From Takakia lepidozioides (lineage: Eukaryota > Plantae > Bryophyta): a stretch of DNA of 64,000 nt. Below, one piece after another: positions 1 to 64,000 of the stretch. The notes under the pieces are model-generated. The model was not told the DNA's origin, ran no database searches, and was given only the letters and a program-made list of their open reading frames with translations. The stretch is from the NCBI GenBank assembly GCA_030704615.1, contig CM060731.1:93000001-93064000 (forward strand), given 5' to 3'. The stretch's first letter is position 1; every line of letters begins with the position of its first letter. The position numbers and the translations under genes were made by a program.

Positions 1-1545
1 GGAGGCGGATGGATGGAAATCCGGCGCCAGATTTCCATCCGCAAGGTTGGTCAGAGAACGGATGGATGGAGATCCGGCGCCGAATTTCCATCCTGCAGGT
101 GATTCGAATCCCGGATGGATGGAAATCCGGCGCTGAATTTCCATCCAGCAGGTAAGTCGGATTGCTGGCGTATGGATATTCGGCGCCGAATTTCCATTCG
201 CCAGGTATTTCGAAGCGCTGAATTACCTTCCTGCAGGTAATTCTGAGCGTGTCCTAACTGTTTGTTTTGTGGCTGAAGTGCACTTGTAGACACGTTTTTC
301 TTGGAATCCTTGACTGCTAGAGGCAAATCGGAACAGCCTCGGACGGAAATTCGGCGCCGTTTTTCCATTCTGGGAGGTTTTTACGACTTCCTTTGAGGGG
401 GCCCCGATGGAAATTCGGCGCTGAATTTCCATCTGGGGATGGTCTCTGTCGGAGAGGTGCCGGCCTCTCCGCCGCTCTGTTGGATATTCGGTGCCGAATT
501 TCCGTCCGGGGGTTGAATATGACGTCCAGGTGCCGGCCTCTCCCCCCTCCCTGACTGCATTGGAACGGCCCCGGATGGAAATTCGGCGTCGTTTTTCCAT
601 CTGTGGAGGTTTTTATGTCGGCCAGTTTTCGGCCTGACCCCCCGACACGACTTCCTTTGGGGGGGCCCGGATGGAAATTCGGCGCCGAATCTCCATATAG
701 GGGATGCTCTCTGTCGAACACGTGCCGGCCTCTACGCCCGAGGTTCATCCGGGCGTCCCCTGTTGGATATTCGGTGCCGAATTTCCGTCCGGGGGTTGAA
801 ATGTGACGGCCAGGTGCCGGCCTCTCCCCCCTCCCTGACTGCATTGGAACGGCCCCGGATGGAAATTCGGCGCCGTTTTTCCATCTGAGGAGGTTTTTAT
901 GTCGGCCAGTTTTCGGCCTGACCCCCCGACACGACTTCCTTTGGGGGGGCCCGGATGGAAATTCGGCGCCGAATCTCCATATAGGGGAAGCTCTCTGTCG
1001 AACACGTGCCGGCCTCTACGCCCGAGGCGACTTCATCCGGGCGTCCCCTGTTGGATATTCGGTGCCGAATTTCCGTCCAGGGGTTGAAATGTGACGGCCA
1101 GGTGCCGGCCTCTCCCCCCTCCCCGACTGCATCCGAACCGCCCCGGATGGAAATTCGGCGCCTGTGGAGGCCAACCTCAAGTTGCAAAAAGAATTGGAGG
1201 ACACAAAGGCTGCCTTGCAGATGGTTGAGGGGAATTTGATTGAAGCAGGTTTCCATCTGGGGATGTTTTTATGCCAACCAGTTTTCGGCCTGACCCCCCG
1301 ACACGACTTCCTTTGGGGGGGGCCCGGATGGAAATTCGGCGCCGTTTTTCCATCCGCGGAGGTTTTTAGGTCGGCCAGTTTTCGGCCTGACCCCCCGGCA
1401 GGACTTCCTTTGGGTGGATCCGAATGGAAATTCGGCGCTGAATTTCCAGCCGGGGGATGTTTTCTGTCGGACAGGTGCCGGCATCTCTGCCCCAGATGAC
1501 TTCATCCGTGCGGCCCCTGTTGGGTATTGGGTGCCGAAATTCCAT
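1..1545. repeat. Array of type-A 22-bp palindromes (consensus GGAAATTCGGCGCCGAATTTCC)
   Basis: Sites start at 15, 68, 121, 174 (53-bp period), then 345, 409, 482, 577, 673, 765, 861, 957, 1053, 1149 (mostly 95-96-bp period, three-spacer higher-order unit of ~288 bp). Confidence 0.95.
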
Positions 1546-1849
1546 TCGGGGCTAGTAATGTGACGGCACGGTGCCGGCTTCTCCCCTTCAGCCGACATCA
1601 TCCGGACGGCCCCCCACTTTCTGACTGCATACCGTTGGCAGTTATTGCGCAAAGACCAGGGGCCGCATTCCGGAGACAAGGTTCATTAACACTCTGACTC
1701 TGGATTTTTGAGATAGTTGGCTCCCTGGATTTGGATCAGGCTTCGTCGCTCGGACAAATCGGCACCGCATTCCTTCCCATCGCTGCATCCCCCTTCTACC
1801 AGGGAGCTTCCCCGCACGCCATCCTGGCAGTCTTGTGTGCACATCTCCC

Positions 1850-4800
1850 ATGGCGGAAAACCCGAGCGCTACAGTGTACTGCCCTCCTCACGAGCATAGA
1901 GCTTCATTTCCGTGCAGAGGGGACATCTGCCGGGTGATGGAGAAATATCTGTGCGTTCGATACCACCTGAAACCGGGGTCGGTTTCTTTGGAGGAGGAAA
2001 GGAAGGACTCAAACGGCCTTGTTGTCGAGAGTATTGTTGTGCTCCACGAGGATTTCGGTGATGGCAGGGAATGGCAAGTTCCACCATTGGACAGCATCAT
2101 ATACAGGGCTGTTGGGGACTTCATTTGCCCGCCAAATGCACCTTCTATCCTGGCGCCTTCCACGAAACAATCCGCGAATCAGAGAGTGGCTACCTCAAAG
2201 AGAGAAGTCCGCAACGAAGTAAATCCAGAGCCAAACCCATCCATGAAGACGAGCGAGAACCGGGTTGTTCACAACCTGTCCGACTCAGACGAGGTCATGG
2301 AAGTTCCGAGGTCGTCCTGGAGATCAGGCAAGTCCTCAATGGACGTCAGTGGAGGAGGGAGTCATATTCCCAGCACGAGCACCGCAATTCGATCTATTCT
2401 TGAAATTCTGCGAGGGCTTCACCTGGAGGGACACCGGTCGGAGCTGGCCGGGCTGGACTACAGCAAGTTCGCAATTAAATCGGTTACATGCCTTCCCGCC
2501 GACGTCGACGGTAATATCTTCTTTGAGTCCCTCCTCGGGCGGACTACTCGAGGGCGTCCGGAATGTTGACAGATATGGATAGAAACATGACGGTCATCCT
2601 TGGTGCGTTACCAAAACCACCAGCATGAAGATGCTCGATGGTGTGCGGGTGCGCTACGTTGTTTGTGCGGGCGCGTTGCGGTGTTTCTCCCCAACTTGCT
2701 TCCACTTTAAATCCAGAGGTCACAGGAACGAGACCGATTGGACAAGCACAGCTCATCAACCATTTCGAGCTCAGGAGAAGGTTCCGAACTCCACATTTAA
2801 GTGTGCGCATTGCAAAGAACCACCACACTGCATGTCTGTTTGTAATGCCAAGCAGTTCTATGTGTTGCACCGTTTCCCTGACCTCACCCGAGCTTGCATA
2901 CACATTGGTTCCCATTGTCACAAATTGGCGAGGGGGAGCTCGCGGGAGGCTGCCCACGAAGCAGAGCAGCTCGTTCAGGAGGAGGTTAAGTTGAGACCGG
3001 GTGCCAAACCCAAATAGATACAGCTCCAAGCCGCCCATAAGATGGCATTGGCCAGAATTATGTCGGAAGACGGCTCCGATAGAGTTCCTCTCGATGAGAA
3101 GGAAATGGAGACATTGTTGGAGTCGGTGTCCCACGTATGTTCACCGAATGTCCGAAACCACATTGTCTCATGCAAACAGAAAATTGGGCGTGGCTCGGAT
3201 ATGCACTCCATTCTGGAGGTGAAGCGACGATGTGGATATGACTACATTCATGGAAGTAGGTTTCCAGGACAATGGACTGAGGCAGATCGTTGTTTCGTAT
3301 TCAAAATGTCCACGTGTGGACCTGGCAGCGGCGTCAAACTGGTCGACAGGATGACGAGTGAGGACTTGTCAAACAGTTGGGTCATGTTCGACCATATCAA
3401 GCGAATTACAAATCACCAATGGGTGACAATGGGTGCACATGTCTACGACACCCACTGCAGGATGCTAATGACAATTGCTATTTGTGAGATGAAAGGAGAG
3501 GACACACAATCGGAGATGCTTCTTTGGCAGGGAATAAATGAACAGATGGCCAAGGCGGGATTGCCCCCTCCCAATTTCCGTGGTTTCATGGCGGACAACG
3601 CACAAGCAAATTGGGCTGCCATCCGAAGGGTGTACGGGCAAGACCCCAATGTTCCCATGGAAGGCAAGGAGAGATCTTGTGGGTTCCATTTTCTGTAGAG
3701 CCTTTCGCAGTACACAACCAGGCTCGTGGCGCCAGATTTCAGAGAGGAGCACCGTTCCATGTGCCTTGCGTGGAAGCGCGCTCCCACCTTGGATGATGCA
3801 GAGACACAGTTTGCATGCATACGGGCTTGGTGGACATCGTCAGGTGTTTGTAAGGAAATCAGATGAGGGAGCAATGGTCAGTTGGCTAGCATGGTGGCAT
3901 TATTGTTTCCTCCAGTTCGGCGACTATATGCGGGAGGTGAGTTGCACGAATTCGCGTCCCGTTGAATATTATTCTTGGCCATATTTGTAACTTGCTTGTA
4001 ACCTCAACATGTGATTGTGCAGGAAATGTGTCTCGACTCCGACACCAACATGCCCACGACAAACATGGCCGAATCAGTGCACTCTTCCTGGCGTGCCTCC
4101 TCTGCGACGCATCTGGTGGACATCCTCACTGCCACAACGGAGGACATTGTGAGGTCAATTATGCAGCAATGCAGGTACAACGAGTTCTTGAAAGGGAAAC
4201 AGTGGGGCTTGGGGCCGGACAGGCAGGAAATGCTGATGCGGACTGCCTCTAGATCGAAGAATCCTCGGAAGTGGGCGGCGGCCTTGCGAGAGGGCCTTCG
4301 GGACACGCCATTGCTGCGAAGAGGCCAACATTGGAAGGAGATGTTCGTACCGTCCAGTGAGACGAAGACTTGACGAGGCACCTGGCGGAGAAGAGGATTC
4401 ATGGCGAGCTGACAAGAATATTCGCACGCTCCCTCGTGGTCCGGTGATGTTGCCCGAGGAGGTCTTGTCGAGCACCGCAAGTCCTGCACGTTCAAGATCG
4501 CCATCTCCTTCGAGCACAGGGCGCGTGCCCCGGCAACATAACGAGCCATCTGTTAGTAAAGCAGTACAACATTCCCATTGTGGAGACAAGAGTGTCGGAG
4601 TCACAGTGGAGAATTGCAAGGACATTGCCGGCATTCGAGGGAAGTGTGCGCCATCCGGGTGGATACGAGAGCAGTTGTGTGTGAGATGATTCGGGGGAAC
4701 CCACACGATGCTGTACCTGCACCTTGTTTCAGCGGCAGATTTTTGACTCCCACATTTGCTCACGCCACAACGCAGACATTTTGGTTCTTGTAGGCACGAC

Positions 4801-5437
4801 ATAATGACCTGTGTATTGGCAAGCCAAGTAAGGGATTCAGGGAATGTCGGAGCCTCCGGGCGTCTGGCATGTTGCACCGGGTTGCAGCCTCTCTCAGAAT
4901 GAGGCGGATGCTCTATCTGCAGCAGGATTTCGAATGGTGCAACGCACAGACATCCCGGCCCACGCATTTCCAGTTCCTCAGACCCAGCCATTGCAGACTG
5001 CTCGGTCCAGTAGAGACGGATTGGACAATTCTGCACATCCCACAATGCGATTCGGAAGAGTGAAGAGACGACACCCTCCCAACAAGTTGAATGAGACTCG
5101 GATTGCCAATGCTCTTAGGATGGCTTGCACTATTCAGAGCTCCGTGGACGTACCCCCACCCGGCCTTGGGCGTGTGTATCGGATGGCAACGGCCGGCTCG
5201 GCTGTACGCGACGATGTATACACAATTACGATTGGAGTGGAGCCGACTTGCAATTGTACGGACTTCTAGTTGATGGAAGCAAAAAAGGGTTCGAAGTATT
5301 ATCCGTGCAAGCATCTGTATTACATTTACCTGAAGAGGTTGAGGATGAACGTGACTATTGATGACTTTATTCATGCACCGGCGTTGAGCGTGAACGAGCT
5401 GCACAAACTCCTCCTTAGGGATTCCAGAAATCATTGA
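1850..5437 (+). pseudogene. MULE-family transposase (GCM/WRKY-like N-terminus, DDE core, SWIM finger), disrupted by frameshifts and stops; GT-AG intron 3937-4022
   Basis: ORF pieces 1835-2569, 2625-3017, 3042-3698, 4011-4373 and 4844-5269 are collinear with copy 3. Motifs: WVMFDH, FMADNAQA, CGFH (CxxH), TNMAES, and SWIM CNCTDF...PCKH. Stop codon at 5435-5437. Confidence 0.88.
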
Positions 5438-5595
5438 TGGGGCAAAGGGAATCCTCCATATGGATATTTTCAATTGCATTTTGTTGTATCAGACTTTTTT
5501 TGCAGTGTAATGTAAAATGCACCCCAAAACTCCTGGAATGAGGCAATATTCCATTCAAACTGAGATCCAACAGAAGCAGTTGTGGGGTCATTTCT

Positions 5596-5960
5596 GGAAA
5601 AATGGTGCCGAATTTCTTTTTTTGGGGCCGAAAACTGGCTAAGTCCCAACATGCACTGGTACCTGTGTCTGGGAAAATGGCGCCGAATTTCTCTTTTTTG
5701 GGCCGAAAACTGGCAAAGTCCCACATGCACTGGTACAGTGTCTGGAAAAATGGCGCCAAATTTCCCTATTTTGCGCCGAAAATTGGCTAAGTCCGAACAT
5801 GCACTGGAAAAATGGCGCCGAATTACCTGTCATGAGGGGACCTATAGCCGCGGAATTCGGCACCATTTTTCGCCAGAGAGACCTATTACCGCGAAATACG
5901 TCGCCGTTTTTTCAGGTTACGGACCCTATTACTGTGAAATTCGGCGCCATATTTGCACAT
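5596..5960. repeat. 3' subterminal cluster of degenerate type-A palindromes
   Basis: About 7 copies of GGAAAAATGGCGCCGAATTTC-like sites, cores near 5604, 5679, 5752, 5814, 5859, 5900 and 5943. Confidence 0.8.
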
Positions 5961-6296
5961 GTCGCTGGGAATTGGCATGAGCGGAAGACGAAATATCATG
6001 AGCACAACTGTCAAAACTATAATTTTCCCTTCAAGGGCCGGCCGAATATATATTTGTTTTTCCTGACACATTGCATTAAATTAATGTTTTTTATTGTTTT
6101 TTATTTTCGAAATTTGTACTTCTGCTCATGAAAACCGATTGTCTTACTACTCCACTCATGCCGCTCATGCCGCTCATGCTCATGAAATAGCTAACCTCGA
6201 CTAGTGGTTGGACTAGTGGAATACTAGTGTGTGGTGTGCACATGTGTTGTGTGGTTTTGGACAACGATGTAGTTGTGTAGCAATATGTATGCGCAC

Positions 6297-8450
6297 GACA
6301 ATGCGGTGCCGCATTTCGGTTCCCGTGGTTCATGATTTTCAATCAGAACGGAAATGCGGTACCGCATTTCCGTTCCACCTTCACATACCTTAGTTGTTGA
6401 ACGGAAATGTCGTGCCGCATTTCAATTCTGAGAGTATGAAGGTCTCACCCGGACGGAAATGCGGTGCCGCATTTCCGTCCCACAGCTCCATGCCTGAGAT
6501 ACAAAAGGGAAATGCGGCGCCGCATTTCCGTTTTGGAATGTCGGAAGGTGCAACTCAGACGGAAATGCGGTGCCGCATTTCAGTTCCGGTGGTTCACGAT
6601 TTTCAGTCAGAACAGAAATGCGGTACCGCATTTCTGTTCTGGAGAGTATGAAGGTCTCCCCCGAACGGAAATGCGGTGCCGCATTTCCGTCCCACAGCTC
6701 CATGCCACAGATACAAAACGGAAATGCGGGGCCACATTTCCGTTCTGGAATGTCGGAAGGTGTGACTCGGACGGAAATGCGGTGCCGCATTTCAATTCCG
6801 GTGGTTCACGATTTTCAGTCAGAACGGAAATGCGGTACCGCATTTCCATTCTGGAGAGTATGAAGGTCTCCCCCAGACGGAAATGCGGTGCCGCATTTCA
6901 GTTCCCGTGGTTCATGATTTTCAATCAGAACGGAAATGCGGTACCGCATTTCCGTTCCATCTTCACATACCTTAGTTGTTGAACGGAAATGCCGTGCCGC
7001 ATTTCCATTCTGGAGAGTATGAAGGTCTCACCCGGACGGAAATGCGGTGCCGCATTTCCGTCCCACAGCTCCATGCCTGAGATACAAAAGGGAAATGCAG
7101 CGCCGCATTTCCGTTCTGGAATGTCAGAAGGTGTAACTCGGATGGAAATGCGGTGCCGCATTTCAGTTCCGGTGGTTCACGATTTTCAGTCAGAACGGAA
7201 ATGCGGTACCGCATTTCCGTTCTGGAGAGTATGAAGGTCGCCCCCGGACGGAAATGCGGTGCCGCATTTCCGTCCCACAGCTCCATGCCACAGATACAAA
7301 ACGGAAATGCGGCGCCGCATTTTTGTTCTGGAATGTCGGAAGATGCGACTCGGACGGAAATGCGGTGCCGCATTTCAGTTCCGGTGGTTCACGATTTTCA
7401 ATCAGAATGGAAATGTGGTACCGCATTTCCGTTCCACTGTCACATACCGTACTTGTTGGATGGAAATGTGGCACCGCATTTCCGTTCTGGAGAGTATAAA
7501 GGTTTCCCCTAGATGGAAATGCGGTGCCGCATTTCCGTCCCACAGCTCCATGCCACAGATACAAAACGGAAATGCAATGCGGTGCCGCATTTTAGTTCCC
7601 GTGGTTCATGATTTTCAATCAGAACGGAAATGCTGTACCGCATTTCCGTTCCACCTTCACATACCTTAGTTGTTGAACGGAAATGCCGTGCCGCATTTCC
7701 GTTCTGGAGAGCATGAAGGTCTCACTCGAATGGAAATGCGGTGCCGCATTTCCGTCCCACAACTCCATGCCTGAGATACAAAAGGGAAATGCGGCGCCAC
7801 ATTTCCGTTCTAGAATGTCGGAAGGTGCGACTCAGACGGAAATGCGGTGCCGCATTTCAGTTCTGGTGGTTCACAATTTTCAGTTAGAACGGAAATGCGG
7901 TACTGCATTTCCGTTCCACTGTCATATACCGTACTTGTTGGATGGAAATGTGGCACCGCATTTCCGTTCTGGAGAGTATAAAGGTTGCCCCCGGACAGAA
8001 ATGCGGTGCCGCATTTCCGTCGCACCGGTGCATGACTAAGATGCAAAACGGAAATGAGGCGCCGTATTTCCGTCCAACAGGAATCGAAAGTAGCATACCG
8101 GACGGAAATGCGGAACCTCATTTCTGTCAACTGGATTCCATTGAAAGAGACCGGACGGAAATTCGGCACCGCATTTCCGTTCCTGCCTATCCAAAGTGTC
8201 CTAGTCGATTAAAATGCGTTGTCGCAATTATTTTCTACCGTGTGTTCCTAGTCCCGTTGGACCTAAATGCGATACCGCATTTCCGTTCCACCATGGGCCT
8301 GCTTTTACAGTGGACTGAAATGTGGTACCGCATTTCCGTTGCACCAGTATTTTGGTTTCCCTGTTGACGGAAATGCGGTGTTGCATTCCTGATAACAGTC
8401 AACGAGAGGATGATGTCAAACTGAGATGTGGGACCGCATTCCCATTCAGC
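6297..8450. repeat. Array of type-B 22-bp palindromes (GGAAATGCGG[CG/TA/TG]CCGCATTTCC), ~53-bp period, roughly 40 units
   Basis: Sites at 6350, 6403, 6455, 6508, 6561, 6614 and onward; about five recurring ~31-bp spacer types; the array degenerates towards 8450. Confidence 0.95.
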
Positions 8451-8837
8451 CATGTGCAATGGGTTGCATTGTTCCGAAACAACGCAATTGCGGCCTGTCT
8501 TAATGAGCACAACTTGGTTGTCTAACCGTTTTAACTAACAGTCCTGGCACTTGTCAGTGCGAACGTTCATGTCTGCACCGCGAATACTGGTTGATCCACC
8601 CTCAAGAGAAACTGTCAGGAGATGTTATTTCGTCGCCGAATCGGCCATCATTGTCATACTTACTGGATATGGAATCACACCTCCCACCTTCATGCATGTA
8701 GCTATAAACAATACTTTCCACTTCAATGTGCGACTTCCAATCGTCGATGGAGTCCGCAGATCCACTTAGATGGTGCCGGTGAGCCTTGGTCTGTCGCTAT
8801 ACTGAACCTCACACTTGTCAACTTCGTGTGGTCTTCA

Positions 8838-11445
8838 ATGGCTCCGAATTCCTACGCTATAGTTTGCTGTCCTCCGCAACTTGGGAGAGCCTGGATCCCA
8901 AACGAGGGAGGACTTTGCAGAGTGACTGAAACTTACCTTTGTTCCAAATTCAGGCTCAAACCGGGCACGGTTTATTTGGAAGAAGAAAGGAAGGATGTTC
9001 CTGGACAGGTTGACGAGACCATTGTCGTGCTAGGTAACGACGGAGGTTGCAGAATCGAATGGCACGTACCCCTATCAGACACCATCCTGTACCGCGCTAT
9101 GGGAATGCCCATTCCCTTTCCGAATCAGTCGCTGCCCACACCATCCACAAAGGAGTCGGGAAATCGACAGGCGGCCACTGCCAACAGAGAGGTATGCAAT
9201 GATAATCATTCCCGACCTGGACCGTCAAGACCCTCCATAGCTTCTCGTGTGGACGTATTCGACATTTCTGACGAGGAAGATGAGTGCATTGAGGTCCCCA
9301 TGTCCTCCACACGGTTGTTCAAATCCGACATGGACGTCTCTGCAGGTGCTACGCATATACCCTCGAGCATAACTCCAACCCGGTCCATTGTGCAGCTCCT
9401 ACGACAACATCACCTCGATGGTTCTCGCTCGAAGCTGGCTGCTCTCGACTATGCCAAATTTTCAATCAGGAAGGTAACGTATCTGCCTCCCGAAGTCGAT
9501 GGCAATGTCATCTTCGAGTTTCCACCTGTTACTTCGTCAAACAAAGCCTCAGGGATGTTAATAGACATGGATCGAAAGCATGACGGACACCCTTGGTGTG
9601 TGACAAAGACCAGTAGCACAAAAATTGCTGATGGTGTTCGTGTACGATACGTCCTCTGTGCGGGGAAGCTGAGGTGCCTCAATCCCGCCTGCTTCCACTT
9701 TCTCTCCAAAGGAGGGCGGAGAAACGAGACGGATTGGACTGGCACAACGCATCATCCATTCATTGTCTCCAGCCAAGCTCCTGCGGGTACTTTCAAGTGC
9801 GCACATTGCAAAAGAAACCACCGACGTGCATGTCCATGTGCAGAGCCAAGCAATATGTAATCCATTTGCTCCCGGACTTGACTAGAGCTTGCATACACGT
9901 TGGGGTCCACTGCCACCCCTTGGCGAGAGGCAACATGCATGAGGTTGTGCAGGAAGCACACGACATCATAAAAGAGGAGGTGAAATTGAGCCCCGGAGCC
10001 AGACCAAAGCAGATGAAGGCAGCCCACAAGATTGCTCTTGGCAAAATCATGTCTGAAGATGGTTCAGACCCAGTGCCCTTGAACGAAGAGGAGATGCTTG
10101 ACCTGTTGGAGTCCGTCTCGCACGTTTGTAGTCCGAATGTGCGGAATCACATCGTATCTTGCAAGCAGGAGTTCGGCCGGGGGTCGGACATGCACTCAAT
10201 CTTGGAGGTGAAACGAATGACTGGATATGACTACATCCAAGGTAGCAGGTTTCCAGGGCAAGGCAGCGAATCCGATCGTTGTTACATTTTTAAAATGTCG
10301 ACGTGTGGGCCTAGGAGTGGAGTCGACTTGGTCACTCGCATGACAACTGAAAACTTGTCGAATGCTTGGGTGATGTTTGATCACATCAAGCGAATTACAA
10401 ACCATCAGTGGGTGACTATGGGTGCGCATGTTTATGACTATCACTCCAAGAGGCTCATGACGATTGCAATCTGCGAGATGAAAGGGGAGGACACACAGTC
10501 GGAGATGCATCTGTGGGAGGGCATAAACGAGCAGATGGCAAGGGCGGGATTGGCATAGCCCAATTTCAGGGATTCATGGCAGACAACGCTCAGGCCAACT
10601 GGGCAGCGGTGCGGCGTGTTTACGGTGAGGACCCCAATGTTCCAATGGAGGGGAAAGAGAGATCCTATGGATTCCATTGGATGTAGAGTCTATGTCACTA
10701 CACTACCAAATTTGTTGCTAGCTCATTCCAGGCTGAACACCGTGTCCTTTGTACGGCGTGGAAGGATGCACCCACATTTGATGACGCGGAGGTTAAGTTT
10801 GCTATCATCGAGGCTTGGTGGAACACGTCAGGTGCAGTGGAGACAACCAATCTGGGAGCTTTGCACAGCTGGTTGGGGTGGTGGCATTTCCGGTATCGAC
10901 AGTTCAGACAGTACATGCGGGAGGTATGATGCTGTCATTTTCGTGCAATTGTCTTTCTATTACGGACCTTTCCATTGGTCCCTCACCATTGTTTGTGTCC
11001 TTGTAGGAGCGGTGCTTGGATTCCGACACGGACATGCCGAACACGAATATGGCAGAATCAGTCCACTCCTCCCGGCGAGCGTCTTCTGCCGCACATCTGG
11101 TGGACGTAGTGACGGCCACAACGGAGGACATTGACAGAGCAATCATGCAGCAAGCCACGTACTACAAGTTCCTGAGCGGGAAACAATGGGGCTTTGGGCC
11201 GGACAGGGAGGAATTGTTGGTACGAACAGCTTCGAGGTCGAAGAATCCACTGAAATGGGCGACAACATTGCGAGAGAAGATCAAAGGGACGCCTCTGCAC
11301 CGCAGAGGTGAACACCTAGAGGGGGACGTCCGTACTCGCCTTGTGAGGCGGAGGATTGAAGAGGAACCCGGGTGCAAAGAGGATTCCTGGAGATCCGACA
11401 GGAACATTCGGACAGCACCTCGAGGTCCCGTCATGTTGCCGCACA
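8838..11445 (+). pseudogene. MULE transposase copy 2 (subfamily B), 3'-truncated; GT-AG intron 10924-11006
   Basis: Starts MAPNSYAIVCC and is near-identical to copy 3. Frameshift near 9810, stops at ~10556 and ~10684. Ends at GPVMLPH, where gypsy integrase sequence begins. Confidence 0.9.
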
Positions 11446-14400
11446 CCTTCCGGATGCGAAAGGGTCCCGCATACGGAGGTACGAACTTCGGACTCACTTC
11501 CGGAGGTAGTTGGAAATTCTTGATGTTCAACCAGACCTCCGTGCCTGCCTCAAACTTAACTTCCCTCCGCTTCCGATTCGCCTACCTTTCATACCGTTTC
11601 CTAGCTTTGGCAATGTTGTACTTTGCGAGCTTCAACAAACACTCGCGTTCTTCCAGTACCGCCGTTGCTGCCGGTTCCTCAATGTCCTGGGCGGCCCAAC
11701 TTGTCGGCACCAGAGGTGCTTTTCCATAGACCAATACGAAAGGGGAAACTCCCGTTGCGGAGTGTTTTGTGTTATTATAACAAAACTCTGCCGCATCCAA
11801 GTGTTCCACCCAGTCCGATTGGTCTGCCGACACGTAATTCCACAAGATCTGCTTCACCACGGAATTCACCCTTTCCGTTTGGCCGTCTATCGTAGGTCGG
11901 AAGGCGGTGCTCATCTTGAGCCTTGTCCCCATTTTCTTCCAAAGTGTCCTCCAAAATTTACTTGTAAACTTTGGATCGCGGTCCGAGACAATATCCTTCG
12001 GGAGTCCATGATGTTTGAAGACGTGGGCGAAATAGAGTTGCCCCGTCTCCTGCGCCATTGCCGTCTCCTTGGTGGGGATGAAATGGCCCATTTTACTGAA
12101 CATATCCACCACCACCATGATTGCATCGAATCCTTTTGACAGCGGCATAGCAGTCATGAAATCCATCGAGACACTTTCCCAAGACCCCTCTGGAATCGGC
12201 AAGGATTGTAACAGTCTCACTTGCTTTTTGTACTCGCTCCGGTTTTGTTGGCATGTGGTGCATGTCTTGACATACTCCTCGGCCTCCTCCCTCAGTTTGG
12301 GCTAGAAATACTCTTTCTTCAAGAGTGCCGCGGTGCGCTTGGCTCCGCCGTGGCCTGCAAGCGGGCCATCATGGCATTCTCTCAAGAGACTATTTCTGAT
12401 CCCTCCCTTCGGCACGTAGAGACGCTTTTGTTTGTACTAGAGTAGTCCATTTTGCAAGTGGAACTGCGATTTAACCCCCATCCTCAAGTCCCGCATCACG
12501 GACTTTGCCATCTCATCCTTCCGGTAAGCCTTCCGGATCTTCCTTTGGAGCGTCGTCTCGCCCCTATACACAAACATGAGCTGCTGCTTTCTACTTAAAG
12601 CATCGGCCACCACATTGTCCCGTCCCGGTTTGTATTGGATATCCACGTCACCACCGCCAAAGTATATTGCCACCTAAGTTGTTTTGGGGACAACTTAGGC
12701 TGCGTGGCAAAATACTTCACCGTGACATTGTCCGTGAACACCTGCACCGGGTTGGAACCAACACAAAGGCGCCAAAGCTCAAGGCAATGCACCACCGCCT
12801 TCATTTCCTTCTCATGCGTAGGCCACCGTCACTCCACTTCATTCAGTTTCTTATTTTCGTAAGCCACTGGACGTCCATCCTGCATGAGCACACCCCCTAT
12901 TGCGAAGTCCGACGCATCCGTATGAATCTCAAATGGACGGTCGAACTCCAGGATTTTGAGGACTGGAGTTCCGCCATCCGCTGCTTCAATTTGGCAAAAG
13001 CTTGGCCACAAAAAGTGTTCCATACCCAGACTTTGGATTTACACAGAAGGTCTGACAGCGGCCCCGCGATCTTGGCGAAATTTCTCATATACTTCCGGTA
13101 ATAGGAGGCAAGTCCTAGGAAGGATCGCACTCCCGGGACCGAAGTTGGAGGTTCCCAGTCCAAGATCGCCCTCACCTTTCTGTCATCCATTTTGATCCCA
13201 TCCTGTGTAATCACATGCCCCACTTTTGTGACCCCAAATTCGCACTTTGAAGCTTTGGCATACAGCTTCCCTTCCCACAATTTTTGGAACACCCTTTTGA
13301 GGTGCCCCAGGTGCTCTTCCTTTGTTTTCGAGTACACCAAGATGTCGTCGATGTACACGATCACAAAGTCATCCAACCACTCCTGGAAAAGGTTGTTCAT
13401 TAGCGTGCTAAAGGTCGCGGGTGCGTTGGTGAGTCCAAAAGGCATCACCAAGAACTCATATGAACTATGTCCTGCACGCGGTTTTCTCCTCATCTCCTTC
13501 CGCCATTTGGATTTGATGGTAGCCAGAGCGCAAATCGATCCGGCTGAAATACTTTGCTCCTGCCAACCGATCAAAGAGGTCGTCAATTCTTGGCAAAGGG
13601 TACCGGTTCTTGATAGTCACCTTATTCAGAGCCCTGTAGTCGACACACATCCGCAGCGTCCCATCCTTCTTGTCTGCGAATAGCACCGGGACTCCGTAAG
13701 GTGACTTACTCGGCCGGATGTACCCTTTGACATTAGATCCTTGAGCTGAGTCTTCAACTCGATCAACTCTCTGTGGCTCAACTGGTAGGGCACCTTGGCA
13801 GGCGGCTCCGATCCCGGTATCACCTCAATCTTGTGGTCAACTCCTCTTCGCGGTGGCAAGCCGCTTGGTAAATCCTCCGGCATCACATCTTGGTGTTTCT
13901 CCAAAATCCCCTTGATCCAATCTAGGCTCGGCTCCCCATCGCCTTCTCTCTTCACTTGTCTTACATAAAGCAAAAACTGGGGCTCGTGTGACTCCTCCAT
14001 GACCCACTCTTTTGCTGACAACAGGTTTATTCGCCCTCCTACTGGGTCGGGCGTTTCCGACACTCTTAAAACTTCGCCACCATTCCCACACGGTAGCGTG
14101 ACTATTCTCTTGCGGCCATCTATGACCGCTCCGGATTTGCTCAAAAAGGTCATCCCCAAAATGAGATCCACTCCATCGATCTCGCAAATGGTGAAGTTAT
14201 CACGTCCCTCCCAACTCCCGAGCTGAAGAGGAACATCGAACGCCAACCTTGTCGCCAATTGTGGTTCTCCTTTGGCAGAACGCACCTCAATAGAGGCCCC
14301 CACATCACTTGTCGGGAGTCCCAGCTTCCGTGCCGTTTTCAGTGTCATGAAGGAGTGCGTCGCTCCTGTGTCCACCAACAACGACACGTTAGTTCCGGAA

Positions 14401-15643
14401 ATTATCCCACTCACGAACAATAACTGACTCCCTTTACGCAGGGCGCCAGTTTCTTGATACAACTCACAAGAGTAGTTGCCTACCTTGCAAGTCTTGACGA
14501 CCACCGCTTCCACCAAGCGGCTGATGGAATCTTCTGACAGCTCTGTGATCGCCCGAGTCATGTTCAATTGTCGGGGTTTGGCGCACTTCTTAGCCATGTG
14601 TCCGGGCTCCCCGCAATTAAAACACACCCCATCAAAGGTCGCCTTCTGTCCGCCATAAGCCGCCGCACCTGATTTTCCTTTCCGAGCACCGGGTGCCGCC
14701 TTGACGTGAGAAGGACCTCCCTTCGATTTCCACGTGCCATTGTCGCCGCGTGGCCTATCCCACTTCTTTTCCGGTTGGAAGGAGTCACCCTCCCGCCGGG
14801 TCTTCTTGTGGTTCAGCTCCATACGGCCTTGTCTTTCGCCCCTAGGGACATCCGAGAAACATTCAGCCCTCTCAATTGCCTCGTTCAAAGTCTTAGGTGG
14901 TTTCTCCTCCAACTTCCGTCTGGCCCATGGGGCCAGTCCCGCCACAAAGTTGAAGACCATTTTTGGTTCTGCCATGTCCGCGACTTTGAGTAACAGCACA
15001 TTGAAAGCCTGAACATATCCCCGAATGTCATCCGTTTGCTTCAGATTCCTCATCTTGTCCCGGGCGAGCCAGGACGCGTTGATGGGCACAAACTGTCTCT
15101 TCATCAGTTCCTTGAACCCACTCCAATTCAAGGTTTCCGGGTTTGGACCTCGGTCGTGAAGGCGTTTCTGCCACCATTGTTGAGCATAGCCCCTCAAATA
15201 GGTGGGAGCCACTCCACCCGATCCTCGTCACTCAACTTGGTCGCCCGGAAGTACTGCTCTAGCTCCAAGAGCCAGGTGTTGAGTGCCTTCCAATTTCGGA
15301 TGCCCTCGAAGGTGCCAGGTTCCTTAGGCTTCACCTTAAACTTTGCCTTGGTGGAAGTGGCATTAGCCGCCCTCAACACGTCTTTCAACGTCCCGCCAAA
15401 CTGCGCCAACAACCCTTCCCAAAAGGCTGCTGGTATCGGAGAAATCTGTTGGTCTGTCGGAGCTCTCAGGGATTCCTCGGGCTCCGACTCCTCAGATTCC
15501 TCCTGTTTTTGAGTGGCCTCGCTTTCAAAAGCATGCATCGCTTCCTCAAATGGCCGCTTCGGTGACACGCCGCCCCCATTGGGCTCACCAGGATCATCAT
15601 CTTTCGGGCCGTTCCGCTTTCAATTTGGCTTGCCCGACCCCAT
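11446..15643 (-). pseudogene. gag-pol polyprotein, disrupted
   Basis: Zn knuckle CFNCGEPGHMAKKC, protease [22 protein letters not shown] and YIDDILVYS, RNase H DASDFAIGGVL, integrase SMDF/SDRD/GQTER and PYAGPF (GPY/F); several frameshifts and stops. Confidence 0.92.
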
Positions 15644-16105
15644 GATGAGGCCGATCCCAAGGACGATCGCGTACTGAACTCTAAGCTCTGATACCTAGTG
15701 TCGCGCACCTCACTCCGGTAGGCTCCCCTTCAAGTCATAGTTACTCGCTTTGATGCGCGCGCCTAACTCCCAACCTGGCCGCCGGGCCAACTCAGAGCTT
15801 TGGCTGCTCACCGGGACATAACGGTCCCCCTTTTCTCCCCCAACAGACCCTCCACCAATTTGGGCCTAGAGGAAATTCCTTTTGGTAGATGGCAGTCTGG
15901 AATAGCTCCCCACTTCTTGGTCACTTTTCGGCTCGCTCGCTTACTCACTAGTTTTTGGTCACCAACGGGCTTGCACCGTTCTCGGGGTTACTACTCCCTA
16001 TATATACTTTTGTGACTGTCTGCGGGTGTTTCACAAACAACCATGCCATTTTATGGCGAACCACCACGAAGATCTCGATTCCCGGTGATGAGTCTCGGTG
16101 AGTCT
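11446..16105 (-). mobile_element. Ty3/gypsy LTR retrotransposon family 1, truncated at both ends
   Basis: Partial 5' LTR 15699-16105, degenerate tRNA-Met PBS at ~15685-15696, domain order gag-PR-RT-RH-INT. Confidence 0.92.
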
Positions 16106-19035
16106 AACCGCTTTCCTAACTAACCGTCATCCCTGTAGTACACGTTCCTTTTTCAGATGTCGTTCCCCATCGTCGTTCCCTGCCAATGATAACTATTCCC
16201 CAGCTATGTCGAGCTACGTGATCAAAGAGCATTCAGGCATTCTCAATTCTGGTGAGCATCCATGATGCTCCCGCACATACCTGGCATGTTCGCAAGGGTG
16301 GTGAGTAAGAAAAGATTTCGCAGGGATCCGCTTTGGATGATGTGAGTGTGCACCTGCTCACAACGTAGCCACATTCCAATGCAGGGGCTTGGTATGTTGA
16401 TAACGTCTAAATGGATGCAATGGATAGAAATGATGGATACAATGGATGTAACACATCCAGACTGCATTCCCTGGAAATGGCTGATCAACCCGCGGTAATA
16501 GGTGACACCCGCGGAAATAGGCCATGTATGCATGCTGATGTGGCGTGAGCCTGTGCTGGGCTCACGGTTTCCTGGGCTCACAGGCTCACGCCTCCGGGCT
16601 CACGGAATAGCACCCCCCCCCCCTCACACTCACCTGTAATGAGTTTACCACAATGGGCCTATAGTTGTTGTTGTCACATCACCCAGCTGTCGAATCTGTG
16701 GGCTATAATGAGCTGGAGTTGTATGTCAAGGACTTGTTGACCTTATTTGATGTAGTGGTCGAGCATATATTGAGGCTGATTAGACATGCACTTCACCCAT
16801 TTGTGGGTGAGCCCATTGCCTTGTACTGCAACAAGACATGACCTCAAAATTGAATATTATAGCCAAAATCACATTAGGCTGCTTATCCTAAATCTATGCT
16901 TCGAGACACTCCAGCAGCTCTCCCTCTAGAAAAAAAATTCACCAAATTGTTGGTGCTTTCATTCCAATGCATACTTTCGCAATGTAATAGCAGCCTGGGG
17001 ACACGAGCATCAGTATATGCGCTACCCAAATATGAGAAAACGTATACCAAAAATGTGAAATCGCGTGGTCCTTTAACTCGGTATCGTTGGGGATTCAACT
17101 CTAGCATTAATTTATGAATGGTCCAACCGGGACATGATTTATGTTTTACAAAGTTCGCTCTTGGTCGCTGGATTTTAACAAAATTAGTAGGAACCTCAAC
17201 AACTTTGTCTATTATTTCCATTCTAAATTAGCTGGGACGGCCAGTTCTGACGGCCGCATCAATTTTGTTAAGAGAAAATAGGAATGACCGCATGAATTCA
17301 ATGGTTGCAGTTTTTTTATTGTTTAATGATTAATATGTCCGGCAAATACGATATTAATAAAACACATTAATTGACGCACACCTTTTTTCCAACCTCAAAA
17401 ATAAATAAAACAAGTAAAACAAACTTGAACGTCATAGAAGATATACACCATGGTTGCCACGTCAAAAGAAAATAGTAGAAGTTAAACATTGGCACCTCAT
17501 CCGGTCGGAAAACACACTGAAGAATCACGTGAAACCGCTCGCTTATGGACTTACGTGTTTTTCGAGCGTCAAAGAAGGTTGGGATACAATAAATTGAAGA
17601 TTTGGTTCTCAGATGATGGTTCTCATCTGATGGCAAAATGTTGGTGGTCGCTAATACAGAATTGTAAATATAGCAGTTCTTAAAGACCTGATATTGTTGG
17701 CATGGGAGTGGCACAAATGATTCTTATACAAATCAACTGAAGGAACAACAACAACATCAAACACCTTACATAAAATGGGATTGTTGACATTAGTTGTGAG
17801 AGCTCCAAACAACAAATCACTCCCACTTTTGGAGTAAATACAATTTCGCATAAAATACTATATTGCATCGTTGGGTAAGTGTAGTTACAGAACGCGTAGC
17901 TCCACATCGCGTCCACATTGCTGTTATTATATTTTTGTTGTGAGGGCTTATTTAAGTGTATCCAATGATGGTTTTGCATTTCAACAAATATGGTTTTCAT
18001 TCCGTCTTTACTATGAGACAACGCAGGCCGTCACGTCCTTGCCACGGTACGGTCAAGTTTCACACACGTCATCACCATAAAAAATCGGTCGTGGACAAGA
18101 CCCTATAAATACTCTAAGATTTTCTTTTTGTGTTTCTTGGTATCGAGAGCTCCAAGTGGCAAGGCAAGTTTGGCGGGAGCTTGAGCAAACTATTGAGCAA
18201 CAATCCGAGTGCGCCGTTTGTTGTAAAAAAATGGAATGACTCAAGAATATGCGGTTCAGTCTCCAAGCTGTTCAACCAACTTGGAAGATAGTGAGTTCCA
18301 AACCATGCAACCATGTCGGCGTGTGTGATGATTGTGCCATCGAATTTAAATATTTTTTAAGTAAATAATTGGATTTCGAATGTCAATGATTGGGGTTTCT
18401 GCTACGTAATGATTTTATTTTTTGCTCAAATTTGTTGAGTGAATTCAACCCTCACACCACTACATCCTTGGAGAATTTTGGACCAAACAAAAAAGAAAAA
18501 AGAAAAAGTTTTCTTACATCATTATTGCAGAACTCTCTATGTAGAGTGCATGAAGTTGAGAGACAAATGAACTTCGGGTTGCTCATGAGGGAAGAAAATA
18601 TGGTTTTGGGTTCATATGACTTTTGTTCACTCCCAAATTTTGCACGCACAATGCATATGTTGTCATAAAGTAATGGTTCAAGAATAGAAAAAATAAATAA
18701 AAATCATGTGCAGGCGAAACGCAGTCCAACAAGTCCTAGAGTAATATGAGATCAAACGAATTCATTCAATGGCCCAAGGGATGGTTGTCCATCCAAATAA
18801 TTTTAGTTTGCTTTGAAACTTTAACAGTATCTTCAGTACACCGTCCCACATGTCCCGGCTTGCAAGTATCGAGTGAGAGAAAATGTACTCTCAATTCGTC
18901 CGTCCTTGCGCCACTGTGTGAGAAGTAAAGCGAGTGTGTAATCCGTTACATCCGCCATAGCTACAAAGCTAGTGCTTTGATTGCCCCTCCCGTCGAGACA
19001 CTGGCTATTCGGAGCCACCCCGACTCTTCCGCTGG

Positions 19036-20119
19036 CTATTCGGAACCCCGACTCTTCCGCTCATTTCCTTGTTCTTGTTTCTTGGAGGGAACCACCTGCA
19101 TGTAATTCTCACTCCTGATTGGCCGTTGCCTGCTTAGGTAACTTCTTAATTCCACCCCCCTCCGTGGACACACTATCCTCCATATCTGACATGTAGTCAA
19201 ACAGACCATCCTCTTCCATTGGTGTGAATAAACTCTGTCTTGTGCGTGAATCTTGCATTTGATCAAGAGCCACATGACCTCCGTCTGGCCCTCATGGTGT
19301 GGAGTGGAAAGTAAGCCACATTGAGCCAAGGTCCGTACCTGACCCTCAATGTCTATGTCTCCGTATCAACTACTGCCCCGAACTTCTTCAAGAAGTCTAG
19401 TCCGAGCAGCATGTTGTATGTGTTAGTGTCCACCACCATAAAACTGATCCTGTTAGTTAGTTTTCCCACTGTAACCTTCAAGTTGTCAAGTATCCCCATT
19501 GCACTGTCTCAATAGCACCTGAAGCTACCCGATGTGTCATGTCCCTGTCAGTGGTGACACAGCTCATTAAGCCCAAGTCTCTTACTGTGGTTGCTGCTAT
19601 CACGGATATCATGGCCCCTGTATCAATCAGGCCCATTACTTGGTAATTGCCAATCGTAACCAGAGCATGCAAAGCCTTCACTTTGCCACTGAAAGCATAT
19701 GATATTGCTTCCAGATTTGGGTCACTTGTGTCATGTGCCAATTTGGACTCATGTTGAACCCTATTGGCTGGAAAAGCATTGAATTTGCTCTTCTCCACAA
19801 CCTTGACCAAACTTTTCAATTTCTCAAACTCACCATGCATGATGACCTCCATTGGTGACATGGATATGCGCCCTTTGTAGAAATGGTTCAATATCTTAGA
19901 TCTTCCTGTCTCTGGCTCGGGAAAATTTTCAGACCTTCTTGGGAAGAGAAACTGACTAGAGGCTCGTCTTTGTTCCTCTGGAAGCTCCTCTTGTGATATT
20001 GCCATGTCTTCGCCTTGTGAACTTGGACCGCCCTTCTGATTTGGAGGTACCACCGGTGTTCTTACTTTAGGGAGTCGTTGTATCTCTTTGATCTCGTCAT
20101 ACTGCATGTTGCACCACAT
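19036..20119 (-). pseudogene. Retrotransposon gag/aspartic protease fragment (separate gypsy family)
   Basis: VTIGNYQVMGLIDTGAMISVI protease motif; degenerate downstream. Confidence 0.7.
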
Positions 20120-20271
20120 AAACTCTTACTTTGATTAATTTCGGTCCCGTAATTGGGCACAATCGTCCGGACATGGCTAAGTGAACTGGCATGTGCAGAA
20201 ACCATAAGGGATAATGTTGCCGCAAATGCGTTGCATGGTGTGGATGGACTATGGGCGGTGGATGTATTTCG

Positions 20272-21000
20272 TGTCGTGGCCCTTTGCCTTGAGGGCAAGG
20301 GGGGGTCGGGACACAAGAGGGGCTGCCCCTGTGGTGGGGGCAATGGCAACAATAGGTACGGGGGCTGAAGCACCCTTGAGTGCCCAAGGCACTCAAGGAG
20401 GCGAAGGCGCTCACTAGGTGGAGCCCTGCAAACCGGGTTGCGGTGTGGGGTGGTTCCACGAGGGGTGGTGGTAGCTTAGTGGGTCTTAGTGGGGGTGGCA
20501 TTGGACTCACCATGGGGCGGAGACCTTGTGATGGGAGTCGTGGGGAGTCTTGGGACTCATCACGGTCCATTGGGGCCGTGGTGGGTGGGCCAAGACTCAC
20601 CGCGACTCATCACCGGGAGTCAAGGGTCTTCGTGGTGGTTCACCATAAAAGGACGGTGTTGTTTGTGAAACCCCTGCGGACAGTCACAGAAGTATATATA
20701 GGGAGTAGTAACCCCGAGAACGGTGCAAGCCTGTTGGTGACCAAAAATTAGTGAGTAAGTGTGCGAGCCGGAAAACGACCAAGGTGTGGGGAGCTGTTCC
20801 GGACTGCCAACAACCAAAGGGAATTTTCACTAGGCCCAAAGTGAACGAGGGTCTTGTGGAGGAGCAAAAGGGGACCGTTATGTCCCGGTGAGCAGCCGAA
20901 GCTCCGAGTTGGCCCGACGGCCAGTTTGGGAGTTAGGCGCGCGCATCAAAGCGAGTAACTATGATGTGAAGGGGAGCTTACCGAAGTGAGGTGCGCGACA
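20272..21000 (+). repeat. Complete 5' LTR of gypsy family 1
   Basis: TGTCG...CGACA termini, internal TATATATA at ~20693, PBS directly downstream; matches 15699-16105 (reverse complement) and 45045-45360. Confidence 0.9.
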
Positions 21001-21002
21001 TT

Positions 21003-21014
21003 TGGTATCAGAGC
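21003..21014 (+). other. Primer-binding site (initiator tRNA-Met)
   Basis: TGGTATCAGAGC, 2 nt after the LTR end. Confidence 0.92.
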
Positions 21015-21055
21015 TTAGAGTTCAGTACGCGATCGTCCTTGAGATCGGCCTCAAC

Positions 21056-23460
21056 ATGGGGTCGGGCAAGACAAAGCAAAAGCGGAGCGGCCCGAAAGAT
21101 GATGATCGTGGTGAGCCCAGTGGGGGCGACGTGTCACCGAAGCGGCAATTGGAAGAGGCGATTCATGCTTCTGAAAGCGAGGCCGCTCAAGAACGGGAGG
21201 AATTTTGGGAGTCGGAGCCCGAGGAATTTCTAGAGGCTCCACCAGACCAACAGATGCCTCCCATGCCAACAGCCTTTTGGGAAGGGTTGTTGGCGCAGTT
21301 TGGCAGGACGTTGAAAGACGTGTTGAGGGCGGCTACTGCCACTTTCACTAAGGTAAAGTTTAAGGTGAAGCCTAAGAAACCCGGCACCTTCGAGGGCATC
21401 CGAAATCAGAAGGCACTCAACACCTGGCTCTTGGAGCTAGAGCTGTACTTCCGGGCCGCCAAGTTGAGTGACGAGGATCGGGTGGAAGTGGCTCCCACCT
21501 ATTTGAGGGGCTATGCTCAACAATGGTGGCAGAAACGCCTTCATGACCAAGGTCCAAACCCAGAAACCTTGAGCCGGAGTGGGTTCAAGGAACTTATGAA
21601 AAGACAGTTTGTGCCCCTCAACACGTCTTGGCTTGCCCGAGACAAGATGAGGAATTTGAACCAAACGGATGACATTCGGGGATATGTTTAGGCTTTCAAT
21701 GTGTTGTTGCTCGAAGTCGCGGATATGGCAGAACCAGAAATGGTCTTCAACTTTGTGGCGGGACAGGCCCCATGAGCCAGGCGGAAGCTGGAGGAGAAGC
21801 CACCTAAGACTTTGAACGAGGCAATTGAAAGGGCTGAATGTTTCTCGGATGTCCCTAGGGGCAAAAGACAAGGCCGTACGGAGCTGAACCACAAGAAGAC
21901 CCGGCGGGATGGTGACTCCTTCCGACCGGAAAAGAAGTGGGATAGGCCACGCGGCGACAATGGCACGTGGAAATTGAAGGGAGGGCCTTCACACGTCAAG
22001 GCGGCACCCGGTGCTCCAAAAGGAAAATCAGGTGCGGCGGCTTATGGCGGACAGAAGGCGACCTTCGATGGAGTGTGCTTTAATTGCGGGGAGCCCGAGC
22101 ACATGGCCAAGAAGTGCATGAAACCCCGACAATTGAACATGACTCGGGCGGCCACGGAGCTGTCCGAAGATTCTATTAGCTGCTTGGTGGAGGCGGTGGT
22201 CGCCAAGACTTGCAAGGTAGGCAACTACTCTTGTGAGTTGTATCAGGAAACTGGTGCCTTGCGTAAAGGGAGTCAGTTAATGTTCGTGGGTGGGATAATC
22301 TCCGGAACTAACGTGTCGTTGTTGGTGGACACATGAGCGTCACACTCCTTCATGACACCGGCAACGGCACGGAAGCTGAGGCTCTCGACAAGTGATGTGG
22401 GGGCCTCCATTGAAGTGCGTTCGGCCAAAGGAGAACCATAACGGGCGACGAGGTTGGCGTTCGATGTTCCTCTTTAGCTGGGGAGTTGGGAGGGACGTGA
22501 GAACTTCACCATTTGTGAGATCGATGGAATGGATCTCATTTTGGGGATGACCTTTTTGAGAAAATCCGGAGCGGTCATAGATGGCCGCAAGAGAGTAGTC
22601 ACGCTACCGTGTGGGAATGGTAGCGAAGTGTTACGAGTTTCAGAAACGCCCAACCCTGTGGGAGGGCGAATAAACCTACTGTCAGCAAAGGAGTGGGCCA
22701 TGGATGAGCCACACGAGCCCCAGTTTTTGCTTTACGTAAGACAAGTGAAGGGAGAAGGCGATAGGGAGCCGAGCTCAGATTGGATCAAGGGGATTTTGGA
22801 GAAATACCAGGATGTGATGCTGGAGGATTTACCAAGCGGCTTGCCACCGCGAAGAGGAGTTGACCACAAGATTGAGGTGATACCCGGATCGGAGCCGCCT
22901 GCCAAGGCGCCCTACCGGTTGAGCCACAGAGAGTTGGTTGAGCTGAAGACTCAGCTCAAGGATCTAATGTCAAAGGGGTACATCCGGCCGAGTAAGTCAC
23001 CTTACGGAGCTCCGGTGCTATTCGCAGACAAGAAGGATGGGACGCTGCGGATGTGTGTCGATTACAGGGCTCTGAATAAGGTGACTATCAAGAACCGGTA
23101 CCCTTTGCCAAGGATCGACGACCTCTTCGATCGATTGGCAGGAGCGAAGTATTTCAGCCGGATCGATTCGCGCTCGGACTACCATCAAATCCGAGTGGCA
23201 GAAGGAGATGAGGAGAAGACCGCGTGCAGGACAAGATATGGTTCGTATGAGTTCTTGGTGATGCCTTTTGGGCTTACCAACGCACCCGCGACCTTTAGCA
23301 CGCTAATGAACAGCCTTTTCCAGGAGTGGTTGGATGACTTTGTGATCGTGTACATCGACGACATCTTGGTGTACTCGAAAATGAAGGAAGAGCACCTGGG
23401 GCACCTCAAAAAGGTGTTCCAGAATTTGTGGGAATGGAAGCTGTATGCCAAAGCTTCAAA
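21056..23460 (+). pseudogene. gypsy family 1 gag-PR-RT, disrupted and truncated within RT
   Basis: ORFs 21002-21691, 21812-22336 and 22529-23479 are near-identical to the minus-strand copy; in-frame stops; homology ends at KLYAKAS. Confidence 0.92.
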
Positions 23461-24200
23461 TTACCCGTCTGAAGGGTAAGGGTAAGGTAAATGAAATGGG
23501 CCAATCCGGGTAAATAATTTACCCTTACCCTGATTAACCCGCCGGATAAATCAAGGGTAAATGATTTAGCCGCACAAGACTGGTTTGGACGAGGGGCACA
23601 AAAGACACACATTTCTATTTCAGACAACAAAAGAGAAAAATAAGCATATTTGTTGAATATTCCCTTTTGGTGGTTCTGGCGACGACTGAAAAACAAGTTC
23701 TCTTGAGCATGTCTGCTCCGAATACCACAGTACTTGAATAAATTCAACAGGCACAGTTGAACCCAAATTGATTTTATTTTGTTGACGAAAATGAGGTTGA
23801 GCAGGCTCGCACACCGTAAGTAACCATATTCCACATGTTCCATGACATGACACAACGAAACCCCAATGTGATGAACCAAAAACAAACATGCAATGATGTG
23901 AAAAACAACCAAAAGCGAATAGTTTTTGGAAATAATTCGTCCAAACCTGCTACACAAAAGAGCAGAAAGGCCCAGTAATATATCTTGACGAACTCATGTC
24001 TTGATTTACTTTCTGTCATCAGTTCAGAACCATGGCATATTGCACTGGGAGAAGATAATTTGAAGATCCTGGAGAGAATGAGGAAAGCCTGTCTTGTTTC
24101 GCTGACGAAACCAGACGCCATAACTTCATCAGGAGAAGAAACCCATCACCACGATCTGTGTCGTTGGCGAAACATGCATGAGTTATTTATCTGACGAAAA
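23461..24200. mobile_element. Possible DNA-transposon subterminal region
   Basis: Clustered GGGTAA/TTACCC motifs in both orientations (23461-23565), then scattered TGACGAA motifs; no TIR or TSD identified. Confidence 0.3.
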
Positions 24201-25924
24201 AAATTGAAAAAAATATTACAGACACTGTCACAAAATGTTTGTAAGAAGATTCCTATTTGATAAGAAGTCAAGAAACTTTGGAATAACTCTAACGTGTTTA
24301 AATTCGTAGGCAAAACACTAAGAGCATGTCATCTGCATAGTGTTGAGAATCCGCATGATGTGCCCGCTCAATTGAGATTTATTGGGATTCATGTTTTGTT
24401 TTATTTCCTTATGCTATGAAGCTCAAATATGTTACTGAATCCCACTTCATTACCATTTTTCTCTTCCAATCTGCTTTGTGGAAAGTGGGTCTCAAACGGC
24501 TATGAATAGCAAAGACGTAACATGGGCAAGCCCATGTCGAACAAAGAGCACCAGTAAAACAACTCTTGTGCAATTCCAACAGGAAGTATAATTTTAGACA
24601 TTAGGATTTTCCAGGCTTCCACCATGATAGAACTCATATCATCATTTTCCTTTCTCCATCATTGTGTATACACAATAATACATACTTTCTCCGATCTGGA
24701 GCACCATAAGTACTTTGCCTTTTTAATGTTCATTAGAGTGTATTGTGACGTATCCAATTTTACATTATACAAAAAATAAAAAACACACGCAAAAAAAGGC
24801 TCCCATACCTTGTGTGGTAGAACACCAAGAGTTCCAGGAGAACCTTCCATAGTGGAGCCCCCCTCCTCCTGCTGGTCCTACTTGCTGCCAGTAGACATGA
24901 ACTAGAGAACTTACCTTCCATAGTGGAGCCTTTTTTTTTCCAACTGCTTGGGGTACATATTTGCTTGAACGACTAAGTCAGCAGGACCTACTTGTGTTTG
25001 TCACAACAACAAGCTATCCACATTTTAGCTCCTAAGTTGAATTACATGGCTAAGCCTATGGCCACGTCGACATTCAGAATTTTAGGGTTTAGGGCTAGTT
25101 CTGTCAAGTAACACTTTCAATAAATCGCTAGCGAATACCTTTGTTTGCCTCATTATGTGAAGTTGTGAAACGATTGTTTGTTTTTAAGGTGTCAGATTCT
25201 GTTGGATATTATGAGTTAGTTGTTCGCAGTGTGTGTTTTGCGTAGGATACCATACCAGTAATTGTTTTGAACTTGGAGCTTTGGAGGGGAATTCCGACCG
25301 ATTGATCTGTTTCGCATGCAAATCCCTTCTCGTAGCATATTTTTGATATCAATACATGCAAGAACCGATTATTCAGGATATCTGGGGGGCCTTGTTATGA
25401 ACGGTGCATGACCGTCTTAATTGTGGGTGGCAAATCCCAACTGTTTGATATGTTTCGCATGCCAAACCATGTTTTGCATTTTCGTGGTTTCAATACATTT
25501 AAGAGCACATTCTTCCCGAGATCCACAGTTCATTTCAAATCCATTTCTTGCATTCCTCAAATCCATTTATGCATTCTTTAGCACAGTTCATATCAAATCC
25601 ATTACATTCATTTTCCTTCAGTGAATGATCTGTCTGTCTCCGTCTTCTCTCGATTGGGGTGATATCCAATAGTGTAGGTGTCCACAATAATGAACATTAT
25701 TATTAATATTGATCCAAATACTAATTTTCATCGAAATATATTATTACATTATTAGATAATTGGAATATTAGATTGGACAATGTGTATAAATAGGAGGGAT
25801 CATGGTAATCCAGGGAAGGTCTTGTTATGCTCTTTCCTGAAGGATAATGGATAGGGAACTTGAAATATGTAGGCCAAGGGCGCCAGAGCAAGGTGAGATT
25901 TTGGTTTGTGTTTAGGGTAGTGGT

Positions 25925-26640
25925 TTGTTGCATGCAGTACTTTGGAGAGGCCAAACACTGAATCTTCCAGTCAAATGGATATTGTCGGTGGAGGAAATCA
26001 TTAGGCCTCCTTTGGAATACGGCCACTGGTGGATGAATGAAGCTCTCCCAACAACAATTGCGTGGTGGACATTTGATTACATTAATTGTCTATGGGACGA
26101 TGGTAGACCAAGGCAACTCATTAGAAAATCCTTGAGCGAACCTCGTGCTTTGGAACAGAGTGACACAGGCACACTCCACCCTAAAGATGACGACATCATT
26201 TGCGAGGTGATATTGGGCAAACTAAGTGTCCGATTTTGCGATATTTTGCAATTTGTTCCCCATGGAGGTATGTTATTACCACGGCTGTACGATGGCGAGA
26301 GAATATCCGACACCACATTTCATCGATACTTAGACGTTTGGATATTTCTGGGCGACTGGCAGTTCCAAGGAGCGCGGCAAACAGCAGTAACAAATTTTCC
26401 ACCTTCCTGGGAATTTTCCACACGGAGCCTCTGGATCTCCTAGTATTCCATACATGGACGACCACAAACGTCTTGAGTCGAAGTCATGACAGTGCTCGAT
26501 CCATTCATGAGTACTTCAAGGAACCTATCTTTAAGGTATATTCTACGCATAAATTGTACCCTGGTAGTATATATCCTGAGTATATGAAGATAAAGTTGTA
26601 CGTTTCTGAAATTACCCTTCATTTTATTCTGTGTTAAAGG
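25925..26640 (+). pseudogene. Degenerate ORF of unknown product (weak resemblance to a Ulp1/C48 protease N-terminus)
   Basis: Overlapping ORFs 25925-26443 and 26200-26637; the 3' part is duplicated at ~27417-27660. Confidence 0.3.
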
Positions 26641-28314
26641 GATAGTGTTATGGGATCAATGTGACATAATGTATTTCGCTGGCGAATCCCGTGGCAGCAA
26701 TGAAACAGCGAAGTAACAAAATTGCATGGCCACATTGATCGATCGACTGATTTGTCATATATTCCGGAACAGGACTTACGAAACCTTAGATATGCCCAGT
26801 TCGATTTTTTTTTCTCTGATATGTGTTTCACAGGATATGTATGTCAGATGTTTTCTCATGGAGGTGTTTAATGTAGCTCCAATTTCCACATTTCAGTTGT
26901 TAGGAAGGATTGAGTAGCAAAACTCATTTCGATTTTATAAATGTTAAGTAAATTTTCATTCCCCTGGGAAACCCTTTATTATGCTTAACAATACAAGATT
27001 TGTGAACAAGTTTATTTCTCATTCTTTGTTTTGTTTATCTACTTAGATAAGCGAAAACTTTTTGAAGTTCCATAATAATCTAATGATTTCATTTCTCAAA
27101 CGATTCCTTCCATATGCAGTAATTTTCCAGTTGCATGCAATCGATTCGATTTAAGATTTTTGATAGGCACACAAATTTCCGGTTTTAATTTGCCCATGCG
27201 AAGATTTGTTTATGCTTTAATTTTAATATGTATGGATCATTTGTTTATGATCATGAGTTGTTTGATAAGATTCGCTAGCGAATCAAGTTACGATTTTGAT
27301 CACAATGTGTGCGTGGTAAAATATTCTATATAATTATTGGTTTTAATTAAATTCCTTGGTAGGATTCCATCGCCAATATATATTTTTATTTTTGGATTTT
27401 CATATTAGTGTTTTAGAGCATCTGGATCTCCTAGTATTCCATAGATGGACTACCACAAACGTGTTGAGTGGAAGTTAGGATAGTGCTCGTTGCAGTCATG
27501 AGCACATCAAGGAAGCTAACTTTAAGATATATTCTGTGCGGAAATGGTACGTTGGTAACATATATCGTGACTATATGAACATAGACCTGTATTTCCTGAA
27601 ATTACCCTTAATTATATTCTGCGCTAAAAGGATGGCTGTACAGGGAGCAATGTGAGTCAATGTATTTCGCTGGTGAATCACGTGGCAGCAATGAATTGGC
27701 GAGGTCATATAGTTGCGTGGTAACATTCATCGATCCACCGAGGTGTCTAAAATTGATGAAAATAAGTTACGCCTCACTTCGAATTTTTCCTGTATGATAT
27801 GTGCTTCAAAGAATATTTATGTCATATGTTTTTGGTTGGATGTGTTGTCCAATTAAAACATTTCCGAATCATGTAATATTTCCGATTTTTGGACGGACTA
27901 AGTAGCGAAAGTCATTTAATAAATGTCAAGTCAAGTGTAATTTCACCTTCGAAACCTATTAATATGTTTCAATTTTCCTGATTTGTGATTCAGTTTAGTT
28001 GTTTGAAGAGTTTCGCCAGCTAAAATCTGTTTAGATTATATAATTTTACTTATGTTTCTATTTCGCAAACGAAACCTTCTTTATGCACTATATTACGAGT
28101 TTACTGCAATTTCTTTGATTTTTTTATTTTTGAAAGGATTTGCTTGCTCAGAAATTACCGTTTAAATACATATTTGTCTCAAATTGATTTGCTCGTGCAA
28201 GGCTTTATTTCACAATCAATTTAAATATTTATGTGTCATTTTTTGGAGTTGGTTGGTAAAACTCTCCAGCGAATGTTCTGGCGATTTTGATCACAATATA
28301 TCAGTGGTATATTA

Positions 28315-28364
<50 letters not shown>

Positions 28365-29320
28365 GGGTTTTAATTATATTCTTCTCAAGGATTTGCTAGC
28401 AAATATCTTATTCGAATTGAATTTTAATATTAGTGCTTTATGATTCGCTGGCGAATATCTTATTCATATTGAATTTTCATATTAGTGCTTTATGATTCCC
28501 TTGCGAATACGTGTTACGAATTATATTTCAAGACAATATTTAATTTTGATTTTAAATATTGAGTTGAAGATAGATTTAATTTATTTGATTTATTATTTTT
28601 GATAGGATTTGCTGGCTCAAACATTCCCTGTTAAATAAATTTGTGTCGTTTATTAATTTGTTCCCGCTTGGTTTTATTAATTCATCAATATGCATAATTA
28701 TGGGTCATTATTTGGGAGTTCTTTGATAAGATTCGCCAGCGAATCTTCTGGTGATTTTGATCACAATATATCATTGGTTTATTATGATATATAAACCTAG
28801 TTTATAATTACATTCTTCTCAAGGCTTCGCAAGCGAATCTCTTATTCGAATTGAATTTTAATATTAATACTTTAGGATTTGCTAGCGAATATCTTTTACT
28901 AATTATATATTCAGACAATGTTTAATTTTAATTTTAAAATTTAAGATTAAAGGCAGATATAATTTATTTGATTTATTATTTTTGATAGGATTTGGAGGCT
29001 AAAAAATTACCACTTAGATTAATATTTGTCCCATATGAATTTTCTCCTACAAGTTTTTATCTATCCATCAATTTCCATATTTATGTGTCTTTTTTTTGGA
29101 GTTGTTTGATAAGATCCGCCAACGAATCTTGTTGTTATTTTGATCACAATATATCAGTGGTATAATATTATATATAATTATGGGTTATAATTACATTCTT
29201 CTCAAGGATTCGCTAGCGCTGAATTTTAATTGTAGTGGTTCAGGATTCGCTGGCGAATATCTTTTCCTAATTATATCTCAAGATAATATTATTTTAAAAT
29301 TTAAAATTTAAGATTAAAGG
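26427..29320. repeat. Diverged ~1-kb tandem duplication running into an AT-rich tandem repeat with a TTCGCTAGCGAA-type palindrome; (AT)n at ~28317-28362
   Basis: 26427 onward is similar to 27417 onward; recurring TTTTGATCACAATATATC and TTCGCNNGCGAA motifs, unit roughly 0.4 kb. Confidence 0.75.
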
Positions 29321-29637
29321 TATCTTACGTCCCTAACAGTGTGCGATTTTGGTTTGGTGTTCTGCAGTCCATCTTTGCTCTGTTTAGCTCGAACAGCCAT
29401 TTGGGCATTTGCTGCGCGTTCTTTGTTCATTCTTATTTCCATTCTTTCTTCATCATTCAGTTTGTGTTCAGCCCTTTAGCCTCATGAAGAGAACGGCGGG
29501 AGATGGTGCGTCTTCCTCATCCAAGAGGCCTGTCTACGTGATCCTATCAGACAGTGATTCCGACAATGAAACGGAGCAGATCGCGAAGGACGAGGTCATT
29601 GCGAGAGAGATGCTCCGGGAGGAGGCGCTCCTTTCTC

Positions 29638-30243
29638 TACAGACCTTTCATCTTGGATGTTGACTGGTCCATTAAAGGGGTGGGGGCAGTGTTGTCACAA
29701 AAGGAGTATAAAAAGGAGAGGGTAATTGCATATGCTAGTAAGGTACTATTAGATGCTCAGCGTAAGTATCACCCTATGGAGGGTGAATGCTATGCTTTGG
29801 TGTGGGGAGTATTACACTTTAGGCAGTACCTGTATGGAACCCCTTTTGTAATCAGAACTGATCACAAACCACTGGAGTGGTTGGCAACGGTAAGTGACGC
29901 ATATGGACGCAGGGGTAGATGGATCATGATGTTACGGGATTTTGAGTTTAAGATTGTTCATAGGGCGGGTGCTAGGCATGCTAACGTAGATGCACTAAGC
30001 AGGTATCCAATGGGACCAGCGGAGGAAACCGAGGAACTCCAGGTATACTCTACTTCCCTGTACAGTCAAAAAAGGGAGGGGAGAAAGAGGGATGGAGCCT
30101 ATCTTCTTAAACTAGAGTGGGACAGGGGTGCCATCCATGCTTCTCTATTTCAGTATGAAGAGGGTAAGGAAGAGTTGAGAGAAGAGGCTCATAGGCAAGT
30201 AGGGTACAGCAGTGAGAGAGGGGAAATGATTTGCAAGAGATAA
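29638..30243 (+). pseudogene. gypsy RNase H fragment
   Basis: RPFILDVDWSIKGVGAVLSQ, IAYASK, EGECYALVWG, IRTDHKPL, NVDALSR. Confidence 0.85.
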
Positions 30244-31528
30244 GAGTACTATGCATGTGTGTGGGGTCTTTGGCATTTCAAGGAGAGACTGTTGGGAAGT
30301 CATTTTTCTTTAGAGACAGATCTGGACCCATACTGGTGGCTATATTCAGAACACCACATTGGCACAGACTTGCTTGGTGACTTTTCATTTGAGTTCGTCC
30401 CTGGAATAGATAGATTTTCCACAAGTGGTGTGTTGACCAAGGGCTATGCTCATGGTATCCTGAAAGGAGAACTAAAGCCAGGTATCATGCCAGATAGGGA
30501 AGGAAAGAAGGTAACTTTTGCAGCCAAGAACCAAGAGAGGGGCATTAACCAATCAGCCTATATCAATCTGGTTGGGGGAGGTATTTGGAAGGATGTGGGT
30601 GCAAGAAGGCAGGTTGTTCCTGCAATCAGCAACAAGGAAGGGGCAGATCTCATGTTCTCATGTCCCACCATCCATGTGGTGACCCGAGGAGCTCATGCGA
30701 GGTTTACTATTTCATGAGCAGAAACCATGAGCCATGAGCCATGAGCCGCATGAGCCGCATGAGCGGTGAGCCGAAGTCTAAGACACGCGGATTTCATGAG
30801 CGGACTCCTCCAAATTTGGAAATGCGGCAGATTAAACAAGTATTAAAATAATAGTTTTATATTTGACCTTGCCGTTTTTGGAAGTTACAGATCCTGTAAT
30901 GCGGCGAAGATATGTCGTCAGTAACAACTCCGCTCATGGTTTTTTAGATCCGCTCATGGAAATGAGTCACCGTGCAACGAGAAATCCAGTATACCACGGC
31001 AAAAGGACGTCGCATACTGGCCTGTATAGAGTATTCCGCGGTTTTATATGCCTTAACATTGGAATGAAGCTGACCCTTTTGCTGCGACTGAACCAATAGA
31101 GTCTGCACAATTATGTCATCTTCCAGTATTCGGCGGGAAAGTTTTGCAAGTGAACTAGGAAATGCGGTGCCGCATTAGGGTTCGCACGTGCGAAATTTCT
31201 GGGCGGTTTGGTGTTGCTGACTGCCGCATCTACCAGTACCTACGACGTTACTTGGAAATGCGGCGCCGCATTTCCTTGCCGGGGGTCGAATGAGGAAAGC
31301 AAAGTTTGGGAGAGCAGAAAAACAGGAACCCTCCAACACACAAAAATACATGCACGTGGAAACACGAGTGAATGACATAGTATTATCGACGTTCGAGCAA
31401 AACAGGTTACTGGTAGGCAAGACATAAGTCGGACCTTTCTGTGGCCAGAGTCAGAGCTACTTGCAGCAGTACAGTTCTACTATCCGAAAAGGATGGGCGT
31501 ACCATTGTGTTGGGACCGCAAGCCAAGG

Positions 31529-34500
31529 TCATTGGTCCCCTGGATCCATATTCAGAAGAGTGTGCACCTCTTGGGGGCTCAACCCTGGTGCATGTATGAA
31601 GTGATGAGTTGTGGAATTACACCGGAGTCTCTTTAGGTACACGTAGTACAGATGCTTGCAAGGGCAGTATGATGCCCCCTTGTTCGCCATGATCTGAAAG
31701 TCGGTGCAATTGCAGGTGGGTAATTCTGAAATGGTGATGGTGTACACCTCATTGCGAACAGCTGAGCCTGCCGTGGCCATCTGATACACACGCCCGAAGC
31801 CTGGTGGTGGCACTTCTGTCGAGCTCTGGATTGTACAGTTCATCCGAAGTGCATTCCCCATCCTTGTCTCGTTCACTTTTGAGGGAGGTCGCCGCCTCTT
31901 CGGTTTCCCCCAACGGTGTGTAGGATGCTTAGAGCTGTCGGGTCCCATTGTTCTTGCTCTCACAGGGGTCGGTGGTGGAGGCTGTGGAAGCGGAAATGGT
32001 TGTCTGGGGACGTCAGTGCGCTGCACCATCCGAAATCCTGCGGCGGTAAGGGCGTCGGCCTCAACCTGACTCAGATCGCAGCCTGGTTCCACCGGCCACA
32101 CCGGGGGAGCTTCTGGCATTGTTTGTATGCCGTACTTGGGCTTTCCATACACGTAAGTCATAATGTCGTGCCTGCAGAACCAGAACTGGGTGGTTGTCGC
32201 CTCCGCAAATTTTGCATGGACAAATCTTCCTGTAAAAGTAGGAGCAGAGACAACACCATCTGGATTCCTCTTTATCATCTCTAAACAACGTTGCCGTGTA
32301 TCCACTCGAATTGCGGAATACCTGCCTCGAAACGACGGCTCTGTGCGAGCAATTCTCCACTGTGACGCAGACACAGTCGTCTCCACAATGGCTTGGCCAT
32401 ACTGCATAACAGGGGGCGGAATCTGGGGCAAGCGAGCGGTGGGAATTTCTCGCACGGAATCCCCGCTTGAAGGCGATGGCGATCTGGAATTTCTTGGGCT
32501 TCCACTGCTGGAAGACACATTGTGCGGCAACATGACGGGCCCTCGAGGTGCTGTCCGAATGTTCCTGTCGGATCTCCAAGAATCCTCTTCGCACCCGGGT
32601 TCCTCTCCAATCCTCCGCCTCACAGGGCGAGTACGGACGTCCCCCTCTAGGTGCTCACCTCTGCGGTGCAGAGGCGTCCCTTTGATCTTCTCTCGCAATG
32701 TTGTCGCCCATTTCAGTGGATTCTTCGACCTCGAAGCTGTTCGCACCAACAATTCCTCCCTGTCCGGCCCAAAGCCCCATTGTTTCCCGCTCAGGAACTT
32801 GTAGTACGTGGCTTGCTGCATGATTGCTCTGTCGATGTCCTCCGTTGTGGCCGTCACTACGTCCACCAGATGTGCGGCAGAAGACGCTCGCCAGGAGGAG
32901 TGCACTGATTCTGCCATATTCGTGTTCGGCATGTCCGTGTCGGAATCCAAGCACCGCTCCTACAAGGACACAAACAATGGTGAGAACCAATGGAAAGGTC
33001 CGTAATAGAAAGACAATTGCACGAAAATGACAGCATCATATCTCTCGCATGCACTGTCCGAACTGTCGATACCGGAAATGCCACCACCCCAACCAGCTGT
33101 GCAAGGCTCCCAGATTGGTTGTCTCCACTGCACCTGACGTGTTCCACCAAGCCTCGATGATAGCAAACTTAACCTCCGCGTCATCAAATGTGGGTGCATC
33201 CTTCCACGCCGTACAAAGGACACGGTGTTCAGCCTGGAATGAGCTAGCAACAAATTTGGTAGTGTAGTGGGATAGACTCTGCATCCAATGGAATCCACAG
33301 GATCTCTCTTTCCCCTCCATTGGAACATTGGGGTCCTCACCGTACACACGCCGCACCGCTGCCCAGTTGGCCTGAGCGTTGTCTGCCATGAATCCCCTGA
33401 AATTGGGCTCCGACAATCCCGCCCTTGCCATCTGCTCGTTTATGCCCTCCCACAGATGCATCTCCGACTGTGTGTCCTCCCCTTTCATCTCGCAGATTGC
33501 AATCGTCATGAGCCTCTTGGAGTGATAGTCATAACATGCGCACCCATAGTCACCCACTGATGGTTTGTAATTCGCTTGATGTGATCAAACATCACCCAAG
33601 CATTCGACAAGTTTTCAGTTGTCATGCGAGTGACCAAGTCGACTCCACTCCTAGGCCCACACGTCGACATTTTAAAAATGTAACAACGATCGGATTCGCT
33701 GCCTTGCCCTGGAAACCTGCTACCTTGGATGTAGTCATATCCAGTCATTCGTTTCACCTCCAAGATTGAGTGCATGTCCGACCCCCGGCCGAACTCCTGC
33801 TTGCAAGATACGATGTGATTCCGCACATTCGGACTACAAACGTGCGAGACGGACTCCAACAGGTCAAGCATCTCCTCTTCGTTCAAGGGCACTTGGTCTG
33901 AACCATCTTCAGACATGATTTTGCCAAGAGCAATCTTGTGGGCTGCCTTCATCTGCTTTGGTCTGGCTCCGGGGCTCAATTTCACCTCCTCTTTTATGAT
34001 GTCGTGTGCTTCCTGCACAACCTCATGCATGTTGCCTCTCGCCAAGGGGTGGCAGTGGACCCCAACGTGTATGCAAGCTCTAGTCAAGTCCGGGAGCAAA
34101 TGGATTACATATTGCTTGGCTCTGCACATGGACATGCACGTCGGTGGTTCTTTGCAATGTGCGCACTTGAAAGTACCCGCAGGAGCTTGGCTGGAGACAA
34201 TGAATGGATGATGCGTTGTGCCAGTCCAATCCGTCTCGTTTCTCCGCCCTCCTTTGGAAAGAAAGTGGAAGCAGGCGGGATTGAGGCACCTCAGCTTCCC
34301 CGCACAGAGGACGTATCGTACACGAACACCATCAGCAATTTTTGTGCTACTGGTCTTCGTCACACACCAGGGGTGTCCGTCATGCTTTCGATCCATGTCT
34401 GTTAACATCCCTGAGGCTTTGTTTGACGAAGTAACAGGTGGAAACTCGAAGATGACATTGCCATCAACTTCGGGAGGCAGATACGTTACCTTCCTGATCG

Positions 34501-35125
34501 GAAATTGGGCATAGTCGAGAGCAACCAGCTCGGAGCGAGAACCATCGAGGTGATGTTGCCATAGGAGCTGCACAATGGACCGGGTTGGAGTTATGCTCGA
34601 GGGTACATGCGTAGCACCTGCAGAGACGTCCATCTCGGATTTGAACGATCGTGTGGAGGACATGGGGACCTCAATGCACTCATCTTCATCGTCGGAAATG
34701 TCGAATACGTCCACACGAGAAGCTATGGAGGGTCTTGACGGTCCAGGTCGGGAATGATTATCGTTGCATACCTCTCTGTTGGCAGTGGCCGCCTGTCGGT
34801 TTCCGGACTCCTTTGTGGATGGTATGGGCAGCGACTTATTCGGAAAGGGAATGGGCATTCCCACAGCTCGGTACAAGATGGTGTCTGATGGGGGTACGTA
34901 CCATTCGATTCCGCAACCTCCGTCGTTACCTAGCACGACAATGGTCTCGTCAACCTGTCCAGGAACATCCTTCCTTTCTTCTTCCAAATAAACTGTGCCC
35001 GGTTTGAGCTTGAATTTGGAACAAAGGTAAGTTTCAGTCACTTTGCAAAGTCCTCCCTCGTTTGGGATCCAGGCTCTCCCAAGTTGCGGAGGACAGCAAA
35101 CTATAGCGTAGGAATTCGGAGCCAT
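31529..35125 (-). pseudogene. Nearly intact MULE transposase (GCM/WRKY-like, DDE, SWIM)
   Basis: ORFs 33506-35329, 33036-33557 and 31529-32950. 1-nt deletion at ~33532 relative to copy 2. Intron 32960-33041 has its donor changed from GT to AT. SWIM PTCNCTDF...CPCKH. Confidence 0.92.
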
Positions 35126-35497
35126 CGAACACCGCACCAAGTTGGCAAGTGCGAGGTTCAGTATAGCGACAGACGAAGGCTCACATGCACCATGCGGAGT
35201 CCATCGACGATTGGAAGTCGCACATTGAAGTGGAAAGTATAGTTTCAAGCTACATGCATGAAGGTGGGAGGTGTGATTCCATAGCCAGTAAGTTAGACAA
35301 TGATGGCTGAATCGGCGACGAAATAACATCTCCTGACAATTTCTCCTGAGGGTGGATCCAGCAGTATTCTCGGTGCAGACAGGAGCGTTCGCACTGACAA
35401 GTGCCAGGACTGTTAGTTAAAACAGTCAGACAACCAAGTTAGACTGGCTGCAATTCTGTTGTTTTGGAACAATGCAACCCATTCAGGTTCAGCATGC

Positions 35498-36714
35498 GGA
35501 AATGAGGTTTCAGATTTCCGTCCGGAGTGATTCTTTCGATTGCTGCTGGACGGAAATACGGCGCCGCATTTCTGTATTGCATCTTGGTCATGCACCAGAG
35601 CGACGGAAATGCGGCACCGAGTTTCCGTCCAGGGGAAACCTTTACACTCTCCAGAACGGAAATGCGGTAACGCATTTCCATCCAGCAAGCACGGTATGTG
35701 AAGGTGGAACGGAAATGCGGTACCGCATTTCCGTCCGAGTCGCACTTTCCGACATTCCAGAACGAAAATGCGGCGCCGCATTTCCATTTTGTATCTGATG
35801 CATGGAGCCGAGTGCAATTCCGACCGCTTGAGACATTCATACTATCCAGAACGGAAATGCGGTACCGCATTTCCGTTCTGACTGAAAATCGTGAACCATC
35901 GGAACTGAAATGCGGCAGCGCATTTCCATCCGAGTCGCACCTCCCTCACAAGCTAGAACGGAAATGCGGCACCGCATTTCCGTTCTTATGAAAAATCGTG
36001 AAACATCGGAACTGAAATGCGGTACAGCATTTCCGTCGGAGTCGCACCTTCCGACATTCCAAAACGGAAATGCGGCGCCGCATTTCCGTTTTGTATGTGA
36101 GGCATAGAGCTTTGGAACGAAAATGCGGCACCGCATTTCCGCCAGGGTCAGACCTTAATACTCTACAGAACGGAAATGCGGTACCGCATATCCGTTCTGA
36201 CTGAAAATCGTCAACAGCGGGAACAGAAATGCGTCGCAACTTCCGACATTCTAGAACGGAAATGCGGCGCCGCATTTCCGTTTTGTATATGAGGCTTGGA
36301 GTTGTGGGACGGAAATGCGGTGCTGCATTTCCATCCATATGAGACCTTCAAACTTTCCAGACCGGAAATGCGGCACCGCATTTCCGTTCATCAACTAAGG
36401 TATGTGAAGGGGGAACGGAAATGCGGTACCGCATTTCCGTTCAAATTGAAAATCATGAACCACGGGAACTGAAATACTGTGCCGCATTTCCGTCCGGATC
36501 GCACGTTTCGACATTCCTGAACGGAAATGTGGCGCCGCATTTCCCTTTTGTATCTCATACATGGAGTTGTGGGACGGAAATGCGGCACCGTATTTCCGTT
36601 CAACAACTAAGGTATGTGAAGGTGGAACGGAAATGCGGTGCCGCATTGTCTTCCAACACGCACAGATGTGTAGTTTTGTGATGGTACTTAACGGAAATGC
36701 GGCGCCGCATTCCA
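35498..36714. repeat. Type-B palindrome array of copy 3 (about 20 units, ~53-bp period)
   Basis: Sites at 35498, 35552, 35605, 35658, 35711, 35764 and onward; spacers are reverse complements of those in 6297-8450. Confidence 0.95.
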
Positions 36715-37315
36715 TTTTCACTCCAACTCCAAATTTGAACACGTGGAGCAACCGAATTGCGGCACATGTCTGCACTCTATCTGACTGAAGTGGCATGAGG
36801 CGGCACGGCCTGACCGTTGGATAATGATGTTTGTTTTTCGGACGGCAGGCATATCCTGAACGATTCGAATTTCGTAATGACGCAAAGTCCACGAGGAGAC
36901 ACTTTCCTCCAACCCTTTCGAACCCAAGTGGTGCATCACCGCCGTTTCATCTTCTTTTGTCGTGTCTCCTCAATCACCCCTCTCGCGCCCTTTCCATCTG
37001 CACTCTTCGCCCCTTTTCCCTGTCTCTGTTCTTCTTATGCTCGAACCTGAGAGGGAGGGAGTGCGTGCACCAGAGAAGAGACATCGTCGCAAGCTCCGAA
37101 AATTGTACTTCGGACGTAGGCCAATGCCGAAGGGGAGAAAGTAGATGCGTCTATAGGAGGAGATTGCCATCTTGCAGCATCAGACCACGCAGGCAACCCA
37201 GCCACCAGTGAGAGCTCCGTGCTATCGGGATTCACCAGCTGATCGAGCACCGAAACCCGCCTCATTTTTCTTCTGCAATTCTTAGACTGTATGCTAGGAG
37301 ACTTGACTGCAGAAG

Positions 37316-39711
37316 ATGTTTGCATGCCTAACCAGAAAGGTGGACGTGCTGGAGGGATCGCAGGAATCCGAAGAGCTGCAGGCAGAGTCCGTGGAGCTAG
37401 CTGCAACACACACACCCAGCCGATCCACGAGCATGGGTCTTCCTGCCGGTCCTAGCCCTGTGCGTTTCAAGGACGCGGCTTCCAAGGGCAAGTCTTTGCA
37501 GTTCAAAGCCCCAGAGAGCGACTCGCCTTCAAAGGTCATGGAGAATCGCCAGCAGGGGTCTAGCCCTTCTCCAGCAAAGACGAAGAAGAAGCAGCCCGTC
37601 CTTCAACTTGTTTCTGAACCGGACCAGGCCGTTTCCCCCCCCACCCAGGCGAATGAAGCAGATTCAATTGCAGCAGACACCTTCACCTGCAAGAATGAGG
37701 AAGCACAAGGCAATTAGGGGGAGGGCGGAGCAGTCTCCCGCAAAACCGATTCCACGAGCTGAAGCCCAGTTCCTGCTTGATTTCCAGCCTGCTACAGCGA
37801 AGGCAATGGGATCGACCGTCGATCTGGTACCGGAGGAGGGTGCTGCCTCTCAATGTTCTCAGCAAGACTTGACCATAGTTGAGGAAGACCTGACCACTGA
37901 AGGCCCGGAGGAGGCCTCTGCAATAGCACAATTGTCCGCAAAGATTCCCCAGAGTGCAGCTCCAGTTGGGGATGCTCAAGCTGCTCAGCCCCTGCCGCCA
38001 CCAGCAGAAATGTCTCCGGAGGAATTCCAAAGTGCAGCGGATACAATGTTGGAGGAGACACATAGTAGCATTGGCAGAGTTCTGGGCAGCAGGGTATTCC
38101 AGCGGACTCTTCAAATCCCACTCTATCGCATGGTCTCCCTTCCCATCGTCAGGCAGGCACTTCCCGGAGATGTGGATAAGCTCAAGTTCGCATTTCGAGA
38201 AGGGTACCGTCTAGGTTCGCCAGCCTTCTACGTTTCCCTTGAGAATGAGGACGGCGAATCTCGTGGACCCACTGCGGAGGAATTGTCAACATGGGATACC
38301 CACTGGCACACTCGCAACGACGAATTCGAGGCAACCCTGAAGGGTGATCCCGACTTCGGCCATATGTCGGGTAAAATGATCCTTGTGTGGGACGGGAATC
38401 ACCGACTTCTCGCCTGGTGGGAGTACATCAAGCAGAACCATGCCAAGCACATTGGCTGGCATTACAAGGTGGAGTGTGTCATCCTCAAGGTGAAGGCGGA
38501 AGACTCCTCCTTGCTCAAGAATGCCATGGCAGACCTCAACTCGTAAGATACTCATACCCTCCCAAGCACGTTCGAAATGCGGTGCCGCATTTCGGTTTCC
38601 AATCTGTTTTGTTTCCGTGCTTCCGTGGACTGAACTGGAGAGTGTGCCTTGCAGGGTCACTGAAAATGCGTACGTGCATACCCACATGGCACATATGCTG
38701 TACAGGGTGAGGAAAATTGGTCTCACTGATCCGCACATGTTCGCGGAAATGCTGGAGCCCGAGCTCATTCAGAAAGCCGTGGCAAAAATTGACCGGACAT
38801 GGTATCGTCTCACTATGGATAGAATGGTGGAGGTGATATATGAAGTAAGTCGTCCTCCCATTTCCCTCTGCTCATCCTTCCCCAATTTCCGGTAATCTTT
38901 CCACATGAATCGAATGTAACGCTTCTGCATGTTTTTGTTGGCAGTCAAACATCAAGCTGGATTTGGCCCATGCCAAACGCTTCTTCATGGAAAGTGAGGG
39001 GCAGGTCAAAACGTTGCAGTCATTGACTGAGCACTTGAAGGAAGCCGGGGTCAAGTCCAGAACGAAATACAAGTCAAAGCTTGTGAAGCTGGTGGCCATT
39101 GCAGATCCGACACTTGGAAAGGACTTCATCCCCGAGATTGCAAAACACTATTCTCGGGCCATGCAGCCGACCATGCAGTTGGAGAAACTGCATGGCCTCT
39201 CAACGGCATGTGTTGAAGCGAAAGAGAAGGTGATGTTTCAATTCACTGAAGTTCCTTCCTAGCAATAACCACTCTTCTTCCTGCTCTTGACATTGGATCG
39301 GAAATGGCAGACACGGTGGCTGTCGATCTGGAATGCATCGGAGAGTATAAGGACAATGTGGTCTTTTCCACTCGAAGTTTCCGACCCTGCAGTGGATGTG
39401 TGGCTCAACCGCATGACTTGGTGGTTCCAGGTAATTCAAGGTATTTCCCCAGAGTTGCTTTTCTGAAATGAATTCCCTGAACTGCTACGTGACAATGCAT
39501 GTGGGAATCGCAGGTAATGACGAATGCGAAGGAGCGAGTCGTAATGCATACAAATTCGTTCGGCTTGTACGTCAAATGGGATGGAACACAGACATTGGAA
39601 GACTACGTGACACATTTCAGATGTGCTTACAAGGACAACCTCTTCGCCAGGGAGCTACAGACAGCAAGAAGGAGCGTGGAGTTTACACATCAGGAGGGAG
39701 CGGGGATGTGA
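37316..39711 (+). CDS. Transposon-borne spliced gene: low-complexity N-terminus, ParB/Sulfiredoxin-like domain, probable helical C-terminus; one apparent frameshift in the C-run near 37635
   Basis: LQIPLYRMVSLPIVRQALPGDVDKLKFAFREG...FYVSL...ILVWDGNHRLLAWW...VECVIL...AMADLN. GT-AG introns 38543-38654, 38845-38944, 39230-39310 and 39431-39513 join open exons in frame. The start codon and the last donor site are uncertain. Confidence 0.75.
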
Positions 39712-40399
39712 CTACTAATATCTTTCAGGGGTATGCCATATATATTTTTTAAATGGCTCCGGCCAAAGTCGGTGGAACGAAGAGCCGATTGTAAACCTTT
39801 GATAGTTATTGTATTAGATGCGATGAATTGGGTGAATTGGGGAGTCCACAATATCTCTATCTCATCGTTGTACAAGCGTACATTTCTTTGCATATTGCTA
39901 AGCTTATTTTCGTGTTGTCAAATTACATCCATATCAAAAGTGTTGAATACCATCTACTTTGTTTGTAAGTCCATTGTGTATTGCATACTTTTCAACACCT
40001 AATTCTACTAACATCTCATTTTTAAAGAAATTGTGGTGTGTAATCTTGCAGTGTTAGATCCATTATCAAGTAATTTAAAAATAGATGGACATGTATCACG
40101 ATATTTATCAATTGTTTTAAAACTGATAATTCTTTTCTTCCATGGTGACTCATCCGGTATAGCTGAGAGTCAATAAAGGAGGAATGAAAAGGCCAAAAGA
40201 ACCATCCTAGAGGTAATTCAGTGTCCATCCTGGTGGCTCATCCGGTATGGATGAAAAAGCCTGATAGAGGAACAAAAAATCCACACTGATAGCAAACTGC
40301 CAATTCCCAGTAGAGCGGGAGACAGAGGGAGAGAGGGGGCAACAATGAAAAAAAATGGGTTGGGGGGGGGGGGGAGGTCAAATGGTGGGGTCAGCTGCA

Positions 40400-42305
40400 G
40401 CATATGTCCAACACCAGATATCCTAAGTTAATCAACTCTATATCTTGGAAACAGGACCGCCCACCAACCTGTCAAATAGGCTAAGTCATGGCAGAAGACA
40501 GTAGAAGAGATTCTCAAGGACCTGGACCTGGAACCGCAAGTCTCCACCTTGCTGGATAAATCTGACTTAGAGGCTGTAGTGTCCAACCATGTCTATTGCC
40601 ATGAGATTGTCTGATGAAAATGAAGTTAGGCAAAAACTTCCCTCAACTTGTTTCCAGTCAGTGACATGGGGGAGGACATCTTGGATGACCTCAAGGGTCT
40701 ACCCACTCTCGGCACTAGACCGAAATTTAAACTCAGGGCAGGAAGCCTACCTTTGAACAACAAACAGAAGCAGAGAGGAAAGGGAGAGTGCAATTGCCCG
40801 TTGTGTGGGCAATCTGAAGACAGTACTCATTTTCTGATACACTGTCCGAGGTTCTCTCACCAAAGAGATGCTCTCTTCAAATCTATCAAGGGAATTGTGC
40901 ATGTACCTCTGTTTACTAACTTTGAAAGTCTCGAGGCTGAGCCAAAAGCCCAGCCCCTTTTGAGGCTTAGTTTTTGGGCATCTCACACACAGCAGATTGA
41001 TGCTTGTGTGAAGGGATTTGTAGAGGATATCTGGAAAACCCGGATTAATTCTATATGTGAAGGTAAGTCTTACTACCAATGTCAGCCCCTGACAGAGGTA
41101 GGATCTGTCCCTTTTGTTTCCCCAAGAGAGGGGGCAACAAAGAAAAACAGAGAATGTGGGGGGGGGAGGGAGTGACTGAGCAGCAGCAGCTCCTTCTGTG
41201 CTGCTCTCTTTAAGCTCCCGACGAGATAAATTCAAGGTCAGATGGTGGGTTCAGCTACAACATATGTCCAACACCAGATATCTTAAATAATCGACTCTAT
41301 ATCTTGGAAACAGGACCGCCCACCGACCTGTCAAACAGGCTAAGTCCTGGTAGAAGACAGTAGAAGAGATTCTCAAGGACCTGGACCTGGAACCGCAAGT
41401 CTTCACCCTGTTGGATAAATCTGACTTAGAGGCTGTAGTGTCCAACCATGTCTGTGGGCAACTTGAAGACATTATTCATTTTCTGATACAATGTCCGGGG
41501 TTCTCTCACCAAAGAGACGCTCTCTTCAAATCTATCAAGGGAATTGTGCATGTACCTCTGTTTACTAACTTTAAAAAAGTCGAGGCTGAGCCAAAAGCCC
41601 AGCCCCTTCTGAGGCCTAGTTTTTGGGCAACTCACACACAGCAGATTGATGCTTGTGTGAAGGGATTTGTAGAGGATATCTGGAAAACCCGGATTAATTC
41701 TATATGTGAAGGTAAGTCTTACTACCAACGTCAGCCCCTGACAAAGGTAGGATCTGTCCCTTTTGTTTCCCCAAGAGAGGGGGCAACAAAGAAAAACAGC
41801 TCAGTCACTCCCCCCCCCCCCCCCCAACCTTCTTTTCTTTTCTTTGTTGCCCCTGATGTCTCCTTCTCACTCCCTCTCTCTCTCCCTCTCTCTCCCTCTC
41901 TTATGTGCTACTCTCTTTTAAGCTCCCGACACCCTAAATTCAAGGTCAGATGATGGGTTCAGCTGCAACATATGTCCAACACCAGATATCCTAAGTTAAT
42001 CGACTCTATATCTTGGAAACAGGACTGCCCTGTCAAACAGGGTGAGCCCTGGGAGAAGAGAGTAAAAGAGATTCTCAAGGATCTGAATCTAGACCCGCAA
42101 GTCTTGACCTTGCTGGATAAACCTGACTTAGAGAGTGTAGTGTCCAAAGCCATGTCTGTTACCAGAAAATTGTCCGATGAAAATGAAGTTAGGAAGAAAA
42201 CTTCCCTGAACCTGTTTCCAGTCTGTGACATGGGGGAGGACTTCATGGATGCGCTCAAGGGTCTATCCCACTCTTGGTACCAGACCTAAATTTAAAGTCA
42301 GGGCA
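40400..42305 (+). mobile_element. Three tandem, internally deleted LINE ORF2 3' fragments
   Basis: Repeats start at ~40400, ~41250 and ~41960; KFKLRAGSLPL...CPLCGQSEDSTHFLIHCPRF is a CCHC Zn motif typical of the LINE ORF2 C-terminus. Confidence 0.75.
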
Positions 42306-42479
42306 GGGCGCGAATGTAGTTTTGGCCAGGGATGTTTGGCGTATAGCCTCTGAGGGTGAACCATCATGGTTCGTTCCCTGCTGATTGTCCTTGCGGAGTT
42401 CCCAGCATATAGTCGAATTCGACCGAGGCATCGCTACCTCGTCAGGCGCAAATACACCTGCCAGTACTGGGAGGGGTAA

Positions 42480-43847
42480 TGGAGAGTCCTCATCATCCCT
42501 TTTCTCTCTCCTGAGCATTCCCAATTGCTCAATTCTGTTTGCTGTTTCAAATGCCTCCTCCACTGTATTATGGGGTAACATATCCACTTTCTTCTGCAAC
42601 TCTGGCCTTAGTCCACTCACAAACCAAGTCTTCTGTAAACCTGGTGCTAGTACAGCAGCCAGCTTTTTCATCATCAATTCCATCTTTTCCATATACTCCT
42701 CAACAGTTTCATGCTTCTTTTGCTTTAACTGTTGTAAACTTCCATACACTTCATCCTCAGTTTTACTTGTCCTGAACCTATTTCGGAATGCTGTATTCAA
42801 GCCATTCCAGGTTAGGAAATGATTATCAGGGAATCTTGCATACCATTCACTTGCTTTCTTGATAAGTGAACAAGGAAACAATCTCATCTTGGCATCATCG
42901 CCATTCTCATTGTTCACTATACACATGTGCTCAAATTGGCTAATGTGTACATCGGGATCCCCTTTTCCTGAATATATTGGAAAAGGTGGTTTTGCCCGTG
43001 TTGGATGTAACGCCATCTGTGGCCCTACCTTCTGCCCACTGATAGGTGCTGGCACCCTTGCTGATGCTGGTCCTTGAGGACCTGTTGTAGTTGTGGTGGA
43101 TCTTCCACCAAGTGGTGGCCCCTGAGCACTCCCTACTACTGGCCCCACGATATTCATAGTATTCCCAGCTCCAGTTGCACTACTTCCCACATTCCCTGTC
43201 CCCCCAGAGCCAGATCCAGGCAGCCCGCTTGATCCCCCTGAGCCGACACCTTCGTTGGCCTGTGATCCAAGTGCTCCACTTGATCCAGGTCCAACGGGTT
43301 GGGATATCCTGGTTGTAGTCTCAACCTCAGCTGTTGGGTCTACTTCTTCATACTCTTCCTCTTCCAATTTCTTCTCTCTATTTTCATCCTCCAAGTTCTG
43401 CCCTTGGGTTTCTTCTTCACTCATGTAACTCAACTGCAATGGTGTTGGAGAGTCTGAACTCTCCGTTGGCTCTGCCACATCCTCTCCTCCTTCTTCACCT
43501 TCCGCTTCAGAAACTGGAGTTCCTGCTTTTGGTGTTCCATGCCAACTCTTATCAAAGATTTCTGTCAAATCTTTTATCCAGGGATGTACCTCAGATCTTT
43601 CACCTCGTGATTGATCTTCTTCCCGTACCAATTCCCTTAATCTTTCTTGCAAAGAAAAAGAAGGAGTGGCATCCAACTCTAGTTCTTCCAGTATGGGTGA
43701 TGTACTCCCTGATCTTAATGGTGTGAGAGGTCCAGATGATTCCCCTATGTCTATTCCTCTCTCCCAAAGATATGGATAATTAGCTTTCAGATAGCTTTCT
43801 CTTTTTGCTGAATATCTCTGGAGTCTAGCTTCTCTTTCATCACTCAT
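42480..43847 (-). pseudogene. Retrotransposon gag, C-terminally truncated
   Basis: FPIYSGKGDPDVHISQFE...LFPCSLIKKASEWY...TWNGLNTAFRNRF...QKKHETVEEY...FVSGLRPE; homology with the plus copy ends at DDEDS. Confidence 0.85.
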
Positions 43848-45044
43848 GTCCCATGTCTTTCATTTCTTTTAATGTGGCAATAACCAAAACTCTCTTCTGT
43901 AATATCTCTCGTATATGCCTGGGTTTCTTTCAAGCTTCAATGCACCCTTGGCTATACTAGAAGTCTCTGTTACCATATAACCATATGGCAAACAAGTCTG
44001 GAAAGTTGTTCTTGGTGTGAGTTTGATCCACAAAATATCCTTTGGAATCCAATTCTTTACCAGTACAAGCTCTTCATGCATATGAGTATAAACATTCACC
44101 TTTCTTTCCTCCCAGCCTTCAAACTCTACTCGCTTAATGGATAGCAATGCTATCACATAAACCAGTGTTGGTAACCAACGTGCTCTTCCTCTACAGGCCA
44201 CCTGATAAATCTTTATCACTCCTTTCTCCAGACCCCACTCAGGGTCAGCATCATGCACTCTCTTAAGAATGTTTTCTTTACAACCGTCTGGCAATTCCAA
44301 GAACCTCTGAAAGAATCGTTTGGACAATCTTTCCTTCTCAGTTTCACAAGGAATTTGATTCACATCAAATTCTTTAATTCTCCAACCACCATGATCCCAC
44401 TAGATGCCTGTCACATCTGGTTGTTCATGACCCAGTTCCCCAGTATGGTCGCCAAATGTCGAGCGGCTTTTACTCACCCATCCCTTCGCTATCCGAGGTG
44501 GGAACTCCAAGATAGAAGAGTTGGAAATCTCTAAGCACTCAGCCCGCTCAGAACAATCAGTCATGACCTACAGCTAGTGTATCAAGGGGGTGTTTCCTAT
44601 TTGTACTCCTTCCCGCATTCATGTTAGCGAGTTACCTTACTATCTGCAATTGAGTATCAGTTTGCTTCAGAAATCTATCAAGTTCCATCCATTCATTCCA
44701 CAGCTTCACTCAGGTCTCTCTACACAGTGTGAGTATGAAGTATGTATCAGATTAATATCTATCAAGTATCAGATTGAAGCCATGGAGTCTCTAATCTGCT
44801 CTACATTACAACTCTACTGCTTGCATTCATCAAGCATCAACAGATCGTTCTCCTCCTACTCCGTGCTCTCCCTCTTTCTACTCAAAGATGCGCTCTCCGC
44901 TTCATTTCCCAGAAGTGATGCCAGAAGTCCTCCAAGAAGTGCTCCCCAGACGTCCCCGCTCTCCGCTTTTTCTACCTACAAGCTGTAATATAAATGCAAG
45001 AAGGGATAGATATAGGGAAGCACCTCTATGATACACTAGTTGTA

Positions 45045-45360
45045 TGTCGCGGCCCTTTGCCTTGAGGGCAGGGGGTCGGGACGCAGGAGGGGCTGCCCCT
45101 GTGGTGGGGGGGGCAGTGGCAGCGATAGGTACGGGGGGCTGAAGCACCCTTGAGTGCCCAAGGCACTCAAGGAGGCGGAGGCGCTCACTAGGTGGAGCCC
45201 CGCACACCGGGTTGCGGTGGGGGTGGCTCCACAAGGGGTGGTGGTAGCTTAGCGGGACTTAGTGGGGGTGGCATAGGACTCACCATGGGGCGGAGACCTT
45301 GTGGTGGGAGTCGTGGGGAGTCTTGGGACTCATCACGGTCCAATGGGACCGTGGTGGGCT
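45045..45360 (+). repeat. 5' fragment of a family 1 LTR nested within the family 2 LTR
   Basis: Begins TGTCGCGGCCCTTTGCC and is collinear with 20272-20590. Confidence 0.85.
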
Positions 45361-46141
45361 TACTGCCTAGGTTTAAGTAACATATTGCTTCTGCAATCTA
45401 CCATGTTCCACCTACTTAAGCATTCATTCCACAGCTTCACTCCGATCTCTTTACACAGTGTGAATATGAATTAGGAATCATATTAATGCTTATCAAGTAT
45501 CAGGCCAAAACTTTGGTGTCTCTATTCTGTCCTACAGTACATCTCTACAGCTTGCGTGTATCAAACATCAATAGATCATCTCTCCCCACCGAGTGCTCTC
45601 CATCCCTATGCTGAAGATCGTGCTCCTCTCCCTCATGCCAGAAGTGCTCCCAGAAGTGATCCAAGAAGTGATCCCCTCCATGTAGCTACTTTGCCTACTC
45701 TACCTGCAAGATGTTCTACCGCCTAACTAACTAACTGTCATCCAAGACAGAACGCACGTTCCTTCTGCAGATGTCATTCCCACACAGTCGTTCCCTCCCG
45801 TGATGACAGTTCGTTGTGAACGCTGTGACGGCCTGTGATAGTTGTGACGGGCTGTAAAGGCTGTGTCGGGCTGTGATACCATGAAGGGCTATGTCGCTGT
45901 GACGGGCTGTGTCGGCCTGTGTGTGCTGTGTCGGGCTGTGTCTGACTGTGACTGTGCCTGACTGTGGCTAACTGTGACAGGCTGTGATAGGCTGTGTAAG
46001 CCTGTGACTGCTGACTGTGTGAGCCTATTACCACCCCTAAGGCATGTGTCTGTCTGAGTCTACCACCCTTAAGTCTGCGCAAAATTAAGGGTACCCCACA
46101 GAACCCGTAAAACTGTCCAAGTCCCAGACAACCCTCTAACA

Positions 46142-47385
46142 TTCAATGGCCAGGAAGGGCATCGAATGGTTGGCAACATTCCTAGCCAATAATTTTGCAA
46201 CCTAGGATGATATAAAAGCAGCCTCTCAAGAGAGGTATTGGTCCAACAAATCCATATCTGAAATCTTTTCAGGATTACAGAATCTGAGACAGAAAAAAGA
46301 AAGAATTGGTAGTTGGCTACCTGAGGATGAAAACTCTGGTCAGGAAGTTAAACCAAGCATGAGGGGATGACTTACAGAAGTCATGGTTCGTCAATGGACT
46401 TTGTCCTGAGTACGTAACCATGGTTATAGTCTTACCCAACAACACTTTGGCTGAAGCAGTAGGAACTGCAATGAAGTTGGAACTTGGGTTCCACCAAAGC
46501 AGAAACAAGGATTCCAAGGACACCTTGGAAGAAGAAGACTCTGATGATGAAGAAAAACCCAAACCAGAGGAAAAAAGAGGTGATTGATAAAACCACCTTG
46601 GACCAGAAGATAGCAGAGGCTCTCAAGAATTTTAAAAACAAAGAGCCAAGAAAGGCAACATGGTGTCACAAGTGCGAGTGTGGAGCAATTTTCAGTAATT
46701 GTCTAATGGTAATTTGGGTCTTGGTCTGGCATATTACTCAGCCAATGTTGTCTCCGAGGTTTCATTTGTGGTCTTAGTCGTTGGTCTGATCTGATTATTT
46801 GGAGTTGGATCTCCAGAAGGTATATGGGTTCCTTATTGCATTTGAGCTATGGCCTTGCTTACCTCCTAGTGTAAGCTCTTTTCTTCCTGCCAAGCTACAC
46901 TTTCTGGATATTGTTTCCGGTCTTCCAGCTCGGATTCAGATTCCTAATCCGGAGGTTTCTGCATGTTGGCCTGAGTTTGGGTTACCGCAAGGGTATCCAC
47001 TACAGGGGTTACCACACTCATGGGTACACTTGGTCCGGCTTCCATATTTCCCAATTCTGCCTCATGCTTGAGTCGCAACTGGCATTCGTGTTTCCAGTGT
47101 CCCTCTTTCTTGCAATAGTGGCATCTCGTGGTCTCTTTGTTTCTGGGTTGATGTTCTTTATTCCGTGGTGGATAGTCGTCTCGTGGCCTCTGATAACAAT
47201 TACCTGTATTGTATCGTCTTGATCCATCCGATCCTCCCCGTCGGACTTGGACTTGGTGTACCCCCACCTCTCGTGTGTACCCACTCTTCTTGGGCCGTTG
47301 ATTGTAAATACAATGGCTGGTATTATGGTTGTTCATATGACAAATATCACAATATTTGTCTTTCATATGGCATTCTGTTGCTAGA
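46142..47385. pseudogene. Two gag fragments: plus strand ~46142-46680; minus strand ~46944-47385 with Zn knuckles
   Basis: Degenerate LQKSWFVNGL motif on the plus strand; CDICHMNNHNTSHC and CHYCKKEGHWKHEC on the minus strand. Confidence 0.7.
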
Positions 47386-47393
47386 TGTCTGCT

Positions 47394-48042
47394 GGATGGA
47401 AATTCGGCGCCGGATTTCCATCCATCCGGGATTCGAACTACCTGCAGGATGGAAATTCGGCGCCGGATCTCCATCCATCCGGGATTCAAATTACCTGCAG
47501 GATGGAAATTCGGCGCCGGATTTCCATCCATCCGGGATTCGAATTACCTGCTGGATGGAAATTCGGCGCCGGATCTCCATCCATCCGGGATTCGAACTAC
47601 CTGCAGGATGGAAATTCGGCGCCGGATCTCCATCCATCCGGGGGATGGTCTCTGTCGGAGAGGTGCCGGCCTCTCCGCCGCTCTGTTGGATATTCGGTGC
47701 CGAATTTCCGTCCGGGGGTTGAAATATGACGGCCAGGTGCCGACCTCTCCCCCCTCCCCGACTGCATTGGAACGGCCCCGGATTGAAATTCGGCACCGTT
47801 TTTCCATCTGGGGAGGTTTTTATGTCGGCCAGTTTTCGATCTGACCCCCGACACGACTTCCTTTGGGGTGGCCCGGATGGAAATTCGGCGCCGAATCTCC
47901 ATCCAAGGGATGCTCTCTGTCGAACACGTGCCGGCCTCTACGCCCGAGGCGACTTCATCCGGGCGTCCCCTGTTGGATATTCGGTGCCGAATTTCCGTCC
48001 GGGGGTTGAAATGTGACGGCCAGGTGCCGGCCTCTCCCCCCA
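47394..48042. repeat. Orphan type-A palindrome array fragment
   Basis: 53-bp tandem units at 47398, 47451, 47504, 47557 and 47610, followed by sequence matching ~437-830. Confidence 0.93.
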
Positions 48043-50139
48043 CTGAACTCGTGCTTCAGTGAACCTTGATGATGCGCCGCGTAAACCTGCTCCCCTGCTG
48101 CTACATGATACTCGTGATGGCTGGCTCTTGGGATGCGCATTGGCGGTTAGGCAGATTCATCTCTGGCAGATGACAAAGTGATGATCGCTTTGCTCAGAAA
48201 CTCATGGTTCTTTATTTTGCAGCGGCGCTTTTACTCCTCGTTGGGAAGTACTCTATCCCTATTTATATACAGATTACATGTTGCTCTCTTCTTGTATGAG
48301 CCATTCTCTATCTGTGAACGCTTCTACTTTGATTGCGTTCTGTTGGAGACGATCTGTTGGACGCCATGGCGCAGGGCATACCACAAACACTCAAGGTTTT
48401 TTGAGTTTACCCTTGCTTGAATTGTGATCTGTACATGCTTTAGAATTCAACACTGACATGGATAGCAACTGTGAAGACCTGCCACTCACCTGCTGCATCC
48501 TCACTAACACACATCGCTATGTGGTGGTTTTTGGGACAGGCACAGGTGAGGGTCTTCACTTGTCTTGATTTCTTGAAGCTTGCAGCTCCTGTTCTTGCAA
48601 ATGTGGATACTGCTGCTGCCTAAGCTGCTGATGCCATTTGCTGCTTCAGACCTGCTCCAAGATGGCTCCAATGAGGATCTGCTTCTCTCCTTACCCCTGT
48701 TTCTGGTTTTTTACAACCACATTTGCATGTGTAGGAGTTAAGCTATGAAGGGTACAAGGGTACAAAATAGCAGTTATTACTCTGACTGCTTTGATACTTG
48801 GCTGTGAAATGAAACTTCTTGGTATGACTTTGATGGATCAAAAGGATAAGCTTTGATAGATAACACACATTCTTCAAGGCCCTCATATCATTTTGGTTTC
48901 ATGGCTTGATAACAAACAGGGGTTTCTGAGCTGCTCTTTCACCTTGGCAGAGCTATTTTATGAGGCCTTAAAATACCATTCCAGGCCTATACCTGCTTAA
49001 GGGGGCTCAACCCTGTTGTTTCTTCTTCCTTTTTAAGAATCTTGCTTGTATCTTGGTCCTGAAACATCAACTTCAAACCAGTATTGTTTCTTAGGGAAGT
49101 GAAATGCTCAAGACCTGGATTTTGTTTGCCTTGGCCCGCTAAAGACTCTCAATTTAAAGGCCTGGCTGCAGGCAGGGTTCTTCTGAGTTTCTTTGTTAAC
49201 TCAGATCTTTGGAGGTTCTAGAATACCACTTAAGACCTAGATCTGTTTTGGAACACTCAACCTTGCATAGGTTTCTTGTTTACTGCTTGTGGTTTGGCAT
49301 TGATACATCACCAAACTAGCTTTGGAATGAAACCTCTCAGCTTGACTCTGTTGTGTCAAACAGGTACGCCTTGTTTAGGGAACACACACACTCATTATGG
49401 CTCTCATAGCAGTCTGAATTTGAGGGCTGATAGCAGGCAAATTTGGGATAATTTGCCTTGCTTCTGTTCTATGATTCCTGCTTGTGACACGACACTGAAA
49501 CGTCACCTTCAGGCCAGCAATAGCCTCTAGGGATAAGACTTGTTCAAAACCTGGATGTTGGCATGCAGCCTCATGATATATACCATGTCTTGAACCATGC
49601 CAATAGGGCAAGAGGAAACATGATGTAAACCAGCAAATGCTTAAGGCATATTTGTTTGACTATTCAAACTCAACTTGAATTGTTTTTGAGCATGAGTCTT
49701 GGGGAATGTCCCAAGACCTACAATCTGGTTTTCACAACTTATTTTGCTAAGGTGTTGTGTCTATTTGCAAATACTTAAGGCATGTATGGCTGGCTGTTTC
49801 AACTTGAAGTGCTATGAGCTTGATTCTGGGAAATATCCCCAAACTTGCAATCTGGTTTTTGAAATGAGTTTGAAATGAGTTTTTGAAATGATGGTGCAAA
49901 CTATGGTGCTTTCATGATATGATTGACCTGGAATCCCACCCTCCCACCCTGTTTTTTCAGAGACCCTGAAATGTAATGGGGTATTCAAATGAGATTGTAA
50001 ACATGAAAGGGAATGTTAGATGGTGCCCTGTAAAGGGCTGTTTTGTCTTTCAATGACAATGACCTTAGCGGTCTTGTCCATGTCTTGACATGACATGTAT
50101 ATCTTCCCTCTCTCTTTTTAACTTTTTCTGCAGAGGGGT

Positions 50140-50845
50140 CAACTCTGAGGTTAAGAAAACCATGCTTTGTCGCATTATTAGACCTGCCTTGGAGTACGGA
50201 TCTGCAATATGGGTTGATAAATCTGACTTAGAGGCTGTAGTGTCCAAAGCCATGTCTGTTGCCATGAGATTGTCTGATGAAAATGAAGTTAGGCAGAAAA
50301 CTTCCCTCAACTTGTTTCCAGTCAGTGGGGGAGGACATCTTGGATGACCTCAAGGGTCTACCCACTCTCGGCACTAGACTGAAATTTAAACTCAGGGCAG
50401 GAAGCCTACCTTTGAACAACAAACAGAAGCAGAGAGGAAAGGGAGAGTACAATTGCCCGTTGTGTGGGCAACCTGAAGACTATATTCATTTTATGATTCA
50501 CTGTCCGGGGTTCTCTCACCAACGAGACGCTCTCTTCAAATTTATCAAGGGAATTGTGCCCGTACCTCTGTTTACCAACTTTGAAAGTCTCAAGGCTGAG
50601 CCAAAAGCCCAGGCCCTCCTGAGGCCTAGTTATTGGGCAAATCACACACAACAGTTTGATGCTTGTGTGAAGGGATTTCTAGAGGATATCTGGAAAACCC
50701 AGATTAATTCTATATATGAAGGTAAGTCTTACTACCAACGTCAGCCCTTGACAGAGGCAGGTTCTGTCCCTTTTGTTTCCGCTCAAACTGGGCGCGGGGT
50801 CAATGGCCACAAGGCTACGGCAAACAACGTCTCATAAATACAATC
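50140..50845 (+). mobile_element. LINE ORF2 3' fragment (same family as 40.4-42.3 kb)
   Basis: IIRPALEYGSAIW RT thumb-like motif, CPLCGQPEDYIHFMIHC, stop codon at 50837. Confidence 0.75.
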
Positions 50846-50902
50846 TTTTAACTTTTTCTGCACCCTCTCTCCCTTGTGGTTTGTTTACTTTTGTGAGCAT
50901 CA

Positions 50903-50934
<32 letters not shown>

Positions 50935-51159
50935 GGAGAGGGAGAGAGAGGGTCAGAGAGAGGGAGAGATCAGGAAACCAAAATAAAATAAAATGGGGGG
51001 GGGGAGTGACTGAGCCCGTGGTGCTCAGTCACTTCCCCCCCCCCCCCACCTTTTTCTTTTCTCTTTGTTGCCCCCTCTCGAGACCCCGAGCACTTGCTGC
51101 TCTCAGCCCCCGACATGCTTGGTTTTTTTTGTTTTTGATCTGGAATGTTCCTAATGAGG

Positions 51160-52760
51160 CTAACTTGTGGGTTTGCATGACAGGTGCCAGCTTATGGGGA
51201 AAGAGAAGAAGTCCCCTGCCCCAAAGAAAGGGGCGGACAATCCGTTTGCTTTGCCGGCACGTGTGACGCGCCAGGGCGTCTCACGGCTAACCAGCCCCGT
51301 CGACAGCCGCAGCCTGAGGGCTCGTCTGCCCCCCGAGGCCACTACCCCCACTCTTGTCCACATCTTGGATGCGCCAGGGGCCAGCTCAGCCGACTCTCCT
51401 ATTCAGGAGGTTGTTGCTGAGCCGGATGCTCAGTTGAGCACACCCCCGGCATCAAGACGGGTGAAATGTACCTTGGCAAGCACATCACCCGTTCGGGGGC
51501 CCGGTATGGGCACCTTTTGGATGTCACCCCCATAGCGACCCTTCCTCCGCAGTAAGGCTGCACTTGCCAAGGCCCAACGTCAGGTTCAAGGGCCTTTGAA
51601 AGCCTCCATTGCCAGCCCATTGTTGTCGATGAGGGAGGAGGAGACGAGGAGGGCCAATGAAGTGGCCAAGATAGCGAAGCGCCTCGAAGAAGTCAAGCCG
51701 GGTGAGGGCTTCTACCCTGATACGCATTTGGGGGGGGGAGGGGAGAAGATGAGGAGGTATGGGCCGGTTTGGAGCAGCCTAGCCGATCAGCGACACCGCC
51801 CCTTGAGCCTAAGCGGTCAGCAAAGAAGGGCCTGGACTATGGGGCGCCGCCGCTGGCTATGATCCACATCTGGAATCTACTTCCAGTGGCGCTCCGGGAG
51901 GGGATAGAGCGGGCACATCCGGAAACGGGGACTCCTCCCACATCGGGTGACACCAGGGGCGAGTCGGACAAGCTTGCAAAGGTACAACTGTCGCACCTTG
52001 TTCCATGATTTATCTTTTCCTTTGCATGCATGATTTTCTTTGTTTTTGTTTCTTTTTTTGAATTTGGAGGGGTTATTTGTCTTCAAGAGACAGCAACATG
52101 GTTGGCCTCATTGGTGCAGTCCCGTGGGTTTGCCAATGAGGGAGAGGACCCGAACACCAAAGGTAAGAAGAAGAGGCCTCGATCTCCCGAGATCCCTTTT
52201 ACCATCAATGAAGGGGCTGCCGAGGAGAGAGAGAGAAGGGAGAGGGAGAATGAGAGAGAGGAAGTAGCGGGGAAGGGGAAGGAAAAGAAGAAGAAGAAGA
52301 AGAAGTCCCATGGAGAGGAAGGGGTGAGTGTGCATGCAGGGGAGGGCAGTGGGGTAACAAAGGAGCAGGGGAAGGAGGCTACAAAGAAGGGAGAGGGTGG
52401 GATGGCCTTGGCGATACAGGACGTGGAGTTGGCAAAGATCGTGGTGCCACCGGTGGAGGTGAATCGCCATGGTGACCCCTGCGGTGTGTTCTGAGAGGCT
52501 ACGAAGAAGCCAGCCTTCGAACTCGCATTGAGGTGATTTCCTTTGCACATCGAGTGGACTGATCAGCACTTTGGCGCAAAACGGGCGTATGTCCGTGAGT
52601 TAGACTGCCGGTTTCCGGGCAATTGGAGTGACACAAGGGTGATGGAGATGGTGGGGCGAAACTTGAAGGACAGGAGGTACTGTGCCAGATAGATCATTTG
52701 GAGGGCAATGGAAAAGGGGGCCATACCCAAACCACCTTATGGAATAACACAGGTTGGCAA
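51160..52760 (+). pseudogene. Degenerate transposon-type gene (charged low-complexity region plus a possible CACTA TnpA-like segment)
   Basis: Broken ORFs with K/E-rich stretches and an apparent intron near 51985-52088; family assignment is weak. Confidence 0.3.
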
Positions 52761-55700
52761 ATCTTGAATCATGTCACCTTCCATTTGTCGCATGTGCATT
52801 AATGAGGTGCCCTATCCAGGGCTGTTTATGTCTTTAATTGACAATGACCCTTATGGGTCTTGTCCATGTCTTGACATGACGTGAATATCTTCCCACTCTC
52901 TCCCTCTCTCTTCTTAACTTTTTCTACCCCCTCTTTCCCTCCGTGGTTTTTTTTTTTTGTGAGCAGCACGAAAGAGAGGAGAGAGAGAGAGAGAGAGGCC
53001 CCCACCTTTTTGTTTTTCTTTGTTGCCCCTCTATCCCTCTGTCTCCCTCTCTCTGTCCCTCTCTCTCTCCCTCTCTCCCTCTCCCTCTATAACTCTTTGG
53101 ATTTCATCTGGCCTTAACCTTTTGAGGTTATTTAGTTTTTCATCCCAACCTTTTTCATCCAAATCTGGATGATATTATTATAGGATGATGAAACTTAATG
53201 TACAGAAAGCTTGGTTTACCATCTATTTCTTTCATCTAAACTGGATGAACTACATGAATAGTGGTTACCTATTTTAAAATCCAAGAGATAATAAAACTAC
53301 CATCATAAATGATGGCAGTTATTAAACCTAAGCCTATACCATAACCCTAAAAGATACCTTTTTATTGGATGTCATCCATTGACAATGTGCTTCTCTTGAT
53401 AAAATGTGATTTTTCATCCACCCTGGATGAGAAATCAGGAAGTTATGCCCTAAGCACGCCGACACATTTCACAAACGTATGTGTGTAATTCACTAATTGT
53501 TGGGGGGGGGGGGGGGGGGGCAGCATAGGTATCGTGGGATGCACTCATTGCGGGAGAGACTGATGCCGCAAACAAGGCACGTGAAGCAACAACAGTCCGC
53601 CTTGACAAGCACGAATCCACACACAAATGGGGCGCCGGCGGATCCAAGGGTTTTATCTTGCGATTTGTAAGTCGTACTTCCCTATGGATTTTGTTATGTC
53701 TTCTTTCTGGCTCCATCATCGCGAAGAACTGACTTTAATTTGTGGCATGTGTAGCAACGCACGTTTGAGAGGAAGCCATCTCCGGTAGAGTACAACTACG
53801 CCAAGGAGCATGGTTGACAATCCCTCATGAAGAACATGGCCAACTCAGAGGGGATGAGTGCACTACAGGCACTAGTATGGATGAGGTCGAGGGTCATGCC
53901 CAGGGATTGGATGAGAGCTCTGTGGGACTTAGGGGAACGCCGCCTCATTTACGTGCTCTAGCAAAGGGCGCGGAGTTCATCGGATAGCTCTGAGTCCTCC
54001 ACTGAGGATGAGGATGAGGATGAGGATGACTAGTCCTAGTCCATGTAGGTCCCAGGGTCAGTCTACTGAACCCTTGTGAGCTTTTCAGCTCATGTCTTGT
54101 AAATATATTTCCATCTTTCCATCTTTCATCTTATTCATGTGTCGCACCGTCCTCACCCTCGATTCATGCTTGCTCAATTGTGTACCTGCTAACTCAGAGA
54201 AATGGAACTGTAAGTTCTCCCATCCCCAAATACAAAACCAGGAAAAAACAAAAAACCACCCCCAATTCACCCCCAAAATGAACCCCCAACCCCCCCCACC
54301 AGGCTGCCCTCGCTACTGCAGCACGTCGCCAAGGGCGACGTGTTTTTTGGGCGGGGGTCGCATGACGCGACGGTCGGGCGTCGCAAACCCCATTTGCGGG
54401 CAGCAACGCCCGACACCCCCTGCGACATGTTTTTTGGTTCGGGGGTCGCAACCCGCGACACCCTGGCGTCGCGGAGACCGCCACCTTGCCTTCGCCACTT
54501 TTTAAAATAAAAATAAAAAAATAAAACGTGACGCCGGAGCGTCGCAACAACCCACGCCCAAGCGTGGCGGAGACCGACTCCAGCTGTTTTGTGCCACGCC
54601 CAATAGTCGCTTGGCGTACCACCCGGCTGACTCCCGGTCAGGTTAGAAAAATAAAAGGCAAGGACGTTGCCAAAATGACGTCGCAAAAATGCGACGTATG
54701 GGGGTCGCAAGCCCACGCCCTGACTCCCGCGACTGCCGGACGTCGGTTTTTCAGGCCTGTGTGCTCGCCGACAGGGACACACAACAAATCGTCGTCGTCC
54801 TCTTCGTCCACGTACTGGCGTGCCTCCGCGGCCATGGTTTCTATCCTTCCGTTGTGTAGGTGGAGCACTGGGTAGTGGAGGTCGACGACGAGAACGCTTA
54901 GGTTTGGGAGCAACAAGCCTGCAAGCCCGCCCCGATCATCAAGTTAATCAATCCCTTAGACAACCAACATGTAGCCCAGTGGTAAGGGCACACACCCTCT
55001 CACGAGTGGTTGTGGGTTCAATCCACCCTGTTGGAAGTCATTACGGTGTCCACCTTCCCACCGGAAGGCAGTAGCCCTATGGGGTCAAGTGACAACATAA
55101 GTTACGCTTGCTTTGGCAATGCGTCCACCTTTTTTTTTTTAACCAATCCCGCAAATTGTATGGTGTGCCATGACAGTGTAGAGAGAGGCGAACCCTCACA
55201 AAGAAATTGCCCACTCATTCACGTAATCCCAACATCGTGAATCCAGGTAAACAAGAAAACCCAAAAGACATGAAGGCGGGCACTTTCAGGCGAAACCAAA
55301 ATCCCCTCGCATTTACAAAAAAAAACCCTAATGAGAAGCCCCTGGAATTTTTGCTCTGACAACTGTAAACTAAAGTATTCCGGTCAGAGGAGCACTCCGG
55401 TTGAGCACAAATGCTCTCCTGCGAGACAGCGCCCACAGCAGTAGGGTGAGCCGCTCGTCACTGAACTCACAGTGGGTGCAAACCAAACAACTCCGCCTCA
55501 ACCTCTTTGTTGCGAGCAATGCAACTCTCCCTTAGCTTCTCATACGCAATTTCTTTTTAACATTTGTCTTGTGGAAAATTGAGATTTTTATGCAGATGGG
55601 TTGCAGAATGGAAATCATCTGCTGCATTTGTAACTTAGGGTGATGAAGGGTAAGCAGAGAAGGACAAAAGTGAAGCTGCGGGGGGAGTGCTGACAGGCCC

Positions 55701-56254
55701 AACGCCCAAGTGTGTGATCTGTATTCTGACTCTTGATTTTTGGCTCAAGGCCCGATTTAGAAGTAGTAATGTGGAGGGATAAGGGGTGATTAGGGAGGCA
55801 GCTTGGTAATCTGAGCTGCTGCCAGTGATGCCATCATGGTGGTTATGATCGGTGGAAACCTGTCTTGCTGGAGGATAAAGCGCTGGGGTGCGGTGAAGAA
55901 TTTGAGCGCCGAACCTTGATGGATCCAGTTTGGGGGTGCACCGATGAGAGCAGTAGCAATAGGGGTTGAGCTTACGCTGTAAGAAGAAGCTGCGGTGCCG
56001 CCTTAGGATCAATGGTGCATGAGGTCTAGCTCGCAGAAAGACGCACTCTGACATGCTCGAAGCACGCCCGCGCATGTTTGTATTTTTTGGCTTGTTTTTT
56101 AATCCTTCTCGAGTCATGGGAATGTCTGCAGTTTGAATTGCGTATCGGTCATGCGTTGGTTGTTTTGGAGTCATGGAGTCCAAGTCATGGAGTCAGGAGT
56201 GCCTCAGAGTAGTCATGTCCATGTCTTGAATCCACGGATGATGGACATGTTAAC

Positions 56255-58230
56255 TGTTAGAGGGCTGTCTGGGACTTAGACAGTTTTACGGGTTCTGTGG
56301 GGTACCCTTAATTTTGCGCAGACTTACGGATGGTAGACTCAGACCAACAGAGGCCTTAGGGGTGACAGACACAGGCCTTAGGAGTGGTAGGCAAGCTCAC
56401 ACAGCCTATCACAGTCAGTCACAGCCTTACACAGTCTGTCACATCCTGAGATAGCCTGACATAGCCTGACACAGCCTGACACAGCTTGTCACAGCCTATC
56501 ACAGTCCGACACAGCCTGACACAGCCAGTCACAGCTCAGCACAGTCACAGCCCGACACAGCTTGGCATCACAGCGTTCACATGGAACGGATATCATTGGC
56601 AGGGAATGACTGTGTGGGAACGACATCTTCAGAGGGAACGTGCATTCTGTCTTGGATGACAGTTAGTTAGTTAGGCGGTTAGAACAGCTTGCACATAGAA
56701 TAGGCAGAGTAGCGACATGGAGGGGGTCAATTCTGAGATCACTTCTTGGACATCACTTGAGGAGATAAGGCGGAGAGCACGATCTTGGAGCACATGGATG
56801 GAGATTACATAGAGGAGGAGATACGACGAGATGATGCTTGATTCATGCAAGCTATAGAGATGCACCGTAGAGCAGATTAGAGATACCATGGCTTCGGCTT
56901 GGTACATGATAAACATTAATATGATTCCTATTTCATATTCACACCGTGTAGAGAGATATGAGTGAAGCTGTGGAATGAATGCTTGAGTAGTTGGAACATG
57001 GTAGATTGCAAAAGCAATCTGATACTTAATCATAGACAGTAAGGTAAATTGCTAACATGAATGCGAGAAGGAATACAAATAGGAAGCACCCCCATGATAC
57101 ACGAGTTGTAGGTCGTGACTGATTGTTCTGAGCGGGCTGAGTACTAAGAGATTTCCAACTCTTCTATCTTGGAGTTTCCACCTCGGATAGCTAAGGGATG
57201 GGTGAGTAAAAGCCGCTCGACATTTGGCGACCATACTGGGGAACTGAGTCAAGAACAACCAGATGTGACAGGCATCTGGTGGGATCATGGTGGATGGAGA
57301 ATCAAAGAATTTGATGTGAATCAAATTCCCCGTGAATCAAGTGGCCTATAGAGGGAGAGCAAGTTGGTTACCAACACTGGTTTATGTGATAGCATTGCTA
57401 TCCATTAAACGAGTGGAGTTTGAAAGCTGGGAGGAATGGAAGGTGAATGTTTACACTCACCTGGTGGGAGTTCACCACTACAACAGCAGGTCCTCAAGGA
57501 CCAACACCTACAGGAGGACCAACACCTGTCAAAGGGCTGGGTGTAGGGCCACAGATGGCGGTACCTCCAACACGGGCAAAGCCACCTTTTCCAATATATG
57601 CAAGAAAAGAGAATCCTGATGTACACATCAGCCAATTTAAGCACATGTGTATTGTGAACAATGAGAATGGCGATGATGTCAAGATGGGACTGTTTCCTTG
57701 TTCACTTATCAAGAAAGCAAGTGAATGATATGCAAGGTTTCCTAATAATCATTTCCTAACCTGGAATGGCCTTAGTACAACATTCCGAAACAGGTTCAGG
57801 ACAAGCAAAACTGAGGATGAAGTGTATGGGAGTTTACAATAGTTGAGGCAAAAGAAGCATGAAACTGTTGAAGAATATATGGAAAAGATAGAGTTAATGA
57901 TGAAAAAGCTGACTGCTGTACCAACACCAAAATTACAGAAGATTTGGTTTGTGAGTGGACTAAGACCTGAATTACAAAAGAAAGTGGATATGCTACCTCA
58001 TAATACAGTGGAGGAGGCATTCGAAACAGCCAACAGAATTGAGCAATTGGGAATGCTCAGGAGAGATAAAAGGGATGATGAGGACTCTGAAGATGAGTCA
58101 GGTGAGGAAAAAGACCAAGAAGAAGGAAAAGTTGAAGAGGGACAACTATGAGAAAAGACTAGAAGAAATCTTGAAAAAGTATGCCACAGAGGCTGCAACA
58201 CATTGGAGGAAGGGTGTTTGGTGTGCAAAG
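56255..58230 (+). mobile_element. gypsy family 2 copy: LTR 56255-57222, PBS 57225-57242, internally deleted extra ORF and disrupted gag
   Basis: TGTTAGAG...CTCGACA-TT-TGGCGACCATACTGGGG; CACAG-rich minisatellite at ~56395-56580; gag matches 42480-43100. Confidence 0.82.
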
Positions 58231-61200
58231 TGCCAAAGATGTTTGGGTGTTCGCGACGGTGGTGACGTGATGATTGCATGCTGCTCTAATACCTGCTTGT
58301 TGATGGCCCTAGATGGGCTTTGTGTGGAGCGTTCTTGGTAGGCGGGTTCTGCAGCGAAGAACTGCTCTTCAGATATATGCATATTGTTGACGGTGACCTC
58401 TTCTTCAGGGAGATGACATATCGTGGTTTCCTTCCATTTGATTTTTCCTTGAGGCAGAGCGTGCAATAGGCACTGATTGGGCGCTTGACCTTTTGCTACG
58501 GGTGACTATGCTGGTTTGGGGGCGAGGCTGTTTTTCCAACACCTTTCTGAGTACTACCTAGCTTGGAACTAGACATACGTAATTGACGGCGAGCAGGTGG
58601 AAGAAGGTAGATGAGTGCAGGCGTTGAGACGACCCTGAGGTAGAGGGTGGTGATGAATAGAAGAGAAGCAGTGTGTGCATGAAGGTGGAGTTGTGGTTGG
58701 AGTTCGTGGAGCTGCAAACTGTGATTGCAATTTGCTTGTATAGATGCGTCTGTGTTGCTAGTAGTGAGAACGACGGCGGACGCTAATTATGGCCGTTATC
58801 CACTAGAATCCTGGTGGCGGCTGTGTGGTTACAGGGTGTGGGAGGGACTTACGAGGCTTGAATTTGGTGTGGGGTGGAAGTGGCACTTTGTCAGGGGGTA
58901 TTGCTGCTCTGTGGAACGGGCAGGTGATCTGGAGGTGGGGGGAGGAAATGAGAGCCGGCGTTGGGGGTCCCTTGGAGTGGCAGCAGCTATTTTGAGGGAG
59001 GGTGATATGCTTGTTTATGAAAGTTAAGAGACGAGGCTTTAAAGGAGGATTTACGCTGTGTATTATTGTAGTGTGAATGTGTGGGGGGTTACACCATCCA
59101 CTCTAGTCAGGCCTGTTGTACTATGCAGGAAACACTTTCACTTGTCCCATCCATATCTTCTCTTCCGCTGCGGCGTGGATGAGGGTTTTATGAACTCTGA
59201 TCACAAACAGCATGGATGTAGCCAACCTTAGTGTTAGTTGTAGAATAACAACAAGACCTTTCACCAAGGACTAGATTAGAATTAGACATAAGGGTTTCTC
59301 CTTTTCAATGACGAGTAATTCCCACATCATCTGCACTTCATATTTATCACTTTCTGTTGGTTCAATGTTATGCTGCAGATGGAATTTCGAATTCAAGCCC
59401 TGCTCAATGGTCAAACAAGCCCTCTCACGCACAACCCCAAGACATCCCGATGCTCAAATCCAACATAAGGAGCAGGCTGTACTGAACATAGCAACACAAC
59501 TAAGGGTGGGGAGAGGGGTGAGTGAGTTCCCTGAGCGTGAGAGGGCCATGGTGTGGCAGAGATCGGTGGTGAAAGCCTCTCGTCTGACATTGCGAAGGTC
59601 CCAACATGTCCTCAATCGCAGCCTTGCATAATTTAAAGGGGCTAGTCAGGGTGTGGTAATCGCTGCGGGTATCAGGCCCGACCCGGATCTCTTGGTTATA
59701 GTTGAAAAGGAGCACTCCCGCTGCATCATCGGAGCTTCCACGTTTGGTATACATGTTCACCAGGACGGGGCAACTGGTAGAGATCCAGCTTTGGCAATGT
59801 CACCGTGAGGCTCCAAATCCGCCGTCCTGCTCCCCTGCTGAGCATAACCTAGATAGTAAAGGCACGTTGGTGTAGACGAAGGCTGGTAGCAAATCGCCTG
59901 CCACCATTGAAGAACATTGACTGAAATGTGTTCGCGGGCAGACCGCGGCGGGGCTAGATTAGCAGTGAAGGAGTGATTGAGCACGGAAGATCCCCAGGGG
60001 GATTGGGGCGTTGTTAGCTGCGCGTCGTGCTTGCCGATGATACCATACCACTCATGTGTATTCGCCCAATTGCAAGCTCTACTGGGGACTCCAAGCCTTA
60101 CCGGCTGTAACAGGCTCCTATGGGCGGCAGAGCTGTAAGGGCGCCCGAGTTGAGATTTTTGAGAGCCGGGGGGGGGGGGATGTACAGTTTGCAAATAACA
60201 TAGTGGGCCTGCACGGCTGGTCTCTGCTTGCATTGAGCACTAGATGCGTCTACATGCAGGGTGAAAGAGAGTAGAATGAAGAGGGTGTAGAAAATGGCGC
60301 ACCCAGAAATGATTTATGATTTGGAAATCTATTTTAATTAATAAATATAATATTCCACGTGGACGGGGACAGTGGTGCACGTTGATCTTGAGTGGTTAAA
60401 GACACCTCATTGATTTGTGCCACTTTGACAGTGGTGGAGAGTGGGTGGTGAAGGGCATTACCATGTGTGCTAACTCGCGATCAGCTCTTGGGGGAAGGCG
60501 GAGCTCTGCCTTCCCGCCGCCAGTTCCTGCTAAATTCTTAGTCACGACTAACTTTATAGGGTTTCACCATCTTCCCCTTTTTCTTATGCACGTTTCCCCT
60601 CCCGATAGCGGTTCCGCTAATGTACCCCTCGCTGGGGATTTTGCTCCATCTCCAATCACAGCTCGTCCCGCGGCTCGGTGCGATATTCTACTGCTCAGCG
60701 ACACCCCTACTTCGTTCTTCCTCTAATGTAAGACCCGTCTCTCCATTACGCGTCTTTTAAGCTATCTATTGCTCATTTTCTCTGGGCACGCTTCGGCTCT
60801 CAGCTGGCCTGACTAGAAGGTAGATGCCGAGCGGTCGTCATCAGGCCTCCAGATGATCGACATACCCGTCTGCCCAATGATCACCATACCAACGGCCACG
60901 AGGACCTCCTTACGGTGTTTTCGCTATCTCACATTATGATCACTGCATCGTTTCTTACTATGGTATATTCAAGCTCCCCCATCTGGAGCTGGCAACTCTA
61001 CTATCCTCCACCGGGCCTACCCGCTATGGTGCTGCGAATCCGCGGCCAGCTTCACAACAACGTACTACCCATCAAGGATCGATCTGCTTATCCTACACCC
61101 ACGAGCAGTCCACACCGGAGGATTGCTTCCCCCTGTCATGCACCCGCTTTTCCAAAAGTGTTGCCCGTGAGGCACAACTTCTCAGTTCGGCTCTTTTGAC

Positions 61201-64000
61201 ATCGACGATCTGGGCGGATGGACGTTTACCCACCCCCCTTCTCGTACTCTACAGAAACAAACTCATATGATGGCTGGCCAGCACACAATGGTGTTCACGG
61301 ACTGGAGGACCTTATGCTCTACCTATAGCTCCTGGCGGGGGCGAGTTTCGATCTTGAGGCATGGAGTCACTTATCATCATCTGGACCTCGATATCCCTAC
61401 CAAGGAGGCGGCTCCAGCTCCAACACCCATTACTCTACCGTCTACTCTCTACCAGGAAGCATACTCATCCCTCACTCAATATTTATACCACTTCTTCCTT
61501 CATTGCAATCGTTTCCACATTTCTATGCTGATGCTTTTCCCAATTCTTGCTCAACAATATACACAGTATTTACCATTTCCAAGCCCAACTTTCCACTCCA
61601 GAGCTCAGTCCTACCTTCCTGATCCATCTTCAATTTACCCAATACCCCAGATCTCCTGCACCAAACCCCCCTATATGCCTCAGCCCCCGCCCAAGGCCCC
61701 TATTCACACCATCATCCACTTCTCCCCCACTGTCACTCCCTCCACCTCCTATGCTGCCTGTCATTGTTACATACTGAACACCTACAGTCTGCCTGAGCTC
61801 TTGCTGTCTACATTGCTACCCTACTGTCACCTTGATGTCTGTCACACCCCTTTGCTTCCACACCCAACAGCACTCACACTGCCTGTCAATCCTGCCATCT
61901 GCAACCAGGGCCAAAGCAACTTCCTCAATTAGCCTTTCAGACACAGCAATACCCCCAACCCACCGCCCCCGTTACTACACTGTAATGCTCCTCCTAATTA
62001 CACAGCAATTTTAGCACTTCTCCCACTTTCTATCTGTTGTACTGACCACAATCGTTCTCTCACAGGCTCGGTGACCAGGCTCAATTCAAAGTTTCACATA
62101 TGCTCGGCATATGTATCTTCTATACCCAACAAGTACTACCCCGTCCATCTTCCAAGATGACCCCCGAACCTCAATCTCGGCCCACCTGCCCAGCTGTCCC
62201 AGCAGCACCCTCTACCCCTCCCTACATCTACTCGGAACCATCACTTACGCCATCCTGCCAGGTACCATATCCTAACACAGTTGCTACACTCCACTTACCT
62301 AGTTTATTTTTCATCTCTGGACCATACAGTGCATCTCTGTACCTCTCCAAGTACTACTCAAGCTCAATGGCTCTCGCACTCAACTTTGACAATGTGCCTT
62401 ACATATCTCTGTGCCCCTCGTCTGCAATTGCTTTCTCTACCCCAACTACTGCTACATCTTTGCCCTGTAGTCCCACCTTTGCTACAACAAACCCTCCAAT
62501 CCACTCCCCCTCATGCCCTTCACTGTACTCTGCCACTGCACCACTGGGCCCCCCCCCCCCATCTTCCCCTTTACTGTACCAACTGCAATCCCTCTCTCAA
62601 TGGCCCTGTCACAAGCCTCCAATCAATATGTCACATATGGCCTGCATATGGACCCTATCTATACAGCAATTTCCACCTTGCACATCTCTCCAGATGGCCA
62701 CAATCTCCCAGGCTTACCCTACCCCCCCCTCTACATAGAAGTCTCACTTCGCCACCTCATGTCACCATTCAAAATCAATTCGTCATACATCTCTCTAGGT
62801 GTCACCTACTATCTAGACTGCCCAAGGCTGTCCGCCGGGACTACTTAATAAGCGCGGACCTCCCACAACACCTAATTCCCACTCCAAATGTTCCTCTGAT
62901 TCAATGGCCCTCTGTCTCTAATTCAATTTCGACAATATGCCCTGCATATGTCAATTTCTCTCCAGAGCAATGGATCTCCCCTCCCCAGCTATTTCCACAC
63001 ACCTGCCCAGCACCAGTGCCCACGCTACACGCAGCCCCCTCATGCTCAACCTCCCCCCGTCATCCCTGCTGCATGCTGCCCTATCACCTCCGAGGGCCCC
63101 GATTCCTACTCACATACCAAGCCCACATGGCTCATACTCATGGCTCATACTCATGCCCTCAACATAATTAATTCAGCCCATATGCCATCTCTGACAGGTA
63201 CCCCAACTGCACAACACACAGATCGACCCCTATCTCCCCTCAATCCTCATGCCCCACTATCTTGCTTACTCTATCCTAGCCTCACTACCCCCCCCAATCC
63301 TTCTTGCGGTGCTCTGTCCGCATCCATCTCAGATTGCCCTATACATACCTGGCCACACCCGCACAGGCGCAAGTTAGTCGTCCATAGCTATTCTCCCCAT
63401 GCATCACCCAAAGCCGCACGGGATTCAATGCATGCCCCTTATTACCCCTGAAATCCCAGTGCACAGATCACACTCCCATCACAATTACAAGCGGTCACAC
63501 TCCCATCAATTTCAATCTGCGCTAGCCAATACACCCCTTCTCTGCAGGCATGTTATTAACACACCCAATCCACACTCACTCCTTTTCACATCCACAGTCT
63601 GCAATGACATAAACCTCTTAATGCCAATCTCCCTAAATTGGCTTAACGCCTCCCTCCTTCGTTTCCACCATCACTCTCGATTTAACTCAGTGACGGCTAG
63701 CATCACCCCCCCAACACATCGAACCTCTCACAATTTATGTCGCATAGCTCTGCCCACTGACAGACTCCTGTCATCACCTCGCACTCCGATTACTCTCCAT
63801 TACACCCCCCCTCTCCCAAACACCCCACTGCCGCCGCGCCTATACAATTGGGCAACAGTTCCAATTAATAAACCAGAGGCGCTCCGCCGCCAGTGGCTGC
63901 GAAGTCACCACCACCCTCCTCGCTCATATATACTGCAGCCACCCCTCACTTCACACAATCTCTCCAACCCACCCCCTGCCCTTCACTGCCTCAACTCTCA

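Follow-up and report, generated by a model that had tools for sequence, protein, structure and literature searches.

The window analyzed here, a 64-kb stretch of the Takakia lepidozioides genome, harbors three transposase copies; the element under study, copy 1, lies at 30698-39711, and copies 2 and 3 are the other transposase copies in the same stretch. From its left terminus at 30698, copy 1 proceeds through subterminal GCTCATG repeats, a minus-strand transposase and a 1.2-kb palindrome array to a plus-strand spliced gene. A divergent arrangement of the transposase and a four-intron gene around the array had been proposed in a preliminary description of this DNA, and it is borne out by the reading frames on the minus strand (35329 down to 31529) and the exons on the plus strand (37806-39711). 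The features of copy 1 are as follows.

30698..30719, minus strand: left terminus, CGAGGTTTACTATTTCATGAGC in plus-strand letters; apart from 1 mismatch, copy 3 ends in the same 22 nt at 6178-6199
30698..31528, minus strand: subterminal region on the 3' side of the transposase, with a cluster of GCTCATG heptamers, two palindromes and a half-site
31529..35329, minus strand: transposase coding region in three ORF segments (35329-33506, 33557-33036 and 32950-31529), delineated by ORFs and the homologue P0166
33533..33545, minus strand: frame change in the catalytic core (WVTMGAHV / YDYHSKRL), at a point where P0166, copy 2 and copy 3 stay in a single frame
35552..36714, no strand: 21 palindromes in the divergent intergenic region, each with a 10+2+10 core and 30 bp long with flanks, located by pattern search
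37316..37642, plus strand: upstream ORF starting at ATG 37316, for a Ser/Pro/Lys-rich N-terminal region, in a frame other than that of exon 1
37806..38542, plus strand: exon 1 from the first in-frame ATG (splice model; 421 homologues; AF2 model; fold matches)
38573..38594, no strand: perfect variant palindrome CGAAATGCGG TG CCGCATTTCG within intron 1 of the ParB-like gene
38655..38844, plus strand: exon 2, helical region right after the ParB/Srx domain (TENAYVH...; splice model)
38945..39229, plus strand: exon 3, helical region (splice model; donor 39229/39230 confirmed by a spliced contig)
39311..39430, plus strand: exon 4 (splice model; both borders confirmed by the spliced contig)
39514..39711, plus strand: exon 5, with its stop codon at the structural breakpoint (splice model; family-contig coverage in run X1 stops at 39706)

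The left boundary assigned earlier, position 30698, is a true terminus, as indicated by the matching 22-nt end of copy 3, and the flanks of the two copies beyond this shared end are unrelated. The right boundary had to be abandoned: position 39711 is the stop codon of the gene, and because other genomic copies resemble the element only up to 39706, it marks a breakpoint rather than an element terminus. Neither an inverted copy of the 22-nt end nor an 8-11 bp duplicated flank was found when a right terminus was sought; of the terminal inverted repeats and 9-11 bp target-site duplication typical of Mutator/MULE elements, only the left end is present, and because the right end is missing neither an inverted copy nor a duplicated flank was seen. 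The sequence GTAAACCT at 39786-39800 was considered as a right terminus and not accepted, its resemblance being weak. In the 833 bp subterminal region, GCTCATG occurs nine times, seven of them within the first 100 bp (26 occurrences in the whole 64 kb), and the two palindromes of this region lie at 31158-31179 and 31254-31275, with the half-site near 30820.

Within the catalytic core, the transposase of copy 1 shifts from frame -1 to frame -3. A frameshift common to copies 1 and 2 was considered and rejected, as copy 2, whose defects are different ones, continues in one frame at that position. The homologue P0166, which is intact, is 34-44% identical to the transposase. No match to the Pfam MULE domain PF10551 was obtained in the three window copies or in P0166, and the match to SWIM (PF04434) was weak (E 0.065; 13.2 bits, with a cut-off of 19.6), with a CxC...CxH pattern visible near the transposase C-terminus. 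In the Atlas language-model neighbor search, P0166, used there as a 38%-identical homologue, had MULE, ZSWIM or SWIM clusters as all ten of its best family-bearing neighbors (score 0.93). The MULE label of the preliminary description is thus favored by these neighbors and not by Pfam, and we regard the assignment, made from sequence, as plausible only.

The array had been described as about 20 phased 22-bp palindromes; 21 copies were counted with a period of 53 bp, and the conserved unit extends to a 30-bp palindrome, GAAC-GGAAATGCGG-YR-CCGCATTTCC-GTTC. When up to 3 mismatches were allowed, GGAAATGCGGNNCCGCATTTCC gave 83 matches in the window compared with 0.01 expected, 21 of the 83 making up the array. 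The spacings (n = 20) were 53 bp in 16 cases and 54 bp in one, the others being 89, 86 and 64 bp, and higher-order periods were seen at 106 and about 192-212 bp.

According to the splice model, the five exons of the divergent gene join in frame to encode 509 amino acids, and all four introns are GT-AG. This much agrees with the four introns proposed earlier; removal at the predicted borders was seen for introns 3 and 4, in one contig of run X3, which is only guessed to be RNA, the contig coming from a related copy and its borders matching once cut offsets are applied. In the homologue P0001, the region of exon 2 is contiguous with the preceding domain, without an intron. Upstream, the ORFs 37316-37717 and 37608-38546 occupy different frames; one additional C in the C-run at 37635-37642 puts the former in a different frame from exon 1, and contigs of other copies have one base fewer at 37635, which would join the two frames. 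The gene of copy 1 also carries Tyr in place of a near-invariant Cys, and the listed differences between copies comprise 9 synonymous and 15 other changes and show no clear constraint.

The motifs IPL(Y)R, VR and VWDGNHRLLAW, on which a ParB/Srx relationship had been proposed, are all encoded in exon 1, where VRP, DGNHRLxAW and AMxDxN are the equivalents of three conserved ParB motifs; the ParB/Srx-fold domain is predicted at about 38106-38542, running on into exon 2. Across 51 homologues, the WDGNHRLLAW box shows no variation at N and at least 90% conservation at G, H, R and W, so that a Gly-x-x-Arg phosphate-binding box is present, while the canonical GERRxRA CTP-binding motif is not, DGNHRLLA lacking the Glu and the first Arg. 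When the AF2 model of exon 1 (pLDDT 90, pTM 0.83) was searched with Foldseek, the best 50 matches were all members of the ParB/Srx superfamily (Srx, PadC, ParB, Noc and KorB), with a probability of up to 0.99 and a best E of 1.6e-2. In an exhaustive VIA structure search, 13 of 48,161 chains had Z >= 2 and the top 12 of these 13 belonged to the same superfamily, with PadC as the best match (Z 8.0, rmsd 2.8 Å over 95 residues) and further matches to KorB (Z 7.4), plant Srx (7.0) and SerK (6.5). By sequence, Pfam ParB_N (PF02195) matched neither the window exons at E <= 1 nor ten homologues at E <= 0.1, and ParB was absent from the results of a profile search of PDB sequences. Altogether, the structural models support a ParB/sulfiredoxin fold for the N-terminal domain.

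Beyond this domain, the model of the Riccia homologue P0098:165-610 (pLDDT 86.6) matched ParB and KorB across both the N-domain and the DNA-binding domain with an rmsd of 10-12 Å, covering 268 columns with ParB 6sdk (E 3e-2) and 197 of 201 residues with KorB (Z 7.9). At this rmsd and Z, a helix-turn-helix after the N-domain was not confidently identified. In a Pfam scan of the main ORFs between 30698 and 39711, the weak SWIM match was the sole hit, and no ParA-like ATPase partner was found.

The homologues of exon 1 were collected by an exhaustive protein search and share an invariant N and near-invariant G, H and R in DGNHR; a word-indexed protein search with the same exon returned no matches. 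Named homologues come from Riccia sorocarpa, with at least 39 dispersed Riccia paralogues, and from Adiantum, and the family was seen in multicopy form only. In alignments, relatives extend past the 39706 point into a beta-class N6A/N4C-methyltransferase-like module, by which comparison the window gene is a 3'-truncated member of a ParB-plus-DNA-methyltransferase-like family with liverwort, fern and metagenome relatives. This 3' truncation was missed in the preliminary description. No methyltransferase remnant was found in the window below E 0.05 with the modules of seven relatives as queries. Homology links the downstream modules of L002, L004, L009, Riccia and Adiantum to one another, and PF01555 matched P0153, P0187 and L004 partially and below its cut-off. 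Because the relatives have D-x-P-x-G where DPPY is expected at motif IV and fall below the Pfam cut-off, their methyltransferase-like module may not methylate DNA. For a full-length Riccia relative, the nearest named Atlas clusters were phage ParB_N + N6_N4_Mtase fusions, with scores of 0.82-0.84, which we take as a lead only.

Copy 1 is degenerate, with a frameshift in its transposase and, in its gene, an N-terminal frameshift, the Cys-to-Tyr change and no methyltransferase part; this decay, too, had escaped the earlier reading. The region is probably a decayed, right-truncated copy of a large family of Mutator-like DNA transposons in a land plant.

Gene, array and transposase had been proposed as one module, and the whole trio recurs in the divergent relative L008, where transposase, palindromes and gene are found at about 40-44% protein identity, with other palindrome arms and the same CGG-NN-CCG core. 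At L002 and L007, arrays lie at or inside the ParB-like gene, with palindromes in or downstream of it and no transposase within 5-10 kb. The linkage of gene and array is thus conserved, since L008 keeps the trio and L002 and L007 keep the gene plus arrays. Palindrome arms differ between families around the common core, and family-specific palindromes adjoin the gene in four divergent families. Neither an array nor a transposase was found within the stretches examined at L001 (Riccia) and contig L003.

From these sequence features, we infer that the ParB-like protein may bind the palindromes; the present evidence does not separate it from the transposase as their reader. An intact protein would bind the palindromes as a dimer, via the helical region after the ParB domain, with the NTP-binding ParB domain serving as a switch, and would deliver its methyltransferase-like part to the divergent promoter of its own element, leading to epigenetic marking or protection, while the transposase would recognize the separate GCTCATG end repeats. 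Taken to its full extent, the proposal is that intact members constitute a eukaryotic ParB/parS-like system, in which an NTP-switched dimer would load on its own phased palindromes and spread or bridge, the methyltransferase-like domain would write a private 6mA/4mC-type mark or block 5mC silencing over the divergent promoter, and the palindrome arms would co-evolve with the protein, each subfamily recognizing only itself; in this form we consider it rather doubtful. Copy 1 itself would be unable to perform such functions because of its transposase and accessory-gene defects and its missing methyltransferase part.

The foremost alternative, which we consider doubtful, is that the palindromes are binding sites of the transposase, as internal enhancer or subterminal-type repeats for transpososome assembly, with the ParB-like protein acting elsewhere or without sequence specificity. 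The two transposase subfamilies of the window pair with two symmetric palindrome variants, ATGCGG..CCGCAT versus ATTCGG..CCGAAT (copies 1 and 2 versus copy 3), and copy 3 has palindromes or half-sites in its 3' subterminal region, as does copy 1; this covariation and the subterminal position of palindromes (31158 and 31254 in copy 1) count against the ParB-like protein as the reader. Copy 2 retains the array and transposase without the gene, but this absence is uninformative because the end of copy 3 truncates copy 2 at the array. The gene side of copy 3 runs off the window, and no second copy of the ParB-like gene was found in the window. What argues against the transposase as reader is that the arrays of L002 and L007 sit at or inside the gene with no transposase in the 5-10 kb around, and that the termini own a distinct repeat, GCTCATG, common to both transposase subfamilies.

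It is unlikely that the ParB/Srx domain has no other role than that of an NTP-dependent module for regulation or catalysis, comparable to sulfiredoxin, SerK or the phage ParB partners of DNA-modifying enzymes, and does not read the palindromes, the arrays being promoter or insulator elements for host factors. The DGNHR box is indeed nearer to Srx (GCHR) and to the ParB-like nuclease and kinase branches than to the GERRxRA of CTP clamps, and a 2025 survey shows members of this fold binding ATP, GTP or CTP, frequently in fusion with other domains; such a module would, however, leave aside the family-specific palindromes beside the gene in four divergent families and the helical region that aligns, if weakly, with the DNA-binding domain of ParB and KorB. 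Capture of a host gene fragment in the manner of a Pack-MULE, with no role for the element and an unrelated satellite as the array, is very improbable: it would fit the truncation and decay of copy 1 and the many dispersed Riccia paralogues with no nearby arrays at the one locus examined, but not the trio kept in L008 across that protein divergence, the same palindrome in a gene intron and near the terminus, or a family seen only as multiple copies.

The proposed ParB/parS-like system may be set beside known ones. Bacterial ParB, as well as Noc and KorB, are CTP-dependent DNA clamps. The likeness to bacterial ParB/parS lies in the predicted N-domain fold, the counterparts of conserved boxes, the clustered palindromic candidate sites and the helical domain after the N-domain; the differences are DGNHRLLA in place of GERRxRA, no ParA partner among the main ORFs, a palindrome of 22-30 bp with a CGG-NN-CCG core compared to the 16-bp parS, and a eukaryotic, spliced gene. 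VANC is the anti-silencing protein of Arabidopsis VANDAL MULEs and is thought to recognize its own repeated motifs and alter the epigenetic state of its element. Here the likeness is functional only, that of a Mutator-superfamily element with an accessory protein thought to recognize its own repeats, whereas the VANC fold is unrelated, not ParB-like, and comes with no methyltransferase. Phage and plasmid ParB_N + N6_N4_Mtase proteins (PF02195 + PF01555) have the same domain order as the plant relatives, a ParB N-domain followed by a beta-class amino-methyltransferase, but the plant proteins carry a helical insertion of 250 residues and read D-x-P-x-G at motif IV, with PF02195 unmatched and PF01555 partial and below cut-off. 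The 2025 survey mentioned above considers that the ParB fold persists in eukaryotes mainly as sulfiredoxin.

The earlier remark that no description of such a module in a eukaryotic transposon was known is superseded, as ParB-like accessory genes of algal transposons, adjoining inverted-repeat arrays, have already been published (Petroll et al. 2025, bioRxiv 10.1101/2025.02.11.637652; PMC12477816). They occur in transposons of red, green and brown algae, in some cases with a methyltransferase fusion and in some with inverted-repeat arrays alongside (10.1101/2025.02.11.637652; PMC12477816), and include PAG3, the ParB-like accessory gene of red-algal Plavaka, Zisupton and Mutator elements (Petroll et al. 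2025, bioRxiv 10.1101/2025.02.11.637652), and the ParB-methyltransferase Sola1-1_Ec32 of Ectocarpus (PMC12477816). Like algal PAG3 and Sola1, copy 1 and also L008 encode a ParB-like N-terminal domain inside a DNA transposon, beside the transposase. In Sola1-1_Ec32, as in copy 1, the accessory gene is transcribed opposite to the transposase, and its fusion to an N4C/N6A methyltransferase is shared with the relatives of the window gene; in PAG3 the enzyme is a 2OG oxygenase instead of a methyltransferase, and copy 1, unlike algal PAG3 and Sola1, has no fused DNA-modifying domain. In Bostrychia, tandem inverted-repeat arrays adjoin the ParB-like gene, as in copy 1 and its relatives, and the algal systems have prompted the same hypothesis, namely binding and modification of the element by the protein that it encodes. 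Compared by published description, the window family differs in being of land plants, with liverwort and fern relatives, and in its Mutator-like transposase.

Because similar transposon cargo has recently been described in algae, copy 1 extends a known kind to land plants; dead and truncated, it adds little alone. Until now, reports of ParB-like proteins that are encoded by transposons and have private palindrome arrays had been brief, without experiments and confined to algae. New here are the module in land plants (the Takakia genome, a liverwort and ferns), its conservation as a whole, the arms being particular to each family and the CGG-NN-CCG core constant, and, if run X3 is RNA, its transcription and splicing. 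With the site, the spacing and the protein domain defined, the family may offer a tractable system for epigenetic self-marking by transposons.

The preliminary description had placed a transposase and a four-intron gene divergently around about 20 phased 22-bp palindromes, and this layout was borne out in the decayed transposon at 30698-39711, with transposase ORFs on the minus strand, exons of the ParB-like gene on the plus strand, and 21 palindromes. Two further family members, copies 2 and 3, are arranged head to tail at 1-11445 of the window.

35329 to 31529, minus strand: transposase ORFs of this copy
35552-36714: palindrome array of this copy, 21 copies of the 22-bp pattern
6297-8337: palindrome array of copy 2 (39 sites), which is 88% identical to this element
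8622-11445: transposase of copy 2
15-1447: palindrome array of copy 3, which is ~69% identical
1850-5422: transposase of copy 3
6199: terminus of copy 3

The 22-bp pattern, GGAAATGCGGNNCCGCATTTCC, with up to three mismatches, matched 83 times in the window, compared to 0.01 matches expected. In the array of this copy, 53-bp spacings account for 16 of 20 and a 54-bp spacing for one, with TRF periods of 53, 106, and 192 bp; the repeated unit extends into its flanks, giving a 30-bp palindrome, GAAC-GGAAATGCGG-YR-CCGCATTTCC-GTTC. The central dinucleotide in this array and that of copy 2 is almost always CG, CA, TG, or TA, the series that deamination of a methylated central CpG would be expected to give, and the arm CpGs flanking the center (GCGG/CCGC) are retained. 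Copy 3 carries a variant palindrome, GGAAATTCGGCGCCGAATTTCC, one symmetric pair of changes apart, and about seven hybrid half-palindromes (GGAAAAATGGCGCCGAATTTC-like), ~60 bp apart, lie in its 3' subterminal region (5560-5960). Neither copy 2 nor copy 3 shows the second gene, which is uninformative because the terminus of copy 3 abuts the array of copy 2 and the gene side of copy 3 leaves the window. A third, slightly asymmetric variant (GGAAATTCGGCGCCGGATTTCC) forms an orphan array at 47398-47996, with a period of 53 bp and then 96 bp, adjoining retroelement-like sequence and with neither a transposase nor a ParB-like gene nearby.

The ParB/Srx fold proposed for the second gene was supported by structure prediction. 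Pfam found nothing in the gene; the exon-1 domain, used as query in an exhaustive HMMER search, recovered 421 relatives, 123 of them at E < 1e-10. An alignment of 51 relatives displays the motifs IPLCRx..VRP, FYVS, WDGNHRLxAW, and AMxDxN, with the N of DGNHR invariant and its G, H, and R at least 90% conserved. The AlphaFold2 model built from this alignment (pLDDT 90, pTM 0.83) was compared with the PDB by Foldseek, and the best 50 matches, including sulfiredoxin, PadC, ParB, Noc, KorB, pNOB8 ParB-N, Atu1540, SbnI, and SerK, all belong to the ParB/Srx superfamily, at probabilities up to 0.99 and a best E-value of only 1.6e-2. In an exhaustive structural comparison with 48,161 chains, just 13 reached Z ≥ 2, and the top 12 were all from this superfamily (PadC, 8.0; KorB, 7.4; Arabidopsis Srx, 7.0). 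Both searches thus support a predicted ParB/Srx fold for the exon-1 domain. DGNHRLLA resembles the H-R box of Srx or nuclease type more than it does the GERRxRA of CTP clamps. In a model of the Riccia relative P0098 (residues 165-610, pLDDT 86.6), the ParB domain is followed by an entirely helical region and a long hairpin of helices. The model matches ParB and KorB best, along the N-domain and DNA-binding domain together, with large rmsd; a helix-turn-helix in this helical region is plausible on the model.

The five plus-strand exons, separated by GT-AG introns, join in frame to encode 509 amino acids. Introns 3 and 4 are absent, at the predicted borders after applying the tool's stated cut offsets, from one contig of sequencing run X3; this contig derives from a related copy ~93-96% identical. 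If X3 is RNA, which is only a guess, then one or more members of the family are transcribed, with splicing as in the model. This copy itself is damaged: the C-run at 37635-37642 is one C longer than in other copies, splitting the ORF starting at 37316 from exon 1, IPLYR has Tyr where other genomic copies and more than 90% of relatives have Cys, and I and L of KMILVW stand at positions that are both F in the other copies.

The named relatives come from Adiantum ferns and from the liverwort Riccia sorocarpa and are hypothetical proteins; Riccia has at least 39 paralogues dispersed over its chromosomes. Residues 101 to ~485 of the spliced protein align with long relatives, which then run on into partial matches to PF01555 (N6/N4 DNA methylase), just under the Pfam cut-off, in Riccia P0153 and P0187 and in metagenome contig L004. 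The downstream modules of Riccia, Adiantum, and loci L002, L004, and L009 are homologous to one another.

L004:2590-3556: methyltransferase-like module
L009:2767-3502: methyltransferase-like module
L002:9872-11131: methyltransferase-like module

These modules retain D..(A/G)S(T)G, a SAM-binding signature resembling motif I, and have D-(L/M/V/F)-P-x-G instead of DPPY at the motif IV position; by these motifs the enzyme may be divergent or inactive. As a lead only, phage ParB_N + N6_N4_Mtase fusions (scores 0.82-0.84) form the named clusters nearest to the full-length protein P0153.

The element had been given as spanning 30698-39711, of which the left end holds. At its corresponding end, 6178-6199, another copy has the 22-nt sequence found at 30698, with a single mismatch, and no relationship extends into the flanking DNA; 30698 is therefore a real terminus. 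Of the 26 GCTCATG heptamers in all 64 kb, nine fall within the subterminal 833 bp, seven of them in the terminal 100 bp. To the right of the element, neither an inverted copy of the 22-nt terminus nor a duplicated flank was found. The ParB-like gene is covered without gaps by contigs from other copies in the genome, and those of run X1 end at 39706, three bases ahead of the stop codon, with depth in the last bin exactly as an end at 39706 predicts; this copy therefore terminates on the right at a breakpoint. No trace of the methyltransferase-like module was detected within the window, and this, taken with the breakpoint, makes the gene of this copy a ParB-methyltransferase-like gene truncated at its 3' end. 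Ty3/gypsy fragments lie on both sides of the element: immediately to the left, at 29554-30243, an RNase H domain (PF17917, E 7e-32), and to the right, at 42255-43847, a minus-strand gag/capsid ORF.

The transposases of all three copies are disabled, each differently. In this copy the reading frame shifts at 33533-33545, a point that copies 2 and 3 and the intact homologue P0166 read through; the transposases of copies 2 and 3 have their own stops or frameshifts, and that of copy 2 breaks off near residue 165 of the third ORF segment. The assignment to MULEs is plausible: the Atlas neighbors of P0166 all carry MULE, ZSWIM, or SWIM, and "Mutator-like" is a reasonable label, though PF10551 gave no Pfam match in P0166 or any copy in the window and the SWIM match is weak (E 0.065).

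Linkage of gene, array, and transposase is supported by relatives. The complete trio occurs in contig L008, with a minus-strand transposase homologue (about 37-45% identical), a plus-strand ParB-like gene (44% identical), and ~9 copies of GACCCTCTCGGCGCCGAGAGGGTC between them. In L002, CAATGGTCGGGTCCGACCATTG arrays lie upstream of the ParB-like gene and within an intron, and in metagenome contig L007 a very large tandem array with a 329-bp period and more than 27 units, every one of which has TGTCGGATCCGACA (a CGG-AT-CCG palindrome), reaches the gene and restarts downstream of it (L007:1155-10000 and 12407-14210). Across all four families, a CGG-NN-CCG core is therefore common and the arms are private. 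No arrays were seen within the stretches fetched of L001 (Riccia) and L003. Conservation of the module as a unit argues against chance capture.

We infer that the ParB-like protein would bind the palindromes of its own element. It is a candidate reader in that arrays accompany the gene even without a transposase near, and the element ends bear another repeat, GCTCATG, common to both transposase subfamilies. The transposase is also a candidate, given that palindrome variants covary with its subfamily and that the subterminal region has palindromes as well.

The preliminary description knew of no such module in a eukaryotic transposon, a view that published algal elements overturn. In red-algal Plavaka, Zisupton, and Mutator elements, PAG3 combines a ParB-like N-domain with a 2OG oxygenase, is adjoined by tandem arrays of inverted repeats, and has been proposed to bind and modify its own element (Petroll et al., bioRxiv 10.1101/2025.02.11.637652); an Ectocarpus Sola1 element carries a ParB-like + N4C/N6A methyltransferase gene opposite its transposase (Dinatale et al., PMC12477816). 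The concept of ParB-like transposon cargo is thus already published for algae. ParB-HTH + Dam fusions occur in chlorophytes and chytrids (Iyer et al.), and a 2025 survey finds the fold in eukaryotes mainly as sulfiredoxin. Our literature search found no paper placing a ParB-like transposon module in land plants. Altogether, this copy is a truncated, decayed member of its family, and its cargo is a new example, from land plants, of a kind of transposon cargo that is known but still uncharacterized.
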